DNA from: an uncultured Candidatus Saccharibacteria bacterium
Lineage (GTDB): Bacteria > Patescibacteriota > Saccharimonadia > Saccharimonadales > JAUPVS01
Direction: 5' to 3'
Length of the DNA: 64,000 nt
Assembly (NCBI GenBank): GCA_964627095.1
Contig: CAZVKH010000001.1
Span: 8,451-72,450 of the forward strand
Shown here: one piece after another, positions 1-64,000 of the stretch
Position numbering within the stretch: the stretch's first letter is position 1
How the letters are laid out: every line of letters starts with the position of its first letter
Program-made: the position numbers and the translations under genes
Notes under the pieces: model-generated
The model's database searches: none
Seen by the model: the letters and a program-made list of their open reading frames with translations, nothing else
What the model was told of the DNA's origin: nothing

Positions 1-849
1 AGACCTGTCGTACTGTATGAATCAGGCGATACTACTACCGAAAACATCTTAATGGCCGCTGCTTGTACACCTGGTGAAACCGTAATCAAGATGGCCAGCG
101 CCAACTACATGGTGCAAGACTTGTGTTTTTACTTGCAAAAAATGGGCGTCAAAATTAGCGGCATCGGTAGTAGCACCTTGCGCGTTCAAGGCTTGAAAGA
201 AATAAAAAAGAATGTCACTTACGCCCCCAGCGAAGACCCGGTTGAAGCCATGACTTTTGTGGCCGCCGCCATTACAACCGACTCCGAAATCACCATCAAA
301 AGAGTGCCGATAGAATTTATGGAATTAGAGTTATTGAAGCTGGAAAAGATGGGCCTTAACTATGTCATGACCAAGACCTACAAAGCCGAGAACGGCCAGA
401 CCGACCTAGTTGACCTAACCATCAAGAAGCACAATGGCAGCCTGATTGCCCCGCACGACAAGATTCACCCCAACATCTTCCCAGGCCTGAATATTGATCA
501 CCTGCCCTACTTTGTGCCCATCGCCGCCGTAGCCAAAGGTCGCACCCTGATTCACGACTGGGTTTACGAAGACCGCGCCCTGATGTATACCGAAATGAAA
601 AAAATTGGCGTCAGCGTCGAGCTAGCCGATCCGCACCGAGTTTATATAGAAGGTCCGACCCGCTTTAAGGCAGCCGACTTAGTTTGCCCCAGCGGTATTC
701 GCCCGGCCGTTATGATTTTGATTGGCATGTTGGCGGCTCCCGGTAACTCGATGCTACGTAACGTCTACACCATCAACCGTGGTTACGAAGATTTGGCCGA
801 TCGTCTGAATTCTTTAGGCGCCAAAATCACCGTTCTACACGAGCTATAG
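1..849 (+). CDS. murA: UDP-N-acetylglucosamine 1-carboxyvinyltransferase MurA, C-terminal part; the gene begins upstream of the window
   Basis: The frame is open from position 1 (RPVVLYESGDTTTENILMAAACTPGET...), and the listed M at 52 is an internal Met. The sequence matches MurA C-terminal domain conservation. Confidence 0.85.
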   Translation, partial: RPVVLYESGDTTTENILMAAACTPGETVIKMASANYMVQDLCFYLQKMGVKISGIGSSTLRVQGLKEIKKNVTYAPSEDPVEAMTFVAAAITTDSEITIKRVPIEFMELELLKLEKMGLNYVMTKTYKAENGQTDLVDLTIKKHNGSLIAPHDKIHPNIFPGLNIDHLPYFVPIAAVAKGRTLIHDWVYEDRALMYTEMKKIGVSVELADPHRVYIEGPTRFKAADLVCPSGIRPAVMILIGMLAAPGNSMLRNVYTINRGYEDLADRLNSLGAKITVLHEL

Positions 850-850
850 A

Positions 851-880
851 AAAAGACACCTTTGAAGGTGTCTTGATAAT
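851..880. terminator. bidirectional intrinsic terminator (gacacc-tttgaa-ggtgtc)
   Basis: A 6-bp GC-containing stem with a 6-nt loop lies directly after the murA stop. It is flanked by an A-run upstream, giving a U-run on the minus strand after the tRNA cluster, and by a T-rich tract downstream. Confidence 0.6.
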
Positions 881-883
881 TCT

Positions 884-961
884 TGGGGCGAATGATGGGG
901 ATCGAACCCACTACCTCCGGAACCACAACCCGGCGCTCTAACCAGATGAGCTACATTCGCC
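884..961 (-). tRNA. tRNA-His (GTG)
   Basis: The reverse complement folds as a cloverleaf with anticodon loop ttGTGgt. It has an extra 5' G(-1) opposite the discriminator C and an encoded CCA. Confidence 0.85.
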
Positions 962-1011
962 TTAAACAGGGGTGATTATAGCGCATTAGCGGCATAACAA
1001 CAAGCTGTACA

Positions 1012-1088
1012 TGGTGCCCCGGGTAGGACTCGAACCTACGGCCTTGAGCTTAGAAGTCTCCTGCTCTATCCAACTGAGCTACCAGGGC
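1012..1088 (-). tRNA. tRNA-Arg (TCT)
   Basis: Acceptor GCCCUGG/CCGGGGC, D-arm GCUC-AGUUGGAUA-GAGC, anticodon loop cuUCUaa and an encoded CCA. Confidence 0.85.
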
Positions 1089-1096
1089 ACATATGA

Positions 1097-1171
1097 TGGT
1101 GCGGGATACCGGAGTCGAACCGGTGTCCAAAGTTTGGAAAACTTTTATATTAACCGCTATACGAATCCCGC
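1097..1171 (-). tRNA. tRNA-Gly (TCC)
   Basis: Acceptor GCGGGAU/AUCCCGC, anticodon loop uuUCCaa, T-arm GGUUCGACUCC and an encoded CCA. Confidence 0.85.
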
Positions 1172-1200
1172 CTAATCAGGGCTATTATACCAGAGATGAA

Positions 1201-3627
1201 CTAACCTCGCTCGTCGAGCGTAGCTAACAATTCGGGGGCATCCAGCAACAGTACCTGCCCTGGGCTGGCCGTACCGGCTAGCAGCCGTTGCGCCACGACG
1301 TTTTCTACCGACCGCTGCACAACTCGGCGCAAGGGTCGGGCACCCAAACGGGGGTCATAACCTTTGTCTACAAGTAGCGCCTTGGCGGCATCGGTCAGGC
1401 TAACCGAAATTTTACGGCTTGCCAGAGTCTTATTAATACTGCCCATTAACAGGTCGACCACTTGCATCAGTTCTGGCTTAGTAAGTGGACGGAATAATAT
1501 AATCTCATCAAAACGGTTAATGAACTCAGGACGGAAGACGTTAGCATTGATAAGCTCGTTGACCAGCTCGTCTTCGAACTGCTCGAGCTGCTGGCCCTGG
1601 TCTATGCGCGCCCGAATATTCTCGGCGCCGGCGTTACTGGTGGCAATAATAATTGAGTCTCTAAAACTGATCGGTTTATTCTGTGAATCACGCAACATAC
1701 CTTCGTCGAGTAATTGCAGAAGCAGGTTCAGTACGTTGGGGTGGGCCTTTTCAATTTCATCAAATAAGACCACACTAAAGGGTTGTTTGGCAATTTGGGC
1801 ACATAGACTATAGGGGTCGGTGGCGCCGGTCGCCAGCAATCGGTTGGTGTCGTCGGGGTGCGAAAACTCATTAAGGTCAATTCGCACAATGCGGTCTTGA
1901 CCACCAAAATAGACATCGGCTAACGCCTTAGAAAGCTCGGTTTTTCCAACCCCGGTTGGGCCCAAGAACAAGAAAGTACCAATCGGCTTCTTTTCGTTAC
2001 CAACGCCAGTGCGGGCGCGTCTTAAAGCATCGCTCACCAGCTTAACGGCGCGCGTTTGGTTGATCATTCGTTGGTGAATCTTGGCCTCTAAGTTCAAAAG
2101 GGTATCTTTTTCTTCAAAGGTATCGGCTGTCTGGACCTTAATATCGAAGGATTTTTCGACACCCTGCTGAACTGAGCGGGCCGTAACAAAATGCTGCTGC
2201 TCCGGAAAGCCACAGGCTACATCAAGCAGCTTGAGTGCCTTACCAGGGAAGGCCTGCTCATGGATGTAGCGTTCGGCTAACTTGTAGGCCTCTTTAATGG
2301 CTTGATTCATTAGCACGACGCCATGTTTACCTTCGATAATTAATGTTTGATCTTCGATTACCTGAATAGTCTCTTCTTCGTTCAGCGGATTGACCACCAC
2401 TCGGTTTAGCGACTGGGTAAAGCCTGGGCTGGTTTGGGCAATCCTTAGCCATTCCTGATTGTCTAATGCCAATATAATCTTAAGGGCACCGCCTTCTAGA
2501 ACTGGCATCAGTACGCTGGACAAGTCCACAGAACCAGTACCTTCCCTTAGGAATAGCTGGGCTTCATCCAAGAACAAGACAACGTTCTTGGCGTGAATCG
2601 CTTCGTTAAAAATATGGATTAATAGTTCTTCAAGCTCACCCTTACCCTTGGCATTAGCGATCAGGTGTGATGCATTCAGCTCAATTACCTGCTGGTAACG
2701 CAAGTTCTGGGGAACATTTTTGGAATCTTGCAGAAGCCGCTGGGCCATGGTGTAGACCAGGGTTGTTTTTCCAACCCCAACATCACCCACCAAGACAGCG
2801 TTACGGCGACCAGGTTGAGCTAGTAAATGGATAATCTGATCAATTGTTTGGGCACGGCTATCGACTGGACGACGCAAGATGCCACCAGATTGCAAACCGT
2901 TGGTTATATTAAAGCCAACGTGGTTCAAAACTGGTGCCCAACCAAAACTAAGATCGCGGCCGACACCCCCGTAATGCCGCTTTTCGCGTTGGCGGTCGCG
3001 CATCATCCGCATATGATGACGCCAACTTACACCTCCCAGCACATCGTCACTATCAAGCTGTAGCTGAGCCAGGTGATGCTCATAGTGCGGTATCGACATT
3101 ACCAACCCAGCCACCAGAACAGCCGAATCGATCCGATCACTCGAAGTTGCCCGCGCAACATTAAGAGCAGTCTGCCAAACAACCGATTCTTGGGAACTCT
3201 CGGTCGATGACAGATTCTGCAAAAACTCCGGACCAATCGCAAAACGGGACCCGTAGAAATAGGCGCCCTGTTCATTGGCGACAAGTTTAGCCAGTGCCTG
3301 CGGTGACATATTGGGCTGCATCTTGGCCAATAGGCGCCGGCTAAGGACATCACTGACATCGCTGACAGTTTCGATTGACGATATCGGCGGCAAGTCCTTA
3401 AGCTCGCCGTAGTACCAAAAAAGCGGCATGGCTAGAGTGCCACTTAGGGCAAATAGTATATGGGCAATCATCTGCTGCTCAAAAAACACCCCCCAGAACC
3501 AAAAGAATAATGACAATACCACCGCCAACCAAGTGATTAGCCGCACAGATTGGTTATCTAAAATCTTTCCAAAGCGGGCTTTGGTGGCACGTGGACTTTG
3601 CAAATTGCAGTGAATCGGTGGGTTCAT
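1201..3627 (-). CDS. membrane-anchored double-AAA+ Clp/Hsp100-family ATPase (ClpA/B-like, no M-domain, no ClpP-docking loop evident)
   Basis: Two Walker A motifs (GDVGVGKTT and GPTGVGKTE), a DEAQLF Walker B, a second-region motif FDEIEKAHPNVLNLLLQLLDEG and TSNAG. Two N-terminal hydrophobic helices (ITWLAVVLSLFFWFWGVFF and ILFALSGTLAMPLFWYY). The spacing between the two Walker A motifs is about 275 aa, as in ClpA. Confidence 0.75.
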   Translation of the reverse strand: MNPPIHCNLQSPRATKARFGKILDNQSVRLITWLAVVLSLFFWFWGVFFEQQMIAHILFALSGTLAMPLFWYYGELKDLPPISSIETVSDVSDVLSRRLLAKMQPNMSPQALAKLVANEQGAYFYGSRFAIGPEFLQNLSSTESSQESVVWQTALNVARATSSDRIDSAVLVAGLVMSIPHYEHHLAQLQLDSDDVLGGVSWRHHMRMMRDRQREKRHYGGVGRDLSFGWAPVLNHVGFNITNGLQSGGILRRPVDSRAQTIDQIIHLLAQPGRRNAVLVGDVGVGKTTLVYTMAQRLLQDSKNVPQNLRYQQVIELNASHLIANAKGKGELEELLIHIFNEAIHAKNVVLFLDEAQLFLREGTGSVDLSSVLMPVLEGGALKIILALDNQEWLRIAQTSPGFTQSLNRVVVNPLNEEETIQVIEDQTLIIEGKHGVVLMNQAIKEAYKLAERYIHEQAFPGKALKLLDVACGFPEQQHFVTARSVQQGVEKSFDIKVQTADTFEEKDTLLNLEAKIHQRMINQTRAVKLVSDALRRARTGVGNEKKPIGTFLFLGPTGVGKTELSKALADVYFGGQDRIVRIDLNEFSHPDDTNRLLATGATDPYSLCAQIAKQPFSVVLFDEIEKAHPNVLNLLLQLLDEGMLRDSQNKPISFRDSIIIATSNAGAENIRARIDQGQQLEQFEDELVNELINANVFRPEFINRFDEIILFRPLTKPELMQVVDLLMGSINKTLASRKISVSLTDAAKALLVDKGYDPRLGARPLRRVVQRSVENVVAQRLLAGTASPGQVLLLDAPELLATLDERG

Positions 3628-3999
3628 TTACCTACCCCTACTACCATCATTACCAAGCTAATCGGGAAGGCGAATGGTGCCAACGGCCACAAAGCAATAA
3701 AGATAACCCCGCTCAAAAATGCCAATAAGGCTACAAATAAACCTGTGAAGATGATGAAGCTGCGCGCAAAAAACCCGACAAAGCGTGAGATAACGTTATC
3801 CAAAAGAGCGTGCATCTGTACATCAATCGACCCACCGGCTTGGCTATAAGTTTGCTTAAAGGGCGAGAACCAAGTTTGTGCCAACGCTAAAATCGAAAAG
3901 GTTTCGTTGCACCACTTGAGCCTATCAACAATCGCTTTTTGCATCGCCCATTGCCAACCAGCACCGTACCACCAGCGGAGTCCAAGAAGAATGACCATA
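3624..3999 (-). CDS. small polytopic membrane protein, co-operonic with the Clp-like ATPase; the table ORF starts at GTG 4094, first ATG is 3999
   Basis: Three hydrophobic helices. A 4-nt overlap with the downstream clp-like gene suggests translational coupling. TACAAT lies 7 nt before the ATG at 3999 (leaderless layout). Confidence 0.5.
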
Positions 4000-4055
4000 A
4001 CCAGTATTGTATCAGATAGCGCCAGAGAGCACACTTCTTGATATACTATAGGAAC

Positions 4056-5894
4056 ATGAAAAAACTTATCCACTATTTCAAGACTTACAAACACTTGGGC
4101 ATCGTCATCCTAGCCATAATTATGGCCGGAGCACTCGACCTAGGTGGCTACGAACGCTATGCCAACATTGTTTTAGGCGTAACCGCTTCGTTATCGGTTA
4201 TTCCATTACTCCTAGGCATGGTTCAAGACTTACGGGACGGCCAGTACGGTGTTGATATCCTTGCCGCCACCGCCATCATTTCTTCGGTGGCTCTGGGTGA
4301 ATACTGGGCCGGTATTGTTGTCGTATTAATGTTAACTGGTGGTGAATCGCTCGAAGATTACGCCGAACACCGGGCTAAGACCGAACTCGATGCCTTGCTC
4401 AGCCGAGCACCAAAGAAAGCTCACATTCTAAAAGGCAATAAGGTTACTGATGTGCTGGCCAGCAAGGTTCAGACCAACGACAAGCTTATTATTAAGCCCG
4501 GTGAGTTGGTGCCAGTCGATGCCGTTGTCATCGAAGGTCATGCCAGTCTTGACGAATCTAGCCTAACCGGTGAAAGCTTGCCGGTCGAAAAACACGCTGG
4601 CGATGAGCTACTCAGTGGTTCGGTTAACCTGGATGGCGTTCTGACCGTTAAAGCACTGCGACCGGCCGCCGACAGTCAGTACGAACAAATCATTAAGCTG
4701 GTGCGCGGTGCAGCCAGTAACCAATCACCATTTGTACGCCTGGCCGATAAATATAGTATTCCCTTCACGATTGTTGCCTACACCATCGCTATTAGCGTCT
4801 GGGTGGCTTCAGGTGACCCAATTAGATTTTTGCAAGTAATTATTGTCGCCACCCCTTGCCCACTATTACTAGCGGCGCCAATCGCATTAATATCCGGAAT
4901 GAGCCGAGCAGCGCGTCACGGTATTATAATTAAAACTGGCTCGGCCTTAGAAAAACTGGCTCAAGTAAAAACTATTGCCCTCGACAAAACCGGTACGTTA
5001 ACGGTAGGTAAGCCAGTTGTTGGTTCGATCAAGACTTTCAATAAACATAGTCAAAATAGTGTCCTGTCAGCAGCGGCCAGCCTTGAACAGGATTCAAACC
5101 ACATTTTAGCCAAGGCCGTTGTTGCCAAAGCCAACCAGGCAAACATTAAGACCTCTAAGGTAAAGAGCCTGCGTGAAGAAGCTGGTTACGGGTTAAGCGG
5201 CCTGGTTAACCGACAGCCTGTTTTAGTTGGCAATGCCTCACTCTTGCTTAAGCACGACGTTGACCTACCCAAGAAACTCCAAGACATGGCGGCCACAACC
5301 GCCTTTGTCGCCATAGACGGCGTCCTGGCTGGTACAATTGAATTTACCGATGAAGTCCGCCCGGAGTCTAAGTCAACGCTTCAGAGGCTCCGTGATGCCG
5401 GTGTACAGCACATTCTTATGATCACCGGCGATAACGTTGCAAGCGCCAAAGCAATTGCCAAAAAAGTTGGCATAAAAGATGTTCGAGCCAACTGCTTACC
5501 AGCCGACAAATTAACTGCTGTCGAAAATATTACCAACCGACCAGTTGCTTTTGTGGGTGATGGCGTTAACGACGCACCAGTTCTGACAGCCTCGGATGTT
5601 GGCATTGCTCTGGGTGCACGTGGCTCAGCGGCGGCCAGTGAATCAGCTGATGTAGTAATTATGCTCGACGACTTTGGTCGAGTCGCCACATCTGTAGAAA
5701 TCGCCAAGCGCACCTTCTTTATTGCTAAGCAAAGTATCCTGATTGGCATTTTTATTAGCGTCGGCTTAATGTTAATTTTTGCCACCGGTAAATTTAAGCC
5801 TATTTATGGTGCTGCTCTGCAAGAAGTCGTTGACGTGGCGGTTATCTTTAATGCCTTACGTGCCCACGGTTCTTGGCGCAAAAAAACTAGCTAG
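4056..5894 (+). CDS. P-type cation-transporting ATPase (P1B-like, no N-terminal metal-binding domain); the table ORF begins at TTG 4038
   Basis: DKTGTLT phosphorylation motif, GDGVNDAP hinge, TGES actuator motif and a membrane PCP(L) motif. TATACT lies 8 nt upstream of the ATG at 4056. Confidence 0.85.
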   Translation: MKKLIHYFKTYKHLGIVILAIIMAGALDLGGYERYANIVLGVTASLSVIPLLLGMVQDLRDGQYGVDILAATAIISSVALGEYWAGIVVVLMLTGGESLEDYAEHRAKTELDALLSRAPKKAHILKGNKVTDVLASKVQTNDKLIIKPGELVPVDAVVIEGHASLDESSLTGESLPVEKHAGDELLSGSVNLDGVLTVKALRPAADSQYEQIIKLVRGAASNQSPFVRLADKYSIPFTIVAYTIAISVWVASGDPIRFLQVIIVATPCPLLLAAPIALISGMSRAARHGIIIKTGSALEKLAQVKTIALDKTGTLTVGKPVVGSIKTFNKHSQNSVLSAAASLEQDSNHILAKAVVAKANQANIKTSKVKSLREEAGYGLSGLVNRQPVLVGNASLLLKHDVDLPKKLQDMAATTAFVAIDGVLAGTIEFTDEVRPESKSTLQRLRDAGVQHILMITGDNVASAKAIAKKVGIKDVRANCLPADKLTAVENITNRPVAFVGDGVNDAPVLTASDVGIALGARGSAAASESADVVIMLDDFGRVATSVEIAKRTFFIAKQSILIGIFISVGLMLIFATGKFKPIYGAALQEVVDVAVIFNALRAHGSWRKKTS

Positions 5895-6541
5895 AATAAG
5901 GCTGTCTGTAAAACTACAGTAATAAGCAGGGGTACAAACAAGTTGTCGGTTCCAGCTACGGCTAGATTCTCTATAGCGGTGGCGGCCAAGGGTAGCCAGA
6001 TAAGTAAAGGCACAAGTGGCCAGGTCAAAACAGTCCCGCTAAGTATCACTGTGCCGGTTACTATAGTTAACGATAACGTAAAGAACATCAAGGTCCCGAC
6101 CAATGTCTTGGTGTAGTTACGAATACTGTATTTATGGATAATCCCGTACTTGGTGCCTACTATCGCTGCCAGACCATCAGCCAGAGACAGATGTAAAATG
6201 GCGGCTGTAAAGACTATTGGTTCTGGTGTTAACAGAGCCGTGACGCCTATTCCAATTGGAAAAAACAACTCTCCCCAGGTGCGACGATTAACGCTGTGAA
6301 CAGCATGAAAAATATGCTGTTGCATCGATATTATAATGACAGCCAAAAAGGCCAGGCTCATAAACTCTATTTCGCGCCAGGTTAAAAAATATGGCCAAAA
6401 GGCCACAAAGGTACCAACACCAATATGCACAAACTTGCGCGCCGACTCACCGCGCATAACTTTTAGGCGCCACAGTAGCTCAGAAACTGCCAGTATCGTA
6501 AACACCCCAGTTAAAGCTAACAGGAGTGGCACGTACTGCAT
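5891..6541 (-). CDS. polyprenol/dolichol/phytol-kinase-family integral membrane protein (CTP-dependent kinase family)
   Basis: The motif SARKFVHIGVGTFVAFWPYF resembles the VTE5/dolichol-kinase signature. Polytopic. It abuts the tatC stop. Confidence 0.45.
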   Translation of the reverse strand: MQYVPLLLALTGVFTILAVSELLWRLKVMRGESARKFVHIGVGTFVAFWPYFLTWREIEFMSLAFLAVIIISMQQHIFHAVHSVNRRTWGELFFPIGIGVTALLTPEPIVFTAAILHLSLADGLAAIVGTKYGIIHKYSIRNYTKTLVGTLMFFTLSLTIVTGTVILSGTVLTWPLVPLLIWLPLAATAIENLAVAGTDNLFVPLLITVVLQTALF

Positions 6542-7516
6542 CTACTTATTGGGCCTAAGATCTAGGAAGTTAGCGCTTTGTAAGTTCTGTAACTGGCGTG
6601 GTGCAATGTCGAAGGTTGGTCGCTTAACATGAGTTGCAACCGAACGTCTCTGCAAGACTGGCTCAATAAAGGCCGGGCGGGGTGCTGGCTGCGGTGACAC
6701 CTTGGGGGCCGGTGGCAACTGTGATGGGTGTTTTCGGCGCTGTTCTTTGGCAGCAGCCTGTGCAGCGGCATACTTTTTGGCCGCCTTGGCCCGGCGATTT
6801 GCTTTTCGGTTAGCTAGATACACAAAGAATACCGACAAGTTATACAGCAGTATTATCGGTAGAGCGATTAGGAATTGCGTTAGTGGGTCGTAGGTAAATG
6901 GCAAAACCAGGGCCAGGGCCAAACTGCCGACAATAACGTGGCGCTCGTACTTAAGCAGCTTGCGCGGTGACATCGGCTTGATGTGGTTGATGAACAAAAT
7001 AAGCAAAGGCAACTGGAACAGTAATATAAACGTCAGTATGCAAGCCAGTGCGAAGTTAAGGTAGTCGTCGGCTGATATAAGCGGATTAACACCTGTGATT
7101 TCGACACCCTGAAAGAAATGCAAGGACATTGGTAAGGCGCCAAAATATGCAAAGGCGGCGCCGGCTACTCCTAGGGTCAAGGAAAGAAGCGTCACCATGG
7201 TAATAAGGCGGCGGGTGATTTTTTTACCAACAGCTGGTTCAATAAACGATATTATATTGTAGATTAGAGCCGGTATAGCCAGGGTTATGCCCAGGATAAA
7301 GCAGATCTTCATAATAAAGTTGAACCCACCAGCCGGCGTGGTGTAGTAAAGCTGCTGGTTGAGCGGGGCCGTCATAAAGACGATTAGCTGATCATGAAAC
7401 ATATAGGCCACACCGGCACCCACTAGCAATAGCAATGCTGGCCAGGTCAGCCGGCGACGCAGTTCCTGGACATGTCCAGAAAAAGTTAGCTTTGGTTCCA
7501 TGATCTGCCCATCCAT
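6542..7516 (-). CDS. tatC: Sec-independent protein translocase TatC with a roughly 80-aa basic Ala/Pro-rich C-terminal extension
   Basis: N-terminal HVQELRRRL motif and six predicted TM helices. The C-terminal tail AKAAKKYAAAQAAAKEQRRK...PAPKVSPQPAPRP is not typical of TatC. Confidence 0.85.
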   Translation of the reverse strand: MDGQIMEPKLTFSGHVQELRRRLTWPALLLLVGAGVAYMFHDQLIVFMTAPLNQQLYYTTPAGGFNFIMKICFILGITLAIPALIYNIISFIEPAVGKKITRRLITMVTLLSLTLGVAGAAFAYFGALPMSLHFFQGVEITGVNPLISADDYLNFALACILTFILLFQLPLLILFINHIKPMSPRKLLKYERHVIVGSLALALVLPFTYDPLTQFLIALPIILLYNLSVFFVYLANRKANRRAKAAKKYAAAQAAAKEQRRKHPSQLPPAPKVSPQPAPRPAFIEPVLQRRSVATHVKRPTFDIAPRQLQNLQSANFLDLRPNK

Positions 7517-7543
7517 CTCGAAGACCTCTCGTTTAGTTATGGA

Positions 7544-7726
7544 CTAGGCTTTTTTGGTGGCTTTTGACTTAGTAGCAGGCTCTGGTTCGTCGGCATCTGC
7601 AAAACCTTTGCGGATTTCTTTAGCCGACTGACCGACACTGCGTGCTAGTTCTGGTAGCTTTTTAGCACCAAACAGCAACAAAACAATCAATAAAACGATA
7701 ATTAATTCGTCTGTTTTTCCAAACAT
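7544..7726 (-). CDS. tatA: twin-arginine translocase subunit TatA/E
   Basis: MFGKTDELIIVLLIVLLLFGAKKLPELARSVGQSAKEIRKGF matches the TatA signature (FG hinge, amphipathic helix). GGAGGG ribosome-binding site upstream. Confidence 0.9.
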   Translation of the reverse strand: MFGKTDELIIVLLIVLLLFGAKKLPELARSVGQSAKEIRKGFADADEPEPATKSKATKKA

Positions 7727-7758
7727 TCTTGTTGACCCTCCAAGAGTTATTATTTACA

Positions 7759-7784
7759 AGCATAATCATAGCAGGATTATGCTA
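7759..7784. promoter_or_regulatory. 9-bp perfect inverted repeat AGCATAATC-N8-GATTATGCT between the small gene at 7800 and the tatA RBS
   Basis: Read directly from the sequence. It could be a weak terminator hairpin or an operator for the tat operon. Confidence 0.35.
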
Positions 7785-7799
7785 CTAAATAAAGCGTGA

Positions 7800-8027
7800 C
7801 TAAGAGCCTAAGATACTGCTTTTGACAGGGTTGCCGCCATAAGCCGACGAACCATAACCACTGGCCGCGCCCCGGCTCTGTTGACTGCTAGAGGTTGCGC
7901 CATGGTGCAATAAAGCCTTGATCATACCACTCACCCCGATTGCTGCTAAAAAGCCAGCACCAATATAACCAAGGAACTCTTTGCGGTCCATTTCCTTTTC
8001 AAAAATTGCTTGTATGTGTTTATGCAT
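7800..8027 (-). CDS. hypothetical small protein with a central hydrophobic helix and Gly/Ser-rich tail
   Basis: ORF with ATG start and one TM-like segment (LGYIGAGFLAAIGVSGMI). No homology recognised. Confidence 0.3.
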   Translation of the reverse strand: MHKHIQAIFEKEMDRKEFLGYIGAGFLAAIGVSGMIKALLHHGATSSSQQSRGAASGYGSSAYGGNPVKSSILGS

Positions 8028-8234
8028 ATTTATTGTTTATTTAGTATTACTTAGGTTCATATTAGTGGTAATGGTTAGCCGATGTCAAGTAGTTTATGGT
8101 TATTTTGACAACTTCTTGCGGCGACGGTTTTTGAGCCATATATATAGAACTGTTAGGTTGTACAAAACTAAGGCGACAATTATTACTGTAAGCATGGTTC
8201 TATCATGATATAATTCCCCTTAAGTATACAGCTT

Positions 8235-8723
8235 ATGATTTATATACAACACACATTCAAGATGTTTATGGGCAAAGTTTCGGCCTCTATTGTGGTGTTT
8301 TTGTTTGTTGCTGGGATGGTTCTTACGCCGGCTTCTGCTTTGGCAGCCACTCCCGACTATAGTTGCGGGGCTTACGGTGGCAACGACTATAACAGTAACT
8401 GTCCAACCGACCCTAGTACCCCTAGCTCAAGTAGCAGTTCCTCTAGCAGCTCGACTGGCAGTAGTTCTAGCGACGGAGCGGCGGCCGACACGCCGACAAC
8501 TTCGGATACTACAACTACAACCGACGACAGCACCGCTATCGATACAAACGACAAAAGTTCTTCTACCACCAAGACAGCTGCCGAAGAAGAAGCTGGTACG
8601 TCTAATAGCAGCCGCTGGCTTTTGTTCGGCTTCTCGCTCTTTCTGCTCCTGCTAGCTCTATGGCTGATCTTCTTCTTGCTCAAGCGCCGCAAGCGCCAGC
8701 AAGAAGACAAACCAATGTTCTAG
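8235..8723 (+). CDS. secreted Ser/Thr-rich low-complexity protein with C-terminal TM anchor and basic tail
   Basis: Signal peptide (MFMGKVSASIVVFLFVAGMVLTPASALA), poly-Ser/Thr tract, and C-terminal WLLFGFSLFLLLLALWLIFFLLKRRKRQQ. No LPXTG motif. Confidence 0.6.
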   Translation: MIYIQHTFKMFMGKVSASIVVFLFVAGMVLTPASALAATPDYSCGAYGGNDYNSNCPTDPSTPSSSSSSSSSSTGSSSSDGAAADTPTTSDTTTTTDDSTAIDTNDKSSSTTKTAAEEEAGTSNSSRWLLFGFSLFLLLLALWLIFFLLKRRKRQQEDKPMF

Positions 8724-8992
8724 ACGGTCGGCTGGCCGGACGTGAGCTGAGGCTGTTCAACGATTCTATCTATGCCTAGGTCCGGCATCATGTACGATAG
8801 TTCGTCTCGTGCAGTCGGTGGTAGATCTGGGCTAACTTGGGCCACAACCGCTAGGCCATCGTCGCTACGGTCGACGACAACTCTTACAGCACTAGATATA
8901 GCAGGCATTAGATCCCAAAGATCACACTCAGCTGTAACACGGGCTTGCTGGAAGGCCTCATACTCTTGATTAGTGATTCTTCGTTTTGACAT
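8720..8992 (-). CDS. hypothetical 90-aa protein, leaderless transcript
   Basis: An ATG at 8992 sits 7 nt after a TAAGAT -10 box, downstream of the CTCATGCTTGCAT element. No homology recognised. Confidence 0.5.
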   Translation of the reverse strand: MSKRRITNQEYEAFQQARVTAECDLWDLMPAISSAVRVVVDRSDDGLAVVAQVSPDLPPTARDELSYMMPDLGIDRIVEQPQLTSGQPTV

Positions 8993-8999
8993 ACCAAAA

Positions 9000-9035
9000 A
9001 TCTTACAGCTACTCTGTTAGATATGCAAGCATGAG
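9000..9035 (-). promoter_or_regulatory. promoter: CTCATGCTTGCAT (extended -35) -17 nt- TAAGAT -7 nt- ATG
   Basis: Direct reading of the minus strand. It is one of three copies of the same 12-mer, each positioned identically relative to a start codon. Confidence 0.55.
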
Positions 9036-9061
9036 CGAAATATGTTTTAAGATGTCTGGGC

Positions 9062-9508
9062 TTAGTCGAGTGCTCGGGCTTGCTGGATCTGTTGCATGAG
9101 GTGACATTTGTCGCCTCCCTCCTCAAAAATTTCACACGCCACCGGGCGCTCTTCGTAAATTCCGCAGTGCTCCCAGCCGTCTTGATCGGTTTCAAGATAC
9201 TTGCAGTCATTCAGCAATACGTACCGACCAAGATTTGCCGCCAATGGTTCGGTTGGTCGCTCAGGGTCAACATAGTAAGTTTTCATACCTGTTTCGGGGT
9301 CCCATTCAAGACCACGCGGATAGGGTGCATCCGGGCGAGCCTTTGGCGATGGCAAGGGAACCGTCAGAAACTTGTTACCCGGTCGAGTCATAAGGGCGAC
9401 TTCTTGAAATGTCAGATCGAATATTTCGTTAGCCCGGCAGCAAGCCGCTTGACACTCATTGCAGTCGTCAACTGGTTCAGATGAAATTTGGATTGGAATT
9501 CTGGACAT
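9062..9508 (-). CDS. YkgJ/UPF0153-family Cys-cluster protein (putative Fe-S or zinc-binding)
   Basis: The CNECQAACC motif (CxxCxxxCC) plus further Cys/His residues. Leaderless start after AATAAT. Confidence 0.6.
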   Translation of the reverse strand: MSRIPIQISSEPVDDCNECQAACCRANEIFDLTFQEVALMTRPGNKFLTVPLPSPKARPDAPYPRGLEWDPETGMKTYYVDPERPTEPLAANLGRYVLLNDCKYLETDQDGWEHCGIYEERPVACEIFEEGGDKCHLMQQIQQARALD

Positions 9509-9516
9509 ATTCTACG

Positions 9517-9552
9517 ATTATTGAGCCATCTACGGTCGTTTGCAAGCATGAG
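9517..9552 (-). promoter_or_regulatory. promoter: CTCATGCTTGCAA -17 nt- AATAAT -8 nt- ATG (YkgJ-like gene)
   Basis: Direct reading. Second copy of the 12-mer. Confidence 0.55.
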
Positions 9553-9689
9553 AGAATTGGAAGCGACTGCCTGGCGGCACATTTCGTCGCGGGCTCGGTG
9601 CCAGCACCTGCGCGCGCTCCTCATGAGCGCACCTTCGACTACTGTCTGCTGCGCAGCCAAGTCGAAGAACCGGCGTCTTGCTCACTGGC

Positions 9690-9720
9690 AAAGAAAAAGA
9701 GCCATCCTTATGGATGACTC
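9690..9720 (-). terminator. intrinsic terminator after tRNA-Pro (9-bp stem GAGUCAUCC/GGAUGGCUC, loop AUAA, then a U-run)
   Basis: On the minus strand the hairpin is followed by UCUUUUUCUUU immediately 3' of the tRNA. Confidence 0.7.
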
Positions 9721-9728
9721 ATTTTCTT

Positions 9729-9805
9729 TGGTCGGGGTGAAAGGACTCGAACCTTCGACCTCACGGTCCCAAACCGCGCGCGCTAGCCAACTGCGCCACA
9801 CCCCG
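9729..9805 (-). tRNA. tRNA-Pro (TGG)
   Basis: Acceptor CGGGGUG/CACCCCG, anticodon arm CGCGG-uuUGGga-CCGUG, T-arm GGUUCGAGUCC and an encoded CCA. Confidence 0.85.
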
Positions 9806-9900
9806 AGGTGTTTAACGGAGAAGATTATAACTGACTCCAGAGGAAATTGCTAGGGTTACTATAGCCTGGGACGAATAAATATGGCATAATTAACGGTAGT

Positions 9901-10059
9901 ATGAAGTATGTGTCGATTTTCTTTACAATCCTGTTGATCTGGGTGGCGGTCATCTTAATGGCAATTACCCGTAACAACTCCACGGAAATCTTCCAGCTTT
10001 TCTTGGCCGCCATTGGCTCAACGGTGGTGTTGTTCTTGATCGGTTTCTCCAGAAAGTAG
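9901..10059 (+). CDS. unlisted 52-aa two-helix membrane protein (MKYVSIFFTILLIWVAVILMAITRNNSTEIFQLFLAAIGSTVVLFLIGFSRK)
   Basis: ATG-initiated ORF below the 60-aa track cutoff. It is strongly hydrophobic, and its stop lies 4 nt before the ABC1-kinase start. The competing minus-strand ORF 9825..10079 is less plausible. Confidence 0.4.
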   Translation: MKYVSIFFTILLIWVAVILMAITRNNSTEIFQLFLAAIGSTVVLFLIGFSRK

Positions 10060-10063
10060 TTCA

Positions 10064-11614
10064 ATGAAGCAACAATCAATTGCAGCCATTAAACGGTATC
10101 GCACCAGACGACTGGCTAGCCTGGCAACCCGCTGTTACTATCTGCATAAACGTGGTAAAGACGAACAAATGGCCACCCTGCTCTGCGACGAACTGGTTGA
10201 TTTGGGCGGTGTTTATATTAAGTTCCTTCAGGGTGTATTGTTGCGTAGTAAGTTTTTACGCAAGTGGCAGAACCCGGACCGCTTAAAAATCTTCGAAAAT
10301 CTAGAAAGTGAGCCACTCGACATCGTCGCAGTACTGCGCCACGAGCTAAAGCCGGCTCAGTTAGAACAAATAACCATGGTTCAGCCGCAACCATTTGCGG
10401 CCGGTAGTTTTGGCCAGGTCTACTATGCCCAACTACACAATGGGCAACCGGTCATTATTAAGGTGTTACGCCCAATGGTCCGTGAACTCTTACGCTATGA
10501 CCTACGCCTACTATCGACCTTTAGCAAAAGCTTCTTTACCAAACTGTACAAGAACATGAATCTACAGGTTGATGAGGCTCTGAAAGAATTCCGTGAAGCC
10601 ACCCTGCGTGAAACCGACTACAAACACGAGGCCGGTTTTGCCGATGAGATGTACCGGGCCTACAAAGACAACCCCAAGATGGTGATTCCGCAAACCTATC
10701 TTGATCTGTGTACCGACAATATCATCGTCCAAGATTTTGTACCCGGGATATCGGTTGCTCAAGTCATTAAGCTCAAGGAACAGGGAGTGGACCCAGTCGA
10801 TTACGTTAAAGAGACGCTTGGCTCTGACTTAGACCTGCAATTGAGTACCTTGGGCTACGAATCAATTATGGGCATTTTCCACTTAGAACGCATCCAAGGA
10901 GACCCCCACCCTGGCAATATCCGTTTAATGGATGATGACCGTGTTGGCTTAATTGACTTCGGCATTAGTGCCAAGGCACCACCCGAAAAGGCCGCCTTCT
11001 TTGGTATGCTGCAGGCTTATGACCGCCTATTCAAAGGCTCACAGACGGCTGTTAATTTATTCGAGCAAGGTTTGCGCTTTTTTGTTAGTGACCTATACCG
11101 GGCCCTAAAGAAACTGGCTTCTATCTACGGCAAGGGTGATGACAAAGACTACTTAAGTGAAGTCAGCGGTATTGCCGCAAAGGCCTTTGCCGAGGTTACC
11201 GGGTCGGACATTATCGAGGCTAACTTTACCCAAGACAACTCGGCAATGGCAGTAATTAACCGGCTGGTAAATAAGGGAAATCGCTTTGGGCTGGTGATGC
11301 GCTTAGATGCCAGCGATATCTTACGGGCCGTTCAGACCTATACATCATTAGTTGGTAGCTTGGGACGCTATCAGCAAGTTGTGCCGCCCATTATGGACCG
11401 CGTGGTAACTGATGTACAAAAGCTCTACCCAGAAACAATTTCTGACAGCGATGACCAAATTTCGGTTGATGACGCGATTGATATAATTATGAAGTGGCTA
11501 GAGCGCGTCGCCGAACGCGACCCAGCCCTATTCCGTCAGTTAATGAGCAAAATTAAGACGGGCGGCCAAAAGGTTGTGCCCAAAGTAAAGAAAGAAGGAC
11601 CAGCCCATGCTTAA
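10064..11614 (+). CDS. ABC1/UbiB-family atypical protein kinase
   Basis: GGVYIKFLQ motif, AAGSFGQVYYAQL motif and a kinase-like catalytic region with HPGNI. Confidence 0.75.
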   Translation: MKQQSIAAIKRYRTRRLASLATRCYYLHKRGKDEQMATLLCDELVDLGGVYIKFLQGVLLRSKFLRKWQNPDRLKIFENLESEPLDIVAVLRHELKPAQLEQITMVQPQPFAAGSFGQVYYAQLHNGQPVIIKVLRPMVRELLRYDLRLLSTFSKSFFTKLYKNMNLQVDEALKEFREATLRETDYKHEAGFADEMYRAYKDNPKMVIPQTYLDLCTDNIIVQDFVPGISVAQVIKLKEQGVDPVDYVKETLGSDLDLQLSTLGYESIMGIFHLERIQGDPHPGNIRLMDDDRVGLIDFGISAKAPPEKAAFFGMLQAYDRLFKGSQTAVNLFEQGLRFFVSDLYRALKKLASIYGKGDDKDYLSEVSGIAAKAFAEVTGSDIIEANFTQDNSAMAVINRLVNKGNRFGLVMRLDASDILRAVQTYTSLVGSLGRYQQVVPPIMDRVVTDVQKLYPETISDSDDQISVDDAIDIIMKWLERVAERDPALFRQLMSKIKTGGQKVVPKVKKEGPAHA

Positions 11615-11795
11615 GGAATTCATCCTATTCATCAAATATCCCTACACAGCCGGCGTTATTGCCACCGTCTGGCTTGGTAGCGCCGTTTTAATGGCAATTA
11701 ACCATGACTTGCCAATTGTAGCCATGGTTATCATTAATATGGCTGTCAGCGTCGTTATCGCAGCCGTTGGCTTTACCGGCAGTAAAGAAGTTTAG
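11607..11795 (+). CDS. small two-TM membrane protein
   Basis: Hydrophobic 62-aa ORF overlapping the kinase stop by 8 nt. Confidence 0.4.
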   Translation: MLKEFILFIKYPYTAGVIATVWLGSAVLMAINHDLPIVAMVIINMAVSVVIAAVGFTGSKEV

Positions 11796-12595
11796 TCCTC
11801 TATAATCTTTTGAACCGGTGCAACGCTCAATGCTAAGCCGGTACTGGCATCAACCTCGACCACTAAGCCGTTCAACTGGAACGGCCCTTTGGTTTCGAGC
11901 TCATTGCGAGTCCGCAAACCATCACGCCAGCGCGGTATGACTGATTCTAGTGCTATGCCCAGGCTGCCGTGTAAAACTCCACACATACCAACATCACTCT
12001 GGTGGGCCGTTCCCTTGGGCAGAATCATGGCATCGGCCGTTGGAACATGCCAGTGGTCACCAACTACCAAGCTGACTCGGCCGTCTAAGTAATAGCCAAT
12101 TATGACTTTTTCACTACTAAAGTCACCGTGAAAATTAATAATCGTGGCTACTTTTTTATGGTCGGCTGTTTCTTCTAATATTTGGTCGATAACTTTTAAT
12201 GGGTTGTCGCTGGGCTTGTCGGCATCTTTGCCAACAATTGTACCCAGCAAACTAACCAGTAATATGTCACCGTGAGCTGTTTTTAAAAACTTGTAGCGTT
12301 GCCCCGGTGTGCCTTCGGGGTAGTTGGCCGGACGCACGACTGGTTGCTGTGGATCACTAAGATGATCAAATATGTCGTCGTTGTATAGCGTCCAGTTGCC
12401 CCCGGTAAAGCCATCGACACCAGCATGGCGCAAGCGCTCGTAATCGGTTTTATTCAAGCCCTTACCTTCAGTAACATTTTCGGCCTGCGCTATAACTACA
12501 TCAATTGAGTGTTCATGTTTAAGGTCGGTTAGTAGTTTTTCAACGGTCTTTATACCTGGCTCACCCATAATATCGCCGAGATAGAGTATCTTCAT
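11792..12595 (-). CDS. ymdB: YmdB-family metallophosphoesterase (2',3'-cyclic-nucleotide phosphodiesterase, TIGR00282-like)
   Basis: MKILYLGDIMGEPG N-terminal motif and a calcineurin-like metallophosphatase His/Asp pattern. It follows rny as in Bacillus. Confidence 0.8.
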   Translation of the reverse strand: MKILYLGDIMGEPGIKTVEKLLTDLKHEHSIDVVIAQAENVTEGKGLNKTDYERLRHAGVDGFTGGNWTLYNDDIFDHLSDPQQPVVRPANYPEGTPGQRYKFLKTAHGDILLVSLLGTIVGKDADKPSDNPLKVIDQILEETADHKKVATIINFHGDFSSEKVIIGYYLDGRVSLVVGDHWHVPTADAMILPKGTAHQSDVGMCGVLHGSLGIALESVIPRWRDGLRTRNELETKGPFQLNGLVVEVDASTGLALSVAPVQKIIED

Positions 12596-12603
12596 AACTT
12601 GTA

Positions 12604-13203
12604 TTATAGCTCTAAGCCGTTTTGCTGCTTAAGAATTTTCTTAACGTCAGAAATAACTTGCTCGGGCGAAACCGCCTGAATAACATGAATTCCCCTACGG
12701 CGGGCGGGCTTAAGAAAGCGTTCTTGGTCGTCGATAAACACCACTTCGTCGGCCTGGCAGCCAAGCCGTTTTAAAGCTAGTTCGTAGATAGCGTCATCGG
12801 GCTTGGATAGGCCTTCTTCAAAAGAAAGTATTACCGGGTCAAAGTTATCATAGTGACCACCCGCCCGTAATAAGTCGGCACTGGTTTTGTACATATTAGA
12901 CAGGATGGCAGTTTTAAGTCCGGCTTTACGGATTTTGTCGGCCAAGCTATAGACCTCGGGGTGAGCTTCTAAGATACCGGAAGCTTTTAAAAAGTCAGTC
13001 GACAATATTGTGCGGCCCTGGCGGCGACTCAACTCAGCAAAGAATTCGTCGGTACTTAATTCGCCACTCCACAAGCCTTCGCGTAAATCTTCGATACCCA
13101 AGTTATCAGGGCTAACACCCAGCATTCGGGCTAGGCTCCCCTTAAAGTTTTTACCACCCGGCGAAAGGACGCCCCCGTAGTCAAACAATACCGCCTTTAT
13201 CAT
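12604..13203 (-). CDS. HAD-superfamily hydrolase
   Basis: The N-terminal motif LFDYGGV (DxG) fits HAD motif I. Length is about 199 aa. Confidence 0.65.
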   Translation of the reverse strand: MIKAVLFDYGGVLSPGGKNFKGSLARMLGVSPDNLGIEDLREGLWSGELSTDEFFAELSRRQGRTILSTDFLKASGILEAHPEVYSLADKIRKAGLKTAILSNMYKTSADLLRAGGHYDNFDPVILSFEEGLSKPDDAIYELALKRLGCQADEVVFIDDQERFLKPARRRGIHVIQAVSPEQVISDVKKILKQQNGLEL

Positions 13204-13205
13204 GG

Positions 13206-14720
13206 CTACTTAGCGAACTCGACGGCGCGGGTCTCGCGGATTACGTTAACTTTAATGGTACCAGGGTACTGCATACTAGCTTCGATCTTGGTTGCAATGT
13301 CACGGGCTAACTTAATGGCGCTTAGGTCATCGATGTCTTTAGGTCGCACAAACACACGGACTTCACGGCCGGCGCTAATGGCGTAAGATTTCTCGATACC
13401 CTTAAAGCTGTTGGCAACATTCTCGAGATCTTTCATGCGCTCCACAAAGTTCTCGGCGCTAATATTGCGGGCACCGGGTCGTGAGGCGCTGACAGCGTCA
13501 ACCACGCGCACAATCAAAGCTTCGGTAGTGGTGGCTTCAACGTCATCGTGATGCTGTTCGGCAGCCAAGGCGACTGCTTCGGGCGCACCATATTTGCGTA
13601 GCATCTCACCGCTAATGTGATGGTGCTTGCCTTCCATCTTGTGCGTCATGGCCTTGCCTAGGTCATGCACCAATGCAGCGTACTTAGTGGTCTTAACGTC
13701 AGCGTTAAGTTCTTCGGCAATAATACCGGCCATATGCGCCATCTCGGTGCTGTGCTTAAGAACATTCTGGCCGTAACTGGTACGGAATTTAAGTTCACCA
13801 AGGAGCTCCAGAATCTCGCGCGGGATACCTATTACACCAACTTCGCGAGCGGCATCTTCGCCAGCGCGCACCACGTCTTTATGAACATTCTTCTGAGCCT
13901 TCTCGACAACTTCTTCGATACGGCCAGGGTGCACCCGACCATCTTTTAGGAGCATTTCTAAGGCTTGGCGGGCAACTTCGCGACGAACCGGGTCAAAGCT
14001 ACTAAGCACAACGTAACCAGGTGTATCATCAACCATAATGTCGACGCCAGTGGCGCGCTGCAAGGCTTGGATGTTGCGACCTTCCTTACCTATAATGCGG
14101 CCTTTCATTTCTTCATCTTCTAGTTTTAAGCTAGTAATGGTTCGCTCGGCAGTTACTTCGCTGGCCATGCGTTCCATGGCTTGAGCGATAATGCTACCGG
14201 CCTGCTCTTCGGCATCAACCTGGGCTTCCTTCTGCATTTTAGAAATCAAACCGATCAGGTCACCCTTAATATCACGCTCGGTCATTTGCATCAGCTTCTC
14301 GGCCGCTTCGGTCTTGGTCAGCTTGGCAATCTTTTCGAGTTTTTCTTGTTGCTTAACGCGCACCGCTCGAATTTCGTTTTTCAGCTCTTCGGCTTCGTCC
14401 TCGGCCTTACGCAAGTTTTCGTTGCGCTTGTCGAGGGCGTCGAGTTTTTTGTCTAAGGCTTCTTCGCGGTCGAGTAGGCGTTGTTCAATTTGCTTGATTT
14501 CGCGACGGCGTGTCTGTTCATCTTTGCGCGCCTCTTCGGCCACAGCGGCAGCTTCTTCGCGTGCCTTAGCCAGTTCTTTGTTGGCCTCTTTTTTAGCTTG
14601 CGCCAGCTCTTTAGAAGCGGCTTCTTTACTTGCACCAACTCTTTTTTGCGTCACAGCAGTGCTGGCACCAAAGCCTGCGGCTAATCCAGCCACAGCCAAT
14701 ACGATGGTAATTGGATCCAT
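13206..14720 (-). CDS. rny: ribonuclease Y
   Basis: N-terminal TM helix, a long coiled coil, a KH domain (GRIIGKEGRNIQALQRATG) and an HD domain (HSTEMAHMAGIIAEE...VHDLGK). Confidence 0.9.
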   Translation of the reverse strand: MDPITIVLAVAGLAAGFGASTAVTQKRVGASKEAASKELAQAKKEANKELAKAREEAAAVAEEARKDEQTRRREIKQIEQRLLDREEALDKKLDALDKRNENLRKAEDEAEELKNEIRAVRVKQQEKLEKIAKLTKTEAAEKLMQMTERDIKGDLIGLISKMQKEAQVDAEEQAGSIIAQAMERMASEVTAERTITSLKLEDEEMKGRIIGKEGRNIQALQRATGVDIMVDDTPGYVVLSSFDPVRREVARQALEMLLKDGRVHPGRIEEVVEKAQKNVHKDVVRAGEDAAREVGVIGIPREILELLGELKFRTSYGQNVLKHSTEMAHMAGIIAEELNADVKTTKYAALVHDLGKAMTHKMEGKHHHISGEMLRKYGAPEAVALAAEQHHDDVEATTTEALIVRVVDAVSASRPGARNISAENFVERMKDLENVANSFKGIEKSYAISAGREVRVFVRPKDIDDLSAIKLARDIATKIEASMQYPGTIKVNVIRETRAVEFAK

Positions 14721-14912
14721 GGTTATTCCTTTCTGATATGTGTTTGCAGATCAACGCTGATAATCGTTGGCCGGCAATCACTATCACTTCTTTAGCACGG
14801 CTTCTCGAACGCGGAAATCTGAAAATTCAATTAAAAATTACTTGAGGTGCGGATTTTGTTCCCAAAACTCTTAAAATCCTAAGCCTACTATACCCCCCAG
14901 TGACGGCTTTGT

Positions 14913-15305
14913 CTATTTGCGCGGCTTGGTTATATGGATTTCGCCACCATACTCTGGTAGCGCACTTTTTTCATTCTCACCAGCGACGAGTCTAGCGACG
15001 CCGTCTTCTTGCCAGCCAGTACCACCGGCTCCCACTACGGGGATTTCTAAGCCATAGGCCAGGGCATTGCCGACACTCATGCCAATTCGTAAGCCAGTAA
15101 AGCTACCCGGTCCCTTGTAGCAAACAATGCCACCGAGGTCTTTTTGGCTCTTATTATTGGACTTAAGCAGTTCGTCGATTTTACTATGCAGCGTCTCGGC
15201 TAGTTGACGATGAGCTTCCCAGGTCAGTTCGACTTTTGTCTCACCCTCAATTAGCAGAGCAACTTCGGCCTTAGGCTGGTCGGTCTTAATGGCTAGAACA
15301 ATCAT
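14913..15305 (-). CDS. tsaB: tRNA threonylcarbamoyladenosine biosynthesis protein TsaB (short form, N-terminal domain only)
   Basis: MIVLAIKTDQPKAEVALL...GPGSFTGLRIGMSVGNALAYGLEIPVVG matches the YeaZ family. Confidence 0.75.
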   Translation of the reverse strand: MIVLAIKTDQPKAEVALLIEGETKVELTWEAHRQLAETLHSKIDELLKSNNKSQKDLGGIVCYKGPGSFTGLRIGMSVGNALAYGLEIPVVGAGGTGWQEDGVARLVAGENEKSALPEYGGEIHITKPRK

Positions 15306-15307
15306 AG

Positions 15308-15766
15308 CTAGCTTAACCCTTCTGTCAAATAAGATAATTCATCAGCACATTTAATCTTTAGCTCACGACCATCGTCGTCGGTTTGGGTAATAGCAACTGT
15401 CAGACGTTTTTCTGGCAGTACATGCTGAACAACATCACCCCATTCAATCACAACTACACAATTCTTGTCAGTCAACACATCGGCTAGCTCATGCTCGATC
15501 AGGCCGGCTTGGGGCAGGCGGTAAAAGTCAAAGTGGTGCATCTCCTTGGAACCACTCTTGTAAACCTTGCTAATCGTAAAGGTTGGACTAGCCACCCGGT
15601 CGGGACTACCAAATCCTCTTGCTAAACCGCGCGTAAAGGTTGTCTTGCCTCCACCCAAGTCGCTAACTAGCTCAATTACCTCACCACCACGTAGATTGCC
15701 GCCGATTATCTCGGCAATATTTTCGGTTTGGTTAGCGTCAGCCGTCTTAATAACTTTCATGCTCAT
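15308..15766 (-). CDS. tsaE: tRNA threonylcarbamoyladenosine biosynthesis ATPase TsaE
   Basis: P-loop LVSDLGGGKTTFTRGLARGFG followed by SPTF, matching the YjeE family. Confidence 0.85.
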   Translation of the reverse strand: MSMKVIKTADANQTENIAEIIGGNLRGGEVIELVSDLGGGKTTFTRGLARGFGSPDRVASPTFTISKVYKSGSKEMHHFDFYRLPQAGLIEHELADVLTDKNCVVVIEWGDVVQHVLPEKRLTVAITQTDDDGRELKIKCADELSYLTEGLS

Positions 15767-15823
15767 TCATGGTAGCGTGATTTACCAACCGTCGGCAAGC
15801 TTATGCGCTATAATAGGGTAACT

Positions 15824-16348
15824 ATGTTGCAGTTGAGTAAAACATTGATGGATCGTCCTGTTATGAGTCTTCGTACCGGCGGCAGGGTAGCAACGGCAAC
15901 GGCGCCTATTATTAACCCTAATAACTTGAAAATAGAAGGTTGGTACTGCCAGGATCACTTTAGCAAGAATACCCTGGTGCTTTTAAGCCAGGATGTCCGT
16001 GACATAATTGGCCAAGGTTTGGTCATTAATGACCACGAAAACTTAAGCGAAGTAGAGGATTTGGTCAGGCTAAAAGACGTGCTGGACCTAAACTTTGAAC
16101 TCCTAGGCAAGCCAGTAGTAACTGTTAATAAGAAGCGCTACGGTAAGGTCAGTGACTTTGCGGTTGAAACAGAAACCTTTTACATCCAAAAAATTTACGT
16201 TAGCCAGTCGATTATGCGTAGCCTTAACGGCGGCAACTTAGGTGTAGATAGAAGTCAGATCGTTGAAATAACGCACCACAAAATTGTTATTCAAGATCCT
16301 CTTAAGCCCGTCAAAGCTTCGACTTCAACTGCTCCGGCCGTTGGCTAA
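15824..16348 (+). CDS. PRC-barrel domain protein (two repeats); the true start is probably ATG 15824, not 15803
   Basis: MLQLSKTLMDRPVMSL and a second GKPVVTV repeat. TATAAT at 15808-15813 lies 9 nt upstream of ATG 15824 (leaderless layout). Confidence 0.5.
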   Translation: MLQLSKTLMDRPVMSLRTGGRVATATAPIINPNNLKIEGWYCQDHFSKNTLVLLSQDVRDIIGQGLVINDHENLSEVEDLVRLKDVLDLNFELLGKPVVTVNKKRYGKVSDFAVETETFYIQKIYVSQSIMRSLNGGNLGVDRSQIVEITHHKIVIQDPLKPVKASTSTAPAVG

Positions 16349-16953
16349 TCTTCTACCGAATCATGTAGAGCGACTTTGATATCACCATAGTTGTAGCCCT
16401 GCCTTAATAGATAAGCGATAAGTTTTTGCGGATCTTGATAACGGCTCTGACTGCGTTTCTTTTCTATTACCTCTTTTAGAGCCGATGTTTCATCTCCCTC
16501 GTCTTCGGCCAAAGCGGCTTCGATGACCTCCTTATTAACATGCTTCTGCATAAGTTCCTGGCGTAGTCGACGCAGGGAAGTGGGCTTTAACAAGCGCCGA
16601 TTAGTAATCCAAGACTGGGCAAACTTAGCATCATCAATATAATCATATTCACTTAACTTGTTAAGTATATTATCGACCGTGGGGGAGTCATATTCTTTAC
16701 GCTTTAAATAATCTCTGACCTCCCACTCACTGCGTGGTCGCCTCGCAAGGTAATCCAGCGATCTCATAAATGCCTTGTCGAGCACGGCCGTCTGTTGCAG
16801 CTCTTCTAGCTCTTGCGTGTTGTAGTCTCGCCCAATCCTAATACCGGACTTCATTAACTCGGTTTCACTTAAACTGAATGAGTATTTGTCATCAACATAT
16901 ATTGAGTACCGACTTTTACGCTTTACCTGTTGCTTGATGTCAGTAATACGCAT
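16345..16953 (-). CDS. recX: recombination regulator RecX
   Basis: RecX-like three-helix repeats (RSLDYLARRPRSEWEVRDYLKRK) in the position immediately downstream of recA. Confidence 0.75.
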   Translation of the reverse strand: MRITDIKQQVKRKSRYSIYVDDKYSFSLSETELMKSGIRIGRDYNTQELEELQQTAVLDKAFMRSLDYLARRPRSEWEVRDYLKRKEYDSPTVDNILNKLSEYDYIDDAKFAQSWITNRRLLKPTSLRRLRQELMQKHVNKEVIEAALAEDEGDETSALKEVIEKKRSQSRYQDPQKLIAYLLRQGYNYGDIKVALHDSVED

Positions 16954-16971
16954 TACTGCGGGTGCCTTAGT

Positions 16972-18015
16972 CTAGGCAGCCTTCTTGGCAGAGGCTTCAC
17001 GAACCTGGGCAGCTATCTTGTCTAATACTTTAGGGTTGGCTTCTAGATACTTCTTAGCAGCTTCGCGGCCTTGAGCTATTTTCTCGCCGTTATAGGCAAA
17101 CCACGCACCACTCTTTTCGACTATATTGTCTTCGACAGCCAGGTCAAGAGTATCGCCACTCACGCTGATACCTTGGTTGTACATAATGTCGAACTCAGCT
17201 TGACGGAAAGGTGGGGCAATTTTGTTTTTAACAACCTTGACGCGCACGCGCCCACCAACAATCTCTTCGCCCTGCTTAATCTGGCTGATGCGACGAATAT
17301 CCATACGAACGCTGGCGTAAAACTTGAGAGCGTTACCGCCCGTTGTTGTCTCTGGGTTGCCAAACATCACACCGATCTTCATGCGGATCTGGTTAATAAA
17401 TATGACCGTTACATTCGACTTGTTGATAACACTGGTTAGCTTACGCAGGGCCTGGCTCATTAATCGAGCCTGCAAGCCCATGTGTGAGTCACCCATGTCG
17501 CCCTCAATTTCAGCACGCGGCACAAGTGCGGCCACTGAGTCGATTACAATTAGGTCAACGGCATTACTACGCACGAGGGTTTCAACAATTTCGAGGGCTT
17601 GTTCACCACTATCTGGCTGTGAAAGCAAAAGATTAGCTGTATCGACACCGATGCGCTTGGCGTAGGCCGGATCAAGGGCATGCTCGGCATCGATGAATGC
17701 AGCCGTGCCACCAAGTTTTTGGACTTCGGCGATGGCATGCAAGGTCATGGTTGTCTTACCGCTTGACTCTGGACCATAAATTTCGACAACACGGCCTTTG
17801 GGAATACCACCACCAAGTGCTAAGTCTAACGACAGGCTACCAGAAGGGGTGCACTCCACGTGAGTAGCGTGGGCTTCACCCAACTTCATGATTGCACCTT
17901 TACCAAATTGTTTTTCGATTGTTTCGACAGCGAGGCCTAAGGCTTTGGATTTGCCTTGACTGGCTGTATTGTCGGGTTTTTCTGAATTAGCTTTAACGGC
18001 CATGACTACCTCCAC
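16972..18015 (-). CDS. recA: recombinase RecA
   Basis: GPESSGKTT Walker A and RecA loop L1/L2 conservation. GGAGG ribosome-binding site and a TTGTCA-17-TATAAT promoter. Confidence 0.95.
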
Positions 18016-18181
18016 TTATGTTAGTGGGTAGTATTATAGCTTCCGCCCATGTTACTGACAATGAGTCGTATTTGCCACCTCTGTTATAAATACTAACTTT
18101 TAATTAAGAGTTAATATTACTCGTCATGCCCAACAAGCATAACGAATATGCTACAATAACGCCTAGGAATACATGTGTTGA

Positions 18182-18685
18182 ATGACTAAGAAGAATCTTC
18201 GTACCGTTAGCAGCAATCAGGATGGGTTCACCGTCCCTGAACTGCTTTTGATGGTTCTTATAATTATAATCCTGTCTGGACTTGTTCTGACCAACTATCA
18301 GGCCCAACGCGCCAAGCAAAGAGACAGCCAGCGGGTTCAAGACATTAACTTGATCGACAACAAGCTCGAAACCTACTACAACGACAAAAACGCCTACCCA
18401 GCCACCTTTTCTGCCCAAGACTTGTTTAATGTTGATGAAGCGGTCTTAAAAGATCCCGATGGCAAGATGATCGTTTTTCACCCAGCGGTGGGTGACTCGG
18501 TGGCGGCTCAGGCTGTTACCAACCCGAACGAAAAAAGTGCTTCGAGCTACCTCTACATACCTTATCCAACTGGCTGTACCAATGCTGCCAATAATTGCAC
18601 CGGTTTTGTACTTAAAACTTTCGTTGAAAAGCCCACCAGCACAACTCCCAACCCATACACCAAGGTTGGCATTAATAACAACTAA
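18182..18685 (+). CDS. type IV pilin / pseudopilin-like protein
   Basis: Class III leader MTKKNLRTVSSNQDG|FTVPELLLMVLIIIIL with G-1, F+1 and E+5, followed by a hydrophobic helix and a variable globular domain. Confidence 0.8.
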   Translation: MTKKNLRTVSSNQDGFTVPELLLMVLIIIILSGLVLTNYQAQRAKQRDSQRVQDINLIDNKLETYYNDKNAYPATFSAQDLFNVDEAVLKDPDGKMIVFHPAVGDSVAAQAVTNPNEKSASSYLYIPYPTGCTNAANNCTGFVLKTFVEKPTSTTPNPYTKVGINNN

Positions 18686-19266
18686 CGGCGACGGTTTCTA
18701 GAAGGATCGCTGTCTAGATATTTTTGACGGGCGTCTAATACTACTTTGCCGTAAAAGTTTGGTCGCGGGCAGTACTTAAAGTTAAAGTTTGCCTGCTCAC
18801 CGGCGGTTTCTACAATCAGATTGCCAAAACCAAAAATAGAGGCAAATATGCCCCGCTGCTTGGCGGTCACATCTTCTACGTTTGCTAGTGATAGTTCCGA
18901 GACTTTGCGATTAAATAGACCGTGCTGTAATACCTGGGTCAGATTCTTATTGCTTATGATAAGTTTGCTCTGCCTATAAATGTATGTGTAAAGCATTAGT
19001 ACCATCCAAACAGCGATTGCAATCAAGCCAATCACCACCGACAAAAATAGACGTAATTGTGAAAGCTGTTCGTTAGGGAACATAATCGGCGCCAGGAGCA
19101 TTAGCATAAATGAGCCCGCCACAAAACCAACTCCAACTTGGCAGTAAACTACAATAAGCCCGAATGAATGACGCTTAACTTCATAAAGTAAGGTTTCGCC
19201 TTCACTAATACCTTCTATAGTATTTTCGACGGTGTCTGGTGGCAGTGGGGTATCTGGATTCATCAC
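18682..19266 (-). CDS. membrane protein with bacterial PH (YdbS/YdbT-like) domain
   Basis: Two TM helices followed by a bPH-like beta-rich C-terminal region. Confidence 0.4.
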   Translation of the reverse strand: MMNPDTPLPPDTVENTIEGISEGETLLYEVKRHSFGLIVVYCQVGVGFVAGSFMLMLLAPIMFPNEQLSQLRLFLSVVIGLIAIAVWMVLMLYTYIYRQSKLIISNKNLTQVLQHGLFNRKVSELSLANVEDVTAKQRGIFASIFGFGNLIVETAGEQANFNFKYCPRPNFYGKVVLDARQKYLDSDPSRNRRR

Positions 19267-19271
19267 TGCTA

Positions 19272-20303
19272 TTATAGCAAGATTTCTTGTTCTTCAGGAG
19301 TGTCCGGAGTTTTACCTAGGTGCTTATAGGCCTTGCGTGTAACCTTGCGGCCGCGCGGAGTACGCTCCAGTAGCCCAATCTGCATAAGATAAGGTTCGTA
19401 AAAGTCTTCGATAGTAGAACGCTCCTCGGCTGTAAGGGCAGCTAATGTTTCGACACCAACTGGGCCACCTTGATAGTTGTCGATTATCGCCATTAAAAGC
19501 ATGCGGTCGGCTGGGTCAAGCCCCAGATCATCAACTTCTAACAGCCCCAGAGCTTGGGTACTAATTTCGGCGTCGATGATGCCGTCGCCATTAATGTCGG
19601 CGTAGTCACGTACTCGCTTTAGTAAACGATTGGCGATGCGCGGCGTAAGCCGAGCGCGTTTGGCTAGATCTTGGGCGGCGGCCTTATCAATCTTTATGCC
19701 AATGATCTTGGCGGCCCGTTCAATAATCTGCTGGACTTCGTCTGGAGTGTAGAACTCTAAGCGGTGTATCATGCCAAAACGATCACGTAGGGGAGCGGCC
19801 AAGGCACCAGTTCGGGTGGTGGCGCCAATAATTGTAAACTTGGGCAAATCTAAGCGCAGGCTGCGGGCGGTTGGGCCCTTACCAAGCATGATGTCGAGTT
19901 TGAAGTCTTCCATGGCACTGTAAAGAACCTCTTCGACCGAACGGTTCAAGCGGTGGATTTCGTCGATGAACAGAATATCGCCGTCCTGCAGGTTGGTTAG
20001 TAGGCTAGCCAAATCACCGGCCCGCTCCACAGCCGGGCCACTGGTGACGCGAATGTTGGCTCCCATTTCGTTGGCAATAACAGTTGCCATGGTCGTTTTG
20101 CCCAGGCCTGGTGGACCGTACAACAGAATATGGTCGAGCGGCTCTCCACGTTTGGTGGCGGCCGCAATCGCCAATTGCAAATTCTGTTTTAAACGCTTCT
20201 GCCCAATATAGTTGGTGAAGTCATGGGGGCGGAGTGTAATCTCTAACTCGGCCTCAATTGGGTCTTCTTCATCCTTGGTACTTACAATTCGTTCAATCGC
20301 CAT
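19272..20303 (-). CDS. ruvB: Holliday junction branch-migration helicase RuvB
   Basis: [12 protein letters not shown] Walker A, DEIHRL Walker B and a RuvB C-terminal winged helix. Confidence 0.95.
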
Positions 20304-20304
20304 A

Positions 20305-20886
20305 TTATTTTCCGGTTAAGGCTCGTTTAATGCGATCCTCAGTTGGGATGTCTTGCGGGATGCCAGCTAGGGCAGTGGCAGCATCGGGAGCAGTGTAACC
20401 CAAGGCCATCAAAGCCTCGACAGCTTCGTCCTGCACCAAACTTGCATCCGACTGTAATATACCCAAACTATCTAAATCAACGCCAGCCAAACCAACTTTA
20501 TCTTTTAGCTCAACGACAACTCGTTCGGCGACACGTTTTCCAACACCGTTAGCTTGCTGAATGAACTTGGTATCGCCACTTGCTAGTGCTCGCCTCACCT
20601 CACCCACTGTGCCAATACTTAACATGTTAAGTGCCATTCGTGGACCAATGCCATTGACTGAAAGGAGTAGTTCAAACAAATTTTTAGTTTCTAGGCTGCA
20701 GAAACCGTACAGGTCGTAACTGCTCTCTCTTATGTGTTCGTAGATGTAGAGCTTGGTCACCTGCTCTGGCGTCAGCTTTCCAAAGTCTTCAGCCGTTACT
20801 AGCAGCCCATAGCCAACCCCGGCGACGTTTAGAACAACGACGTCTTTCAGTTTTTCGGATACAGTCCCCTCTAACGTTGCAATCAT
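20305..20886 (-). CDS. ruvA: Holliday junction DNA-binding protein RuvA; start set at MIATLEG rather than the extended ORF start 20961
   Basis: MIATLEGTV...VAGVGYGL matches the RuvA N-terminus and there is a tandem HhH. The extended ORF would overlap the ruvC 3' end. Confidence 0.85.
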
Positions 20887-20908
20887 ATGATACTTATTAT
20901 CGCATATA

Positions 20909-21382
20909 TTACCGTAAAGCGGTGCTACAACAGATGGCCGCTGCCAATGCATCGGCAGCATCGTCCGGTTTTGGTATTTCTTTTAGATTGAGTAGCATAC
21001 GCACCATCTCTTGAACCTGCTTTTTGTCGGCTTTGCCATAGCCAGTCAACGACTGTTTTATTTGCTGAGGCGTGAACTCGTGCAGTTCCAGGCTATGCTG
21101 CTTACCGCAGAGCAGAACTACGCCACGGGCCTGTGAAACACTCATTGCCGTTGTAACATTCTGGGCGAAGAAGAGCTTTTCTACCGACATAACTGTTGGT
21201 TGGGTGCTTTTGATGATCTCGTGCAGCTCGTCATAAATTGTACTTAGACGCTCGCTATCGGCCTGCTTAACTGGCGTTCGGATGACACCGGCGTCAACCA
21301 GCGAAAGCTTCCCTTGCTTACTGACTTCAACGACGCCGAAACCAAGAATACCGGTACCTGGGTCAATCCCTAAAATTCTCAT
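20909..21382 (-). CDS. ruvC: crossover junction endodeoxyribonuclease RuvC
   Basis: MRILGIDPGTGILGFGV matches the RuvC catalytic N-terminus. Length 157 aa. Confidence 0.9.
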   Translation of the reverse strand: MRILGIDPGTGILGFGVVEVSKQGKLSLVDAGVIRTPVKQADSERLSTIYDELHEIIKSTQPTVMSVEKLFFAQNVTTAMSVSQARGVVLLCGKQHSLELHEFTPQQIKQSLTGYGKADKKQVQEMVRMLLNLKEIPKPDDAADALAAAICCSTALR

Positions 21383-21401
21383 AGTAGTAGCATAGCAGAG
21401 G

Positions 21402-22928
21402 CTAGTTGGTTATTAGGCTTTTAATACGTTGCACCAGTCGGCTTATTTCTTGGCGGTATTCATACGCGCCGTAGCTAACGATGATTATCATGACAGCCCC
21501 GATGATTACTATGTGACCCTTGCGTGGAGCAACAGTTTTATCGCCCAGAACCTTACCTGTTGTCTTGGCCACAATTTTGCGGCAGCGGCCAGTAGTGGGG
21601 TTGCGCTCTTGGCCGGCCTCGCAGGCTTTTTGAGTGCTGGCAGTTTCGATTTTGCGACAACGATTGGTCGCTGGATTCTTTTCTTGCCCAACCGGGCAGG
21701 TAATGGCTGCTAAGACTGCTAGCTTGCGGCAACGGCCAGTTTCGGGATTACGTTCTTGATCAGCATTGCAAGCCACCAAAACAGCAGATTCTTCGTTAGA
21801 CTTGCAGCGTCCGGTGGCAGGGTTGCGGAACTTACCAGCTGGGCATGGTTCTGCCTCGCCTTGCTCGGTTTGCTGTGCTGATTCACTTACGAGTAAGTTT
21901 TCCAAAGCTGGCGTTGGCTGTTTGGTTAGCGCCCAGAATCCGTTTACCAAAGCCCAGGCTTCGTCATCGGATAGGGCTGGGTAATTAACTGATGTTGTTT
22001 CAGTTATAGTCTCGAGGGTTACCACACCGCCACTGTTACCCAACTGAAGAGCCGAGACTGAGTAGTAGACAGCCTTGTATTCGTGGGCCTGTATTGTGGT
22101 TTGTTCAGGAAAAATATACTCCTTGGTGGCCGTGCGAAGCTTGCAGCCATGTAGTGATTGAGTTTGGTCGGTTGGATTATATATTTCTATAAATTCGCCA
22201 AGTGTATCGTCGCCGGCTGGGTTGGGCAAAATTTCGTTAATCTGAATGCCCTGGCAAGTTGGCTGTGAACTCGTGGGTGGCGGCACCGAAGGTGGCAGAC
22301 TTGGTGGGGTTACGCTAACGCTATATATATTGCCACCTTGCGGTGTGGCCGGCTTATAATTGGCAACACCATCTGACTTGTTGTACAGACCATTGGTTGT
22401 TGGTCTTTGTAGCGTATAGCTAGGTCCCGCTACGGCCGACACCTTATCGCAGCCAGTAATAGTAGTCGCCGAGCCCCAAGCCACGCAGTCGACCATGGTC
22501 GTGCCGTTCATCAACCTAACATGTCCGCCAGACTTAGCTAGAAATCCAGAAGTTGATACATCACCAGCACCAAAGATACTATCTGGTGCAACCGGGTAAT
22601 ACCCGTCGTGCTCCCAGATTCCATGGCCATTACCGCTTATTTGTCCGGAAATTGTGTCGATAATTTGGGTGGCGGCAGCTGTGCCATTATGCGAAGCTGA
22701 CAGATATTCTAGTCGCCAACCGGTCATATTAACCGCTGCGCCCGTAGTATTTGTTAGCTCAACGAATTCCTGTCGTGGGTATTCTACCCCAGCGCTGTCG
22801 ATAAAGCCGGTCTGAACTTCGGTAATAAGAACTGATGGCTGGACGGCGCCAACTGGCGAAGCCATACACAGCTGTAAGACAACTAATGTAGTGGCGCCAA
22901 GGCTTAGTGCGGTTAGATATTTCTTCAT
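21402..22928 (-). CDS. secreted lamin-tail-domain (LTD) surface protein with four C-terminal Cys-containing tandem repeats and a TM anchor; the first ATG is at 22928 (the table ORF starts at TTG 22967)
   Basis: Signal peptide MKKYLTALSLGATTLVVLQLCMA. Two LTD-like motifs (EFVELTN...TGWRL and EFIEIYNP...). Four repeats C-x2-GQERNP-x-TGRCRK, then a hydrophobic anchor. The 19-nt gap to ruvC suggests co-transcription. Confidence 0.55.
   Translation of the reverse strand: MKKYLTALSLGATTLVVLQLCMASPVGAVQPSVLITEVQTGFIDSAGVEYPRQEFVELTNTTGAAVNMTGWRLEYLSASHNGTAAATQIIDTISGQISGNGHGIWEHDGYYPVAPDSIFGAGDVSTSGFLAKSGGHVRLMNGTTMVDCVAWGSATTITGCDKVSAVAGPSYTLQRPTTNGLYNKSDGVANYKPATPQGGNIYSVSVTPPSLPPSVPPPTSSQPTCQGIQINEILPNPAGDDTLGEFIEIYNPTDQTQSLHGCKLRTATKEYIFPEQTTIQAHEYKAVYYSVSALQLGNSGGVVTLETITETTSVNYPALSDDEAWALVNGFWALTKQPTPALENLLVSESAQQTEQGEAEPCPAGKFRNPATGRCKSNEESAVLVACNADQERNPETGRCRKLAVLAAITCPVGQEKNPATNRCRKIETASTQKACEAGQERNPTTGRCRKIVAKTTGKVLGDKTVAPRKGHIVIIGAVMIIIVSYGAYEYRQEISRLVQRIKSLITN
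21576..21845 (-). repeat. four tandem ~24-codon repeats encoding CxxGQERNPxTGRCRK units inside the LTD gene
   Basis: Read from the translation: CPAGKFRNPATGRCK / CNADQERNPETGRCRK / CPVGQEKNPATNRCRK / CEAGQERNPTTGRCRK. Confidence 0.6.
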
Positions 22929-22936
22929 AGTGCAGC

Positions 22937-22967
22937 CATAGTAAAACGACCACAACAACAGCGTCAA
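22937..22967 (-). promoter_or_regulatory. promoter TTGACG-17-TACTAT-9-ATG for the LTD gene (leaderless layout)
   Basis: Direct reading of the minus strand upstream of ATG 22928. Confidence 0.5.
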
Positions 22968-23045
22968 AACTATCCAATTAACAGTTAATTAATAGTTAAT
23001 ATTACCCTATTGGACCTTAATTAAATCTAGGCGAATTATTAACTT

Positions 23046-23777
23046 TTAATTAGCTAGAAATTCTTCTGGAATATCAAAATTGACGTGCGTATTGCTAACG
23101 TCATCAATGCTATCAATGGCATCCATCAGTCGTAAAATTTTACCGGCGGTGGCTTCGTCTTCCACGGTAACGGTATTATTGGGAACATAGGTTAGTTCAG
23201 CTTCAGTAATTTCTAGGTCAGCCGCCTTAAGGGCATCACGAACCTTACCCAGTTCTTTGGCATCGGTGTAGATGACTGACTCGTTTTCTTCTTCCTGGAC
23301 ATCCTCAGCGCCAGCGTCGAGCGCAGTTAGCATTAACTCGTCTCCAACGCCATTAACCCGAATCATGCCTTTGTGATCAAACTGGAAGGCGACAGCGCCC
23401 TTTTCGGCAATACTGCCACCATGTTTACTAAAAGCCAGTTTTACTTCTGGATAAGTGCGGTTGATGTTATCGGTAGCAACCTCAACTAAAATGGCGACGC
23501 CACCTGGCCCGTAACCTTCGTAAAGTAATTCCTGAATCTGTTCGCCACCTAGTTTGCCGGAACCACGGTCAATCGAACGCTGAATATTGGCCACCGGCAT
23601 GTTTGATGCTTTGGCACGGTCAATTGCCAAGCGTAAGCTGAAGTTCATATCGGGGTCGGCACCAGCGCGGGCGGCCACTGCAATGGCATTACCAAGTTTA
23701 GTAAACAAAGCACCACGAGCGGTATCTTTGGCGCCCTTTTGACGTTTGATTGTTGACCACTTAGAATGACCTGACAT
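23046..23777 (-). CDS. yebC: YebC/PmpR-family transcriptional regulator
   Basis: MSGHSKWSTIKRQKGAKDTARG matches the YebC N-terminus. Confidence 0.9.
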   Translation of the reverse strand: MSGHSKWSTIKRQKGAKDTARGALFTKLGNAIAVAARAGADPDMNFSLRLAIDRAKASNMPVANIQRSIDRGSGKLGGEQIQELLYEGYGPGGVAILVEVATDNINRTYPEVKLAFSKHGGSIAEKGAVAFQFDHKGMIRVNGVGDELMLTALDAGAEDVQEEENESVIYTDAKELGKVRDALKAADLEITEAELTYVPNNTVTVEDEATAGKILRLMDAIDSIDDVSNTHVNFDIPEEFLAN

Positions 23778-23782
23778 ATCTG

Positions 23783-25207
23783 TTATTCTAGCACATTTTG
23801 GACGTTTCGGCGAACGGCAATTCGTTTGAGCAACATTACCACAATAACAATCGCACCATAAGCTATGGTCATACTATAGACATCTATGGAAAGTTCAGCG
23901 GCGGCATGCGGGAGCCGGCTAAATTGGGCCGAGATGTCGATCATGTAGGTGAGCAGGGTCTTGGCGGGCCAGGCCAAAAGCCCAGAAACCGGCAGCCACG
24001 ACAGAGGACCTAAACCGGCGATCAAGGTTAACAACATGGCTAGCGGCACCAATGGAACAACCAAGACGTTGGCAACAAGACCGATAATCGATACCCGGCC
24101 AAATATATACATGATTATAGGCACGGTCATAACTTGAGCTGACACGGTTTCGGTAACTAGGCTACCAAGCAGCTTGGGTGACTTACGCCGCAGCCCACTT
24201 ATAGCCGGGGCAATTACCAACACTCCAAAGAATGCCAGGAATGACAAGTACCAGCCAATGTCCGACCAAATATAGTATGGGTTCCAAGCAGCTGTAATGG
24301 CGGCAGCCAGAGCCAGTAGTAACACCGGCTTAAACTGACGACCATAATACCAAGCTAACAAACTTAGGCTGCTAACTAGTGCGGCTCGTATTATTGAAGC
24401 ACTTAGGCCAGTGAGCATTACAAACACCAGCATTAATGCGCTGGCTGCTACCACAATCTGAAACTTTGAGCCCTTCTGCAAAAGCTTGCGGACGGCCATG
24501 ATAATGATCGTTAGGTTATAGCCCGAAACAGCCACCAGGTGCGTTAAGCCGGTGACCGAAAGCTGGTCATTGACTTCTTTTGGGATGGTACTTCTCTGAC
24601 CCAATAATAAACCGGCTCCAAAAGATGCTTCGGGTTCGGGTATTGAAGACTGCAGGCCGGCAATAAACCGCCGCCGCACCACATCGAGCCGTGACTGATG
24701 GCGCTGCGTAACTTTAATGTTGGCAAAACTCATTCGAGCCTGGGCAGCACCGCGCGTGGGGCTGAGCTTACCAGAGACTTGTAGTTGATCACCGCGGTAG
24801 ACCATTGATTCACCGCGGCCCTCGACCTTGATCTTTCCAAGCAAAGCAACAGTTTCAGGCTGCCTAACAACAAGCTGGTTGGCATCAAAACTTAACATAC
24901 CTTTGTCGCTATATACGGCATCGGTTTCGGCCTGTGCCGTAACTACGACTGGCCTAGCAAACAATGACTTATAACGAGACAGCTGGTACATATAGGCAGT
25001 ACCCCTAAATAGCCCTAACTGGAATCCACAACACAATAGCAGCAAACAACTAAGCACATTCTGCCAACGATAAACTGCCGCCATGAAAACAAAACTTGCA
25101 GCCAGCAGCAAAGTTTGCCGATATTCAATTCGGCGGGCCGCCACCAAGCCAAGTAAGACAGCCAAGAAAAAGCCCACCAGTTGGGTGTTTTGTTTAAAGT
25201 AGTTCAC
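23783..25207 (-). CDS. comEC: ComEC/Rec2-family DNA internalisation channel (short form without metallo-beta-lactamase domain)
   Basis: Polytopic protein with the competence-domain motif GLTHLVAVSGYNLTII. 474 aa. Confidence 0.75.
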   Translation of the reverse strand: MNYFKQNTQLVGFFLAVLLGLVAARRIEYRQTLLLAASFVFMAAVYRWQNVLSCLLLLCCGFQLGLFRGTAYMYQLSRYKSLFARPVVVTAQAETDAVYSDKGMLSFDANQLVVRQPETVALLGKIKVEGRGESMVYRGDQLQVSGKLSPTRGAAQARMSFANIKVTQRHQSRLDVVRRRFIAGLQSSIPEPEASFGAGLLLGQRSTIPKEVNDQLSVTGLTHLVAVSGYNLTIIIMAVRKLLQKGSKFQIVVAASALMLVFVMLTGLSASIIRAALVSSLSLLAWYYGRQFKPVLLLALAAAITAAWNPYYIWSDIGWYLSFLAFFGVLVIAPAISGLRRKSPKLLGSLVTETVSAQVMTVPIIMYIFGRVSIIGLVANVLVVPLVPLAMLLTLIAGLGPLSWLPVSGLLAWPAKTLLTYMIDISAQFSRLPHAAAELSIDVYSMTIAYGAIVIVVMLLKRIAVRRNVQNVLE

Positions 25208-25241
25208 CTAGCCACATTACATGGCCAGTATTAAGAAGTTC

Positions 25242-26750
25242 TTAACTTTCGCTGAAGACTTTTTGGACTAATTCAAGTTGCCTTTGGTTAGTCGGATCAA
25301 ACTTAGCCTTAAATACTAGGTCAAGCATCGCCGGGTCGTTTTTATACTTTTCCCAAAATGTGACAACTCGCTGCTTACCCTCTAAGTATGCCAAGTCTTT
25401 GTTAAATGTAAGTAGGTGATGCTCCCCGTCAGAAAGTCTATCATCAACGCTGGTTGGCGTGCCTCTAAATATTCGAACGCAGCCCGCGTAAGTGTTGTTT
25501 TGAGCGGTAGAAATTTGTTTTTCAGTTGGCTCTTCGCCGCTTTGAGCTTTTATCAACACTCGTGCCCGCCAAAGTGTTTCGAATACCTTGCGAAAGTCAT
25601 TTCCTTCGTAAGCTAAACCGTAGGCTGCATATCGCTCCAGATTCGGTGCATCCCAACTCGTATCCTCACCTGTTGTTGCTTTCTCGCAAGTCGAAGCAAA
25701 ACCTTCTTCGAAAGTCAGGTAGTCACTTACTTCGCCAGGTTCGGCAGCCGTGTATAGCCCCGTCCCAACCACCGGAATATCTGTCTCGATGCCACTCATG
25801 GCCCGGCCAGCATGAACTATGTATTCGTGCACTACTTTACTTAACATCTCTTTTGCAGAAGAAATAGGACCACGCTTGCCACCAATTACTACAGCCATCT
25901 GTTCTGTTTCCCAAGAAAGTGCAGTCGCCGATGGGTCGATAAGCACTTGGATTCCAGAACTATTATCAGGGTCACGCTGTTGATGAATAAGACTAAAGAT
26001 AGCGTACATATCATCGACGGTAAAATGCTGTTCTTCCGTCGGTCTTGGCTTAACATTTTCGTCCCAATACCGTAATATAGTCGGCTCAAGATCTGGGTTA
26101 TCGCTCAAGACTTTCTCATCCAGATAATCGAGTAGTTCTTGAGGTAGTGGCTTAAGTGGCTCGGCATCATTACGCTTAAGTGGAGATACGACGATAGATT
26201 TGCCTGCAACTTCTACCACAAAGCCATGTTCTAGCTCTTGCTTGAGTTGTTGCCCAACTCCAACCAACTCCTTGCCATCAATCTGACGCCAAATTTCACT
26301 TACTACGCCAGCGTACAAGTCTTGATCGGGTTTGCCGTACAGCTGTTCGTTCAGGTTTTGAACATAGCTAGCCCGGCGATCAAGTTCGTCTTCTGACATC
26401 GTAAAGTGGCCATCAATAAGTTCTTTGGCGCTTAGCAACCAATACATCTCGGCCATTCGATAAGCTGCGCTGTCCCAAATTGCCTCTTTGGCAGTCTGGT
26501 CGGGCTGCGCCTCGGCTAGTTTTAGAACCTCACCCAGAACAGATATGCCATTTCTTAGTTCGTTTTCATCTAAAACTGGGTAATCAAGGGTGGGGTTAAC
26601 AACATCGCCTGCGAGAAAATCATCTCTTTGTTGAGCCCGCTCATCTTTGTCGCCCGCCAAACGTTTATACGACTGAAATGCGATTTCAGGAGTATTGAGA
26701 GGATGGAGTTGTTCGCGTAGCGAGACTCCTTCAAGAAGTATCTCTGACAT
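25242..26750 (-). CDS. DUF1704/MATCAP-like putative HExxxH metallopeptidase; true start ATG 26750, and the table extension to 26912 is a TTG read-through across the ncRNA
   Basis: HEYIVH (HExxxH) and an EEGFA motif resembling the QEGLA family signature. TATAAT lies 6 nt upstream of ATG 26750. Confidence 0.5.
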   Translation of the reverse strand: MSEILLEGVSLREQLHPLNTPEIAFQSYKRLAGDKDERAQQRDDFLAGDVVNPTLDYPVLDENELRNGISVLGEVLKLAEAQPDQTAKEAIWDSAAYRMAEMYWLLSAKELIDGHFTMSEDELDRRASYVQNLNEQLYGKPDQDLYAGVVSEIWRQIDGKELVGVGQQLKQELEHGFVVEVAGKSIVVSPLKRNDAEPLKPLPQELLDYLDEKVLSDNPDLEPTILRYWDENVKPRPTEEQHFTVDDMYAIFSLIHQQRDPDNSSGIQVLIDPSATALSWETEQMAVVIGGKRGPISSAKEMLSKVVHEYIVHAGRAMSGIETDIPVVGTGLYTAAEPGEVSDYLTFEEGFASTCEKATTGEDTSWDAPNLERYAAYGLAYEGNDFRKVFETLWRARVLIKAQSGEEPTEKQISTAQNNTYAGCVRIFRGTPTSVDDRLSDGEHHLLTFNKDLAYLEGKQRVVTFWEKYKNDPAMLDLVFKAKFDPTNQRQLELVQKVFSES

Positions 26751-26789
26751 ATACATATTATAACATAATAGAATGAGTTTTACGATGCC

Positions 26790-26928
26790 ACTGGGGCAAC
26801 GCACATCTACGGCCTTGCTCGGAATGCATTCCTGCGCATGGCCTTGATGACCGAACCCCGGCTGCGCCGTTTGGGTTCTCGGCGCGTGCTCCATGAAAAA
26901 AGCCGAACACAAGGTTCGACTGTTTTCA
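26790..26928 (-). ncRNA. candidate structured ncRNA, copy 1, immediately 3' of tRNA-Lys on the same strand
   Basis: A 5' hairpin (9-bp stem CCAUGAAAA/UUUUCAUGG enclosing GUCGAAC/GUUCGGC) is followed by a 67-nt imperfect long hairpin. The long hairpin is about 85% identical to copy 2 (53730..53868). The 5' hairpin differs in sequence between copies but keeps its pairing. G-U pairs form only on the minus-strand reading. Confidence 0.55.
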
Positions 26929-27005
26929 TGGAGGGCCCACTGGGACTCGAACCCAGGACACCCTGCTTAAAAGGCAGGTGCTCTAACCGGCTGAGCTATG
27001 GGCCC
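26929..27005 (-). tRNA. tRNA-Lys (TTT)
   Basis: Acceptor GGGCCCA/UGGGCCC, anticodon arm CCUGC-cuUUUaa-GCAGG, T-arm GGGUUCGAGUCCC and an encoded CCA. Confidence 0.85.
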
Positions 27006-27078
27006 ACATAGATCAAGAATTGCCGAATTAACTTCTTACATTATCCGTATTTTTGCCAAAAAGTCAATGTTCGGCGCT

Positions 27079-27573
27079 TTAGCGACGGCGGCGTTGACGG
27101 CGTCGGTGATGCCGTGGGTGAGCCATCCAAAAGCTGGCTAAGCTAACAAACACGCCGACTACCACCACAAATTCTTTGCTATTCATTAGCAGTGTCCAAC
27201 CACTTAGGCTGGTAATGGTGTCTTGTGGGCCGCTAGGCAGCAGCGGTACGGCTAAGATCACGCCAACAATACCCAGGGCAATGGCTGGCAGAACATTAAC
27301 GAAAGTTTTAGGACCAGACATCGACTTGGTGGTAAAAATAGTGCTCAGGACGGCTGGTAAGACCAGTAGAGCAAACTGAAAGTACTGATTAACAACGTCG
27401 GAGTTATTGCCAATTGCTGAGCCAACTAAGCCGGCTTCGTTACCAGCAAACTGCACTAATACAGCGCCGGCGCAAAGGCTTAAAAAGACCACGGCGGCGT
27501 TTGCTCGAAGCAATAAAACCACCAAGACTGGGGCAGCAATCGCTACCAACAGAGCAATATTTTGCATTATCAT
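27079..27573 (-). CDS. polytopic membrane protein with Arg-rich C-terminal tail
   Basis: Hydrophobic throughout and ends in HPRHHRRRQRRRR. Probably co-transcribed with rimK. Confidence 0.5.
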   Translation of the reverse strand: MIMQNIALLVAIAAPVLVVLLLRANAAVVFLSLCAGAVLVQFAGNEAGLVGSAIGNNSDVVNQYFQFALLVLPAVLSTIFTTKSMSGPKTFVNVLPAIALGIVGVILAVPLLPSGPQDTITSLSGWTLLMNSKEFVVVVGVFVSLASFWMAHPRHHRRRQRRRR

Positions 27574-27606
27574 GCGCCCATCATAGCATGAGCGGGTTGG
27601 TTTTGC

Positions 27607-28512
27607 TTAGGCGCCGACGCGGTCGCGCTTGCCGCGCTTGCTCTTGGCATTTTGTTCGACGTAGTCGATAATCTTGCCGGCAATATTGCGGCCGGTCACT
27701 TTTTCAATAGCAAAGCCAGGGCTGGCGTTAACTTCTAGTACTAATGGCCCGCGCTCGGAACGCATCAAGTCGACACCAGATATTGGCAGACCCATGGCCT
27801 TGGCGGCCCGTACGGCTGTCTTCTTTTCTTCGTCGGTCAGCTTAACCACCGTACCTTCACCGCCCTGGTGTAGGTTTGAACGGAAGTCATCATCTAGGCT
27901 TTGGCGCTGCATACTAGCTACAACCTTGCCATTAACTACAAAGGCCCGGATGTCGGTACCGGCCGATTCGGCCACAAATTCCTGCACCAAAAAGTTCACG
28001 CCTTCTACATAGAAAGCTTGCATTACCGCCTCGGCAGCTTTGCGAGTTTCGGCTAGTACGACGCCCTTACCGTGAGTACCGCGGGCCACCTTAATAATTA
28101 GTGGTGCACCGCCGGCTTGTTCAATTAAGTCCTCTACCTGGGCAGTTTCGCGGGCAAATACAGTTTTAGGGATACCAACGCCAGAACGAGCTAGAATCTG
28201 AGCGGCGCGCAGTTTGTCGCGCGTGCGGTTGATCGCTAGCGAACTAGCGGTACTAAAAACGCCCTGCATCTCGAATTGGCGCACAATTGAAGTACCGTAC
28301 TTGGTTAAGTTAGAGGCAATGCGCGGGATAATAACGTCGATGTCGTTTATTTCTTCACCTTCGTAACGCACGACTGGGTTGCCTTGTTCTAGAGTTACAT
28401 AGCACTTGGCATAGTTAATAACGCGGACGTTGTGGCCACGTTCTTCGGCTTCGGCCTTGATTCGCTTGGTTGAAACGTTATCAGGGCCCTTCGACAAAAT
28501 AGCTATGTTCAT
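27607..28512 (-). CDS. rimK: RimK-family ATP-grasp ligase (alpha-L-glutamate ligase)
   Basis: MNIAILSKGPD N-terminal motif, an ATP-grasp fold pattern and a conserved C-terminal region with SGVDLM. Confidence 0.85.
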   Translation of the reverse strand: MNIAILSKGPDNVSTKRIKAEAEERGHNVRVINYAKCYVTLEQGNPVVRYEGEEINDIDVIIPRIASNLTKYGTSIVRQFEMQGVFSTASSLAINRTRDKLRAAQILARSGVGIPKTVFARETAQVEDLIEQAGGAPLIIKVARGTHGKGVVLAETRKAAEAVMQAFYVEGVNFLVQEFVAESAGTDIRAFVVNGKVVASMQRQSLDDDFRSNLHQGGEGTVVKLTDEEKKTAVRAAKAMGLPISGVDLMRSERGPLVLEVNASPGFAIEKVTGRNIAGKIIDYVEQNAKSKRGKRDRVGA

Positions 28513-28521
28513 ATTCCGACC

Positions 28522-28935
28522 TTACTTATTTATTCTGTTTACGTCAACTAGCAAGTTATTCTTGCGGATAAAACGACGACCAATTAACACCGGCCACTTC
28601 ATCTCGCTGCGATCGGCCAAGGTTAATAGGATGTCGTATTCATTACCATCAAGAATGATTTTAGTATCTATGGCGTAACGACGCTCTTCGTGACCATTCG
28701 AGCTAGTGACGCGTTTTATGCGATATTCGTTTACGGCAATAACCTTTTCGGGATGGTCAAAGGGCGAAAAGTAGAGCGTTTTGACACCGTCCACCACTTC
28801 TTTACGAATGTTGGTAGCATGAAGCGCACCGGTGTAGGCACCGGTATCAATTTTGGCGACAACCTTAGTAATACCAAACTCTGGGAAGCTGGCTTTTTCG
28901 AAGGCACCAATAACTTTTTGCGGTTCTTTAGTCAT
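28522..28935 (-). CDS. RimK-associated retropepsin-like protease (putative ATP-dependent zinc protease family, COG4067)
   Basis: AKIDTGAYTGALHA aspartic-protease-like motif. This family is a canonical partner of rimK. Confidence 0.65.
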   Translation of the reverse strand: MTKEPQKVIGAFEKASFPEFGITKVVAKIDTGAYTGALHATNIRKEVVDGVKTLYFSPFDHPEKVIAVNEYRIKRVTSSNGHEERRYAIDTKIILDGNEYDILLTLADRSEMKWPVLIGRRFIRKNNLLVDVNRINK

Positions 28936-29004
28936 AGTTATCCCACTTACGCTTAAACTATCTAAATTATAGCATATTTCTTTATATTTTTCAATACTTT
29001 GCGC

Positions 29005-29121
29005 CTATTTTGGGGCGCTGGCAACCCTGGCGTAAACCAAGACGATCGCTACAACCAGTATAACAAGCAGGAATATCATAAGTGGGATAAAGCCATCTTG
29101 ATTAAGCTTGAGCCGTTTCAT
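29005..29121 (-). CDS. possible 38-aa single-TM peptide (MKRLKLNQDGFIPLMIFLLVILVVAIVLVYARVASAPK)
   Basis: ATG-initiated hydrophobic ORF. The listed 74-aa version has a non-ATG start. Confidence 0.25.
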   Translation of the reverse strand: MKRLKLNQDGFIPLMIFLLVILVVAIVLVYARVASAPK

Positions 29122-29166
29122 GGTATAATCATACCAGAATCGACCAAATAAAAACGACAACAAACT

Positions 29167-30039
29167 ATGAGCCAAGATCAACCTCAACAACCTCAGGAAG
29201 CTCCAGCTGAGTATGCCGACGTCTGGCACCAGCTCGACCCAGGCACGAAACTGCTTTTGTCGGACCCCGAAGGCTTAATACCAGCCGAGCAGCCACCTTA
29301 TAATCCCGATCCACCAGAAAGTCTCGGTTTAATCGGCAGCGTTGAAAAAGATGCTTATAAATATGCCTATACAGCAGCTCGCGGACTAGTTGAAAAGGAT
29401 GTCTTGAAAAAAGAAAACCTAATAACCACCCAAGAAAGAGACCAAGCCCAACTGGCCGCCAAAGAGGCTCGTTACGAAGCCACACATGACAAGATGACTG
29501 GGTTTTATAATAGAGCTGGTTTTGATATAGCCTTACAGCGCATGATAGACACCAACCCTGATGCCGATATTGGCATACTATATATTGATATTGATAACTT
29601 CAAATCTATAAATGATTCCGAAGGGCATGATGGAGGTGACGCCTTCCTTAAGGAGACCGTTGCTTGGTTGCGAGAAGTCAATGATCACCCCGAGCAAACC
29701 ATGGACAGCCAAATCGATCCGGCCGAACAAGATATGATCATGGCTAGAGTCGGTGGCGATGAGTTAGTCATAGCTATAAACTACAGCCGGGTCAACCGGC
29801 CCATAGACGAAAGCGTCGAAAAACAACTGCTAACTGATCGCGACCGCTTATACAAAGGTTTTAACCAGTTCATGGAAAAACAACATTACTACCTACTTAC
29901 CGAATTCAATGTTGGTGTCTCAATTGGCGTAGCCCACTGGCGCCTGGGCATTGACCCAGATAAACTTGTTATTCGTGGGGATAAAGACATGTACCGTCAA
30001 AAGGCTATTAATAGACGTGGCGGTGATCGGCGTCGTTAG
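29167..30039 (+). CDS. GGDEF-domain protein (diguanylate-cyclase fold) with degenerate GGDEL signature and Pro-rich N-terminus
   Basis: DKMTGFYNRAGFD, DIDNFKSINDSEGHDGGD, and RVGGDELVIAI in place of GG(D/E)EF. TATAAT at 29124-29129 upstream. Confidence 0.7.
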   Translation: MSQDQPQQPQEAPAEYADVWHQLDPGTKLLLSDPEGLIPAEQPPYNPDPPESLGLIGSVEKDAYKYAYTAARGLVEKDVLKKENLITTQERDQAQLAAKEARYEATHDKMTGFYNRAGFDIALQRMIDTNPDADIGILYIDIDNFKSINDSEGHDGGDAFLKETVAWLREVNDHPEQTMDSQIDPAEQDMIMARVGGDELVIAINYSRVNRPIDESVEKQLLTDRDRLYKGFNQFMEKQHYYLLTEFNVGVSIGVAHWRLGIDPDKLVIRGDKDMYRQKAINRRGGDRRR

Positions 30040-31133
30040 CGCCAAAAACCTTTTTTGTGGCCCTGACTTTTACCAAACTGTTCGAGTAAGTCCTTCTGTT
30101 CTTTAGAAAGTTTGTGTGGTGTTTCGACCACCAAAGTAACAATATGAGCGCCGCGGCCACCACCACGCATGTGCGTGACACCGTGACCAGATAGTTTAAA
30201 GTCGGTGCCACTCTGCGTACCAGCCGGCACTTTCATGCGGACTGGTCCATCGACAGTTTCTACTTCTATTTCGGTACCGAGGGCGGCCGCTACCATGCCG
30301 ACGGTTTCTTGGCTCAAAATTAGATCGCCTTCGCGCGTGAACTTTTTGTGGGGTTTAACTCGTACATCAACGTACAAGTCACCGGTTTCACCACGCCCCA
30401 TGGCGTTGCCTTGTTCGCGTAAACGGATGGTTGTACCATCGTCAATGCCGGCCGGAACTTTAATTTGCAGCTCGCGTTGTTTGTGCTGAGTGCCCTTACC
30501 GTGACAAACACTACAAACCTTTTCTGGAACCTTACCGGCACCATGGCAGGTTGGGCAAACGGCGGCTTGCTCGATATTACCAAAGATCGTTCGGACGGCC
30601 TGGCGAACCTGTCCGTGCCCGTTACAGGTTTGGCAAGTCTTTAGTTCGTGACCAGGTTCAACAGTTGTACCCTTACAGTGTTCGCATTTAACCTGGCTGC
30701 TATAACGAACGGTCACCTCAGTGCCAAAGACAGCTTCTTCAAAACTAATTGTCGTGGCGACACTAACGTCTTCGCCGCGACGACGCTGCCGGCCACCTTG
30801 CTGGCCACCACCAAAGAAACTACTAAAGATGTCGCCCAGGCCAAGATCGCCAAAATCAAAGTTCACATTTTGGCCTTGGCCACCAAAACCAGCAAACGGA
30901 TCACCGCCGCCACTCGCACCACCGACGCCAGCATGGCCAAACTGATCATAGCGCTGGCGCTTACCACCATCTTTTAGAACCTCATAGGCTTCGTTGACTT
31001 CCTTGAACTTGGCCTCGTCGCCACCACGATCGGGATGAAACTCAATCGCCTTCTTGCGAAAGGCTTTCTTGATTTCGTCATCGCTGGCCGATTTACCAAT
31101 GCCCAGGACTTCGTAGTAATCACGCTTGCTCAT
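30036..31133 (-). CDS. dnaJ: chaperone DnaJ
   Basis: J-domain with HPD (MSKRDYYEVLG...FHPDRGG), a Gly/Phe-rich linker and a four-CxxCxGxG zinc finger. Confidence 0.95.
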   Translation of the reverse strand: MSKRDYYEVLGIGKSASDDEIKKAFRKKAIEFHPDRGGDEAKFKEVNEAYEVLKDGGKRQRYDQFGHAGVGGASGGGDPFAGFGGQGQNVNFDFGDLGLGDIFSSFFGGGQQGGRQRRRGEDVSVATTISFEEAVFGTEVTVRYSSQVKCEHCKGTTVEPGHELKTCQTCNGHGQVRQAVRTIFGNIEQAAVCPTCHGAGKVPEKVCSVCHGKGTQHKQRELQIKVPAGIDDGTTIRLREQGNAMGRGETGDLYVDVRVKPHKKFTREGDLILSQETVGMVAAALGTEIEVETVDGPVRMKVPAGTQSGTDFKLSGHGVTHMRGGGRGAHIVTLVVETPHKLSKEQKDLLEQFGKSQGHKKGFWR

Positions 31134-31311
31134 TATCACCTCGTCTTAGTTGGGTAGCTTCTATTATATTCCGAAAATTCAATTCTGGGTCGGCTGTTTC
31201 ATCCGGCGGTATTGTCGTATCTTGTAGATCCTGGTAATACTGAGTTACTCGCCGACCCTTTTCTTGTAGAGCATCATCGAATTCACTCATGCCAACTCCT
31301 GTTCTAGCCAA
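31120..31311 (-). CDS. hypothetical small acidic protein between cutA-like and dnaJ
   Basis: ORF only. It overlaps both neighbours slightly. No homology recognised. Confidence 0.2.
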   Translation of the reverse strand: MARTGVGMSEFDDALQEKGRRVTQYYQDLQDTTIPPDETADPELNFRNIIEATQLRRGDNEQA

Positions 31312-31601
31312 GTCTGAGCATCTTTTGATAACTTAGTGACAGGAATCGATTGAAGGACAAACGTGTCATAACTATGCAACTTGGCAACTTCTCTTTCGAC
31401 CTTTTCAAACAGATCCTCGCGCGAGTCCATCACCAATAGAGTTTCGTGGTTATTGGCTTTTTCGCCCTTCCAAAGAAAGTGAGAATCTACCGAAACCTGC
31501 TTGGCGCAAGCTACCAACTTTAGGTCAAGTAAGGATTGAGATATCAAGTCAGCCTCAGCTCGATCTTTACAGGTTAACCAAAGTTGGCAAAAGCCTGGCA
31601 T
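31287..31601 (-). CDS. cutA: CutA1-like divalent-cation tolerance protein
   Basis: LVACAKQV...FLWKGEK...ETLLVMDS...YDTFVLQSIPV resembles the CutA signature (C-A-x...W-x-G...K-T...H-P-Y-E-x-P region). The match is degenerate. Confidence 0.45.
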   Translation of the reverse strand: MPGFCQLWLTCKDRAEADLISQSLLDLKLVACAKQVSVDSHFLWKGEKANNHETLLVMDSREDLFEKVEREVAKLHSYDTFVLQSIPVTKLSKDAQTWLEQELA

Positions 31602-33520
31602 TATTTTTTCTTCTTGTCTTCTTTTTCGTCGTCGACGACTTCGCCTTCGACTGGTTCGTCTTTGTCGGACTTCTTGTCACCGTCTTCGGCTGGGGCTTCT
31701 TCTTTGGCAGCTTCTTCATAAAGCTTGGCGCCAATTGGCATAGTCTTGTCGGTTAGCTCCTTGGCAGCGGCTTCTAGGGCATCTTTGTCGGCCTTGTCGT
31801 CAGCTACAACTTTTTTAGCATCTTCAACGGCTTCTTCGATTACCTTCTTGTCGTCATCGCTAATCTTGTCTTTATTGTCGGCAATCATCTTCTCGGCCTG
31901 ATAGACAGAACTGTCTAGGGTATTGCGGGCATCAATTGCTTCGCGCTTTTTCTTGTCCTCTTCGGCATGAGCTTCGGCTTCTTTAGCCATTTTTTCGACT
32001 TCTTCTTTAGAAAGGCCCGAGCTGTTTTGGATAGTAATACTCTGTTCCTTACCCGAACCCTTGTCCTTGGCCGAGACATTCAAGATACCGTTGGCATCCA
32101 AGTTAAAAGTAACTTCAATCTGGGGAACACCGCGGGGGGCCGATGGAATACCATCGAGCACAAAACGTCCGAGTGACTTGTTGTCGGCGACCATTTCACG
32201 CTCACCTTGGACAACGTGGATTTCTACTTGTGGTTGGTTGTCGGCAGCAGTACTAAAGGTTTCGGACTTGCTGGTTGGAATTGTCGTGTTACGTTCAATC
32301 AGTTTAGTCGCGACGCCACCAAGCGTTTCGATACCAAGACTAAGTGGTGTTACGTCTAGCAAAAGCACGTCTTTAACGTCACCCTGCAAGACACCACCTT
32401 GAATGGCGGCACCAATGGCCACAACTTCGTCGGGGTTAACACCCTTCATTGGTTCTTTGCCAAAGATGTTCTTAACCTTTTCTTGAACGGCCGGCATACG
32501 GGTCATACCACCAACCAGAACAATGGCATCGATGTCACTGGCTTTTAGGCCAGCGTCTTTAAGGGCCTTTTCGCAAGGAATAGCTGTTTTGTCGATTAGC
32601 TCGCCAACCAAGCTTTCCAACTTAGAGCGAGTCAGCTTGTGCTCAAAGTGCTTAGGACCATCGGCGTCGGCTGTTAAGAATGGCAGGTTAATGTTGATTT
32701 CGTTAGTGGTACTAAGCTCGATCTTGGCCTTTTCGGCTTCGTCACGCAGACGCTGCATAGCAGCTTTGTCGTCGGTAATGTCTAGGCCGTGTTCTTTTTT
32801 GAACTCGTCGGCAAAGTAGTTTACTAAAACGCGGTCGAAGTCGGCACCACCTAGGTGAGTGTCACCATTGGTGGACTTAACTTCAAAGACACCGTCACCC
32901 AGTTCCAAAATGGAAACATCGAAGGTACCACCACCAAGGTCGTAAACGGCAATTTTTTCGTCTTTCTTACTGCCCTTGTCCAAACCGTAGGCTAAAGCCG
33001 CGGCAGTTGGTTCGTTGATAATACGCTTGACTTCTAAGCCGGCAATTTTACCAGCATCTTTAGTAGCTTGGCGCTGTGAGTCATCAAAGTAAGCCGGTAC
33101 GGTAATAACAGCCTCGGTAACGCTGTCGCCCAAAAAGCTTTCGGCGTCAGTTTTAAGCTTGCCCAAGATCATGGCACTAACTTCTTCGGGGCTGTATTCT
33201 TTGTCGCCCATCTTTACCTTAACGCCGTTACCAGACTTAACCATCTCGTAACCCATTAGCTTGATGTCGCGCTGAACTTCTTTGTCGTTCCAGTTGCGAC
33301 CAATTAGGCGCTTTACTTCGTAAATTGTATTGCCGGGGTTAGTAACTTGCTGGCGGCGAGCTACCTGGCCGACTAATCTTTCGCCATTTTTATTGACGGC
33401 GACGACTGACGGCGTGGTGCGCGCACCTTCTGAGTTAGCAATAATTTCTGGCTTACCAGCCTGCATAACAGCCATGGCTGAGTTAGTTGTTCCTAGGTCG
33501 ATTCCGATGATTTTTCCCAT
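31601..33520 (-). CDS. dnaK: chaperone DnaK (Hsp70)
   Basis: [17 protein letters not shown] and an acidic C-terminal tail. Confidence 0.97.
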
Positions 33521-33536
33521 AATTGTGGTTCCTTTC

Positions 33537-33725
33537 TTAATCTGAGTACACTTGTTCGTTTAATTCTGCTGGCGTTGCTTCTGGCGGCTTTTGGGGGTGG
33601 GGTGGCCGGTGAGCATTTTTGTGTGCCTCCTGGGCGGCTGCGACATCTGGTCTTACGGGAGGACCGTCACCACCAAGCGCTTCGGCTTTAGCAATAAAGT
33701 CGGCCTGGCTTGCTATTTCGCTCAT
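33537..33725 (-). CDS. hypothetical 62-aa Pro/Ala-rich protein between grpE and dnaK
   Basis: ORF only. Confidence 0.25.
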
Positions 33726-34207
33726 GTCTGACTCCCCTTTTGCATTGTTACCTTTACCATGGCATGGCGAATAACCGAGTCATTCAAGCAATAACCCGAC
33801 TGTAGCTCTTCGCTAACCACCTCTACCGCACCCTCGCCCAAACCATCGCCTTCGTCCATACTGACGGCTTCGTGAACGGTTGGGTCAAAGACTTCACCAA
33901 CCGTTTTAATGCGCTGTACACCCATTTGCTGTAAGGTGGACTCGAACTGCTTAACAACACCTTGGACGCCTTGTACGTAGCTGTTGTCGGCCAATTCAGC
34001 GGGCACATGCTTAAGGGCTCGTTCAAAGTTATCAATTACCGGCAATAAATCTTCGATGACCTGCACCTTAATATGGTTTTGCAAGTTAGCGACTTGGTCA
34101 CCATGCTGGCGGCGAACATTAATTACGTCGGCGCGTTCGCGCTGCAGGGCTTCGGTTAGTTCGGCAATCTGCTGTTGTAACTCAGCAACGGTTGGTTTTT
34201 TAGGCAT
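33722..34207 (-). CDS. grpE: nucleotide exchange factor GrpE
   Basis: Long N-terminal helix (ELQQQIAELTEALQRERADVINVRR) and a GrpE C-terminal beta domain. Confidence 0.85.
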   Translation of the reverse strand: MPKKPTVAELQQQIAELTEALQRERADVINVRRQHGDQVANLQNHIKVQVIEDLLPVIDNFERALKHVPAELADNSYVQGVQGVVKQFESTLQQMGVQRIKTVGEVFDPTVHEAVSMDEGDGLGEGAVEVVSEELQSGYCLNDSVIRHAMVKVTMQKGSQT

Positions 34208-34904
34208 ACAGCATCTCCTCTAAGGTGTTACCAGCGTGTTCCACCAAGCGCATAACGTCACGATATTGCTGGCGGGTAGGTCCCAGTACGCCAATATAGC
34301 TATGGTCGCTATACGGACTCCGGAACTTACTAATGATCAACGAGCAACGCGCACTGCGTCCAATTGGGTTTTCGCTACCAATATAGACGTTAAGCGGCTG
34401 GTTGGGGGCGGCTTCTTTCAGCCACGGCTCCAGGTTGTCCAGCAGCCTCGCAACTTGCTGGACCTGTTGACCATTAATAAACTCCGGCTGACCAAATAAG
34501 TTCGACAAACCACTCATGTATAACTGATCACCAATCGTGGCTATCCCCAAGTTATGAGTTAGCTCAACTAGGGTGTCAACAGTGTTACGAATCGCTCGTT
34601 CCGGTAGGCCGCTGCTAGTAGCTCGGGTTTCCAGGGCTTTAGAGGCTCGTTCGGGTGTTTTGTCGGGGTTGTCGTTGGCCAGAGCGTTTACGTAAACGCG
34701 GTAACCTTTGTCGGTCGGTACACGGCCGGCACTGGTGTGGGGCTGTGAAATGTAGCCCATGCGCTCTAGTTCGGCCATTTCGGCGCGGATAGTGGCCGAA
34801 GAAACACCAAAAACTTTGGCCATTAAACTAGAACCTACCGGACTGGCAACCTCGGCATACTGTTCCACAATAGCGGCTAGTATTTTCTGCTGTCGTTCTG
34901 TCAT
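34200..34904 (-). CDS. hrcA: heat-inducible transcription repressor HrcA (short form)
   Basis: MTERQQKILAAIVEQYAEVASPVGSSLMAKVFGVSSATIRAEMAELERMGYISQPHTSAGRVPTDKGYRVYV matches the HrcA winged-helix N-terminus. A CIRCE element lies directly upstream. Confidence 0.85.
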   Translation of the reverse strand: MTERQQKILAAIVEQYAEVASPVGSSLMAKVFGVSSATIRAEMAELERMGYISQPHTSAGRVPTDKGYRVYVNALANDNPDKTPERASKALETRATSSGLPERAIRNTVDTLVELTHNLGIATIGDQLYMSGLSNLFGQPEFINGQQVQQVARLLDNLEPWLKEAAPNQPLNVYIGSENPIGRSARCSLIISKFRSPYSDHSYIGVLGPTRQQYRDVMRLVEHAGNTLEEMLYA

Positions 34905-34925
34905 ACCTACAGATATGATAGAAAA

Positions 34926-34952
34926 TTAGCACTCACAAGTCAAGAGTGCTAA
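34926..34952. promoter_or_regulatory. CIRCE operator TTAGCACTC-N9-GAGTGCTAA overlapping the hrcA promoter (TTGACT-17-TATCAT)
   Basis: Perfect match to the CIRCE consensus, read directly. The -35 TTGACT sits inside the CIRCE spacer. Confidence 0.9.
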
Positions 34953-35524
34953 TTAGCTTTTTTAAGCCAGTCTTGGTAACCCTTTAAAACAAGCTCTCGG
35001 ACTTGTTCTAGACTGTTAACTGCCGTATCAATAACCAGATCATAGTTACTCATGACATATGGATCAATGCCATAAAGTGCTTTATAACGGCGTGATTCGC
35101 TATCCAGTCGTTTTTGCAATAATTTAGCGTATTCACTAGGGTCGCGCTCAATATTCTCGCTAGCCAAACGAGCATCATCCATACCTTTAAGAATACGCTC
35201 GGCGGCAGTTTTTAAGTCTAGGTCTAGAAAAACCTTAAATGAATCTGGCATCCAGTGCCAAGCGGTGCGCGAATCTAGCACCAACTTATCGCCAGTATTG
35301 TTAAGTTCCTGTAAACGACCGTCGACTTTCCTATCGATATCGGCGTTGTCTTCGGCTGACAGGTTGGCTTGCAACACATCAACCCCATTCTCGCGGGCAA
35401 TTGCCCGAAATAAATCACCAGAAGAGAAATGATCATAACCAAGTGCGGTCGCAACTGCTTTGGCAGTACTCGATTTACCGCTGCCCGGTCGACCGGCAAT
35501 AGTTATAATCATCTTCTTTGTCAT
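34949..35524 (-). CDS. cmk: cytidylate kinase
   Basis: MIITIAGRPGSGKSS P-loop and the Cmk family pattern. Start set at MTKKMIITIAG. Confidence 0.85.
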   Translation of the reverse strand: MTKKMIITIAGRPGSGKSSTAKAVATALGYDHFSSGDLFRAIARENGVDVLQANLSAEDNADIDRKVDGRLQELNNTGDKLVLDSRTAWHWMPDSFKVFLDLDLKTAAERILKGMDDARLASENIERDPSEYAKLLQKRLDSESRRYKALYGIDPYVMSNYDLVIDTAVNSLEQVRELVLKGYQDWLKKAN

Positions 35525-35570
35525 TGACCAAGTATATAATAGAGATGGAGAGCAAACAAAAGGGGAATAC

Positions 35571-36020
35571 ATGAAAGCACTGAACTTCAGTTTACAAGAT
35601 CAAGACGACCAGACACATTCTTTACAAGATTACCGCGGCCAGTGGGTGGTGATTTATTTCTACCCCAAGGATGACACGCCGGGTTGCACCACCGAAGCTT
35701 GCAGTTTTCGGGATGAATACGATTACATCAAAGAGCATGGCGCCGTGGTATTCGGCATCAGCAAAGACAGCGTCGCCAGCCACAAAAAGTTTGCCACAAA
35801 ATACAACCTACATTTTCCGCTACTTAGCGACGAGTCACTAGATACCATCAAGGCCTACGGTGCTTATGGCGAGCGGAGCATGTACGGCAAAAAGTACATG
35901 GGCATTATCCGCTCCACCTTCTTGATTAACCCAGATGGCGAGATCGTTAAAGAGTACCCTAAGGTAACTCCCAAGGATCATGCTGTTCAGATCGTAAAAG
36001 ACTTAGTCGCGCTTCAGTAA
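35571..36020 (+). CDS. bcp: peroxiredoxin Bcp/PrxQ (AhpC/TSA family)
   Basis: FYPKDDTPGCTTEAC motif. The true start is MKALNF (the table ORF begins earlier at a non-ATG codon). Confidence 0.85.
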   Translation: MKALNFSLQDQDDQTHSLQDYRGQWVVIYFYPKDDTPGCTTEACSFRDEYDYIKEHGAVVFGISKDSVASHKKFATKYNLHFPLLSDESLDTIKAYGAYGERSMYGKKYMGIIRSTFLINPDGEIVKEYPKVTPKDHAVQIVKDLVALQ

Positions 36021-37784
36021 AACAGTGAAGGCTTCGGCCGGGATATCAACTTTACCAAAGCGTTTCATGCGCTTCTTTCCCTTAGCCTGTTTGGCCAGCA
36101 CCTTCTTTTTGCGCGATACGTCACCGCCATACAAACCAGTCGTGACGTCTTTACGGAAGGCGCTGATGTCTTCGCGGGCGATAAACTTACCGCCAATAGC
36201 AGCCTGCAAGGCCACCTGAAAGTTCTGGCGCGGGATAACTTCTTTAAGCTTTTCAACAACTTCCCGACCCAGTCGCTGGGCTTCGCTGCGGTGCACCATA
36301 ATACTTAGGGCGCTGACAATTTCGTTGGCAACATAAAAGTCCAGTCGTACCAGATCTTCGGCCCGGTAGTTGTCTAGCTCGTAGCTAAACGAACCGTAGC
36401 CACTGGTAACGCTCTTGAGCTGATCATAAAAGTCGGTTAGTAGGTTCGCCAAAGGTGCCTCGAATGACACCAATGCCAACTGGGCATCAACGAATGACAG
36501 ATTCTTTTGCTGACCGCGCTTACTAACAATCAGCTGGATAACGGCACCGACATAGTCTTTAGGCACGACAATCTCACCCTTAATCCAAGGTTCGCGAATT
36601 TCGGCTATCTTGGCGGGATCTGGTAAGTCGGCGGCGCTTTTTATACTTAATTCTTCGTCATTTAACAGGGTTATCTGGTAGTCGGTCGAGGGATTGGTTA
36701 CTACCAAGTCAAGATTGTACTCACGCTCCAGGCGTTCGCGCACAATATCCATGTGTAGCAGGCCCAAAAAGCCAACGCGCACGCCAAAACCCAACACCGG
36801 TGAGTTTTCGAGCTCGAACTGCAAGGCCGAGTCACTTAAACTTAGCTTTTCAATGGCATCTTTGAGCTCTTGGTAGTATTCGTTCGACTCGGGAAAGAAA
36901 CCAGCATACACAAACGGCTTAACGTCTTTATAGCCAGGCAACGATTGTTCGGCCGGACGTTTAGTTAGCGTAACGGTATCACCAACGCGGGCTTCACGCG
37001 TGCTCTTGAGGTTGGTAACGATGTAGCCAATCTCGCCGACTTCGAGCTGCTTATTGGGAGTCATCCCTGGAGTTAGAGCGCCGACTTCGAGGGCAATGCC
37101 TTCAGCGCCGGTGGCCATCATGGTAATTGGGGCGTTCTTAGCAACGTCGCCGTCGACTAGACGAACATACAAGATGACACCGCGGTAGTCATCGTAGTAG
37201 CTATCAAAAATTAAGGCCCGGGTGGAGTCGGTCATGCCGCCGACGGGTGCCGGTACTTCTTCGATAACCTTTTGTAAAACGGCTTCGACACCTTGGCCGG
37301 TTTTGGCCGAAATATGCAAAATCTCTTCGGCTGTGCAGCCCAATAGCGCAATAACTTCGGCGCTCACCCGATCCACGTCAGCCGCTGGTAGATCAATTTT
37401 GTTAAGTACCGGGATAATCTTGAGGTCGGCCGCCATAGCCAAATAGACGTTGGCCAGTGTTTGCGCCTGGATACCCTGGCTAGCATCAACCACCAGAATC
37501 GCCCCTTCGCAGGCTTCGAGGCTGCGCGAAACTTCGTAACTAAAGTCAACGTGCCCAGGAGTGTCGATGAGGTTAAGCTGGTAGCCCTGATAGTTCATCC
37601 GCACTGGGGCCAGCTTAATGGTAATACCCTTTTCTCTTTCTAGGTCCATCTTATCGAGTAACTGGGCTTTCATAGCCCGCTTCTCGACCGTTCCGGTCAA
37701 TTCCAATAGACGATCGGCCAAGGTCGATTTACCGTGGTCAATATGGGCAATTATGCAAAAGTTTCTAATCTGTTCTTGATCCAT
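36003..37784 (-). CDS. lepA: elongation factor 4 (LepA)
   Basis: IAHIDHGKST G1 motif, DTPGHVDF, and LepA-specific C-terminal domain conservation. Confidence 0.95.
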   Translation of the reverse strand: MDQEQIRNFCIIAHIDHGKSTLADRLLELTGTVEKRAMKAQLLDKMDLEREKGITIKLAPVRMNYQGYQLNLIDTPGHVDFSYEVSRSLEACEGAILVVDASQGIQAQTLANVYLAMAADLKIIPVLNKIDLPAADVDRVSAEVIALLGCTAEEILHISAKTGQGVEAVLQKVIEEVPAPVGGMTDSTRALIFDSYYDDYRGVILYVRLVDGDVAKNAPITMMATGAEGIALEVGALTPGMTPNKQLEVGEIGYIVTNLKSTREARVGDTVTLTKRPAEQSLPGYKDVKPFVYAGFFPESNEYYQELKDAIEKLSLSDSALQFELENSPVLGFGVRVGFLGLLHMDIVRERLEREYNLDLVVTNPSTDYQITLLNDEELSIKSAADLPDPAKIAEIREPWIKGEIVVPKDYVGAVIQLIVSKRGQQKNLSFVDAQLALVSFEAPLANLLTDFYDQLKSVTSGYGSFSYELDNYRAEDLVRLDFYVANEIVSALSIMVHRSEAQRLGREVVEKLKEVIPRQNFQVALQAAIGGKFIAREDISAFRKDVTTGLYGGDVSRKKKVLAKQAKGKKRMKRFGKVDIPAEAFTVLLKRD

Positions 37785-37826
37785 TTGTCTTGCAGTATAA
37801 CAGAGGTCAACAGATATGGGTACTGT

Positions 37827-39416
37827 CTACTGGATTTTGACCGTACCTAGAACTATCTTTTTGGCCTTATCAACAATTGGCCGAACTTCTTCCAATCCGA
37901 ATATCCAAGAAACCGTGATGTGAACCATTAATGTAACTAATGAAATTGTTCCAAGCTTAACACCAAGCGTCACAAAACCTCGGTCTACTGTGGTTAACGG
38001 CAGTAGCGATATCATCATAAAGGCGGCTACCAGCGAGAATCCAGTGACGGCAATGATTTTGAAAATACCACCCCAGAAGTATTTATCAATAAGTTTTGGA
38101 TCACGCACCACCATCACCACAAATAGCAGCGCTACCTCGGCAGTTGCCACAATCGACTGAGCCAGAGCCAGGCCGGAAACCCCGTAAGAATCGTTGCGAG
38201 CCAGCGTAAAGGCTAGATATATGTTAAGTGCGATGGCGGCAATCGAACCAAGCAGCGGCGTTACCGTGTCCTTCTGAGCATAGAAGTATCGCGATACCAT
38301 GGCATAGATTGATCTAAAGAAGATGGCAACAACCAAGAAGCCAAAAATCAGGGCCACTTGTGGTGCCAGATTACCAAATATCAGACGCGCCAAGTAACCA
38401 CGCGCAAAGTAAGCTACAACGCAGACCGGCATCAGCAGCCAAATCATGGTACGCAAAATGCTGAGGAAGTCTTTACGGAATAGGTCAGGGCGGCCTTGAG
38501 CCAGGCGTTCGTTTAAACGCGGAAAGGCAGCGGTGGCGATTGAACTACCCAGCAGCATGATTGGCACGTTCATAAGGGTAACAGCATAGCTATAGTTACT
38601 AATTGAACCAATCCCTAGGTTATTGGCGCGGTTCAGCTCAACAACAGTATTAACCTGGTCGATACCTTGGTCCAGAGATCTGGGTGGCAGCTGCCGTAAA
38701 ACATGCCGAAAATCATTGTTCTTAAAGAATATTTTGGGAGTGTACTTAAATTTAAGTCCCGCCATACCCATCCAAGAAACGATCAGTTGTAATATACCAC
38801 CAATTACAGCGCCGACGGCCAGGCCAACGATACCCATACTATCTTTAAATATGTAGATACTCGCAATCACCGAAGCGTTATAGATAAGTGGGCCTATTGC
38901 GTAGAAGAAGAAACGACCAAAGGTCTGCTGCACGCTAGTGACGATTCCAGCCAGAGTAAAGAATAATGGGTTCAACGAAATTAGCCGCAGCATTAGTACG
39001 GCTTCGTTCAAGTTTTGCTCAGGTAATTTTGGATAGAGCGCGCTGATGAGTGGCTGGGCAAACACGAACAGAATCACCGCCACGATTACCATGGCGATGG
39101 TTAGTAAGTTTATGATGCTGCTTGTTATTGCCCACAAGTGCTTCTTGTCGCCAGCCTCGAGCCGTTCGGCCAAAACCGGCATAAAGGCCACACCCAAAGC
39201 ACCTGCGGCAATAGTGTAAAAGAAGAAATCTGGAATCTGGAAGGCCGCAAAGAAAGCATCGGTTGAGCCAATTTGTGACGGTGCATTCCAGTTGGCGCTA
39301 ACTAACCGGTTGCGCAAGAAACCAAGTAATTGACCAGCCAGAGTAACCACGAATAGCAATGTGGCGGCACTGCCAAAGCTAACGCGCGAGTTGGCACGGT
39401 TCTTGAGTTTATTCAT
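37827..39416 (-). CDS. murJ: lipid II flippase MurJ
   Basis: 14-TM MOP-superfamily pattern. FFAAFQIPDFFFYTIAAGALGVAFMP is typical of the MurJ N-terminus. Confidence 0.85.
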   Translation of the reverse strand: MNKLKNRANSRVSFGSAATLLFVVTLAGQLLGFLRNRLVSANWNAPSQIGSTDAFFAAFQIPDFFFYTIAAGALGVAFMPVLAERLEAGDKKHLWAITSSIINLLTIAMVIVAVILFVFAQPLISALYPKLPEQNLNEAVLMLRLISLNPLFFTLAGIVTSVQQTFGRFFFYAIGPLIYNASVIASIYIFKDSMGIVGLAVGAVIGGILQLIVSWMGMAGLKFKYTPKIFFKNNDFRHVLRQLPPRSLDQGIDQVNTVVELNRANNLGIGSISNYSYAVTLMNVPIMLLGSSIATAAFPRLNERLAQGRPDLFRKDFLSILRTMIWLLMPVCVVAYFARGYLARLIFGNLAPQVALIFGFLVVAIFFRSIYAMVSRYFYAQKDTVTPLLGSIAAIALNIYLAFTLARNDSYGVSGLALAQSIVATAEVALLFVVMVVRDPKLIDKYFWGGIFKIIAVTGFSLVAAFMMISLLPLTTVDRGFVTLGVKLGTISLVTLMVHITVSWIFGLEEVRPIVDKAKKIVLGTVKIQ

Positions 39417-39419
39417 CGT

Positions 39420-39452
39420 TTCTAATTATAGGTACAAGCGCCCTAATTAGAA
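39420..39452. promoter_or_regulatory. 9-bp inverted repeat TTCTAATTA-N15-TAATTAGAA between ftsH stop and murJ start
   Basis: Read directly. The AT-rich stem makes a poor terminator, so it is a possible protein-binding site. Confidence 0.25.
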
Positions 39453-39472
39453 ACCTTGTTTTTTAGTTGCGG

Positions 39473-41356
39473 CTAGTAAAGAGCGGCTTCGGTAGGCATC
39501 TTAGCGCCTTTTAAGATTTCGATGACTTCGGGGGCATCAACCGTCTCTTTTTCGAGCAAGGCTTTCTTGAGTGCTTCTAGCTTGTCTTTATTTGACTTAA
39601 TGACTAGCTTGGCGCGACGGGCGGCTTCGGATATCAATGACTCAATTTCATCGTCAATAATCTTGGCGGTGTCTTCGGAGTACTGACGTTCGTGCATTAG
39701 TTTGTCCATCATAATACCTTCATCGGTGTGGAAGACTTGGTTGCGCAGCTTACCGCTACCCATACCTTGGTTAACAATCATGTCGCGCGCTAGGTCGGCG
39801 GCGGCTGGGAGGTCTGAACCAGCTCCAGTGGTAACGTGATCAGGCCCGTACATAATTTCTTCGGCAATGCGGCCACCCAACATACGTGCCAGGACGTCTT
39901 TAAATTCAACAATGCTGTGATAACTTTTATCTTCGGGTGGGATAGACCAGGTGACACCGCCGGTACCGCCTCGGGGGATAATCGTGACCTTGTGAATAGG
40001 ATCGCTGTCCGGCAAGATGTGACCGACAATGGCGTGGCCGGCTTCGTGGTAGGCCGTCATTTCTTTTTCTTTTTCGCTCATAATCTTGCTCTTGCGCTCG
40101 GGGCCGATGGCAATCTTTTCAAAGGCACCAGTTACATCGGATTGAGTGATTTCTTTTTTGTTATGGCGGGCAGCCAAAATGGCGGCTTCGTTAGCAATAT
40201 TAGCCAAGTCAGCACCAGACGAACCGGCTGATTTTGCGGCTAGGGCATCGAGGTCAACCGACTTAGACAGTGGTTTCTTTTGGAAATGAACTTTTAGGAT
40301 AGCTTCACGGTCTTTGCGATCGGGCAAACCAATATTAACGCGCCGGTCAAACCGACCAGGTCGTAGAAGAGCTGGGTCAAGTACATCGGCGCGGTTGGTA
40401 GCGGCTAAGACAATGACGTTCTGGCCTTGTTCAAAGCCGTCCATTTCTACCAAGATCTGGTTAAGGGTTTGTTCACGTTCGTCGTGTCCACCACCCATAC
40501 CAGAACCACGCTTACGCCCCACGGCATCAATTTCATCAACAAAGATAATACATGGTGAGTTCTTTTTGGCTTTAGCAAATAAGTCACGGACGCGGCTGGC
40601 ACCGACACCAACAAACATTTCAACAAACTCAGAACCAGAAATACTAAAGAAGGGCACGTTGGCTTCGCCGGCGACAGCTCGGGCCAACATCGTCTTACCG
40701 GTACCAGGAGGCCCCACTAGTAATACGCCCTTAGGAATCTTGGCACCAACGCCTTCGAACTTTTTGGGGAACTTTAGGAATTCGACGACTTCTTCGAGGT
40801 CTTGTTTGGCTTCGTCGCTACCGGCAACTTTTTTAAAAGTTACCTTATCTTTTTCGTTGCCATACAAACGAGCCTTGCTCTTACCAAAGCTCATTGCTTG
40901 GTTACCCTGGCCTTGGGCGCTACGCAACATAAAGAACAGTACACCGCTAATTAATATGACTGGCAATATACCGCTTAATAGTGATACCCACAGGCTACCA
41001 GTATTAGGATCGGGTTGCGGGTTAACGGTTAGGCCTTCGACGTCCTTATTCAGCCCCTGGTCGTAAATGCTTGAGCCGGCTTCTTTATAGGACTGTTCGG
41101 TAGGCTTATCTTGATCTTTCTTAGTGACAAGCACTTCGTTGCCCTTGATAGTTAGCTCTTTAGTTTGGCCGGCATTGGCTTCTTCGACCACCTTAGACAA
41201 GGGAACTTTGGTGAGTTTGCTCGGTTGATTGTAGGCAGCAAAAACTACCATACCAAACAAAATAATTATGGCCACTAAAGCTAGGTTTTTGAGGCCACGC
41301 TTACCGGCGCTCGGCTTTTGGGGGCTACGAGAATTTCGAAAAGGTTTTTTATCCAT
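39473..41356 (-). CDS. ftsH: ATP-dependent zinc metalloprotease FtsH
   Basis: Two N-terminal TM helices, AAA module ([13 protein letters not shown]), second region of homology, and HEAGHA zinc motif. Confidence 0.97.
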
Positions 41357-41393
41357 GTACGTATTCTAGTATATCTTCTTGAAAGGCAGAAAT

Positions 41394-42278
41394 CTAGCGG
41401 TCTGGTCGACCGAGTGCTAAGTGCTTAGCTTGAACGTCCAAGTAGTAGCCAGCACTGATATCGGCCCGCTTGTGGGACTGGTAGGTCTTAGCTGCCACCA
41501 CCAAGCGCTCCAGTGTTTTTTTATCAAATTCGACTTGATGTGAGCGCAACCAACTTGCCAAAACCTCTTTGGCAACATTGTGCGGTAAATGCACAAACCA
41601 TGCTCGGTCAATCTTGTCGGTGGCTGGCTGAATATGAAGTTGTACCGCCAGAAGTTGTTCCAACTCTTGGTTGGTGCGATGGGCCGACTGGATGTGGTCT
41701 AAAAGTTGCTGCCGCTGCGCCGCCGTAAACTTGTTGGTAATGTTTTGGCGAACATAGTTACGCAAGTAGGTATCATCCGAATTGGTACTATCTTCGCGCC
41801 ATCTGATATTGTGCGCCTGGGCGTAGTCTTTAATCTGTTGTTTATCGTAACTAAGTAAAGGGCGGACTACAACATCGGTGCTTTTGAGCGAACTTAAACC
41901 CCTGCGGCCAGTTCCGCGCAGCAAGTTAATAATGGCTGTTTCGAGCATATCGTCTTGATGATGAGCGGTAATAATTGACTGAGCGCCAGACGCTTGCCGC
42001 ACCTTATGCAAGAATTCATAACGCGCCCGTCGTGCCAATGCTTCGCTGGCGCCAGCGCCAAGTTCACCCTTGTGGTAGGCAAATGGTATCTGGTGAGAAC
42101 GTGTTACATCCTGGATTAGCAGACGATCCTGATGGGAATCATCACGAATGCCATGGTCAAAATGCGCCACTGTAATGCGTACATCCGGCTGCTGGCGCAG
42201 AATATCAAGTAGTACCATTGAGTCGACACCACCCGAAACAGCTAGCACGTAGTGGCCGCTAGGGACATGAATATTCAT
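41394..42278 (-). CDS. tilS: tRNA(Ile)-lysidine synthetase TilS
   Basis: PP-loop motif SGGVDSM. It sits adjacent to ftsH, as is common. Confidence 0.85.
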   Translation of the reverse strand: MNIHVPSGHYVLAVSGGVDSMVLLDILRQQPDVRITVAHFDHGIRDDSHQDRLLIQDVTRSHQIPFAYHKGELGAGASEALARRARYEFLHKVRQASGAQSIITAHHQDDMLETAIINLLRGTGRRGLSSLKSTDVVVRPLLSYDKQQIKDYAQAHNIRWREDSTNSDDTYLRNYVRQNITNKFTAAQRQQLLDHIQSAHRTNQELEQLLAVQLHIQPATDKIDRAWFVHLPHNVAKEVLASWLRSHQVEFDKKTLERLVVAAKTYQSHKRADISAGYYLDVQAKHLALGRPDR

Positions 42279-42313
42279 ACTCCTATCTTATCAGGTGTGC
42301 TATAATTTGCATT

Positions 42314-42874
42314 ATGTCAGAAATATTGGCTGGATTCGTTGGCAACCCCAGTTCGGGCAAGTCTCGCTTAACCTCGCATTTGTCTACCACACTGGAGATT
42401 CCTCGAGTTACCGGGTCGGACATTATCAAAGGCTGGGCCTTAGAACGTGGCGTGTCTTTAAACAAACGCCCCGACTTTACAGCTTTTCAGCTTAGAATGC
42501 GCCAGGAACTTGGGCCGAATTGTCTAATGCAAGCGATGCTTACTCATCGCAACGAGGCCGGCCTGATTATCGATGGTCTTAGAAACATACAGGACTACAA
42601 TATGTTTAAAGAAGAGGGCGGACTAACTATCGCCACCTGGTGTCCACTAACCGAAAGGTTTAGACGCGCCCAAGAGGATGGCGATCAAAAAAATGCTATT
42701 TGCTCAATCGAACAATTCCAGCAGGCCGAGGCAGTCGAATATGCCGACGCTAGCCTCGTCGGACAGCACACCGTAACAATAATGCAGATGGCCGATGTCT
42801 CAGTTGACGCCTCCAGCCCCCTTGACAGGGTTCGGGCTGAAGTTGAAGCACTCTTGCTAGCATCTGCCAGCTAG
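42314..42874 (+). CDS. P-loop NTPase, nucleoside/nucleotide-kinase-like hypothetical protein
   Basis: GNPSSGKS Walker A. TATAAT lies 7 nt upstream of the start (leaderless layout). Confidence 0.5.
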   Translation: MSEILAGFVGNPSSGKSRLTSHLSTTLEIPRVTGSDIIKGWALERGVSLNKRPDFTAFQLRMRQELGPNCLMQAMLTHRNEAGLIIDGLRNIQDYNMFKEEGGLTIATWCPLTERFRRAQEDGDQKNAICSIEQFQQAEAVEYADASLVGQHTVTIMQMADVSVDASSPLDRVRAEVEALLLASAS

Positions 42875-44172
42875 TTACTTACTTGGCTGGGCGAACTGCC
42901 CCTTGGGTAGACAACCAGATCCTGGCTCGATTTTTCCCAAGCTGCTTGGATCGGCGCCAGTACGCGCCAGCTTTCTAGCACCTCATCACTAGTAGCAAAC
43001 AGGGTGTGGTCGGACTTCATGGCGTCAACAAAGACGCGTTCGTAGGCATCGGCCAGACGGTCTTCAAAATGATGCTTGTAGTGGAAAGATAGCGGGTGCT
43101 GTTCAATTTGCCAGGCATAGCCCGGTTTCTTAACCCACAACCCTACACAAACCGCTTCGTCGGGCTGAATTCGTAGGGTTAGTAAGTTGGCTTCGGTATT
43201 GCCTTCGCCTTTGTAGGCGACACGGATTTCGGTGTAGTCGTCATCCATCGACTTGCCGGTGGTAAGCTTGATTGGCATTCCCTCCCAACGAGGATCTTTG
43301 GACTCCAACTGAACCGAAACAAAAGTTTCGACATTGCTGTCAGGGTTTTTTACTTCATCTTTATAGCCATCGTACTGGGCGCGCACGGCTTTAGTAGCTG
43401 GCACCAATTTTTTAAGTGCCTCGCGGCGTAAGCGCGGAATGCTTTTCCAGTCATCAAGCTTTGGTAGCTCCATAAGAGTTAAGGCAAGGAGTTGCAAAAG
43501 ATGGCTTTGCACCAAGTCACGCAAAGCACCGGTTTGTTCATAAAAGTGAGCCCGGCCTTCTATACCAATCTTTTGGCAGGCCACTACCTCTATATTGGCA
43601 ATGAATTCACTGCTCCAGGTTTGGGCAAAGACCGGATTAGCCGACCGGAAAACTACCAAGTTTTGGGCCATTTCTTTGGCCAGATAATGATCGATTCTAT
43701 AGACCTGGTCTTCTTTAAAATGCTTGTCGAGATCTTTAACCAGCTTTTCTGCCGAAGCCAGGTCGGTTCCAAATGGTTTTTCTAATAACAGCTTGGTGTC
43801 GGTCTTTTCGGCTAGTCCGGTTTGGCCAAGATGCTCAATCACACCCAAGGCGGCACTGGGCGGTACCGACAAATAGAACAGTCGCTGAGCCGAACCACCT
43901 AATGATCGTTCGATACCTTCTAGCTGTGTGGCTAGATTGTGATAATCTTGCTTGCTATCTAGGTCCATCTGACGCAGTTCAAGGTGGTGCTCCCAAAATT
44001 CGTCGGCGTCTGGAGCGACATCAGCTAACTTAAGATGGCGCCGTGATATACCAATGATGCGAAAAGCCTCGGGCAGAGCCTTGGCCTGAGCAATCTCGCG
44101 AATCGCTGGCAGTAACTTGCGCTGAGCCAGATCGCCGCTAATACCAACAATAACTAAAATGGTTGGTTTCAT
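42871..44172 (-). CDS. zwf: glucose-6-phosphate 1-dehydrogenase
   Basis: GISGDLA NADP-binding motif and the RIDHYLAKE catalytic motif. Confidence 0.9.
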   Translation of the reverse strand: MKPTILVIVGISGDLAQRKLLPAIREIAQAKALPEAFRIIGISRRHLKLADVAPDADEFWEHHLELRQMDLDSKQDYHNLATQLEGIERSLGGSAQRLFYLSVPPSAALGVIEHLGQTGLAEKTDTKLLLEKPFGTDLASAEKLVKDLDKHFKEDQVYRIDHYLAKEMAQNLVVFRSANPVFAQTWSSEFIANIEVVACQKIGIEGRAHFYEQTGALRDLVQSHLLQLLALTLMELPKLDDWKSIPRLRREALKKLVPATKAVRAQYDGYKDEVKNPDSNVETFVSVQLESKDPRWEGMPIKLTTGKSMDDDYTEIRVAYKGEGNTEANLLTLRIQPDEAVCVGLWVKKPGYAWQIEQHPLSFHYKHHFEDRLADAYERVFVDAMKSDHTLFATSDEVLESWRVLAPIQAAWEKSSQDLVVYPRGSSPSQVSN

Positions 44173-45071
44173 TTATTTAACTCGTGTCCGCCAAATTTAT
44201 TACGCATCGCCGCGAGTAATTTAGTAGCAAAGTTAGTTTCGCCTTTTTGCGAGGCTAGTCGCACATCAAACGAGGTCTGAATCGCTGGCAGTGGAATACC
44301 CAAATCTTTAGCCGTTTCGAGTGTCCAACGGGCTTCGCCCGACTCGGCCACAAAGCCGTCGATGCCGTCTAGGTTGGGGTTTTCGGCCAAGGCTGCCTGC
44401 GAAAGTTCATTAAGCCAAGACGTTACCACGCTATGGTGCTGCCAAACGTTGCCGGCTGCTGCCAGGTCAAGATCTTTGTAGGCACCTTCTTTAAGCATCC
44501 GGTAGCCTTCGGCCAAACTTTCCATCATGCCGTATTCAACGGCGTTATGGACCATCTTAACGTAGTGACCAGAGCCACTCGGACCAAAATGGAAGTAAGC
44601 GCCTTCTGGTTGCGCTAGGGTTTTAAGGACTGGTTCAATTACAGCCACGCCGGCTTTGTCACCACCGACCATCATCGAAAAGCCGTTTTGGTAACCCCAA
44701 ACGCCACCACTAGTACCAACATCAAGCAATAACGAACCTTGGCTAGCTACTAACTCGGCCCGTTTTTGCGTTAAGCGGAAGTCGGAATTACCACCGTCTA
44801 CCAAGACACTTCCCTTAGGTACCAACTTAAGCCAATCATTAATTGTTTCGTCCATAATCTCGGCCGGTAGCATAATCCACAGCACCACCGGCTCATCACC
44901 AAAGGCAGCCACCACATCTTGTGGGCTCGGGGCAGTAGTTGCACCGTAGCCAACGGCTTCATCAATTGGCCCTTGACTACGATTATGAGCAATTACCTCG
45001 TGACCATTTTCACTTAGCTTGCGAGAAATTTGCATACCCATGCGGCCTAGGCCAGCGATTGCGATTTTCAT
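44169..45071 (-). CDS. gnd: 6-phosphogluconate dehydrogenase (decarboxylating), short Gnd-like form
   Basis: MKIAIAGLGRMGMQI Rossmann motif and a 6PGDH NAD-binding plus C-terminal helical pattern. About 300 aa. Confidence 0.8.
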   Translation of the reverse strand: MKIAIAGLGRMGMQISRKLSENGHEVIAHNRSQGPIDEAVGYGATTAPSPQDVVAAFGDEPVVLWIMLPAEIMDETINDWLKLVPKGSVLVDGGNSDFRLTQKRAELVASQGSLLLDVGTSGGVWGYQNGFSMMVGGDKAGVAVIEPVLKTLAQPEGAYFHFGPSGSGHYVKMVHNAVEYGMMESLAEGYRMLKEGAYKDLDLAAAGNVWQHHSVVTSWLNELSQAALAENPNLDGIDGFVAESGEARWTLETAKDLGIPLPAIQTSFDVRLASQKGETNFATKLLAAMRNKFGGHELNK

Positions 45072-45730
45072 ACGGTGTCTCCTGTTTGGTCATTAAAAAT
45101 TGTGAGCTTGGGAACTTGTTTAAGGGCTTGGGCCGGCTGGTCGGTAATTGGTAAATCTTGCTGAAGTCGCTCTAGTTGAGGAAGCTTGGCCTCGCCCATG
45201 GCATAGACTACGGCCTCACTAAGTGCCGCTATGGCCGGTGCCGTCATGGTAATTCTTTGGTAATCGCCGTTATCAAATGAAGCCGCCCATTCGGTGGCAG
45301 TAACGGCTGGGCTACCCGGAATAATACCGGCGGTGTGGCCATCCGGACCAATCCCAAATAGACCAACACAGTAAGCCGCACCTTGGCAGAATTCTTGAAG
45401 GTGCTGAGCATATTCAGTGGTTGTTTGGCTACGATCATGGCCGTGTAAAACTGGTACGGCGGTGGCGCCTGGCAAGTTAAAGCCAGCGTCTTTGAGCTGC
45501 TGCCAATTAGAATCACTATGCCCCACCGGGCCAAAACGTTCGTCAGTTAAGGTGACGGTAAGATTTTCTAGGTTGGCGTCTTGGAGTCTTTGAGATACCG
45601 CTACGGCTACGGCAATGGCTGATCCACCCGGAACCAACCAAAGCACCTTACCCTCGCCCAGCTTTTGACGAAACACCCCCGCCAGGTAAGTGACAACCGA
45701 TTCATCATTGGTGACTTTGTACAGCTGCAT
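45068..45730 (-). CDS. pgl: 6-phosphogluconolactonase
   Basis: LTDERFGPVGHSDSN and GIGPDGHTAG motifs of the 6PGL/NagB family. Confidence 0.85.
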   Translation of the reverse strand: MQLYKVTNDESVVTYLAGVFRQKLGEGKVLWLVPGGSAIAVAVAVSQRLQDANLENLTVTLTDERFGPVGHSDSNWQQLKDAGFNLPGATAVPVLHGHDRSQTTTEYAQHLQEFCQGAAYCVGLFGIGPDGHTAGIIPGSPAVTATEWAASFDNGDYQRITMTAPAIAALSEAVVYAMGEAKLPQLERLQQDLPITDQPAQALKQVPKLTIFNDQTGDTV

Positions 45731-45758
45731 TGTGTACTCAGTATATTACAATGAGGCT

Positions 45759-46373
45759 ATGAAACTAGCGGTTATTGGGGCAAACGGTAAAACCGGTCGC
45801 GTGTTTGTACGGACCGCCCTAGAATCCGGCCATACTGTTACGGCCGCCGTCCACCGTCACAATTCCCTACCCAGCCATCCAAATCTTGTCATTAGGCAGG
45901 TTGACGCCACCAAGCCGGACGATATGAACGACCTGGTAAACGGTCAAGATGCCGTGATTAGCCTAATCGGTCACGGCTTAAAAACTCCACCCAATGTTCA
46001 GACTGACGCTATCAAGGCGATCGCCAAGGCCATGACTAAAAACCAAAAGCTAATCAGCCTCACCGGCACTGGTGTGCGCCAACCAGGTGACCACATTGCA
46101 ATCTTTGACCGTCTACTAAACGAACCCCTGGCATTAGTTATGAAAACTATGGTTCAGGACGGGCGTAATCACCTGGCCGCCCTGGAACAAAGCCAAGTAG
46201 ATTGGACAGTGCTGCGTGCTCTAAAACTAACCAACCGGCGCAAACATAGCTTTCAGCTGCTAGTAAACGGCCCGGCAAGATTATTTGTGTCACGAGCCAC
46301 CGTGGCTCAGGCCATTCTTGATGTTCTAAAACAAAAAAGTTTCTCGCGCCAAGCACCAATTATTGGCAAATAA
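45759..46373 (+). CDS. NAD(P)H-binding NmrA/SDR-like oxidoreductase
   Basis: MKLAVIGANGKTG Rossmann motif. The true start is later than the listed 45690, which overlaps the pgl start. Confidence 0.6.
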   Translation: MKLAVIGANGKTGRVFVRTALESGHTVTAAVHRHNSLPSHPNLVIRQVDATKPDDMNDLVNGQDAVISLIGHGLKTPPNVQTDAIKAIAKAMTKNQKLISLTGTGVRQPGDHIAIFDRLLNEPLALVMKTMVQDGRNHLAALEQSQVDWTVLRALKLTNRRKHSFQLLVNGPARLFVSRATVAQAILDVLKQKSFSRQAPIIGK

Positions 46374-46390
46374 TCAGGTACACTAAAGCC

Positions 46391-46834
46391 ATGAAAACAA
46401 TCACTATTTGTTCCAGCGCTGCTTTCTACCGTGACGTCATTAAGATTAAAGAAGAGCTGGAAAAGCTTGGTGTACACGTAATAGTGCCCAAGACTGCCCT
46501 GCGCATGCAAAAGAATAATGACTACGAAGTCAGCCACTACAAAACCTGGATGGCCGATGCCAACGACTACCACAAAAAAGCCGAACTAATGATGAGCCAC
46601 TTCGAGGAAATCGATAAAGGTGGTGCTATCTTGGTAGTTAACAACACTAAGCACGGAGTAGAAAACTACATTGGCGGCAACGTTCTAATGGAAATGGCCT
46701 TGGCCTTCTTTCAGAAAAAACCAATCTTTATTCTTCATGACATACCCCATGAATCACCTCTTATCGAAGAAGTCTTGGGGGTTTTACCAATCACACTAAA
46801 GGGCGATATCAAAAGCCTCGTTAAGCAGCTTTAA
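46391..46834 (+). CDS. Rossmann-like protein, possibly nucleoside 2-deoxyribosyltransferase-like
   Basis: MKTITICSSAAFY N-terminus and overall size. Weak assignment. Confidence 0.3.
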   Translation: MKTITICSSAAFYRDVIKIKEELEKLGVHVIVPKTALRMQKNNDYEVSHYKTWMADANDYHKKAELMMSHFEEIDKGGAILVVNNTKHGVENYIGGNVLMEMALAFFQKKPIFILHDIPHESPLIEEVLGVLPITLKGDIKSLVKQL

Positions 46835-46896
46835 CTAAGACCACTGCCAGATTTCCGTCATGCCATCACTATAGCAAATAGGCTATACTGTTAGGA

Positions 46897-48018
46897 GTGA
46901 CTAAGAAACCGCGACCAAGTAAAAAACAAGGATTTGCCAGCCTCGGGCTGGTGGTTTTACTTTTGGTAGCCGGTGCAATTTTTTATCAGTTAGCCGTATC
47001 AGCTCCACGCACCCCTAAACTTCCCGAACCATCATTAAAGGCTTTGGCCAAGGAAAAGAACATTGAGCTTGGTAACTTTGCGATCGCCAACCATCTTGAT
47101 GTTAAGCCCTACACCGACATCCTAACGTCGCAGTTCGACTTTGCATTGGCCGATAACACCCCCAACTGGTACTTCACCGATGGCGGGTTACGACCAACCG
47201 AAAGTACCTATAACTTCGTCCAGATGGATCAAGTAGTTAACTTTGCGAAAAGCAATAACATGCCGGTTCAAGCCCACCACTACGTTTGGGGTGAAGAAAA
47301 GTGGCTGCCAGCTTGGCTAAAAGACGGTAACTACACTAAAGAGCAGCTGATGAAGCTCTTGCAGGATCACATTACAACTGTTGGTCAGCGTTACAGTGGT
47401 CAGGTTCGCGAATGGACGGTGGTCAACGAACCTTTCACCCGGCAACAACACCTGTTTGACCTTAACGACTGGTGGGCCGATAACATCGGTGATCAAAGCT
47501 ACATTGATCAATCGTTCATTTGGGCTCGCCAAGCTGACCCCAAATCTAAACTAATCATTAACGACTTCAATAACGAAAGCATTAACGATACTTCTAACTT
47601 GATGTACGACTACGTTAAAGGGGCGTTAGCCCGCGGCGTCCCAATTGATGGCGTTGGCATGCAGATGCACATTGATGGTGGCCATCCACCAACCAAGGAT
47701 GAGGTTATTTCCAATATGAAGCGTTTCGGTGCCCTTGGTGTGCGCGTCTATGTTACCGAATTCGACGTCAATATGAATGATGTCAAAACCAATGCCGCCG
47801 GCAAAGATGAAATTCAGGGCAATATTTATTACGAAATGATGCGGGCTTGTATTGAATCAAAAGTTTGCGACAGCTTTGCCTACTTAGGAATTACCGATAG
47901 CGAAACTTGGTACAACTACATCGGACTAGCCGACCCCCGACCACTGATGTTCGACAAGAATTACCGACCAAAACCAGCCTTTTGGAGCACACGAGTCGCT
48001 TTAGAACAGCAAGACTAG
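46897..48018 (+). CDS. glycoside hydrolase family 10 (endo-1,4-beta-xylanase-like) with N-terminal membrane anchor
   Basis: WTVVNEP (acid/base Glu) and VYVTEFDV (nucleophile Glu) in a (beta/alpha)8 pattern. The table start is GTG. Confidence 0.75.
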   Translation: MTKKPRPSKKQGFASLGLVVLLLVAGAIFYQLAVSAPRTPKLPEPSLKALAKEKNIELGNFAIANHLDVKPYTDILTSQFDFALADNTPNWYFTDGGLRPTESTYNFVQMDQVVNFAKSNNMPVQAHHYVWGEEKWLPAWLKDGNYTKEQLMKLLQDHITTVGQRYSGQVREWTVVNEPFTRQQHLFDLNDWWADNIGDQSYIDQSFIWARQADPKSKLIINDFNNESINDTSNLMYDYVKGALARGVPIDGVGMQMHIDGGHPPTKDEVISNMKRFGALGVRVYVTEFDVNMNDVKTNAAGKDEIQGNIYYEMMRACIESKVCDSFAYLGITDSETWYNYIGLADPRPLMFDKNYRPKPAFWSTRVALEQQD

Positions 48019-48551
48019 AATAGCTCAGTGTTCTTGGTGCTATAACGTGACTCTAAAGTATAGGTGCCGTCTTCTTCTAAGTTTGTCTGTAGAGTGTATT
48101 CGTCACACTCGATACAGCCTTCCGGTCCAACTGTGTATTCGTAGGCAGCCCCTTTGGGATCGGTCTTAGGATAAACACCGCGCAGCTCACTCAGTTCATT
48201 TGGATAAAAGCCGTACTGGCGGTGGTAATTTTCTAGGCGAACTTGCAGGGTCTGCACATCGCGGCGACGCTCGTCGTTACGGGCCTCACGCATTAAGTAA
48301 GGCCAGAAAGCTATGATCATACCAACAATGACAATTACGATGATGCAAATAACTAGGTTCATTATCCAGCCAATCCTAGAGATTACTGGTGAATTACCAG
48401 CTTTTTTGGCCTGGCTAGCACCAACTAATCCGACAATAAAACCGGGCAAAGACAACCCAAATAATGCTAAACCAAGACTAACTAAACCAAGTACATCAAC
48501 CGGTTCATTTTTGGGTGCATGGGCAACTGGAGTGGTACTGTCTTTTGTCAT
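48015..48551 (-). CDS. two-TM membrane protein with pilin/pseudopilin-like C-terminal domain
   Basis: DVQTLQVRLENYHRQYGFYPNELSEL...YEYT resembles the GspG/type IV pilin globular region. There is no prepilin leader. Confidence 0.4.
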   Translation of the reverse strand: MTKDSTTPVAHAPKNEPVDVLGLVSLGLALFGLSLPGFIVGLVGASQAKKAGNSPVISRIGWIMNLVICIIVIVIVGMIIAFWPYLMREARNDERRRDVQTLQVRLENYHRQYGFYPNELSELRGVYPKTDPKGAAYEYTVGPEGCIECDEYTLQTNLEEDGTYTLESRYSTKNTELF

Positions 48552-48585
48552 AGTAGTTTCCTTATTTATGACAACAGTATATCAG

Positions 48586-49128
48586 CTACTTAAGCTTATT
48601 AAGATGGCGCAAGCCTAATAGCACCAACAGCCCCATAACACCGGCTCCAATAAAGGCGGCCACAGCGGCGTAGTAGGCGATCATACCAAAGGTCCAGTAA
48701 GCGTAGCCGTCACCCAACAAAATTCCACGCAGGGTTTCACCTTGGAACAAGCTCTGCTTTTGAGCTTGCAACTTAGCGTTAGTAGGGTCCTTCATAGCTT
48801 CGGCACTAACTTCGGCGTAGGTTTTACCACCAGCAATATCATCAAGATGCTTACCAATGTAGTCATTGGCGTATGCCTTAGCCTTAGGTCCGTCATCCAC
48901 CTGTTGTCCAGCGTACTTTTGCAAAGTTGGGTACTTGGCCGGATCCAGTGCTGGGCTACCCTTGGCCGGGAAGTAAATTTTTTGAGCCGAAAGTTCGTTG
49001 CGCACGTTGGTAGTAGCGAAGTTGTAGGCGTAGAAAGATAGACTACCGACGGCCAGTAGTACGGCTGTCATAGCAGCGCCCAGTAGTATAAATACTTTAT
49101 CAATTGTTTTACGATCTGATTTTGCCAT
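48586..49128 (-). CDS. hypothetical membrane protein (N- and C-terminal TM helices)
   Basis: ORF with hydrophobic termini. No homology recognised. Confidence 0.45.
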   Translation of the reverse strand: MAKSDRKTIDKVFILLGAAMTAVLLAVGSLSFYAYNFATTNVRNELSAQKIYFPAKGSPALDPAKYPTLQKYAGQQVDDGPKAKAYANDYIGKHLDDIAGGKTYAEVSAEAMKDPTNAKLQAQKQSLFQGETLRGILLGDGYAYWTFGMIAYYAAVAAFIGAGVMGLLVLLGLRHLNKLK

Positions 49129-49188
49129 GTTTATTCCTTTTTACTGCCCTACCTTAGCATTCTTAGCGCTTACGTTTTGTGATTTGAA

Positions 49189-49398
49189 TCACAGTTCGGG
49201 CTCGGGCGTATCCTTCCTATGCAGTATCAAGTAGAGTATTGGCAATAAGCCGGCGGTATTTAGAACTAGCATACACATGAACCAGCCAGTTTGATAACGC
49301 CGGGCTGACCGCCACAGACCGATTCCTTTCCATACGACATCCCAAAGTGCCACTGCAACTATTACCATTGCCCAGCCTAGCGATAATGAATTGTCCAT
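49189..49398 (-). CDS. PLDc_N-family small membrane protein
   Basis: W-rich first helix and an LLPILYLILHRK C-terminal motif typical of PLD-nuclease N-terminal-domain proteins. Confidence 0.6.
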   Translation of the reverse strand: MDNSLSLGWAMVIVAVALWDVVWKGIGLWRSARRYQTGWFMCMLVLNTAGLLPILYLILHRKDTPEPEL

Positions 49399-49422
49399 TT
49401 TTACCTCCTTGTTGGTAGTTTT

Positions 49423-49815
49423 TTATACAATCCGGGCTAACTTGCGCAGCTCTTTGCGGTGTGAAAAACGAGGATTGTCGGTAATAACTTCGCGGGTCGG
49501 GATTATCCGCCCGCGCAACTTGTGGTCGTTCGGCAAACCACTCAGTAACAAATAGCCCTGCCAGTAACGGCCGCCAACTTCTAGTTCCAGGTGGGTCAAA
49601 TCAGAGGCATAGGCTTCATCTTCGACTTCGTACAATCGATAGCGCCCCAAGCCAAGCACACAGTCTGACTTATGAGCGTTATGTGAAGTTACTAAAATTT
49701 CACCGATTCCCTTAGCGTCAACCCAGGCAAATACCTTTTTGTCTAAATATAAAACTTTGGTGTGATGCTGGGTTTCGATAAGCTTATAGATGCCGTTAGC
49801 GCGTAACCGTATCAT
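49423..49815 (-). CDS. hypothetical protein, PH-like; paralogous to the next gene
   Basis: Shares the YLDKK segment (KVLYLDKKVFAWV versus RIIYLDKKPLFV) with the 49796..50320 product. Confidence 0.4.
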   Translation of the reverse strand: MIRLRANGIYKLIETQHHTKVLYLDKKVFAWVDAKGIGEILVTSHNAHKSDCVLGLGRYRLYEVEDEAYASDLTHLELEVGGRYWQGYLLLSGLPNDHKLRGRIIPTREVITDNPRFSHRKELRKLARIV

Positions 49816-50320
49816 GATGTCCCTCGTGGTTTAACTGCTCGAGGCAACGTAGTTCGATGTATTCCGAGAAGTTGTTGGCACAACGCTCATTAAAAGTTCG
49901 GATCTTAAAGTCTTTAACACGGGTATGTAAGACAACCGTACTACCCCAACCAGCATGCGAGTAATTAATACCGCTCACAACGTCATAGGTAACCTCATCT
50001 TCGTTGACGAACAGTGGTTTTTTATCAAGGTAGATGATTCGCCTATCGGTCGCTACCAGGATCACAAAACCATCTAAGTTCTGGCCATAAACAAGGCCGC
50101 CAATATGCTCGTCGGCATGAACAATACTGGGCAAGTAACGGCTGGCGCCGTGTAGCAAACCAACCCGCGTCATACCTAGATCTTTAAGCTCTTGTATAAT
50201 CCGCCGACGGTGGTTCGGCATTTCTTTATTGCTGACATGTAGGTTGCGGTTATCCTTGGTGGCTAAAGCTGTGTACATAATGGCCGTCCTCCTGCTTACA
50301 GTAAAGCAGTTGCCAAGCAC
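49796..50320 (-). CDS. hypothetical protein with bacterial PH-like domain
   Basis: A beta-rich segment GFVILVATDRRIIYLDKKPLFVNEDEV. It overlaps the downstream gene by 20 nt. Confidence 0.4.
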   Translation of the reverse strand: MLGNCFTVSRRTAIMYTALATKDNRNLHVSNKEMPNHRRRIIQELKDLGMTRVGLLHGASRYLPSIVHADEHIGGLVYGQNLDGFVILVATDRRIIYLDKKPLFVNEDEVTYDVVSGINYSHAGWGSTVVLHTRVKDFKIRTFNERCANNFSEYIELRCLEQLNHEGHHDTVTR

Positions 50321-50360
50321 CGTTACAGTGACACTAGTCAGTTGTTGCGTGTGATACCAA

Positions 50361-51005
50361 TCACAGCTTGAGTTTTTGCTCGATGGCCGGCAAATCTGTC
50401 ACGATAATTGCCTGGCTATTCACCTCTACCAAGTTAAGGTCTTTGGCTTTGTGCAATTCTCGGCTGACGGTTTCGCGTGATAAACCAGTGCGCGCCGCCA
50501 GGTCACCTTCTTTAAGTGGTAATTGGTAGGTGCTAGTTTTGACTTTTAGGCCAAGCCGATGGCACTCAATAACCAGCTCGTACAGCAAGCGCGTTTGGGC
50601 GCTGCCCGACATCAACTGAACTAGACGCCCCAGTAGACCATCGGTGCCTTGATATAAACGCGCCAGTAGGTCGTACATAACATCCGGGTTGTCCTTTACA
50701 AACTTAACTGCAGCCGTGGCCGGGACAATATGTAGTTCGGTGTCTATTTCGGTTTTAAAGAAATACTTGTTGGGTGTTTTGTTTATAGCCCAAGACATTG
50801 GGAAAAAAGCTGGAGGTTTAAAAACATTAACAATTACTTCTTCGCCGCGGTAAGAAACATCGTACTGGCGAACCCGGCCTTTGGTGACATAAAAAATATG
50901 CTCCGGCTCTTCACCGGCAAACACCAAAATCTGGCCTTTTGGGTAGGTGCGTTGCGGGTAGGTTCTAAAAAACTGGTCAATTTTACTGGAAACTGCGGAA
51001 GTCAT
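50361..51005 (-). CDS. Crp/Fnr-family transcriptional regulator
   Basis: N-terminal cNMP-binding beta-roll and a C-terminal HTH (RETVSRELHKAKDLNLV). Confidence 0.8.
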   Translation of the reverse strand: MTSAVSSKIDQFFRTYPQRTYPKGQILVFAGEEPEHIFYVTKGRVRQYDVSYRGEEVIVNVFKPPAFFPMSWAINKTPNKYFFKTEIDTELHIVPATAAVKFVKDNPDVMYDLLARLYQGTDGLLGRLVQLMSGSAQTRLLYELVIECHRLGLKVKTSTYQLPLKEGDLAARTGLSRETVSRELHKAKDLNLVEVNSQAIIVTDLPAIEQKLKL

Positions 51006-51038
51006 ACTGTCTTCCTCCTACTCTGACTATAGAACTGT

Positions 51039-51854
51039 TTAGGCTGTCTGGCAATCAGGAGTGGCTGTTGCCAACCAGGCAGCTAATGACGTATTAAACG
51101 CTTCTTGCTTGATAGCCTTAGTATCTTCGCTGTAATTATCGAAGTCTGTTGGCTGTACTATGGCAAAAGCACGATTAATATACGCCGACCGGTCTGCAAG
51201 ATAACGCTTAACCGGAACATACTCGTCAGACCTCTCCATGAGAGCCACCACGTGGCCGCCGACTACGTCAGCAACAAGCCAGCGAAGCCCCAGCTCACAG
51301 TCGGTTGCCGTGTCGTTAACAACATGCTCGGAAGCCCGTATCGCTGTTCTTAGGTAGCCGACCCGCTCAACTGTGTTGAAGATTCTCCCCAATTTAGTGT
51401 GGTCATCAAAGACCACTTCTTCGGCGGCCTCAAAGATTAAGTCGGCCAAATGAGGCTGTTGTTGGGCGACATCTTCTATAATCTTGCGCAAATGGCCACG
51501 CTCTTGCGCCTCGTCTTGGATTGTTTTGTTGCTGTAAGTAATATCCCCAACAATCACTTCGGCCCAGTCATGGATAATGGCAGCAGCTTCTAGTACCTGC
51601 TCTTCGTGTGGCGTCATTAGCCCAGGCTGATCGCGACGCAAATTACGGTTCATAGCCCGGGCAATTCCTCGCGTCAGCGGCATGTGCAAAAGGTTGTTAA
51701 CGTCTGCGCCAAGTAGCTCTTGCCAACGTTCGTTAGTTACCCCTTCGGGCATGTAACGTTCGTAACGAACACGGGTCGCCAGCTCCTGTCCAAGATCAGT
51801 GGCGGCAAAGGCGTTGTGGATGTCCATGATGTTGGGTTGAATTTCGGTGCTCAT
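51039..51854 (-). CDS. HD-domain metal-dependent phosphohydrolase; start at MSTEIQ (51854)
   Basis: HD motif region AIIHDWAEVIVGDI. The table N-terminal extension covers its own promoter. Confidence 0.65.
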   Translation of the reverse strand: MSTEIQPNIMDIHNAFAATDLGQELATRVRYERYMPEGVTNERWQELLGADVNNLLHMPLTRGIARAMNRNLRRDQPGLMTPHEEQVLEAAAIIHDWAEVIVGDITYSNKTIQDEAQERGHLRKIIEDVAQQQPHLADLIFEAAEEVVFDDHTKLGRIFNTVERVGYLRTAIRASEHVVNDTATDCELGLRWLVADVVGGHVVALMERSDEYVPVKRYLADRSAYINRAFAIVQPTDFDNYSEDTKAIKQEAFNTSLAAWLATATPDCQTA

Positions 51855-51863
51855 ACTACTTTC

Positions 51864-51899
51864 ATAGTCCTGCTTGGCTATTAATATTGCAAGCATGAG
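51864..51899 (-). promoter_or_regulatory. promoter: CTCATGCTTGCAA -17 nt- GACTAT -9 nt- ATG (HD-domain/crp operon)
   Basis: Direct reading. Third copy of the 12-mer. Confidence 0.5.
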
Positions 51900-52407
51900 C
51901 ATAATAGTTTTAGGCTATACTTATAGGGTGAATAAAAAACTTTTGTTGGCCATTGCCGTAATAATCGTCGTCATAGGTGCTGGTGTTATTTACTTGCTAA
52001 CCAGTAGTGAGCCAGAAAAAGCCATGGAAACAGTTACTGATCAGTCGACAACCACGTCTACTAGCCCGACCACGCCCCCTCCAGTTACTGACAATTCAAA
52101 ACCCGGCGCCTACATTGACTACACCAGCTCGGCAATTTCTCAGACTTCGGGCACAAAACTACTGTTCTTTCATGCGCCGTGGTGCCCCCAATGTCGCGAT
52201 CTCGAAGACAGCATTAAGCAGGATGGCGTGCCAGACAGTGTGACAATTATTAAGGTCGACTACGACAGCAACCAGGCCCTCCGCCAAAAGTATGGCGTAA
52301 CCCTACAGACGACCGTGGTTAAAATTGATGATAACGGTAACTTGATAGATAAGTTTGTCGCCTATCAAGAGCCTAGCCTGGCGGCTGTAAAGCAACGACT
52401 GTTGTAA
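51895..52407 (+). CDS. membrane-anchored thioredoxin-fold protein (WCPQC), ResA/TlpA-like; start uncertain (first ATG 51895; the table ORF begins at TTG 51874)
   Basis: N-terminal TM helix, and FFHAPWCPQC CxxC active site in a thioredoxin fold. Confidence 0.7.
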   Translation: MSIIVLGYTYRVNKKLLLAIAVIIVVIGAGVIYLLTSSEPEKAMETVTDQSTTTSTSPTTPPPVTDNSKPGAYIDYTSSAISQTSGTKLLFFHAPWCPQCRDLEDSIKQDGVPDSVTIIKVDYDSNQALRQKYGVTLQTTVVKIDDNGNLIDKFVAYQEPSLAAVKQRLL

Positions 52408-53147
52408 TGGCGCTATTGATTCTTTCATTTATCGCCGGTGTACTCACCATTGCGGCACCCTGCGTACTACCGTTGTTGCCGGTTATTGTCGGCGGTTCAT
52501 TGGTAGAGAATGACGAAGAAAAATCTACCCGTCAATGGTTGCGACCGTTAGTTATCGCTCTAAGTTTAGCCCTGTCGGTGGTTAGCTTTACGCTGCTTAT
52601 TAAAGCCACGACCGTTTTACTGGGAGTGCCACAAATTGTCTGGCAAGTTGTTTCGGGACTGATTGTGATTGCCCTAGGTATTAATTACGTCTGGCCTAAA
52701 GCTTGGGAAGTTCTGTCGGCCCGGTCTGGGTTATTTACCACTTCTAACGCCGCTTTGGGTAAGGCCTATAAACACAAAGGCCTGTGGGGAACCGTCTTAA
52801 TTGGCGTGGCGCTGGGTCCAGTCTTTAGTAGTTGTAGCCCAACTTACGCTCTGATTGTGGCGACGATTCTACCGGTTTCATTTGCGCAGGGTCTGATTTA
52901 CCTAATTGCTTATGCCTTGGGTATGAGCATCACCCTTTTACTAATTGCCTACCTGGGTCAGGTTTTCTTGAGCAAATTGCGTTGGTTGAGCAACCCCAAC
53001 GGCTGGTTTAAGAAATTTATTGGGATTCTTTTTATTACAGTTGGCATCTGTGTACTGTTTGGCGTCGACAAAAAAATCCAGGCCTACGTGCTTGAAAAAG
53101 GCTGGTACGACCCAATTAGCAATATCGAGAGGCGCCTCAGTAACTAG
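52407..53147 (+). CDS. ccdA: cytochrome c-type biogenesis/thiol-disulfide electron transporter CcdA (DsbD beta-domain family)
   Basis: Six TM helices with the conserved Cys in TIAAPCVLPLLP and a second Cys in SSCSP. Confidence 0.8.
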   Translation: MALLILSFIAGVLTIAAPCVLPLLPVIVGGSLVENDEEKSTRQWLRPLVIALSLALSVVSFTLLIKATTVLLGVPQIVWQVVSGLIVIALGINYVWPKAWEVLSARSGLFTTSNAALGKAYKHKGLWGTVLIGVALGPVFSSCSPTYALIVATILPVSFAQGLIYLIAYALGMSITLLLIAYLGQVFLSKLRWLSNPNGWFKKFIGILFITVGICVLFGVDKKIQAYVLEKGWYDPISNIERRLSN

Positions 53148-53181
53148 ACGCTCTAAATTATAAGTATATAATAGGCTTATT

Positions 53182-53715
53182 ATGTCAACTTTTGAACAAG
53201 AACGTCGTTCCCAGATGATCGATATTGCTACCTACCGGCAGATTAAGGAAATCGGCAAAGGCTTGGTGACTTTGTCGGGCGTGGCGTTTTCGGAAAAGCC
53301 CGACTATGACCTTGACCTTACTATAAGCCGCATCACCGACGAAACTTTTGGCGTATTCCCACAAATGGGTTACAAAGTTCGCGTGGCAAGCAAACAAACA
53401 CCGGAGGCAAACCACGAAAACCTATTAATTACCGTCAAAGGTTTTGGAGTAGTCGATAGCGAAGGTGAGCTACTCTACAGACGCAAAGTCGGGATAACAG
53501 TTATCGACCAAGAAGTTAAATATTCGTGGGTAGACCTTTTACTACCGCGTGATGGCAAAACACCAGAGAGAGCTCAGCCACAGAGTCAACTAGAGGCTGG
53601 CATCCGCGAACACTTTGAAGCATGGGAGCATGAAATCAGTGGACGACAATTTTACCTCGACCCGGAAAGCGCCCAAATGCTGATGGCCGAAATTCAGGAA
53701 ATCGCCGAGCTCTAA
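53182..53715 (+). CDS. hypothetical cytoplasmic protein
   Basis: ORF only. No motif recognised. Confidence 0.4.
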   Translation: MSTFEQERRSQMIDIATYRQIKEIGKGLVTLSGVAFSEKPDYDLDLTISRITDETFGVFPQMGYKVRVASKQTPEANHENLLITVKGFGVVDSEGELLYRRKVGITVIDQEVKYSWVDLLLPRDGKTPERAQPQSQLEAGIREHFEAWEHEISGRQFYLDPESAQMLMAEIQEIAEL

Positions 53716-53729
53716 GGCTTTTGGCGGGG

Positions 53730-53868
53730 CAGGGCAACGCACATCTGCAGCCATGCTCGGAATATATTCCTGCGCGTGGCTTTGATGACCGAACCTGGGC
53801 TACGCCCGACGGTTCAAGTCTTCTCTGTGACCAAGAAAAAAGACCCTTCTTGTGAAGAGTCTCTTTTC
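53730..53868 (-). ncRNA. candidate structured ncRNA, copy 2, immediately 3' of the initiator-like tRNA on the same strand
   Basis: 5' hairpin CCAAGAAAA/UUUUCUUGG enclosing AGACUCUUC/GAAGGGUCU, then a long hairpin about 85% identical to copy 1. There is a compensatory G-C to A-U change in the GGCC/GGCC helix. Confidence 0.55.
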
Positions 53869-53944
53869 TTGGTAGCGGGGGCAGGACTCGAACCTGCGAC
53901 CTCGTGGTTATGAGCCACGCGAGCTGCCACTGCTCCACCCCGCG
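53869..53944 (-). tRNA. tRNA-Met (CAT), initiator-like (C1 x U72 unpaired)
   Basis: CGCGGGGUGGAGCAGUGGCAGCUCG...CUCAUAA...GGUUCGAGUCC..CCCCGCUACCA closely resembles bacterial tRNA-fMet. The 1-72 mismatch is retained. Confidence 0.8.
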
Positions 53945-54024
53945 TCGAGTTGAGCAAGCTATAGCATACCAGATGAAAGCTACTTATACAACATCGGTGG
54001 GAAATGTGGTAGAGTATCTTCACT

Positions 54025-54726
54025 ATGACCGATATGCTCGCTCCTTCAGCCGAAGCCGAAAAATTGCCAACAGATGACCCGACAACCATACTAGCACTTG
54101 AAGCACGCGACTTATTACTCGCCGCCAGCCAAGCCGAACCGGGCAGCCCGGATGAGGTAGCCGCCCTAGAGGAAGCCAATAGTCGCTTTAGCGAGCTGGT
54201 TAGCGAAACCCAGGAATTCCTTACCAAATTTGCTCTGAGCCGCCCCCACCCCAGGCATTTTGATGTGCAAGAAGTAGTCCAGGAAACCTACGCCCGAGCC
54301 TATAAGGGTTTACATAATTTTAGGGGTGACGCCAAGTTTTCTACGTGGCTATTTTACGTTTTGCGCAGCTGTACTGATAACTACTGGAGACGCGAGGCAC
54401 GTCACAACAATCAGCCCCTACCCGAAGAAGACGGTTCAGATCCATCCTTGGTTGGTAGTATTGCCGTGGTGTCATCATTAGATACTGGCGAGGTCGACAG
54501 CTTTTTGGACTACAGTAGCCTTTCGCCGGAACTAGAAGCAATGCTGGCCACTTTAAGTCCCAAGCAACAACAAGCTATTCGTATGCATGACGTAATGGGA
54601 CAAACCACTAAAGAATGTGCCGCGCAACTAGGTGTTAGTGAAATTAGTTTTAAGATGAACGTACACCGGGCTCGCCATAACCTACGCCGCGAATTCCCCG
54701 ATGCCAGAAACTGGTTAGAAGAATAA
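54025..54726 (+). CDS. ECF-type RNA polymerase sigma-70-family factor
   Basis: Region 2 (YARAYKGLHNFRGDAKFSTWLFYVLRS) and region 4 HTH (LSPKQQQAIRMHDVMGQTTKECAAQLGVSEISFK). Confidence 0.75.
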   Translation: MTDMLAPSAEAEKLPTDDPTTILALEARDLLLAASQAEPGSPDEVAALEEANSRFSELVSETQEFLTKFALSRPHPRHFDVQEVVQETYARAYKGLHNFRGDAKFSTWLFYVLRSCTDNYWRREARHNNQPLPEEDGSDPSLVGSIAVVSSLDTGEVDSFLDYSSLSPELEAMLATLSPKQQQAIRMHDVMGQTTKECAAQLGVSEISFKMNVHRARHNLRREFPDARNWLEE

Positions 54727-54728
54727 TC

Positions 54729-54756
54729 TTGACAAATTAGCAACTTCATGTATAAT
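54729..54756 (+). promoter_or_regulatory. near-consensus sigma-70 promoter TTGACA-16-TATAAT
   Basis: Read directly. This is the best promoter match in the window. It drives a short transcript that ends at the terminator at 54925. Confidence 0.7.
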
Positions 54757-54814
54757 ACTTAGTGTTGTCATGACAAAACAAACAACAAAATAAAACAACA
54801 GGAAACTACACACA

Positions 54815-54898
54815 ATGAAATCACAACTCGCCTACGAGTTCGCCCAAACCCAAGATCAGGCAGTTTCACAATTTGACGATCTAATCTCATCTTTGTAA
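54815..54898 (+). CDS. candidate 27-aa small protein (MKSQLAYEFAQTQDQAVSQFDDLISSL) or sRNA body
   Basis: AGGAAA lies about 10 nt upstream of the ATG. The unit sits between a consensus promoter and an intrinsic terminator, and it is below the ORF-track cutoff. Confidence 0.35.
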   Translation: MKSQLAYEFAQTQDQAVSQFDDLISSL

Positions 54899-54924
54899 AC
54901 CTACTCGATCAAACTCCCATAAAA

Positions 54925-54956
54925 GAGCCCTTTAAGCGCAAAGGGTTCTTTTTATT
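54925..54956 (+). terminator. intrinsic terminator (GAGCCCUUU-uaagcgca-AAGGGUUC followed by UUUUUAUU)
   Basis: Read directly. Confidence 0.75.
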
Positions 54957-55034
54957 GCCGTTCGCCTTTCAGCTAGCTGGTCAACAGAGGCAAAACATGG
55001 TATATTCACTGCTGTCCATGTAACAAGTTTATAG

Positions 55035-55111
55035 GGCGGCGTAGCTCAGTTGGTTAGAGCACAGGACTCATAAGCCTGGGGTCACAAGTTCAAATCTTGT
55101 CGCCGCTACCA
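55035..55111 (+). tRNA. tRNA-Met (CAT), elongator type
   Basis: GGCGGCGUAGCUCAGUUGGUUAGAGCACAGGACUCAUAAGCCUGGGGUCACAAGUUCAAAUCUUGUCGCCGCUACCA. The 1-72 pair is G-U, and the D and T arms match elongator tRNA-Met. Confidence 0.8.
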
Positions 55112-55167
55112 AACTTATTTGATATCGCTTGTGTTTAACCCCGTTTGGGGTAATAATAAACGGTATT

Positions 55168-55842
55168 ATGGATATGGATCTTAAACCCCCGACGCAGCCC
55201 AAATATCAGCTTAAGGAAACTCCGCCACCCGGCGCAACGCCACCTGAACCGCAGATGGACGACCCCTTTAAAGTTGATCCGCCACCACCCGAACTAACCG
55301 TACCTAAACCAAAGAAAAAACGCAGCGGCAAAGCTAAAAAGGCTTTGCTGGTTATTTTAGTATTGGCTCTGCTTGGTGCGGCCGGCTATGGTATTTACTA
55401 CTGGCAACACCAGCAAGTCGACAAACTAGCTAAAGAAAACCAGGCTCTAACCGCCCAACTAGCTGCCGCCAATAAAAAAGCTAGTGATGCCGAAGCCGAG
55501 AACGCCAAGCTTAGCGAAGCAGCCACCCCGCCAACGGCCGATACTTTGGTAATTACGGCTGCTACCGCCGATTGCCAGGCCGAGGTTGACCCAGCCACTA
55601 AGAAGGCTTTGGTATACACCCAAGGCACGCAAGGCACTGACAAAAAGAAAGTGCTGTATTCGACTGATAAGACCTTTGCCAAGGTTAGCGCTACCTGTGC
55701 TGCCACCGCTAACGCCACCGAGCCAGCCACGCTGTACTATGCTAAATTAGCCGGTACTACCTGGACGGTCATCTATGCTGACACCGCCGAGCCCGACGCC
55801 GACGTAACTGCTTTGTACGCCATCCCAACTGAATTCAAATAA
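55168..55842 (+). CDS. single-pass membrane protein with Pro-rich cytoplasmic N-terminus, coiled coil and Cys-containing extracellular domain
   Basis: TM helix ALLVILVLALLGAAGYGIYYW. Start set at ATG 55168 (the table ORF starts earlier, inside the tRNA trailer). Confidence 0.5.
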   Translation: MDMDLKPPTQPKYQLKETPPPGATPPEPQMDDPFKVDPPPPELTVPKPKKKRSGKAKKALLVILVLALLGAAGYGIYYWQHQQVDKLAKENQALTAQLAAANKKASDAEAENAKLSEAATPPTADTLVITAATADCQAEVDPATKKALVYTQGTQGTDKKKVLYSTDKTFAKVSATCAATANATEPATLYYAKLAGTTWTVIYADTAEPDADVTALYAIPTEFK

Positions 55843-55891
55843 AAGAACCGGCCTCTGGAAGCCGGTTCTTAATTTTACGTTAACTCTTTAA

Positions 55892-56296
55892 TTAAGAGTC
55901 TTCGCGTAGCTCGCCACCATGAACGATCAATGCGTAAAGCACCAATACGTCGATCAGGATGGCAGCGAGTGACCAGACTGGGTAGGCTGGAATAAACGCC
56001 ATGCTAGTCAGCAATGATACAGTTGTCACGATAACGGCAACGATGCGACCAAACAAGTGGCCCGAAAGTACCGAGAAACCAGCGAACAATAGAATCATCG
56101 CCAAAACTAGTTGACCCCAGCCCCAAGCTGTAAAGTTAAAGACTGCTAGGTGCTGTTCGGTAACAACGTAGAATGAACTACGAGTTAATGAAACGATGCC
56201 CAGGAATGCCTCGAAAAAGGCGCGCACGATCAGAAGTATACCGGCAAAGTATACCCAGCCGACCCATCCAGATGGTTGTGTTGTTGGTTTAGCCAT
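55892..56296 (-). CDS. hypothetical four-helix membrane protein
   Basis: Hydrophobic ORF. No motif recognised. Confidence 0.45.
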   Translation of the reverse strand: MAKPTTQPSGWVGWVYFAGILLIVRAFFEAFLGIVSLTRSSFYVVTEQHLAVFNFTAWGWGQLVLAMILLFAGFSVLSGHLFGRIVAVIVTTVSLLTSMAFIPAYPVWSLAAILIDVLVLYALIVHGGELREDS

Positions 56297-56361
56297 AAAA
56301 GCCCTCCTTAGTTGATGATTAAATCATCTCGCTTACTGGAATTTTTGTCAAGGAAGTTGCC

Positions 56362-56676
56362 TTAACGCTTATGCTTTTCAGTATGAGATTCGGCACGGGC
56401 TTGCATTTTTTGACCACGCTTCTTTACAAAGGCGTTTATAAAGGCACCAAAAATAGCAATTCCTAGCAGAATGTAGATGGTCGTAAATAACTTACCGGCA
56501 TCGGTTTTGGGCGTAATGTCGCCATACCCAACAGTGGTTAGGGTGACGATGCAAAAATAGTAGGCATCGACCCAGCCCCACTTTTCGACAAAGTGATAGA
56601 AAGCCATGCCAACCCCCAACACTGCGAAAGTAATGGTTAGTAGTAGCCTGTACATATAGCGGTCAAGTGGGTTCAT
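56362..56676 (-). CDS. minimal two-TM potassium-channel-family protein
   Basis: Selectivity filter TTVGYGD between two hydrophobic helices. 104 aa. Confidence 0.8.
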   Translation of the reverse strand: MNPLDRYMYRLLLTITFAVLGVGMAFYHFVEKWGWVDAYYFCIVTLTTVGYGDITPKTDAGKLFTTIYILLGIAIFGAFINAFVKKRGQKMQARAESHTEKHKR

Positions 56677-56691
56677 TGGTTTCTCCTGTAA

Positions 56692-57150
56692 TTATTTATC
56701 TGTCTGGCGATGTTGGAAAAAGTCCATCCAGGCTTGAAAGTTGCGCTGGAAAGTCGATACTACCACAGCTGGCTGAGCGGCCTTATTTTGCTCTTTGGAC
56801 ATATCAACAGTGTTGGCCAGCGCCACCCGCTTGGGCACCAAAACCAGTTTTTCATTAGGGGCGGCCTTGCCGAACTGGCGCCGGGCGGCTAGTTCCAGGA
56901 ATTGGTTGGTATTGTAGTACTGATTGGCTAGCTTTTGGTTATTATTCTGGAGATCCAGCACCTGGTTTTCTTGCTGTATAGCCGAGATTTGCTTTTGCAG
57001 GCCGTAGTTAGTCTGAATAGCCGAGATTGTACTCCAGCTTACTAACAGGGCAATGCCGGCAAAGATTAAAAGCCCCACCACGCGCACGTCTTGGAGTTGC
57101 TTAAAATAGGGATGGTTTTGGATATTTTTGATTTTACTGTTCATGAACAT
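56692..57150 (-). CDS. FtsB/DivIC-family septum formation initiator
   Basis: N-terminal TM, a coiled coil (ISAIQQENQVLDLQNNNQKLANQ), then FLELAARRQFGKAAPNEKLV. Confidence 0.6.
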   Translation of the reverse strand: MFMNSKIKNIQNHPYFKQLQDVRVVGLLIFAGIALLVSWSTISAIQTNYGLQKQISAIQQENQVLDLQNNNQKLANQYYNTNQFLELAARRQFGKAAPNEKLVLVPKRVALANTVDMSKEQNKAAQPAVVVSTFQRNFQAWMDFFQHRQTDK

Positions 57151-57211
57151 TTTTATTATACAATCCTTTGCCCAAAATCTGCTATACTCACTCTGTTAAT
57201 ACCACGACCAC

Positions 57212-57287
57212 GGGGGTGTAGCTCATCGGTCAGAGCAGGCGGCTCATAACCGCTTGGTAGATGGTTCAACTCCATCCACCCCCACCA
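57212..57287 (+). tRNA. tRNA-Ile2-like (CAT; probable lysidine substrate)
   Basis: GGGGGUGUAGCUCAUCGGUCAGAGCAGGCGGCUCAUAACCGCUUGGUAGAUGGUUCAACUCCAUCCACCCCCACCA. Its anticodon arm is near-identical to E. coli tRNA-Ile(LAU), and tilS is present in the window. Confidence 0.7.
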
Positions 57288-57358
57288 AATATCATGCTTG
57301 AGCTTACACCGTTTAACCTCTATACTAACTAGCAATAGGTAAAAGAGAGGGTTAACGC

Positions 57359-58408
57359 ATGGCTAGACTACCAGTTCCGGGCGGCGATACGGGTACATGG
57401 GGCACTGTACTCAATGACTTCTTAGGGGTAGCACATAATAGCGACGGCACGCTGAAGTCAATCACTTCGGCTACCGTGTCAGATTTTTCCGAAGCAGCCA
57501 TCGACGCTGCCGGTAGCGCCATGACAGCAGGTCCGGGCGTTTCTGTAACTGTCGACGATAACGCCAACACCATCACTGTTGGTAACGTCCGAACTACTAA
57601 TGTGCAAACTGCCAGCTACACACTGGCCTTAACCGATGCATTTAAGACCGTCCAGTTTGATGCTGCCGGTAATGTTTTCCCTACTCTTACCATCCCGACC
57701 AACGACGTTATACCATTTGCAATTGGAACGGTAGTTTATGTCACTCACTTAGCTACCGCCCGCTATACCACTGTAGCCGCTTCTGGAGGTGTTACACTGC
57801 AAGCTCCTAGCGGTCTTTCGGTTGGGCCAAAGCAAACCCTAACTCTGCAAAAAACCGCCAGCGATACCTGGATTGTTACCAGCGCCATCAGTGCCAGTGA
57901 CCCAGGCGTACTTCACGAAGTTGGCGCCTTGCCACCGGGTTACTCGCATCTTGGTACAGTTTCAACACTTAGCCTAAATGGTCAGATTTGGGTTCCTTTC
58001 GAAATCCAGTCGCCAATGGCGATGCCGGCAATAGTCATAAGGGTCACCACTGCCGTACCCGGATCACAGTTTAACCTGAGTATCTATCAGTGTGATACTT
58101 CTTGGACGGCTGCCTCATTTATTGGCACCATAATCAACCAGACGGCTGTTACCGGACTAAATACTATTACCCCACCGGCCACTACACTGCCACCAGGGCG
58201 TTATAGTATAAAGCTACGTTATTCTGACCTTTCGGCTATCGATATCCGAGCCATTAACTGTGCTCCGCCTTTCGTGGATCCCAGCATTGGTGCCACCGCT
58301 GGTGTCCAAAAACTAACCGGCTCATCTGGTAGTAACGACTGGACCGCTGCCACCTTAGCGACCGGAGGCTTTCAGCTCCCTTTCTTCTTCAGCCAACGGG
58401 CTCTGTAG
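57359..58408 (+). CDS. hypothetical protein resembling actinophage minor-tail/tail-fibre N-terminal domains
   Basis: MARLPVPGGDTGTWGTVLNDFL...AIDAAGSAMTAGPGVSVTVDDNANTITVG matches a pattern I recall from phage tail-fibre proteins. Beta-rich Thr/Ser/Val composition and no signal peptide. Recollection, not a database hit. Confidence 0.4.
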   Translation: MARLPVPGGDTGTWGTVLNDFLGVAHNSDGTLKSITSATVSDFSEAAIDAAGSAMTAGPGVSVTVDDNANTITVGNVRTTNVQTASYTLALTDAFKTVQFDAAGNVFPTLTIPTNDVIPFAIGTVVYVTHLATARYTTVAASGGVTLQAPSGLSVGPKQTLTLQKTASDTWIVTSAISASDPGVLHEVGALPPGYSHLGTVSTLSLNGQIWVPFEIQSPMAMPAIVIRVTTAVPGSQFNLSIYQCDTSWTAASFIGTIINQTAVTGLNTITPPATTLPPGRYSIKLRYSDLSAIDIRAINCAPPFVDPSIGATAGVQKLTGSSGSNDWTAATLATGGFQLPFFFSQRAL

Positions 58409-58443
58409 CACCTCCGGCGGACACACCGCCAGATGTTCCATCA

Positions 58444-59388
58444 ATGCAGCTCGTTGGCTCGAATCCATTCGCGCTTACGCAACCTTCGGGTGCGCGTGGT
58501 CTTCATACGCTTATGCCGTTTGGCAGTAAGCTTTACGCCGGTTTTGGTGACTGGATTTCGAATACCGGTCCGGTTGAAATCACTTCTTGGAATGGCTCAT
58601 CTTGGACTAGCGAATTTACTGCCAAAACGGAAAGTATAGTTCGCTACCGAGTTTTGAACGGTAAGCTGTTTGTACCTTATATCGACCCACGCACCAGTTA
58701 TCACAACGACTTTGCCGTTCTGGAATCTGGTGGCTGGACCGAATATCGAACTGGATCAGGGCCAAACGAAGCCACCTTACACACCTTTGATATGACATAC
58801 TTTGGCGGTCAATACTGGGGGGCCGGTGCCGCCACCGATGACAATAAGGCGTCGGTTTACCGCAGCGCCGACTATACATCCGGTGGATCCTGGACTCGTT
58901 CCAACTTTGGCACACCGAACGGCGAAGATCGTATCTATACTATCTGGCAAGCCGATGGCAATTTGTACTGCCGCTTCTCGACCGGGCCTGGTGTCGTTTT
59001 CTTATGGAATGGCTCGGCGTGGGTAGACTCCGGCCTATCCAACACCAACGCACCCGGCTGGAACACCGAAACTTTTGGTACCAAAACTGCCTACACCAAT
59101 GCCTTTAACGGCGGTAGTGCCGACAAAGTCCGCACCTTCGACAGCACTAATGGCGTCCAAACCTGGGATAACGCCGGCAACACCTATGCGCTGTGTGTCA
59201 GTGGTAGTTACGTATACGCCCTGGCCGACGCCGGTACGGCCTTTAAGCAAGTTCTCCGCTCCACCGACCTCGTAACTTGGACACCAATCGCCCTGCCACC
59301 GTCTGACTGCGAAAGCATAGCTATTTGGAATAATACCGTCTACGTTGGTACCACTAGCGGCGCGCTATACAACTATGCGCTTAGTTAG
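58444..59388 (+). CDS. hypothetical beta-propeller-like protein (Trp/Gly-rich blades)
   Basis: Recurrent beta-hairpin segments (KLYAGFGDW, KLFVPYID, QYWGAGAA, NLYCRFST, YVYALADA, TVYVGTTSG). No signal peptide. Confidence 0.4.
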   Translation: MQLVGSNPFALTQPSGARGLHTLMPFGSKLYAGFGDWISNTGPVEITSWNGSSWTSEFTAKTESIVRYRVLNGKLFVPYIDPRTSYHNDFAVLESGGWTEYRTGSGPNEATLHTFDMTYFGGQYWGAGAATDDNKASVYRSADYTSGGSWTRSNFGTPNGEDRIYTIWQADGNLYCRFSTGPGVVFLWNGSAWVDSGLSNTNAPGWNTETFGTKTAYTNAFNGGSADKVRTFDSTNGVQTWDNAGNTYALCVSGSYVYALADAGTAFKQVLRSTDLVTWTPIALPPSDCESIAIWNNTVYVGTTSGALYNYALS

Positions 59389-59950
59389 CTCGGGCTTTTT
59401 GCAAGACCTTGGCCCACCACACCAAGTTGTCCATCAGCTTCTCAGGGCTAGAGCCTCGCAAATTTCCTTCGCTAAAGTTGCCTTCTTCGTCAAAAGCACC
59501 CCAAACGTCAATCACCTTGACTGAAGTACCTAGTAGCGGCACCATCCCAATTTGGGCAACCACCGGCACAAGATGCTCTAGTGTAGCCGAGCCACCTAGG
59601 GCACCGTAGCCAACAAAGGCCACCGGCTTACGGGCCCACTCGTTATACAAGTAATCTATAGCGTTCTTTAGGCTGGCTGGATAGCCATGGTTATACTCGG
59701 GTGTAACAAAAACATAGCCATCGAATGAATCAATAAGTTTTGACCACTTCTTGGTATGCTCTCTTTGATATTGTTGCATCGAAGCCAAATTTGATTCATC
59801 TAGAAATGGCAGATTAACATCAGCCAGGTCGATTAGCGTAAACTTAACATCCGGCGTGTCAGAAACTTGATCAACAAACCAGTCGGCAATTTTACGACCG
59901 ACACGGGAAGGGCGGGTAGAGCCAACGATAACGGCAATTTTTAAAGTCAT
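59381..59950 (-). CDS. NADPH-dependent FMN reductase (flavodoxin-like fold)
   Basis: MTLKIAVIVGSTRPSRVGRKIADWF N-terminal motif of the NADPH-dependent FMN reductase family. Confidence 0.8.
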   Translation of the reverse strand: MTLKIAVIVGSTRPSRVGRKIADWFVDQVSDTPDVKFTLIDLADVNLPFLDESNLASMQQYQREHTKKWSKLIDSFDGYVFVTPEYNHGYPASLKNAIDYLYNEWARKPVAFVGYGALGGSATLEHLVPVVAQIGMVPLLGTSVKVIDVWGAFDEEGNFSEGNLRGSSPEKLMDNLVWWAKVLQKARAN

Positions 59951-59992
59951 GGGTGTGTAACCTTTCGTTAATTTTCTATATCGCTATAAATT

Positions 59993-60011
59993 GTATAGTA
60001 ACTTACTATAC
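59993..60011. promoter_or_regulatory. 19-bp perfect palindrome GTATAGTAA-c-TTACTATAC in the divergent FMN-reductase/hxlR intergenic region (candidate HxlR operator)
   Basis: Read directly. It is 18 nt upstream of the hxlR start. Confidence 0.55.
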
Positions 60012-60028
60012 TTTGTAAAGCCTGAAGT

Positions 60029-60379
60029 GTGCGTTATACTGCTAGCATGAATCCTGCCATCGAAAAACATCCTGGCTGTATCGAAAATACTTTAACCATC
60101 CTCGGCGACAAATGGACTGCCTTAATTGTGCGTGACCTCTCTTCTGCCAAAGCCCGCTTTGGTGACCTCGAGACCTCTTTGGCTGGTATCAGCCCGCGTA
60201 CCCTGAGCCAACGCCTCGACAAACTAGAAAAAGAAGGCATTGTAATTAGACGCCTCTACTGCGAGCGACCACCACGTTACACCTACGAACTAACTAGTAA
60301 GGGGCTGGAACTTCAAGAAATTCTAGTCAAGATGTCCGAGTGGGGTGACCGCCATAACTGCCAAAAGGGTATCGCGTAG
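60029..60379 (+). CDS. HxlR/DUF24-family winged-helix transcriptional regulator
   Basis: LTILGDKWTALIVRDL...GISPRTLSQRLDKLEKEGIV matches the HxlR family. Confidence 0.8.
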   Translation: MRYTASMNPAIEKHPGCIENTLTILGDKWTALIVRDLSSAKARFGDLETSLAGISPRTLSQRLDKLEKEGIVIRRLYCERPPRYTYELTSKGLELQEILVKMSEWGDRHNCQKGIA

Positions 60380-61291
60380 CTCGTCAACATTGTTAGCGGC
60401 CATAAAACGCTCGCGGAGTTCTTTGGCGCCATCAAAGCCGTTAATATAAACCTTACAGAATTTGTTAAGGGTATGAACTTTTCTTTCATTATTTTGCCAG
60501 GTTTGGGCGAACAGCTCGATATGGCGCTGGAACAACTCCATCTTTTGCTGCTTGGTCATGTCTACCCACGGACTTTGCTGAGCAAACACATAGGGGTCTT
60601 CAAAAATACCACGGCCGATCATAATTCCATCCAGCTTATACTCCTCTGCCTTTGCCAAGGCCTCTTGGCGCGTTAGCACATCGCCATTACCAACTAGTAA
60701 GGTGGCGGGGGAGAGCTGGTCACGCAACTCGCGGATCTGGTTGATAACATCCCAGTGAACCGGCACCTTAGACATTTCTTTAGTGGTCCGACCATGTATA
60801 GTTAACATGTTAAGTTTTAAGCTTAGCAGAAATTCTGGCCAGGTAATGTCGACTTCATTAAAGCCAATCCGGGTTTTTACCGAAACGGGGAAGTCTTCCC
60901 CGGCGGCTTTTTGGACAGCCCGGATGATCTCCCCTGCCGCTTCCCTGTTATTAATTAAGGCGCTGCAGCAGCCATTCTTAACGACAGTCTTGTCGGGACA
61001 CCCCATATTTATGTCCACCCCAGCAAAGCCCATTTCTTTAAGTTCCAGAGTAGTTTTGTAATAATTATCGGGGTTTTTACCCCATAACTGGGCAATAATT
61101 GGCGTTTCTTGGGCAGTAAACTGCAACTTGGGGAGTAGCTTTTCCCGACCCGGACTTTGCAAGCCATCGACGTTAACAAACTCGGTAAAATAGAGGTCGG
61201 GTGGAGCGGTACTAGCCACTACCTGACGGAACACGCTGTCGGTGACATCGTCCATGGGGGCTAAAACTAGGAAGGGCTGCGGTAACTGCAT
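60323..61291 (-). CDS. dus: tRNA-dihydrouridine synthase
   Basis: LAPMDDVTDSVFR N-terminal motif, TIM-barrel FMN-binding pattern and a catalytic Cys region (NMGCP). Confidence 0.85.
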   Translation of the reverse strand: MQLPQPFLVLAPMDDVTDSVFRQVVASTAPPDLYFTEFVNVDGLQSPGREKLLPKLQFTAQETPIIAQLWGKNPDNYYKTTLELKEMGFAGVDINMGCPDKTVVKNGCCSALINNREAAGEIIRAVQKAAGEDFPVSVKTRIGFNEVDITWPEFLLSLKLNMLTIHGRTTKEMSKVPVHWDVINQIRELRDQLSPATLLVGNGDVLTRQEALAKAEEYKLDGIMIGRGIFEDPYVFAQQSPWVDMTKQQKMELFQRHIELFAQTWQNNERKVHTLNKFCKVYINGFDGAKELRERFMAANNVDELRDTLLAVMAVTPLGHLD

Positions 61292-61300
61292 CGCTCTAGT

Positions 61301-62098
61301 TTATTGGTACTTACGTAGTTCTTGCAACACATTACTTTGCGATGTCCGCAACAGACTGTCGCGGCGCTGGGCATACTCTAAGGTATGCTCAGTGTATCTC
61401 AACCAGTGTCGTGTTCGCTGATTGCCGTCACCATGCAAACCAAATAAAACGACCGTTAAGGCTCTTTTGGCCATAACGTGTTCATCAACCGACCAGCCCA
61501 GCCGTTTACCAGCTACTCCAATCATATTGCCAATAGTGTCTTTGGTTTGCACTACTTTAGGGTATAGTTTATCGGCGCGATAATGGGCCCGACCGCCACT
61601 TCTAGCCTCTTTGGCGACAACTCGAACACAATCGACTTCGGCCTGTATGGCCGCTCGGCGATCTTCTAGTTTAACGACACGACCTTCAAGCCCTTCCCTA
61701 GCCTTACGCTTCTTAACGGCTTCAACAAGATGTGGGCGATTCTGATACTCACTTTCGGCGCGAGCCCTAATTCGCTTGGCCAGCATGACTGGACTACTAA
61801 CAATCGCCTTGTAGTCATCGGCCGGGAAAACCAATCCGCGCCAAGCGTTATCGACATCATCATCATGGGCATTGCCGGTATACAAAGCTAAGCGAATGTC
61901 TACCGGATCAATTATTGCCAAGTCCTCGACAGCCGTTGCCCCCATGGCTTGGCGACTAGTTTCGGTATCGCTTAAAACATTCAACAGATGACTGAACGTA
62001 ACTGGCTGTTCCCAGTCAATTCCTAACTCATGCCTTGGCTGGGTGCCTTCGAATGGAAGTGGTCCCTGCCCCACCCCGGGATGTGTTGCTTGTGCCAT
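61301..62098 (-). CDS. hypothetical protein
   Basis: ORF only. A C-terminal LFGLHGDGNQRTRHW segment is not assignable. Confidence 0.4.
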   Translation of the reverse strand: MAQATHPGVGQGPLPFEGTQPRHELGIDWEQPVTFSHLLNVLSDTETSRQAMGATAVEDLAIIDPVDIRLALYTGNAHDDDVDNAWRGLVFPADDYKAIVSSPVMLAKRIRARAESEYQNRPHLVEAVKKRKAREGLEGRVVKLEDRRAAIQAEVDCVRVVAKEARSGGRAHYRADKLYPKVVQTKDTIGNMIGVAGKRLGWSVDEHVMAKRALTVVLFGLHGDGNQRTRHWLRYTEHTLEYAQRRDSLLRTSQSNVLQELRKYQ

Positions 62099-62103
62099 CG
62101 CTA

Positions 62104-62472
62104 TTAACCAAGCAGCCTTCGGGCGGCTGCTACACCAGCTCTGCCAATATCAATTTCGTCTTTACCGGGACGCATATAAGCATCATGCCCGATTGGTTTA
62201 GGTGGTCCTTTTACCATGTCTTCAGGTCCAAGTTGATCGGATGTTTTTGCAGGTTTGGGTTCTGCCGTATCAACACGAGCAACTGGAGCCTGCTCAGCAG
62301 CCAAATCTTCGTCACGACTAGCGACTATACCAGCCGCTCGGGCAGCTTGTTCGCGATATGGGTCTTTAAACTCTGGCTGTTCGGTAGGTGGCGTTGTATC
62401 TGCAGACATTCCAGAGGGCGCTTCGGACGGAGCTTGAGGAGTGGGATCAAACAATGACGGCTGATCGTTCAT
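62104..62472 (-). CDS. hypothetical Pro/Ala-rich protein
   Basis: ORF only. Low complexity. Confidence 0.3.
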   Translation of the reverse strand: MNDQPSLFDPTPQAPSEAPSGMSADTTPPTEQPEFKDPYREQAARAAGIVASRDEDLAAEQAPVARVDTAEPKPAKTSDQLGPEDMVKGPPKPIGHDAYMRPGKDEIDIGRAGVAAARRLLG

Positions 62473-62520
62473 ACGCCAAATATACCATGTGTGTGTAATT
62501 TTTACAATTATGCGGTGGGG

Positions 62521-63633
62521 TTATTCCCAGCGGAAAATGCGGAAGGCAATGAAGTATATAATTACCGTCCAAGCTGCCATCAAGCCAAGTTGTGGTCCTA
62601 GCTCTAACAAAGTCTTGCCTTCGGTGGCGATTAAACGAATGCCCTCGATAACCGGTGTTAGCGGCAAGAATGACGACACCGTTTGCAGCCACTCGGGCAT
62701 TAAGAAGCGCGGGAAAAACGTGCCCGACAAAAATAACATCGGAAACACCACAATGTTAGACAGTGGTGCGGCCTGCTGCTCGTTCTTGGCCCAACCACCC
62801 AGCGCCAGGCCAATGCCTAAAATCATGGCAATACTAAATACTAAAAACAGGGCCAAAGCCAAGTAGTTGCCAACCACATTAAGATCAAATACGACTATGG
62901 CGACAATAAACATCAGCGCCATGGTCATCATGCCAACCACGCTTTGCGAAACAACGTTAGCTAAAAAGTACTGCCAAACCCGTAGCGGCGTGGTGTGCAA
63001 GCGGCGCAGTACGCCCTGCTTTTTAAGCTCCGGAAAAACGTTAACTGGGCCAAATATGCCAATACCGATAATCGAAAAGCCTAGTAAGCCAGCAAAAGTG
63101 TAATCGAATTGGCTGAGCGCTTGTTCATTAATCTGCTCGGCCTTAACTGTGAAAGGTGTTGGGGCTTTGACAAACTGGCTATTCAAGCCCTGGAATTGGG
63201 ATTGCAGAATAGACGTTAGGGCTTGGCTGGCTTGTAGGTTGTTTTGGGTATAGTAGACCACGGCCTGGCCGCTTGGTAGCTCACCACTTTGCTGCCCAAA
63301 ACTAGAAGGCAAAATTATGGTGGCGTCTAACTGGCCGCGTGTCATCTTTTCTTTGGCGCCGTCCAGCGAAGTTACATCAGTGCTGACTTTGTAAATCTGG
63401 GCCTTGCCAATCTGTTCGGTGAGCTGCTTAGCGTAGGGCGAGTCGGACTGATTTATAACCGCCACTTTAAACGAAGTGTCGTTGTTTTTGCCAAAGATTC
63501 CGCCAAAAACAAACAAGAATATCAACGGGAATGCAAAGATGAAAAACAGCGAGGTTTTATCACGAAAAGCCCGCCGAATCGCCACCTTAGCAAAGACTTT
63601 AACAGGCAGCAACGACTGTTTCAGGTTGCTCAT
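62521..63633 (-). CDS. ABC-2-type transporter permease
   Basis: An N-terminal TM, a large extracytoplasmic loop and a C-terminal six-TM bundle, downstream of an ABC ATPase. Confidence 0.75.
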   Translation of the reverse strand: MSNLKQSLLPVKVFAKVAIRRAFRDKTSLFFIFAFPLIFLFVFGGIFGKNNDTSFKVAVINQSDSPYAKQLTEQIGKAQIYKVSTDVTSLDGAKEKMTRGQLDATIILPSSFGQQSGELPSGQAVVYYTQNNLQASQALTSILQSQFQGLNSQFVKAPTPFTVKAEQINEQALSQFDYTFAGLLGFSIIGIGIFGPVNVFPELKKQGVLRRLHTTPLRVWQYFLANVVSQSVVGMMTMALMFIVAIVVFDLNVVGNYLALALFLVFSIAMILGIGLALGGWAKNEQQAAPLSNIVVFPMLFLSGTFFPRFLMPEWLQTVSSFLPLTPVIEGIRLIATEGKTLLELGPQLGLMAAWTVIIYFIAFRIFRWE

Positions 63634-63635
63634 GG

Positions 63636-64000
63636 CTAGTCCTTCAGGTCCTTGCCGGTAAGATCAATAAATACGTCCTCGAGGTCGGCTTGCTCAACAT
63701 GCTTTGCCTTTTTAAAGCCACGTTTTAGAAGTTGCTGGACAAGGTTTTTGGGCGTGTCTAAGGCGATGATTTTGCCATTATCCATAATGGCAACGCGATC
63801 ACACAATATCTCGGCCTCTTCCATATAGTGCGTAGTTAAAATGACTGTGACGCCACTATCACGAGTCTTTTTGACCAAGTCCCACAAATGACGGCGAGCT
63901 TGGGGGTCCAACCCAGTGGTGGGTTCGTCCATAAAAAAGACTTTAGGCTTATGTACCAATGAGGCCACAATGCTAAAGCGTTGGCGCTGGCCCCCCGACA
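63636..64000 (-). CDS. ABC transporter ATP-binding protein, C-terminal part (the gene begins beyond the window end)
   Basis: Walker B and D-loop FFMDEPTTGLDP and an H-loop TTHYMEEAE. The frame is open to the window edge. Confidence 0.8.
   Translation of the reverse strand, partial: SGGQRQRFSIVASLVHKPKVFFMDEPTTGLDPQARRHLWDLVKKTRDSGVTVILTTHYMEEAEILCDRVAIMDNGKIIALDTPKNLVQQLLKRGFKKAKHVEQADLEDVFIDLTGKDLKD

Follow-up and report, generated by a model that had tools for sequence, protein, structure and literature searches.

A conserved hairpin module embedded in partial tRNA copies behind Saccharibacteria tRNA genes, a candidate miniature non-autonomous element

In a 64-kb stretch of Candidatus Saccharibacteria DNA (64,000 nucleotides, hereafter the window), the hairpin feature behind the gene for tRNA-Met is a composite, formed by the terminator of the tRNA and a hairpin module that recurs at other tRNA loci. 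The conserved 54-nt core of this module lies within a second, incomplete copy of the adjacent tRNA, and empty sites occur in relatives. Since the module lies inside a partial duplicate of the tRNA 3' part, it points to DNA insertion or integration, and we read it, with a probability of about 55%, as a small non-autonomous DNA element that inserts or integrates at tRNA genes and thereby duplicates the tRNA 3' part. Transfer RNA genes are classic landing sites of mobile DNA, the users being kilobase-sized islands with their own integrase, and Saccharibacteria have tiny genomes that are thought to be poor in repeated or mobile DNA. If our reading is true, a minimal, gene-less element uses the universal T loop as its address in eight tRNA species and leaves an unusual footprint, in which partial copies of the tRNA, direct and inverted, accompany a hairpin placed in the T loop. 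A new mechanism would bear on the insertion tolerance of essential single-copy genes and on how tRNA 3' flanks become gene-exchange hot spots in ultra-small bacteria; if the module were a functional RNA instead, the candidate phyla radiation would gain a new RNA family.

The window contains eight tRNA genes. Directly 3' of tRNA-Met(CAT), the feature is read on the minus strand and comprises the following parts:

53870-53944, minus strand: tRNA-Met (CAT), the intact target gene, initiator-like with C1 opposite U72 (ARAGORN; Rfam tRNA, 62 bits)
53830-53873, minus strand: two-tier hairpin ACCAAGAAAAGAGACTCTTC-ACA-AGAAGGGTCTTTTTTCTTGGT with one G-U pair, which takes in the tRNA ACCA and ends in a U tract
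53820-53829, minus strand: spacer of 10 nt between the terminator hairpin and P1
53790-53819, minus strand: short hairpin GAACC..GGTTC (P1 region)
53811-53819, minus strand: P1 5' strand ACTTGAACC, an inverted copy of the tRNA T-loop/T-stem that matches the reverse complement of GGTTCGAGT at 8 of 9 positions
53796-53810, minus strand: P1a, a small variable hairpin GGGC-GUA-GCCC within P1, from folding
53790-53799, minus strand: P1 3' strand CCCAGGTTCG, a partial direct repeat of the T-stem 5' strand and of the first four bases of the T loop (tRNA: GCAGGTTCG)
53736-53789, minus strand: conserved 54-nt core, a long hairpin GTCATC-AA-(P3, internal loop GCA/GA)-GCA-GATG-TGCGTT
within 53736-53789, minus strand: P2 of the core, (G)TCATC/GATG.GC, from covariation
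53718-53735, minus strand: decayed direct copy of the tRNA 3' end, GCCCTGCCCC-GCCAAAAG (whole: GCCCTGCCCCGCCAAAAG; tRNA: GTCCTGCCCCCGCTACCAAGAAAAG)
53713-53715, plus strand: stop codon of the convergent gene 53182-53715

The same order of parts is found behind tRNA-Lys (copy 1, or w1), and a third, divergent copy behind tRNA-Pro (copy 3, or w3) was seen by eye and then recovered by a covariance model, the tRNA-Met copy being copy 2, or w2:

26783-26933, minus strand: copy 1, behind tRNA-Lys (26929-27005), with terminator (26889-26933), P1 (26852-26880), core (26798-26851) and remnant GCCCCAGTGGCATCG (26783-26797)
9560-9732, minus strand: copy 3, behind tRNA-Pro (9729-9805), with terminator (9689-9732), P1 CTTCGACT/AGTCGAAG (9630-9667), core (about 9577-9629) and, after it, a strongly decayed remnant

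The original prediction described the hairpins and their similarity to copy 1, both of which were found in the sequence at the positions it gave, and the similarity is far beyond chance. The 54-nt cores of copies 1 and 2 have seven differences (87% identity), a degenerate 30-mer derived from the core hits only these two sites in the window (0.00 expected, 100 shuffles), and the covariance model scores copies 2 and 1 at 90 and 82 bits (E ~1e-22 and ~1e-20); the first hairpin, the spacer, P1a and the tail are not alignable between them. The window was said to hold two copies, a count that rises to three with the tRNA-Pro copy (9562-9639, 59 bits). With its filters off, the covariance model returned from the 64 kb these three copies and nothing else; each follows a tRNA on its 3' side and lies on the same strand. 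An ortholog of copy 3 in a related contig (L041; loci outside the window carry L numbers) retains the tRNA remnant GTCGCTTTCACCCCG.

The first hairpin (53830-53873) is the intrinsic, bidirectional terminator of tRNA-Met and lies outside the conserved module. Its stem AGACUCUUC/GAAGGGUCU is followed by UUUUUCUU, as expected of an intrinsic terminator, and the hairpin pairs with the tRNA 3' end, overlapping ACCA, with an A tract on its 5' side and a U tract on its 3' side. The 5' A tract makes it work in both directions, and a simple terminator scanner missed the hairpin, whose U and A tracts pair with each other; the counterpart in copy 1 was called terminator-like on both strands. The terminator hairpins of copies 1 and 2 are unrelated in sequence, a similar hairpin stands behind module-free tRNAs (tRNA-His of the window, tRNA-Pro and tRNA-His of L043), and the stem is kept by compensating changes at orthologous loci (w2/L008, and tRNA-His of L043/L044). 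The 5' hairpin had been taken for a variant of the module with an equivalent fold, an interpretation that has to be abandoned, and the view that the feature is not a one-off terminator applies to the conserved part only, the first hairpin being just such a terminator. The core itself does not resemble an intrinsic terminator, having no U tract and being followed by GATGTGCGTT in all copies.

On either side of the core lie pieces of the neighbouring tRNA: the T-stem 5' strand with TTCG is repeated on the 5' side, and on the 3' side the T-stem 3' strand is repeated together with the 3' strand of the acceptor stem and CCA. The core therefore stands where nucleotides 57-59 of the T loop would be in a second, partial tRNA, and in all eight tRNA species its borders are found at this place in the T loop. 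Perfect downstream copies of 13-17 nt occur in L003, L004, L006 and at tRNA-Arg(tct) of L011 (CTGCCCAGGGTACCA in L003/L009, CTTGCCGGGGGTACCA in L004/L010, CGGCCTCCGGAGCCA in L006 and AGCTCGGGGCACC at L011 Arg-tct), the downstream copy at tRNA-Pro of L011 matches at 17 of 18 positions, and those of w1, w2, w3, L002, L005, L007 and L008 have decayed. The upstream copies in L004, L011-Pro and L044-Pro match the local tRNA over about 9-14 nt, including the local T-loop variant: that of L011-Pro (AGGTCGAAGGTTCG) is identical over 13-14 nt to tRNA-Pro positions 44-57, that of L004 (GCAAGTTCG) carries the unusual GCAAG stem of its tRNA, and that of L044-Pro has the GGTTTG variant in common with its tRNA. 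The P1 5' strand is an inverted T-arm copy that pairs with the direct copy, as seen in w2 (ACTTGAACC against ACTCGAACC) and in L011 (GGTGGATGAGAACCAG against GCTGGATTCGAACCAG). At L044-Pro the repeat runs on through a second terminator copy and 8 nt of flank, reaching about 95 nt in total. In L008 both copies keep CAGG/CCTGC, while their own tRNA-Met now has GGAGG/CCTCC; as they do not follow the tRNA, they are relics and not sequences that track it. The core is a discrete unit common to all loci in surroundings specific to the local tRNA, and the displaced tRNA tail decays over time while the pairing of the hairpin is kept by compensatory changes. The embedding of the module in a partial duplicate of the tRNA 3' part had been missed in the original prediction.

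Searches beyond the window also revealed the core at other tRNA genes, so that the similarity is not confined to the two loci first compared. A scan for the exact pattern with one genome per species detected it in two Candidatus Saccharibacteria MAGs, and a looser pattern identified nine metagenome loci. A first covariance model was built from 12 sequences, and extra relatives were added as syntenic contigs reached via ClpC homologues (the sigma-factor neighbour was of no use as a synteny anchor, its only close homologue lying on a 1.4-kb contig); further copies were found by the model in L011 and in the syntenic ClpC contigs. Pattern scans and covariance model together gave 18 distinct core copies in about 300 kb of Saccharibacteria DNA, all on Saccharibacteria contigs. 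All 18 adjoin a tRNA gene or pseudo-tRNA, with nothing elsewhere in the ~300 kb, and eight tRNA species are concerned: Met(i), Lys, Pro, Asn, His, Arg-CCT, Arg-TCT and Arg-TCG. Copies sit 3' of the tRNA gene and on its strand, apart from L001, beside an inverted tRNA-Ala/Ile pair, and L007, behind a degenerate pseudo-tRNA-Lys; in L004/L010, L008, L041/L042 and the tRNA-Pro copy of L011, the tRNA is truncated by the end of the contig or of the fetched stretch. A second covariance model, made from 18 sequences, found no additional copies in the ~300 kb. No copy was present at the surveyed tRNA loci of distant Saccharibacteria with a ClpC identity of at most 73% to the window (L046, L047, L049-L051), nor at those of L048 (79%). 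As far as sampled, the core family is confined to one Saccharibacteria clade. Viral contigs gave no match with the strict pattern and 29 with the loose one, all of which were chance or coding matches (mostly ATGACCGAAC gene starts) with covariance-model scores of 17 bits or less, and BLAST against plasmids and phages returned no match. Scanning the window with Rfam 15 at the gathering threshold identified tRNAs only, and at E<10 nothing fell on the core, the terminator hairpin and the tRNA receiving matches far below threshold. No matching description of the hairpin module was found in searches of Rfam or of the literature.

Covariation supports the core hairpin. In a MAFFT alignment of 12 copies, 90% of the cells in P2 (GUCAUC/GAUG.GC) and P3 were paired and six pairs had changed on both sides; none of 500 shuffles matched the observed paired fraction, double-change counts or covariation score. 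In the 18-sequence alignment, which is model-fitted and hence biased toward the structure, 13 of 17 pairs had changed on both sides and pairing reached 88%, versus 24-45% in slid controls. The apical loop of the core is free to vary, unlike the internal loop GCA/GA and the unpaired flanking segments GGUUCG..AA and UGCG, all of which are conserved. P1 (GAACC/GGUUC) retains its five basal pairs in 11-14 of the 14 copies, with replacements of C-G by U-A (for example GAACUUG/CAAGUUC in L004 and GAGCU/AGUUC in L011), in a table read by hand, the automatic partner search allowing G-U pairs having caught the U tracts of terminators; P1a differs at each locus in length and sequence, from 3 to about 35 nt. 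Folding of the whole 148-nt stretch is better than that of shuffles (z = -4.3, 0 of 200), most of this signal stemming from the terminator hairpin, and the core region alone has z = -1.3, with 24 of 200 shuffles folding equally well. Since the core is not more stable than its shuffles, the support for its structure is comparative and not thermodynamic. Wobble pairs numbered 20 GU versus 16 AC, each dominated by one conserved site (a U.G in P2 and a C.A in P3a, the latter being U.G on the opposite strand), and the rest split 4 versus 4; G-U versus A-C counts favour neither strand. Two other structures were considered and rejected. Pairing of the T-stem 5' and 3' copies across the core is contradicted by w1, w2, L003 and L006, where changes break these pairs and P1 is kept, and a hammerhead-like UGAUGA..GAA seen by eye on the plus strand has no CUGAUGA/GAAA core, a permissive Rfam scan being silent there.

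Filled and empty sites can be compared at several loci. The gap between tRNA-Arg(tct) and tRNA-His is about 51-60 nt in the window (51 nt), L041, L043, L044 and L045; L011 has about 165 nt extra at tRNA-Arg(tct), consisting of terminator, P1, core and repeat, and the native flank resumes behind the second repeat. At tRNA-Pro and tRNA-His, L043 has the terminator only, and L044, L045, L011 and the window are filled. One copy comes with cargo: at 52-124 of L011, a variant core and remnant lie about 570 nt behind tRNA-Arg(tcg), and the interval holds a promoter-like TATAAT, an ORF of ~110 aa and a second terminator. The ORF is hydrophobic and membrane-protein-like by eye; the other 17 of the 18 copies are too small for an internal gene. 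The orthologous w2 and L008 have the core conserved and the terminator interior, P1a and the tRNA remnant changed, and their insertion is old and vertically inherited. Copy 1 and the syntenic L005 are near-identical in upstream genes, tRNA, terminator and P1 (one substitution in ~130 nt) and diverge from the first bases of the core on; the downstream gene is 23% identical and the genes beyond 83-99%.

The neighbour genes of all copies are ordinary or housekeeping genes, such as those for SHMT, threonine synthase, NDK, an ECF sigma factor and a DsbD-like protein, and no integrase, transposase or reverse transcriptase stands next to any copy. A PHROG scan of 64 window ORFs gave no integrase or transposase among the 25 of 64 matched families listed, where a weak 'DNA transposition protein' occurred alongside AAA+ ATPase matches only, and no autonomous partner or parent element was found in the ~300 kb or in the phage and plasmid collections. 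Regarding transcription, no promoter-like site was detected between terminator and core in copies 1 and 2. On the plus strand, gene 53182-53715 ends ahead of the module, and the only terminator-like hairpin comes after it, so that the mRNA of this gene should read through the module in antisense, which runs counter to the former statement that the module is not linked to any mRNA. At three loci (w2, L003, L004), it is located in the 3' UTR of a convergent gene. Of the features of a bacterial sRNA gene, a plus-strand terminator is thus present and a promoter-like site was not found. The proposal of a mobile or duplicated RNA module is upheld as to mobility or duplication by the 18 copies, the eight tRNA species and the empty sites; as to RNA it is weakened by the terminator preceding the core and the lack of a promoter-like site.

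In the insertion reading, entry into the T-loop/3' region would duplicate the tRNA 3' part, so that a working tRNA gene would be kept. On the tRNA strand this would give the intact tRNA, the terminator, the inverted T-arm 5' half and the variable hairpin, then the direct T-arm 5' half (..GGTTCG), the 54-nt core in place of T-loop positions 57-59, and the rest of the tRNA to CCA. The conserved hairpin would be the cis-acting part, presumably recognised as a folded single strand, and the enzyme would act in trans, the candidates being a recombinase, a transposase or, following DNA uptake, homologous (Campbell-type) recombination; the hairpin may also be expressed as RNA. Layout, borders, polymorphism and covariation are observed, and the enzyme, the intermediate and any present-day activity are inferred. 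Intact and partial tRNA, empty sites, cargo and several non-standard features lead us to read the module as a new miniature non-autonomous tRNA-targeting element, the non-standard features being its tiny size, the lack of a recombinase, the eight tRNA species, the inverted T-arm copy and the position of the core exactly in the T loop. An inverted T-arm copy and a T-loop core would not be expected from ordinary attP x attB integration, which would leave an uninterrupted partial tRNA. Repeats of ~13 to ~95 nt argue against a fixed target-site duplication, and a casposon-like mechanism or a fixed target-site duplication was rejected, since the repeats are not of one length and the insert itself contains target-specific sequence. 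The distance between terminator and core, ~60-110 nt in most copies, is very small for a double-stranded circular intermediate and counts against the insertion reading, as do the missing integrase and autonomous parent among the sequences searched and the old, vertically inherited insertion of w2/L008; conservation of the core amid decaying flanks could fit a host function equally well.

The main rival is that the module is primarily a structured small RNA, made as a 3' trailer by read-through of the terminator or from the opposite strand ending at the bidirectional terminator, with the tRNA flanks as traces of copying. We consider this possible, though doubtful. In its favour, P2 and P3 covary strongly, the internal loop is conserved and the apical loop varies without constraint, the core is kept in w2/L008 while the terminator interior, P1a and the remnant change, and a plus-strand terminator follows the module, which falls in the 3' UTR of convergent genes in w2, L003 and L004. 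Yet no Rfam family was found even at E<10, no promoter-like site is present and a strong terminator precedes the core on the tRNA strand, the expression context differs between loci, wobble pairs favour neither strand, the core alone is no more stable than shuffles, and the partial tRNA copies, the empty sites and the cargo are left unexplained. A further, rather unlikely variant of mobility would make the 54-nt hairpin the working part of a T-loop-specific element of a new kind, whose insertion itself produces the direct and inverted tRNA duplications, by a single-strand recombinase that would recognise the hairpin, by templated repair after a cut in the T loop, or by an RNA/cDNA route; if true, such an element could colonise any essential single-copy tRNA gene without killing it.

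The modules might also be the joined attL and attR arms of integrase-borne islands with the interior deleted, that is, CIME-like relics with the core as the P arm of attP. An intact tRNA with a partial 3' copy is the classical signature of such islands (PMC9897764), the 3' flanks of tRNAs are clear hot spots in these genomes, with an HNH ORF in L042 and ORFs between tRNA-Arg and tRNA-His in L046, L047, L049, L050 and L051, and one copy has cargo. We nevertheless hold this origin to be unlikely, as the minimal layout common to 17 of the 18 copies would not arise from independent deletions, a hairpin is unnecessary for double-stranded arm sites and the stems nonetheless covary, the core interrupts the partial tRNA within the T loop instead of abutting it, a single core serves eight tRNA species whereas integrase families are usually site-specific, and no integrase was seen at the neighbours or among the PHROG matches listed. 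Far less probable is a guide-RNA scaffold, in which the core would carry a 13-18 nt tRNA match as its guide (TnpB omega/reRNA or homing crRNA-like) and lead a nuclease or recombinase acting in trans to tRNA genes, where the T loop would serve as adjacent motif. A structured scaffold is indeed followed by a variable 13-18 nt identical to the target, with TTCGA immediately 5' of the target; however, the 'guide' has decayed in w1, w2, w3, L002, L005, L007 and L008 under a conserved scaffold, that of L008 has not kept pace with its own tRNA, no copy adjoins a gene for TnpB, IscB or Cas, and the intact neighbouring tRNA would be a self-target. That the feature is nothing but tRNA terminators and chance similarity has a negligible probability: the first hairpin is indeed a plain terminator, but chance is ruled out for the core by the 30-mer shuffles, the covariance model and the covariation.

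Comparison with known systems places the candidate tRNA-targeting element between several classes. The footprint and the classes of integration into tRNA genes have reportedly been laid out by Williams (2002). Integration at a tRNA gene leaves one complete and one partial tRNA copy (PMC9897764). Like tRNA-integrated islands, prophages and ICEs, the module has an intact tRNA and a direct partial 3' copy at the far end, and it shares with such islands the T-loop/3'-end sublocation, the empty sites and a terminator after the regenerated tRNA. With regard to attL/attR, a complete tRNA with a direct partial 3' copy was found, as was an empty site where the flank resumes, and no integrase was seen within the element, at the neighbours or among the PHROG matches listed for the 64 window ORFs. 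It differs from tRNA islands in that the insert is only ~100-170 bp (570 bp with one ORF) and without integrase, a conserved hairpin breaks the partial tRNA at the T loop, an inverted T-arm copy stands ahead of that tRNA, and one core family uses eight tRNA species. With MITEs and small palindromic repeats (REP/BIME with RAYT, IS200/IS605-derived PATEs, Correia, RPE), the module has in common a short (~54 nt) imperfect palindrome in several copies per genome, which is non-coding, lies near terminators and has covarying stems, its mobility presumably relying on a protein encoded elsewhere. The core is a near-palindrome (GTCATCAARGCCAYGC .. GCAWGGCYGYAGATGTGC) whose halves could be inverted repeats, a plain hairpin looking identical, and many copies have a GTC at either end, without regular agreement with the local tRNA. 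Unlike MITEs, the module is strictly bound to the T-loop context of tRNAs and is not numerous (3 copies in 64 kb); it shows no clear target-site duplication of fixed length, no related autonomous IS, partner transposase or RAYT turned up among the sequences searched, and a 3' duplication of the target gene is foreign to MITEs. An IS200/IS605-like arrangement, with the terminator as left hairpin and the core as right hairpin, fits in its spacings and was rejected as the left part is not conserved between copies.

Resemblance to integron attC sites resides in paired boxes conserved in pairing and not in sequence, a variable apical part, asymmetric unpaired bases and the possibility of small cassettes, and the base of P1 (GAAC/GTTC) resembles the AAC/GTT of the R''/R' boxes. 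The boxes read ..GAACC/GGTTCGG instead of RYYYAAC/GTTRRRY, however, no intI, attI or cassette array was found, copies are single and tRNA-linked, and P1 can be as short as 13 nt. A TnpB/IscB omega-RNA or a CRISPR guide is likewise not matched, the guides being decayed in at least seven copies with no effector nearby. Finally, sRNAs from tRNA 3' external transcribed spacers (3'ETS-leuZ), GOLLD and ROOL are, like the module, structured non-coding sequences located 3' of or beside tRNA genes, from which it differs by the strong terminator that intervenes, the absence of an Rfam match, and an unrelated size and structure. The tRNA fragments at the module can also confuse the annotation of tRNA genes.

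Departures from the common layout of the element, a conserved 54-nt hairpin (core) located 3' of tRNA genes and followed by a partial copy of the tRNA 3' end (remnant), were found at several loci, which are listed here together with the tRNA(CAT) genes of the window.

Window 9560-9732, minus strand: third, divergent copy of the element, behind tRNA-Pro(tgg)
Window 53870-53944, minus strand: tRNA(CAT), initiator-like, with C1 opposite U72 (from sequence)
Window 55035-55111 and 57212-57287: further tRNA(CAT) genes
L011 1-703, minus strand: variant core and remnant behind tRNA-Arg(tcg) (from sequence)

The window carries three tRNA(CAT) genes inside 3.5 kb (53870-57287), and the two that accompany the initiator-like gene presumably correspond to elongator Met and Ile2. 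In the copy behind tRNA-Pro, GGUGC/GCACC takes the place of GGAAU/AUUCC at the hairpin tip, and P1, the stem preceding the core, is formed by CTTCGACT/AGTCGAAG. Its tRNA remnant is nearly gone in the window and is legible in the close relative L041 (GTCGCTTTCACCCCG). At the tRNA-Arg(tcg) locus of L011, a Saccharibacteria relative, the variant core has a different inner hairpin and is found, with the remnant CTTGCCGGGTGTACCA, about 570 nt behind the tRNA, the intervening region being occupied by a small hydrophobic ORF resembling a membrane protein and by a second terminator. This remnant is closer to the tail of the L004 tRNA-Arg(tct) (15 of 16 positions) than to the local tRNA (12 of 16). The sole copy not placed behind a co-oriented tRNA occurs in another relative (L001 2140-2450). 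Its tail, ATACCCCCATCAAAATAAGTTAAA, corresponds at all but one position to the reverse complement of a stretch 270 nt distant, made up of the 5' end of tRNA-Ile and the Ala-Ile spacer; the sequence repeated in this way resembles an acceptor 3' strand followed by ACCA, and the T-arm copy, AGTGGTTCG, is of the type found in the Arg(tct) element.

The gene directly 3' of copy 1, the copy behind tRNA-Lys (window 25242-26747, minus strand), is only 23% identical to its counterpart in L005 (1370-2686), the other genes of these syntenic loci being 83-99% identical. It matches, weakly or strongly, the MATCAP peptidase family PF08014, and is a variable gene at the outer border of the element. Copies 1 and 3 are each followed by a gene whose ATG comes only about 2-7 nt after a TATAAT or TAGAAT box (26747-26765 and 9508-9525, minus strand). 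Because this distance leaves no space for a Shine-Dalgarno sequence, it suggests that their mRNAs are leaderless.

The region separating tRNA-Arg(tct) from tRNA-His is an insertion hot spot. This spacer is 51 nt long in the window (961-1011) and 0.5-2.4 kb in five more distant Saccharibacteria (L046, L047, L049, L050 and L051), where RRM, DUF1801, BPSS1860-like and other unrelated ORFs are found, one to three per spacer; the tRNA-Gly upstream of the spacer is inverted in L047. Two contigs with an identical ClpC protein, L042 (9160-9717) and L041 (9079-9131), differ by an insert of 550 nt, present only in L042, directly 3' of tRNA-Arg(tct), and carrying an ORF that resembles HNH endonucleases. 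This tRNA is itself different from its T loop on, and the next gene, tRNA-His, is also different, which looks like homing with co-conversion beginning in the T loop. Between the window (884-960) and L041 (9131-9207), whose ClpC proteins are 93% identical, the body of the tRNA-His gene is completely different, in acceptor stem and T arm, while the promoter and terminator flanks are kept, thus suggesting an allelic replacement of the tRNA gene.

At the position occupied by tRNA-Pro in relatives, upstream of the sortase/Tat genes, L048 harbors an island (1-3760) that encodes AbiTii together with a large recombinase of the serine type, which has Resolvase/Recombinase domains; no copy of the core is present. 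Separately, the loose pattern caught a conserved stretch unrelated to the element in five viral contigs (L015, L016, L019, L033 and L038), composed of tandem GTAGCACATTCGT-like repeats, TATAAT, and then a G+C-rich hairpin-forming sequence.

Follow-up and report, generated by a model that had tools for sequence, protein, structure and literature searches.

What is a pair of genes, one for a protein resembling phage tail fibres and the other for a β-propeller, doing directly downstream of a tRNA gene in a bacterial chromosome? The two genes, ORF A and ORF B (the A-B pair), lie in a stretch of 64 kb that was analysed as a whole and is referred to below as the window. As the preliminary description of this DNA had guessed, the organism is a Saccharibacterium, the genome being one of Saccharimonadales. 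Overall, it appears probable that A and B constitute one selectively maintained, phage-derived receptor-binding cassette, carried as hot-spot cargo at tRNA-Ile2 and not as part of a prophage.

A variable slot behind tRNA-Ile2

The features of the locus, in window coordinates, are as follows.

56692-57150, minus strand: DivIC-like septum-formation gene (Pfam DivIC), the conserved left anchor of the slot
57212-57287, plus strand: tRNA with anticodon CAT, Ile2-like (lysidine-type), called by ARAGORN and Rfam RF00005 (67.2 bits)
57272-57287, plus strand: 16-nt tRNA 3' tail, CCATCCACCCCCACCA, att-core-like, with extra copies in relatives
57298-57326, plus strand: sigma-70-type promoter-like site, TTGAGC, 17-nt spacer, TATACT (consensus scan, 9/12)
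57345-57351, plus strand: Shine-Dalgarno-like GAGAGGG, 7 nt ahead of the ORF A start, read from the sequence and kept in L001 and L101
57359-58408, plus strand: ORF A, 349 aa, modular, leaderless and phage-type tail-fibre-like (ORF call), starting MARLPVPGGDTGTWGTVLNDFL
57359-57460, plus strand: N-motif, aa 1-34 of ORF A, MARLPxPGxDxGxWGxxLNDFLxVxHNSDGTLK, a putative docking module that recurs in phages
57596-57883, plus strand: central β domain, aa ~80-175 of ORF A, sharing homology with the C-terminal tips of minor tail proteins from Gordonia phages
57887-58405, plus strand: C-terminal domain, aa 177-349 of ORF A, remote kin of collagen-like and tail-fibre C-terminal tips
58444-59388, plus strand: ORF B, 314 aa, a β-propeller with ~7 blades and no leader (ORF call and AF2)
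59381-59950, minus strand: NADPH-dependent FMN reductase (Pfam FMN_red, E = 3e-39), the right boundary

The window holds three tRNA-CAT genes, and the one at 57212-57287 has a paired G1-C72. Set against reference sequences, this gene is closest to E. coli ileX (Ile2), and the other two resemble the initiator and elongator Met tRNAs. The label Ile2-like given in the preliminary description therefore holds, on the similarity to ileX and on elimination of the other two genes. From DivIC to an ABC transporter, the locus comprises DivIC, the tRNA, A, B, the FMN reductase (convergent with ORF B, the two sharing 8 nt), HxlR, Dus and two unknowns, and no recombinase. The earlier statement that integrase, capsid and terminase genes are missing is correct for the whole 64-kb window, and the Pfam annotations of the syntenic locus in a relative (L001) comprise cellular genes only, with no other phage-like gene. 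When 382 kb of phage and viral sequence carrying related fibres was compared with the ORFs of the window, ORF A was the sole match bar a weak one, which fell in a thioredoxin region at 51868-52404. The GC content of ORF A (0.517) and ORF B (0.528) compares with 0.485 for the window, and their GC3 values (0.47 and 0.56) lie inside the range of the other genes (0.32-0.59). The compositional check suggested earlier thus revealed no anomaly and is uninformative.

The slot at the 3' end of the tRNA is hypervariable. In a comparison of species-representative loci anchored on Dus, 80 other Saccharimonadales species retain the Dus ... tRNA-DivIC frame and lack the A-B pair. The two genes are thus not lineage-wide core genes, an alternative that the preliminary description had raised. 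The tRNA-DivIC pair is kept in at least 28 Saccharimonadales species. The nearest species lacking A-B (L012) has the FMN reductase, a 205-aa singleton ORF, the tRNA and DivIC at this place; across the frame, Dus and the tRNA are separated by anything from 63 to 6057 nt, and singletons account for 57 of the 86 ORFs in this gap. The tRNA-adjacent cargo of ten other species encodes GH5, zincin, EamA, PAS, 6PGD and similar proteins, with no integrase or phage gene among them. Accessory genes of Saccharimonadales thus have a defined hot spot in the tRNA-Ile2 flank. The A-B pair itself is confined to one small clade, being intact in L001, L101, L099 and L100 at 59-95% identity. ORF B directly follows the ORF A homolog, at 32-35 nt, in every lineage that has either gene, and in one divergent lineage the pair lies beside TatC instead of the tRNA.

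Several relatives carry copies of the tRNA tail. Positions 8116-8131 of L001 match the 16-nt tail at 14 of 16 nucleotides, and a degenerate copy lies just ahead of the ORF A leader; positions 3164-3179 of L101 match it at 16 of 16, without a tRNA body upstream; and L014 and L038 each hold two copies identical to their own tRNA tail, 164-172 nt apart. Moreover, further islands lie exactly between the tRNA and A-B in L001 and in the WBZX01 genome, with the right flank unchanged. The att scars in relatives reflect later insertions beside A-B and are not evidence for the arrival of A-B itself. In the window, no second copy of the 16-nt tail occurs near the cassette at up to 3 mismatches, and the 3' half of the tRNA recurs only as chance 10-11-mers, with no repeat of 12 nt or more. 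The proposed check for att direct repeats downstream of ORF B was consequently negative within the window and gives no evidence for an intact island. Hence, the view of the tRNA 3' flank as an integration site gains from the variability of the slot and the att-like scars of the relatives, and finds neither an att repeat nor an integrase in the window.

A fibre of phage-type modules and its propeller partner

ORF A combines three modules of phage tail fibres in a mosaic. The first of these, the N-motif, stands at the extreme N-terminus of ~65 proteins that are otherwise unrelated in sequence. The phage-like character ascribed to this N-terminus in the preliminary description is borne out by its presence in 6 records of cultured Streptomyces phages (5 phages; 60-66% identity, E ~1e-8) and in 24 IMG/VR contigs of 34-70% GC, in five of which the N-motif gene lies directly 3' of the tape measure. 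Given this span from 34% to 70% GC, the motif is not specific to actinophages. The capsid of one N-motif virus, compared with cultured phages as a pointer to its host, shares only ~27% identity with those of Caulobacter and other phages. Fusion partners of the motif in the protein database are BppL_N, Collar, Gp10_C, β-helix, pectate-lyase, PTR and GDSL modules. The motif is matched by no Pfam model, which makes its 34 residues useful as a search handle.

The central β domain links ORF A to the minor tail proteins of actinophages. ORF A matches PHROG 8780 'minor tail protein' (E = 2.5e-12) at profile positions 638-753 of 755, a match limited to residues ~60-175 of ORF A, and over these residues the identity to actinophage minor tail proteins is 30-43%. 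A tblastn search with ORF A returned 208 phage records, mostly annotated 'minor tail protein' and including 199 Gordonia phages. In the Gordonia phage Tardus, the match lies at the terminal tip of gp41, a minor tail protein whose gene is the last of the tail genes ahead of lysin A. The AF2 model of ORF A has a mean pLDDT of 57.7 and is poor beyond the central domain, which itself is modelled at pLDDT 70-91 and superposes on Gordonia phage minor tail proteins at 1.4-1.9 Å over ~100 residues. A BFVD fold search with ORF A gave 223 matches at E <= 1e-3, mostly to tail-fibre and minor-tail proteins. The C-terminal domain has more distant relatives: exhaustive HMMER searches produced 16 remote matches (E = 6e-6 to 9e-4), most of them placed at the C-terminal end of a protein or close to it. 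All ten of the remote relatives that were scanned match phrog_25864, phrog_21562 'tail protein' or a tail-fibre PHROG, and nine of them match phrog_25864 or 21562 within the homologous region. The AF2 model is of moderate quality here (pLDDT 60-70 for aa 210-290). Direct PDB sequence searches with ORF A and ORF B yielded nothing meaningful. The likeness to phage tail proteins, in sequence and structure, on which the preliminary description had made its proposal depend extends to all three modules of ORF A.

ORF B begins 35 nt past ORF A, with no earlier in-frame start possible. Its AF2 model (pLDDT 91.5, pTM 0.92, 27 β-strands) and the best Foldseek matches in the PDB, 7-bladed WD40 proteins and virginiamycin B lyase (TM 0.61-0.65, ~10% identity), confirm the multi-blade β-propeller that had been read from the sequence; the likeness of the modelled fold to any known protein is generic. 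No Pfam family, curated propeller families included, scores above threshold, and a few relatives have sub-threshold PQQ_2 matches. The family consists of 96 mostly secreted proteins at ~30% identity, often with RTX, Big_7, dockerin or CBM96 domains, and the relatives examined carry signal peptides or anchors. In ORF B and a 94%-identical homolog, the propeller begins right at the N-terminus, without the signal peptide of the family. A metagenome scan with ORF B matched only the WBZX01 assembly, which supplied the right flank of the pair in that genome. Neither a tblastn search of 50,697 phage genomes nor IMG/VR returned a match, PHROG (Tfa and gp38 families included) gave only noise at E >= 0.05, and the viral fold matches are generic propellers. 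ORF B therefore is not callable as a phage receptor-binding protein, and this candidate role was rejected. Of the earlier reading of ORF B as a receptor-binding fold, the propeller stands; the kinship with phages does not, the relatives being secreted cellular proteins.

Other Saccharimonadales have analogous leaderless cassettes that combine an N-motif fibre with a lectin-like partner. Six chromosomal N-motif genes lie amid housekeeping genes in other members of the order, five of them followed at 1-4 nt by a partner of ~230 aa. Another N-motif cassette occupies the same Dus-flanking region in L047, and LamG-type cassettes in L102 and L104 appear syntenic. The neighbouring genes often encode surface β-helix proteins. 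Each N-motif locus was surveyed over ~10 kb per side, and in this range no phage structural gene accompanies any of seven chromosomal cassettes. A homologous arrangement of fibre and partner is found in two phage contigs (L105 and L127). A search within a limited collection of literature found no description of tail-fibre-like proteins in Saccharibacteria or Patescibacteria.

Selection, export and the function of the pair

Expression of the pair would start from the promoter-like site ahead of ORF A, a consensus match and thus a putative promoter for A-B, which is kept 5' of ORF A in L001 and L101 though their upstream contexts differ. The 35-nt spacer between A and B has neither a promoter-like nor a terminator-like site. 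Measured against L001, dN/dS is 0.036 for ORF A and 0.024 for ORF B, values that are approximate since dS, at ~1.2 for the pair and similar to several flanking genes, is near saturation; the estimate for the sigma-factor gene in the same comparison is not meaningful because the two genes are only ~33% identical. Such strong purifying selection indicates that both genes are functional and not decaying. Where the preliminary description had left the choice between a domesticated module and a prophage remnant, these values and the intact state of the pair in several lineages fit domestication better.

The lack of export signals is the other property that any proposed function has to accommodate. 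A hydrophobic N-terminal segment is absent from both proteins by Kyte-Doolittle analysis (maximum over 19 residues 1.35 for ORF A and 1.11 for ORF B, both internal), in agreement with the first account of two co-oriented genes without signal peptides, and neither ORF contains an anchor or sortase-type motif. We know of no route by which a monoderm cell displays leaderless proteins on its surface. A role in host attachment is complicated by this absence of an export signal from ORF A and ORF B. With respect to diversification, no template/variable-repeat pair of a diversity-generating retroelement (DGR) was found, the longest direct repeat in 56600-60100 measuring 33 nt at 73% identity. A 19-nt inverted repeat (57998-58016 in ORF A and 58544-58562 in ORF B, 95% complementary) is not conserved in L001, L101, L099 or L100 and was set aside as due to chance.

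From homology and architecture, we infer a receptor-binding function for the pair, which as a phage tail-fibre-type unit may bind the surfaces of other cells. ORF A would form a fibre, probably trimeric, which the N-motif would dock onto a conserved platform, and the distal domains together with ORF B would bind a polysaccharide on the surface of another cell or a component of its wall. If the platform were a structure of the cell envelope, the cassette would be an adhesin of the epibiont; if it were the tail tip of a phage, or of a phage-like particle, whose genes lie in another part of the genome, the cassette would be a spare receptor-binding protein. Neither of the two is strongly favoured. 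It is tentatively possible that the cassette serves such a particle, with the N-motif docking ORF A to the tail tip and the scattered chromosomal cassettes extending or switching the target range. Every cassette protein is leaderless, as virion proteins are; a highly conserved N-motif joined to variable C-terminal modules is the classic pattern of receptor-binding-protein swapping; and viral contigs both place the N-motif gene after the tape measure and hold pairs of fibre and partner. However, phage structural genes are missing within ~10 kb of the seven cassettes and from the window, the LamG-type cassettes appear to stay in synteny across genomes, A-B has been under long-term purifying selection at host-like divergence, and to our knowledge no such particle has been described in Saccharibacteria. 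Equally tentative is the view that the fibre is a domesticated adhesin, displayed on the surface of the Saccharibacterium, which recognises its actinobacterial host. The organism belongs to Saccharimonadales, phages of Actinobacteria (Gordonia, Streptomyces) have fibre modules in common with ORF A, the genes are under purifying selection in non-phage contexts, and the partners have lectin-like or propeller folds with surface β-helix genes often adjoining. Published studies further show a requirement for multiple adhesins in Saccharibacteria (PMC10633639) and the ability of a phage that infects the actinobacterial host to adsorb to TM7x (PMC13578794). Against an adhesin stand the missing signal peptide, anchor and sortase-type motif, the lack of any anchoring partner among the genes found, the range of 34% to 70% GC among phages with the N-motif, which is not that of actinophages only, and the absence, from the literature searched, of any support for such fibres in Saccharibacteria. 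A broader and rather doubtful extension is that the N-motif constitutes a common docking or export handle, and that swappable leaderless glycan-binding heads set host attachment across Saccharimonadales. The heads would be fibre tips with LamG, PKD or propeller partners, and the cassettes would be exchanged via hot spots like the tRNA-Ile2 flank, giving a host-range module akin to that of phages.

The remaining explanations would detach one or both genes from receptor binding. That ORF B has no functional tie to ORF A and is, for instance, a cytoplasmic enzyme or scaffold that merely lies adjacent, is improbable. Its family is indeed cellular and occurs in other phyla without fibre genes, and its generic propeller likeness includes enzymes such as virginiamycin B lyase; yet in every lineage with either gene only 32-35 nt separate A from the B that comes after it, even at a different locus, and the 35-nt spacer in the window is devoid of promoter-like and terminator-like sites, and the arrangement of fibre and partner recurs across the N-motif family. 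Still less probable is an anti-phage decoy, in which the N-motif protein would compete with a phage's own fibres for the tail tip and produce defective or mis-targeted virions. The N-motif is common to chromosomal genes and genuine phage tail-tip genes, the slot is variable and island-like, and the leaderless proteins are probably cytoplasmic, all of which would suit a decoy. On the other hand, ORF A and ORF B match no PADLOC family at E <= 0.1, no defence genes were seen in the neighbourhoods, and a decoy has no obvious need for elaborate conserved distal domains or a partner. The least probable is an inert remnant, namely tail genes decaying after the rest of a tRNA-integrated prophage was deleted, although it would account for the position beside the 3' end of the tRNA, for the descent of ORF A from phages and for the absence of all other phage genes. 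It is strongly disfavoured by the dN/dS ratios of both genes at dS above 1; moreover, at least four lineages preserve both reading frames, even where identity has fallen to 59-67%, the promoter-like site and ribosome-binding site are conserved, and ORF B is not of phage type.

Relation to known fibre, island and attachment systems

The probable receptor-binding cassette resembles several known systems and coincides with none. Like the actinophage minor tail proteins of PHROG 8780 such as Tardus gp41, ORF A is modular with a variable distal end; unlike them, it is half their size or less, has a further C-terminal domain past the tip, and is chromosomal, with tape measure, Dit/Tal and lysin absent nearby. 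The siphophage-like tail-tip proteins of IMG/VR and the collagen-like proteins of the Streptomyces phage BRock type share its N-terminal 33-34 aa at 52-79% identity, and the N-motif viral proteins in many cases also have a tightly coupled downstream gene. In these viruses, however, the gene comes after the tape measure or a large tail gene, among capsid and tail genes, whereas ORF A stands alone, and outside the motif ORF A and the viral proteins are unrelated. Two-gene systems are familiar from phages, as in the gp37/gp38 adhesin of T4 and the lambda/Mu-type tail fibre with its Tfa assembly chaperone. As in these, the smaller gene, presumably co-transcribed, directly follows the fibre gene and the two are kept as a unit, but ORF B is a 314-aa propeller, in place of a small chaperone or an adhesin of the gp38 type, with no PHROG match to the families of tail-fibre assembly proteins or adhesins.

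Genomic islands and integrative elements linked to tRNA genes insert at tRNA 3' ends. The A-B locus shares with them a clade-restricted cargo at such an end, together with relatives that show tail repeats and serial insertions; it differs in that the window lacks an integrase, an att pair and a compositional anomaly, and in that the cargo comprises only two genes.

Host recognition in Saccharibacteria has been attributed to type IV pili and a few adhesins, and Actinobacteria are the known hosts of cultivated members. The A-B locus presents a concrete candidate class for this process, namely phage-type fibre cassettes that pair a conserved N-terminal handle with exchangeable binding ends and are kept under selection in chromosomes without other phage genes nearby. 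If they are adhesins, an epibiont would be reusing the receptor-binding parts of the phages of its host; if they serve a phage-like particle, an undescribed particle system would exist in CPR bacteria; and if A-B is only a conserved orphan tail-fibre pair, it would be a case of ordinary phage-gene exaptation. Finally, genomes of CPR bacteria are known to encode phage-type attachment proteins diversified by DGRs (Roux et al., 2021; PMC8144416). A-B differs from these in having no template/variable-repeat pair and no detected C-type-lectin variable domain, and is similar to them in that an episymbiont with a small genome carries a phage-type binding protein, possibly for attachment between cells.

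A gene pair in the 3' flank of tRNA-Ile2

The pair of genes that follows the tRNA-Ile2-like gene is likely to be a functional, phage-derived receptor-binding cassette. Its observed base consists of a phage-type modular fibre protein (ORF A), a conserved propeller partner (ORF B), a promoter-like leader of its own and purifying selection. The pair is clade-restricted cargo in a tRNA-flank hot spot and no prophage, ORF A being the only phage-like gene of the window. The organism belongs to the Saccharimonadales (Saccharibacteria), its best relatives in searches anchored on the flanking gene Dus being 79-80% identical. The features of the locus are as follows.

53870-53944, minus strand: tRNA-CAT, initiator by similarity to E. 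coli references
55035-55111, plus strand: tRNA-CAT, elongator Met by similarity to E. coli references
57212-57287, plus strand: tRNA with anticodon CAT (ARAGORN, Rfam)
57359-58408, plus strand: ORF A, 349 aa (ORF call)
58444-59388, plus strand: ORF B, 314 aa (ORF call), same strand as ORF A

All three tRNA-CAT genes of the window lie inside 3.4 kb, and the sister genome L001 (GCA_030916945.1) has the same clustering. Judged by E. coli reference sequences, the gene at 53870 is the initiator, that at 55035 the elongator Met, and that at 57212 is closest to ileX. Since the last also has a paired G1-C72, the label 'Ile2-like' in the preliminary description is justified. Its statement that the two proteins have no signal peptides holds as well, neither N-terminus containing a hydrophobic segment, and ORF B has no possible start codon further upstream. 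The 3' ends of ORF B and the convergent FMN-reductase gene (FMNred) overlap by 8 nt (59381-59388), so there is no intergenic room for a terminator or an attR; no terminator-like site occurs in 56600-60100 of the window. A 19-nt inverted repeat (95% complementary, 57998-58016 in ORF A and 58544-58562 in ORF B) loses its complementarity in L001, L101 (GCA_009612795.1) and the divergent lineage L099/L100, and is probably due to chance.

The proposal that the pair had been inserted at the tRNA fared differently from one line of evidence to the next. Neither gene is found at this position in the Dus-anchored loci of 80 other Saccharimonadales species, in keeping with an insertion; an att repeat of the tRNA 3' end beside ORF B and an integrase for the pair are both missing from the window, and the composition of the pair is not atypical. 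Among 28 species that keep the tRNA-DivIC arrangement, Dus and the tRNA 3' end are separated by 63 to 6057 nt; of the 86 mechanically called ORFs in these gaps 57 are singletons, and apart from two genes of ~305 and ~250 aa beside Dus none recurs widely. Ten cargo genes close to the tRNA in other species form a mixed set (GH5 cellulase, zincin peptidase, EamA, PAS, 6PGD and others), and none is an integrase or a phage gene. The nearest species without the pair (L012) has FMNred, a different 205-aa ORF, the tRNA and DivIC.

L001 and the window are collinear (83-89% nucleotide identity), and L001 carries an extra ~800 bp (8039-8838) exactly at the tRNA 3' end, coding for a 211-aa membrane-anchored protein. 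Flanking this insert are the tRNA tail, a 14/16 copy of that 16-nt tail 93 nt downstream of the tRNA, as in all of L001-L003, and a degenerate copy (GGTTCAAGGCCTTCATCTTATCGCCACCA) directly before the ORF A leader. A perfect 16/16 copy, for which the chance expectation is ~1e-5 per 20-kb locus, precedes the ORF A leader in L101 without a tRNA body, and upstream of it lie a P-type ATPase gene and two genes of no assigned function. Two other Saccharimonadales, L014 (15180-15359) and L038 (12654-12841), each carry their own tRNA tail twice in identical form at a spacing of 164-172 nt, the second copy looking like a small att-type scar. In the WBZX01 genome the right flank of the pair is FMNred-HxlR-Dus, as in the window. 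Taken together, the att-type tail copies in relatives and the unchanged right flank show the tRNA-Ile2 3' end to be an active insertion site, where new islands push the pair off the tRNA; the scars in relatives belong to these later insertions. In L099/L100, where ORF A is 67% and ORF B 59-65% identical, the most divergent lineage with the pair, it stands intact after TatC and a 61-aa gene (L099 2-532, L100 3-176), without a tRNA; the two genes thus travel or are retained together, and their link to the tRNA is not a strict one. The 61-aa protein has an SRKDFL motif and a hydrophobic stretch, and its gene ends 4 nt before ORF A. In style the 211-aa protein of L001 resembles the product of the window gene at 55129-55842, where a coiled coil comes after an N-terminal TM segment.

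Comparison of the window with L001 gives ORF A a dN/dS of 0.036 and ORF B one of 0.024 (dS 1.27 and 1.15, near saturation, so that the ratios are approximate), values similar to those of most flanking genes (dN/dS 0.01-0.07, dS 0.4-3.6). The similarity in dS implies that the common ancestor of these genomes already had the pair. Neither frame is broken in any lineage found, and the promoter-like leader, TTGAGC-17 nt-TATACT followed by GAGAGGG, is kept also where a different sequence lies upstream of it; the genes are functional. Elsewhere in the window, two adjacent minus-strand genes at 61301-62472 (265 and 122 aa; the former without a Pfam match) evolve several-fold faster than their neighbours (dN/dS 0.12 and 0.17, amino acid identity 82-84% to L001). 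A sigma-70-family gene (54025-54726, plus strand), located between the initiator and elongator tRNA-Met genes, is only ~33% identical to its counterpart in L001 (4813-5478), with no nucleotide alignment, against 82-97% for all neighbouring genes, and looks from its sequence like an allelic replacement between two tRNA genes.

Modular composition of ORF A and the fold of ORF B

ORF A is built as a mosaic of three phage-type modules. The first, here called the N-motif (residues 1-34, consensus MARLPxPGxDxGxWGxxLNDFLxVxHNSDGTLK), is not covered by any Pfam model and forms the very beginning of ~65 database proteins that are otherwise unrelated in sequence. These carry BppL_N, DUF5907, Collar, Gp10_C, β-helix, pectate-lyase-like, phage-tail-repeat or GDSL-lipase modules, which is the domain repertoire of phage fibres and tailspikes. 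The phage likeness of this N-terminus, noted in the preliminary description, is borne out by the presence of the N-motif in the cultured Streptomyces phages BRock, LuckySocke, Alone3, GiJojo and pSt2308 (60-66% identity, E ~1e-8) and in 24 IMG/VR contigs of 34-70% GC. In five of these 24 contigs the gene starts 12-22 nt past a tape-measure gene, and in most of the others it is tightly coupled to some other upstream gene. The BRock gene, gp186, is located in the tRNA array of the phage and not in its tail module; its annotated CDS (8791-9738 of the locus L091) overlaps a tRNA-Lys(ttt), and since the N-motif does not start until locus position 9001, translation probably begins 210 nt further downstream than annotated. 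The N-motif codons of ORF A (1-35, 57359-57463) have a dS of 0.22 against 0.8-2.0 in the rest of the gene, which may reflect noise in only 35 codons, nucleotide-level constraint, or gene conversion among N-motif paralogues.

The central domain (residues ~60-175) aligns with the final 115 positions of the 'minor tail protein' family PHROG 8780 (E = 2.5e-12) and has counterparts in 208 phage genomes, 199 of them from Gordonia phages. The counterpart in phage Tardus is the C-terminal tip of gp41, which is the largest of the minor tail proteins and the last one ahead of the lysis genes. No other part of ORF A is modelled with confidence (pLDDT 70-91 for the central domain, 57.7 overall), and over ~100 residues the domain fits minor tail proteins of Gordonia phages to 1.4-1.9 Å; the model as a whole has 223 significant viral fold matches. 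For the C-terminal domain (~177-349), an exhaustive HMMER search of 1.84 billion representatives returned, besides the close homolog P0003, 16 remote relatives (E = 6e-6 to 9e-4) that have the motifs VEVTT, GIYxADxxWQP and LxPGRYL in common with ORF A. Most of the matches fall in or close to the C-terminal end of proteins with collagen repeats or a fibre-like character. Of the ten relatives scanned, nine match phrog_25864 or phrog_21562 ('tail protein') across the shared region and one matches tail-fibre PHROGs, a transitive link, as ORF A itself reaches none of these PHROGs.

ORF B is a propeller outside every curated family, with no match in Pfam, PHROG, PDB sequences, phage genomes or IMG/VR. 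Its homologs, three by single-sequence search and 96 by profile search at ~30% identity, come from Acidimicrobiales, Solirubrobacterales, Phycisphaerales and one Saccharimonadales. An AlphaFold model with the family alignment as input (pLDDT 91.5, pTM 0.92, 27 β-strands) finds its best solved matches among 7-bladed propellers, namely β-TrCP WD40 and virginiamycin B lyase (TM 0.61-0.65, ~10% identity); its viral fold matches are just as generic. The confident model and these matches confirm the multi-blade β-propeller proposed earlier, whereas the receptor-binding role proposed with it is one that we infer from the fold class, the extracellular family and the linkage to ORF A. Relatives of ORF B have a signal peptide or a membrane anchor, in many cases along with RTX, Big_7, dockerin, fn3, cadherin-like or CBM96 modules; in contrast to this exported family, ORF B has no export signal. 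The two neighbourhoods of relatives examined hold cellular polysaccharide or peptide-modification genes, in genomes of ~70% GC.

Related chromosomal cassettes and the candidate platforms

Six further N-motif genes were examined on long contigs, two of them NCBI-named Saccharimonadales and others syntenic with those. The neighbours of all six are housekeeping genes (G6PD, 6PGD, PGK, TIM, SOD, UvrD, ribosomal protein L33, sigma factors), and phage genes are absent within ~10 kb. Five are followed 1-4 nt downstream by a ~230-aa gene, whose product is in four cases a Laminin_G_3 (concanavalin-like lectin) protein, the four being mutually homologous. In L047, another of the Saccharimonadales, the same Dus-flanking region as the window slot holds a 140-aa N-motif gene followed by genes of 328 aa (no Pfam match) and 953 aa (8647-12931, minus strand), the last encoding PKD repeats with three K319L-like PKD domains. 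Its repeat module is homologous to ~232-aa genes directly after N-motif genes on the viral contigs L105 and L127, so the pairing of a fibre with a lectin-like partner is itself a phage gene arrangement. The cassette proteins, including all three of L047, are leaderless; β-helix surface proteins adjacent to the cassettes have N-terminal anchors.

By likeness to its phage relatives, ORF A would form a fibre, probably trimeric, docked on a conserved platform through the N-motif, and its distal domains together with ORF B could attach to another cell by binding a glycan of its surface or a component of its wall. The platform might be a structure of the cell envelope, making the cassette an epibiont adhesin. 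Saccharibacteria require adhesins (PMC10633639), and the fibre modules of ORF A are common to phages of Actinobacteria; such phages physically reach Saccharibacteria, as one with an actinobacterial host can adsorb to and enter TM7x (PMC13578794). However, the pair has no export signal, and this possibility is a tentative one. A phage or phage-like particle encoded elsewhere could equally serve as the platform, as the leaderless cassette proteins and the placement of N-motif genes after the tape measure in viruses would suggest, but genes for one are lacking in the vicinity, and the cassettes have the look of vertical maintenance. We rate the particle about on a par with the envelope adhesin, and each as doubtful taken singly.

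Comparison with known systems

Orphan or exapted tail-fibre genes are well known. ORF A shares homology and fold with phage minor-tail and fibre proteins but is not encoded in a tail module, so it is predicted to act like a tail fibre and, by context, is not a virion gene. The locus resembles a tRNA-linked island in that its insert is absent from relatives, and differs from an intact one in having no integrase, no att repeat and no atypical composition. No DGR-type repeat pair was found at the pair of genes, nor a defence signature for either protein, and the searchable literature yielded no published description of such cassettes. What appears to be new is the N-motif, without a Pfam model, as a common handle, the recurrence of leaderless fibre-and-partner cassettes in Saccharimonadales chromosomes, and the variant with a propeller partner at a defined tRNA-Ile2 hot spot.
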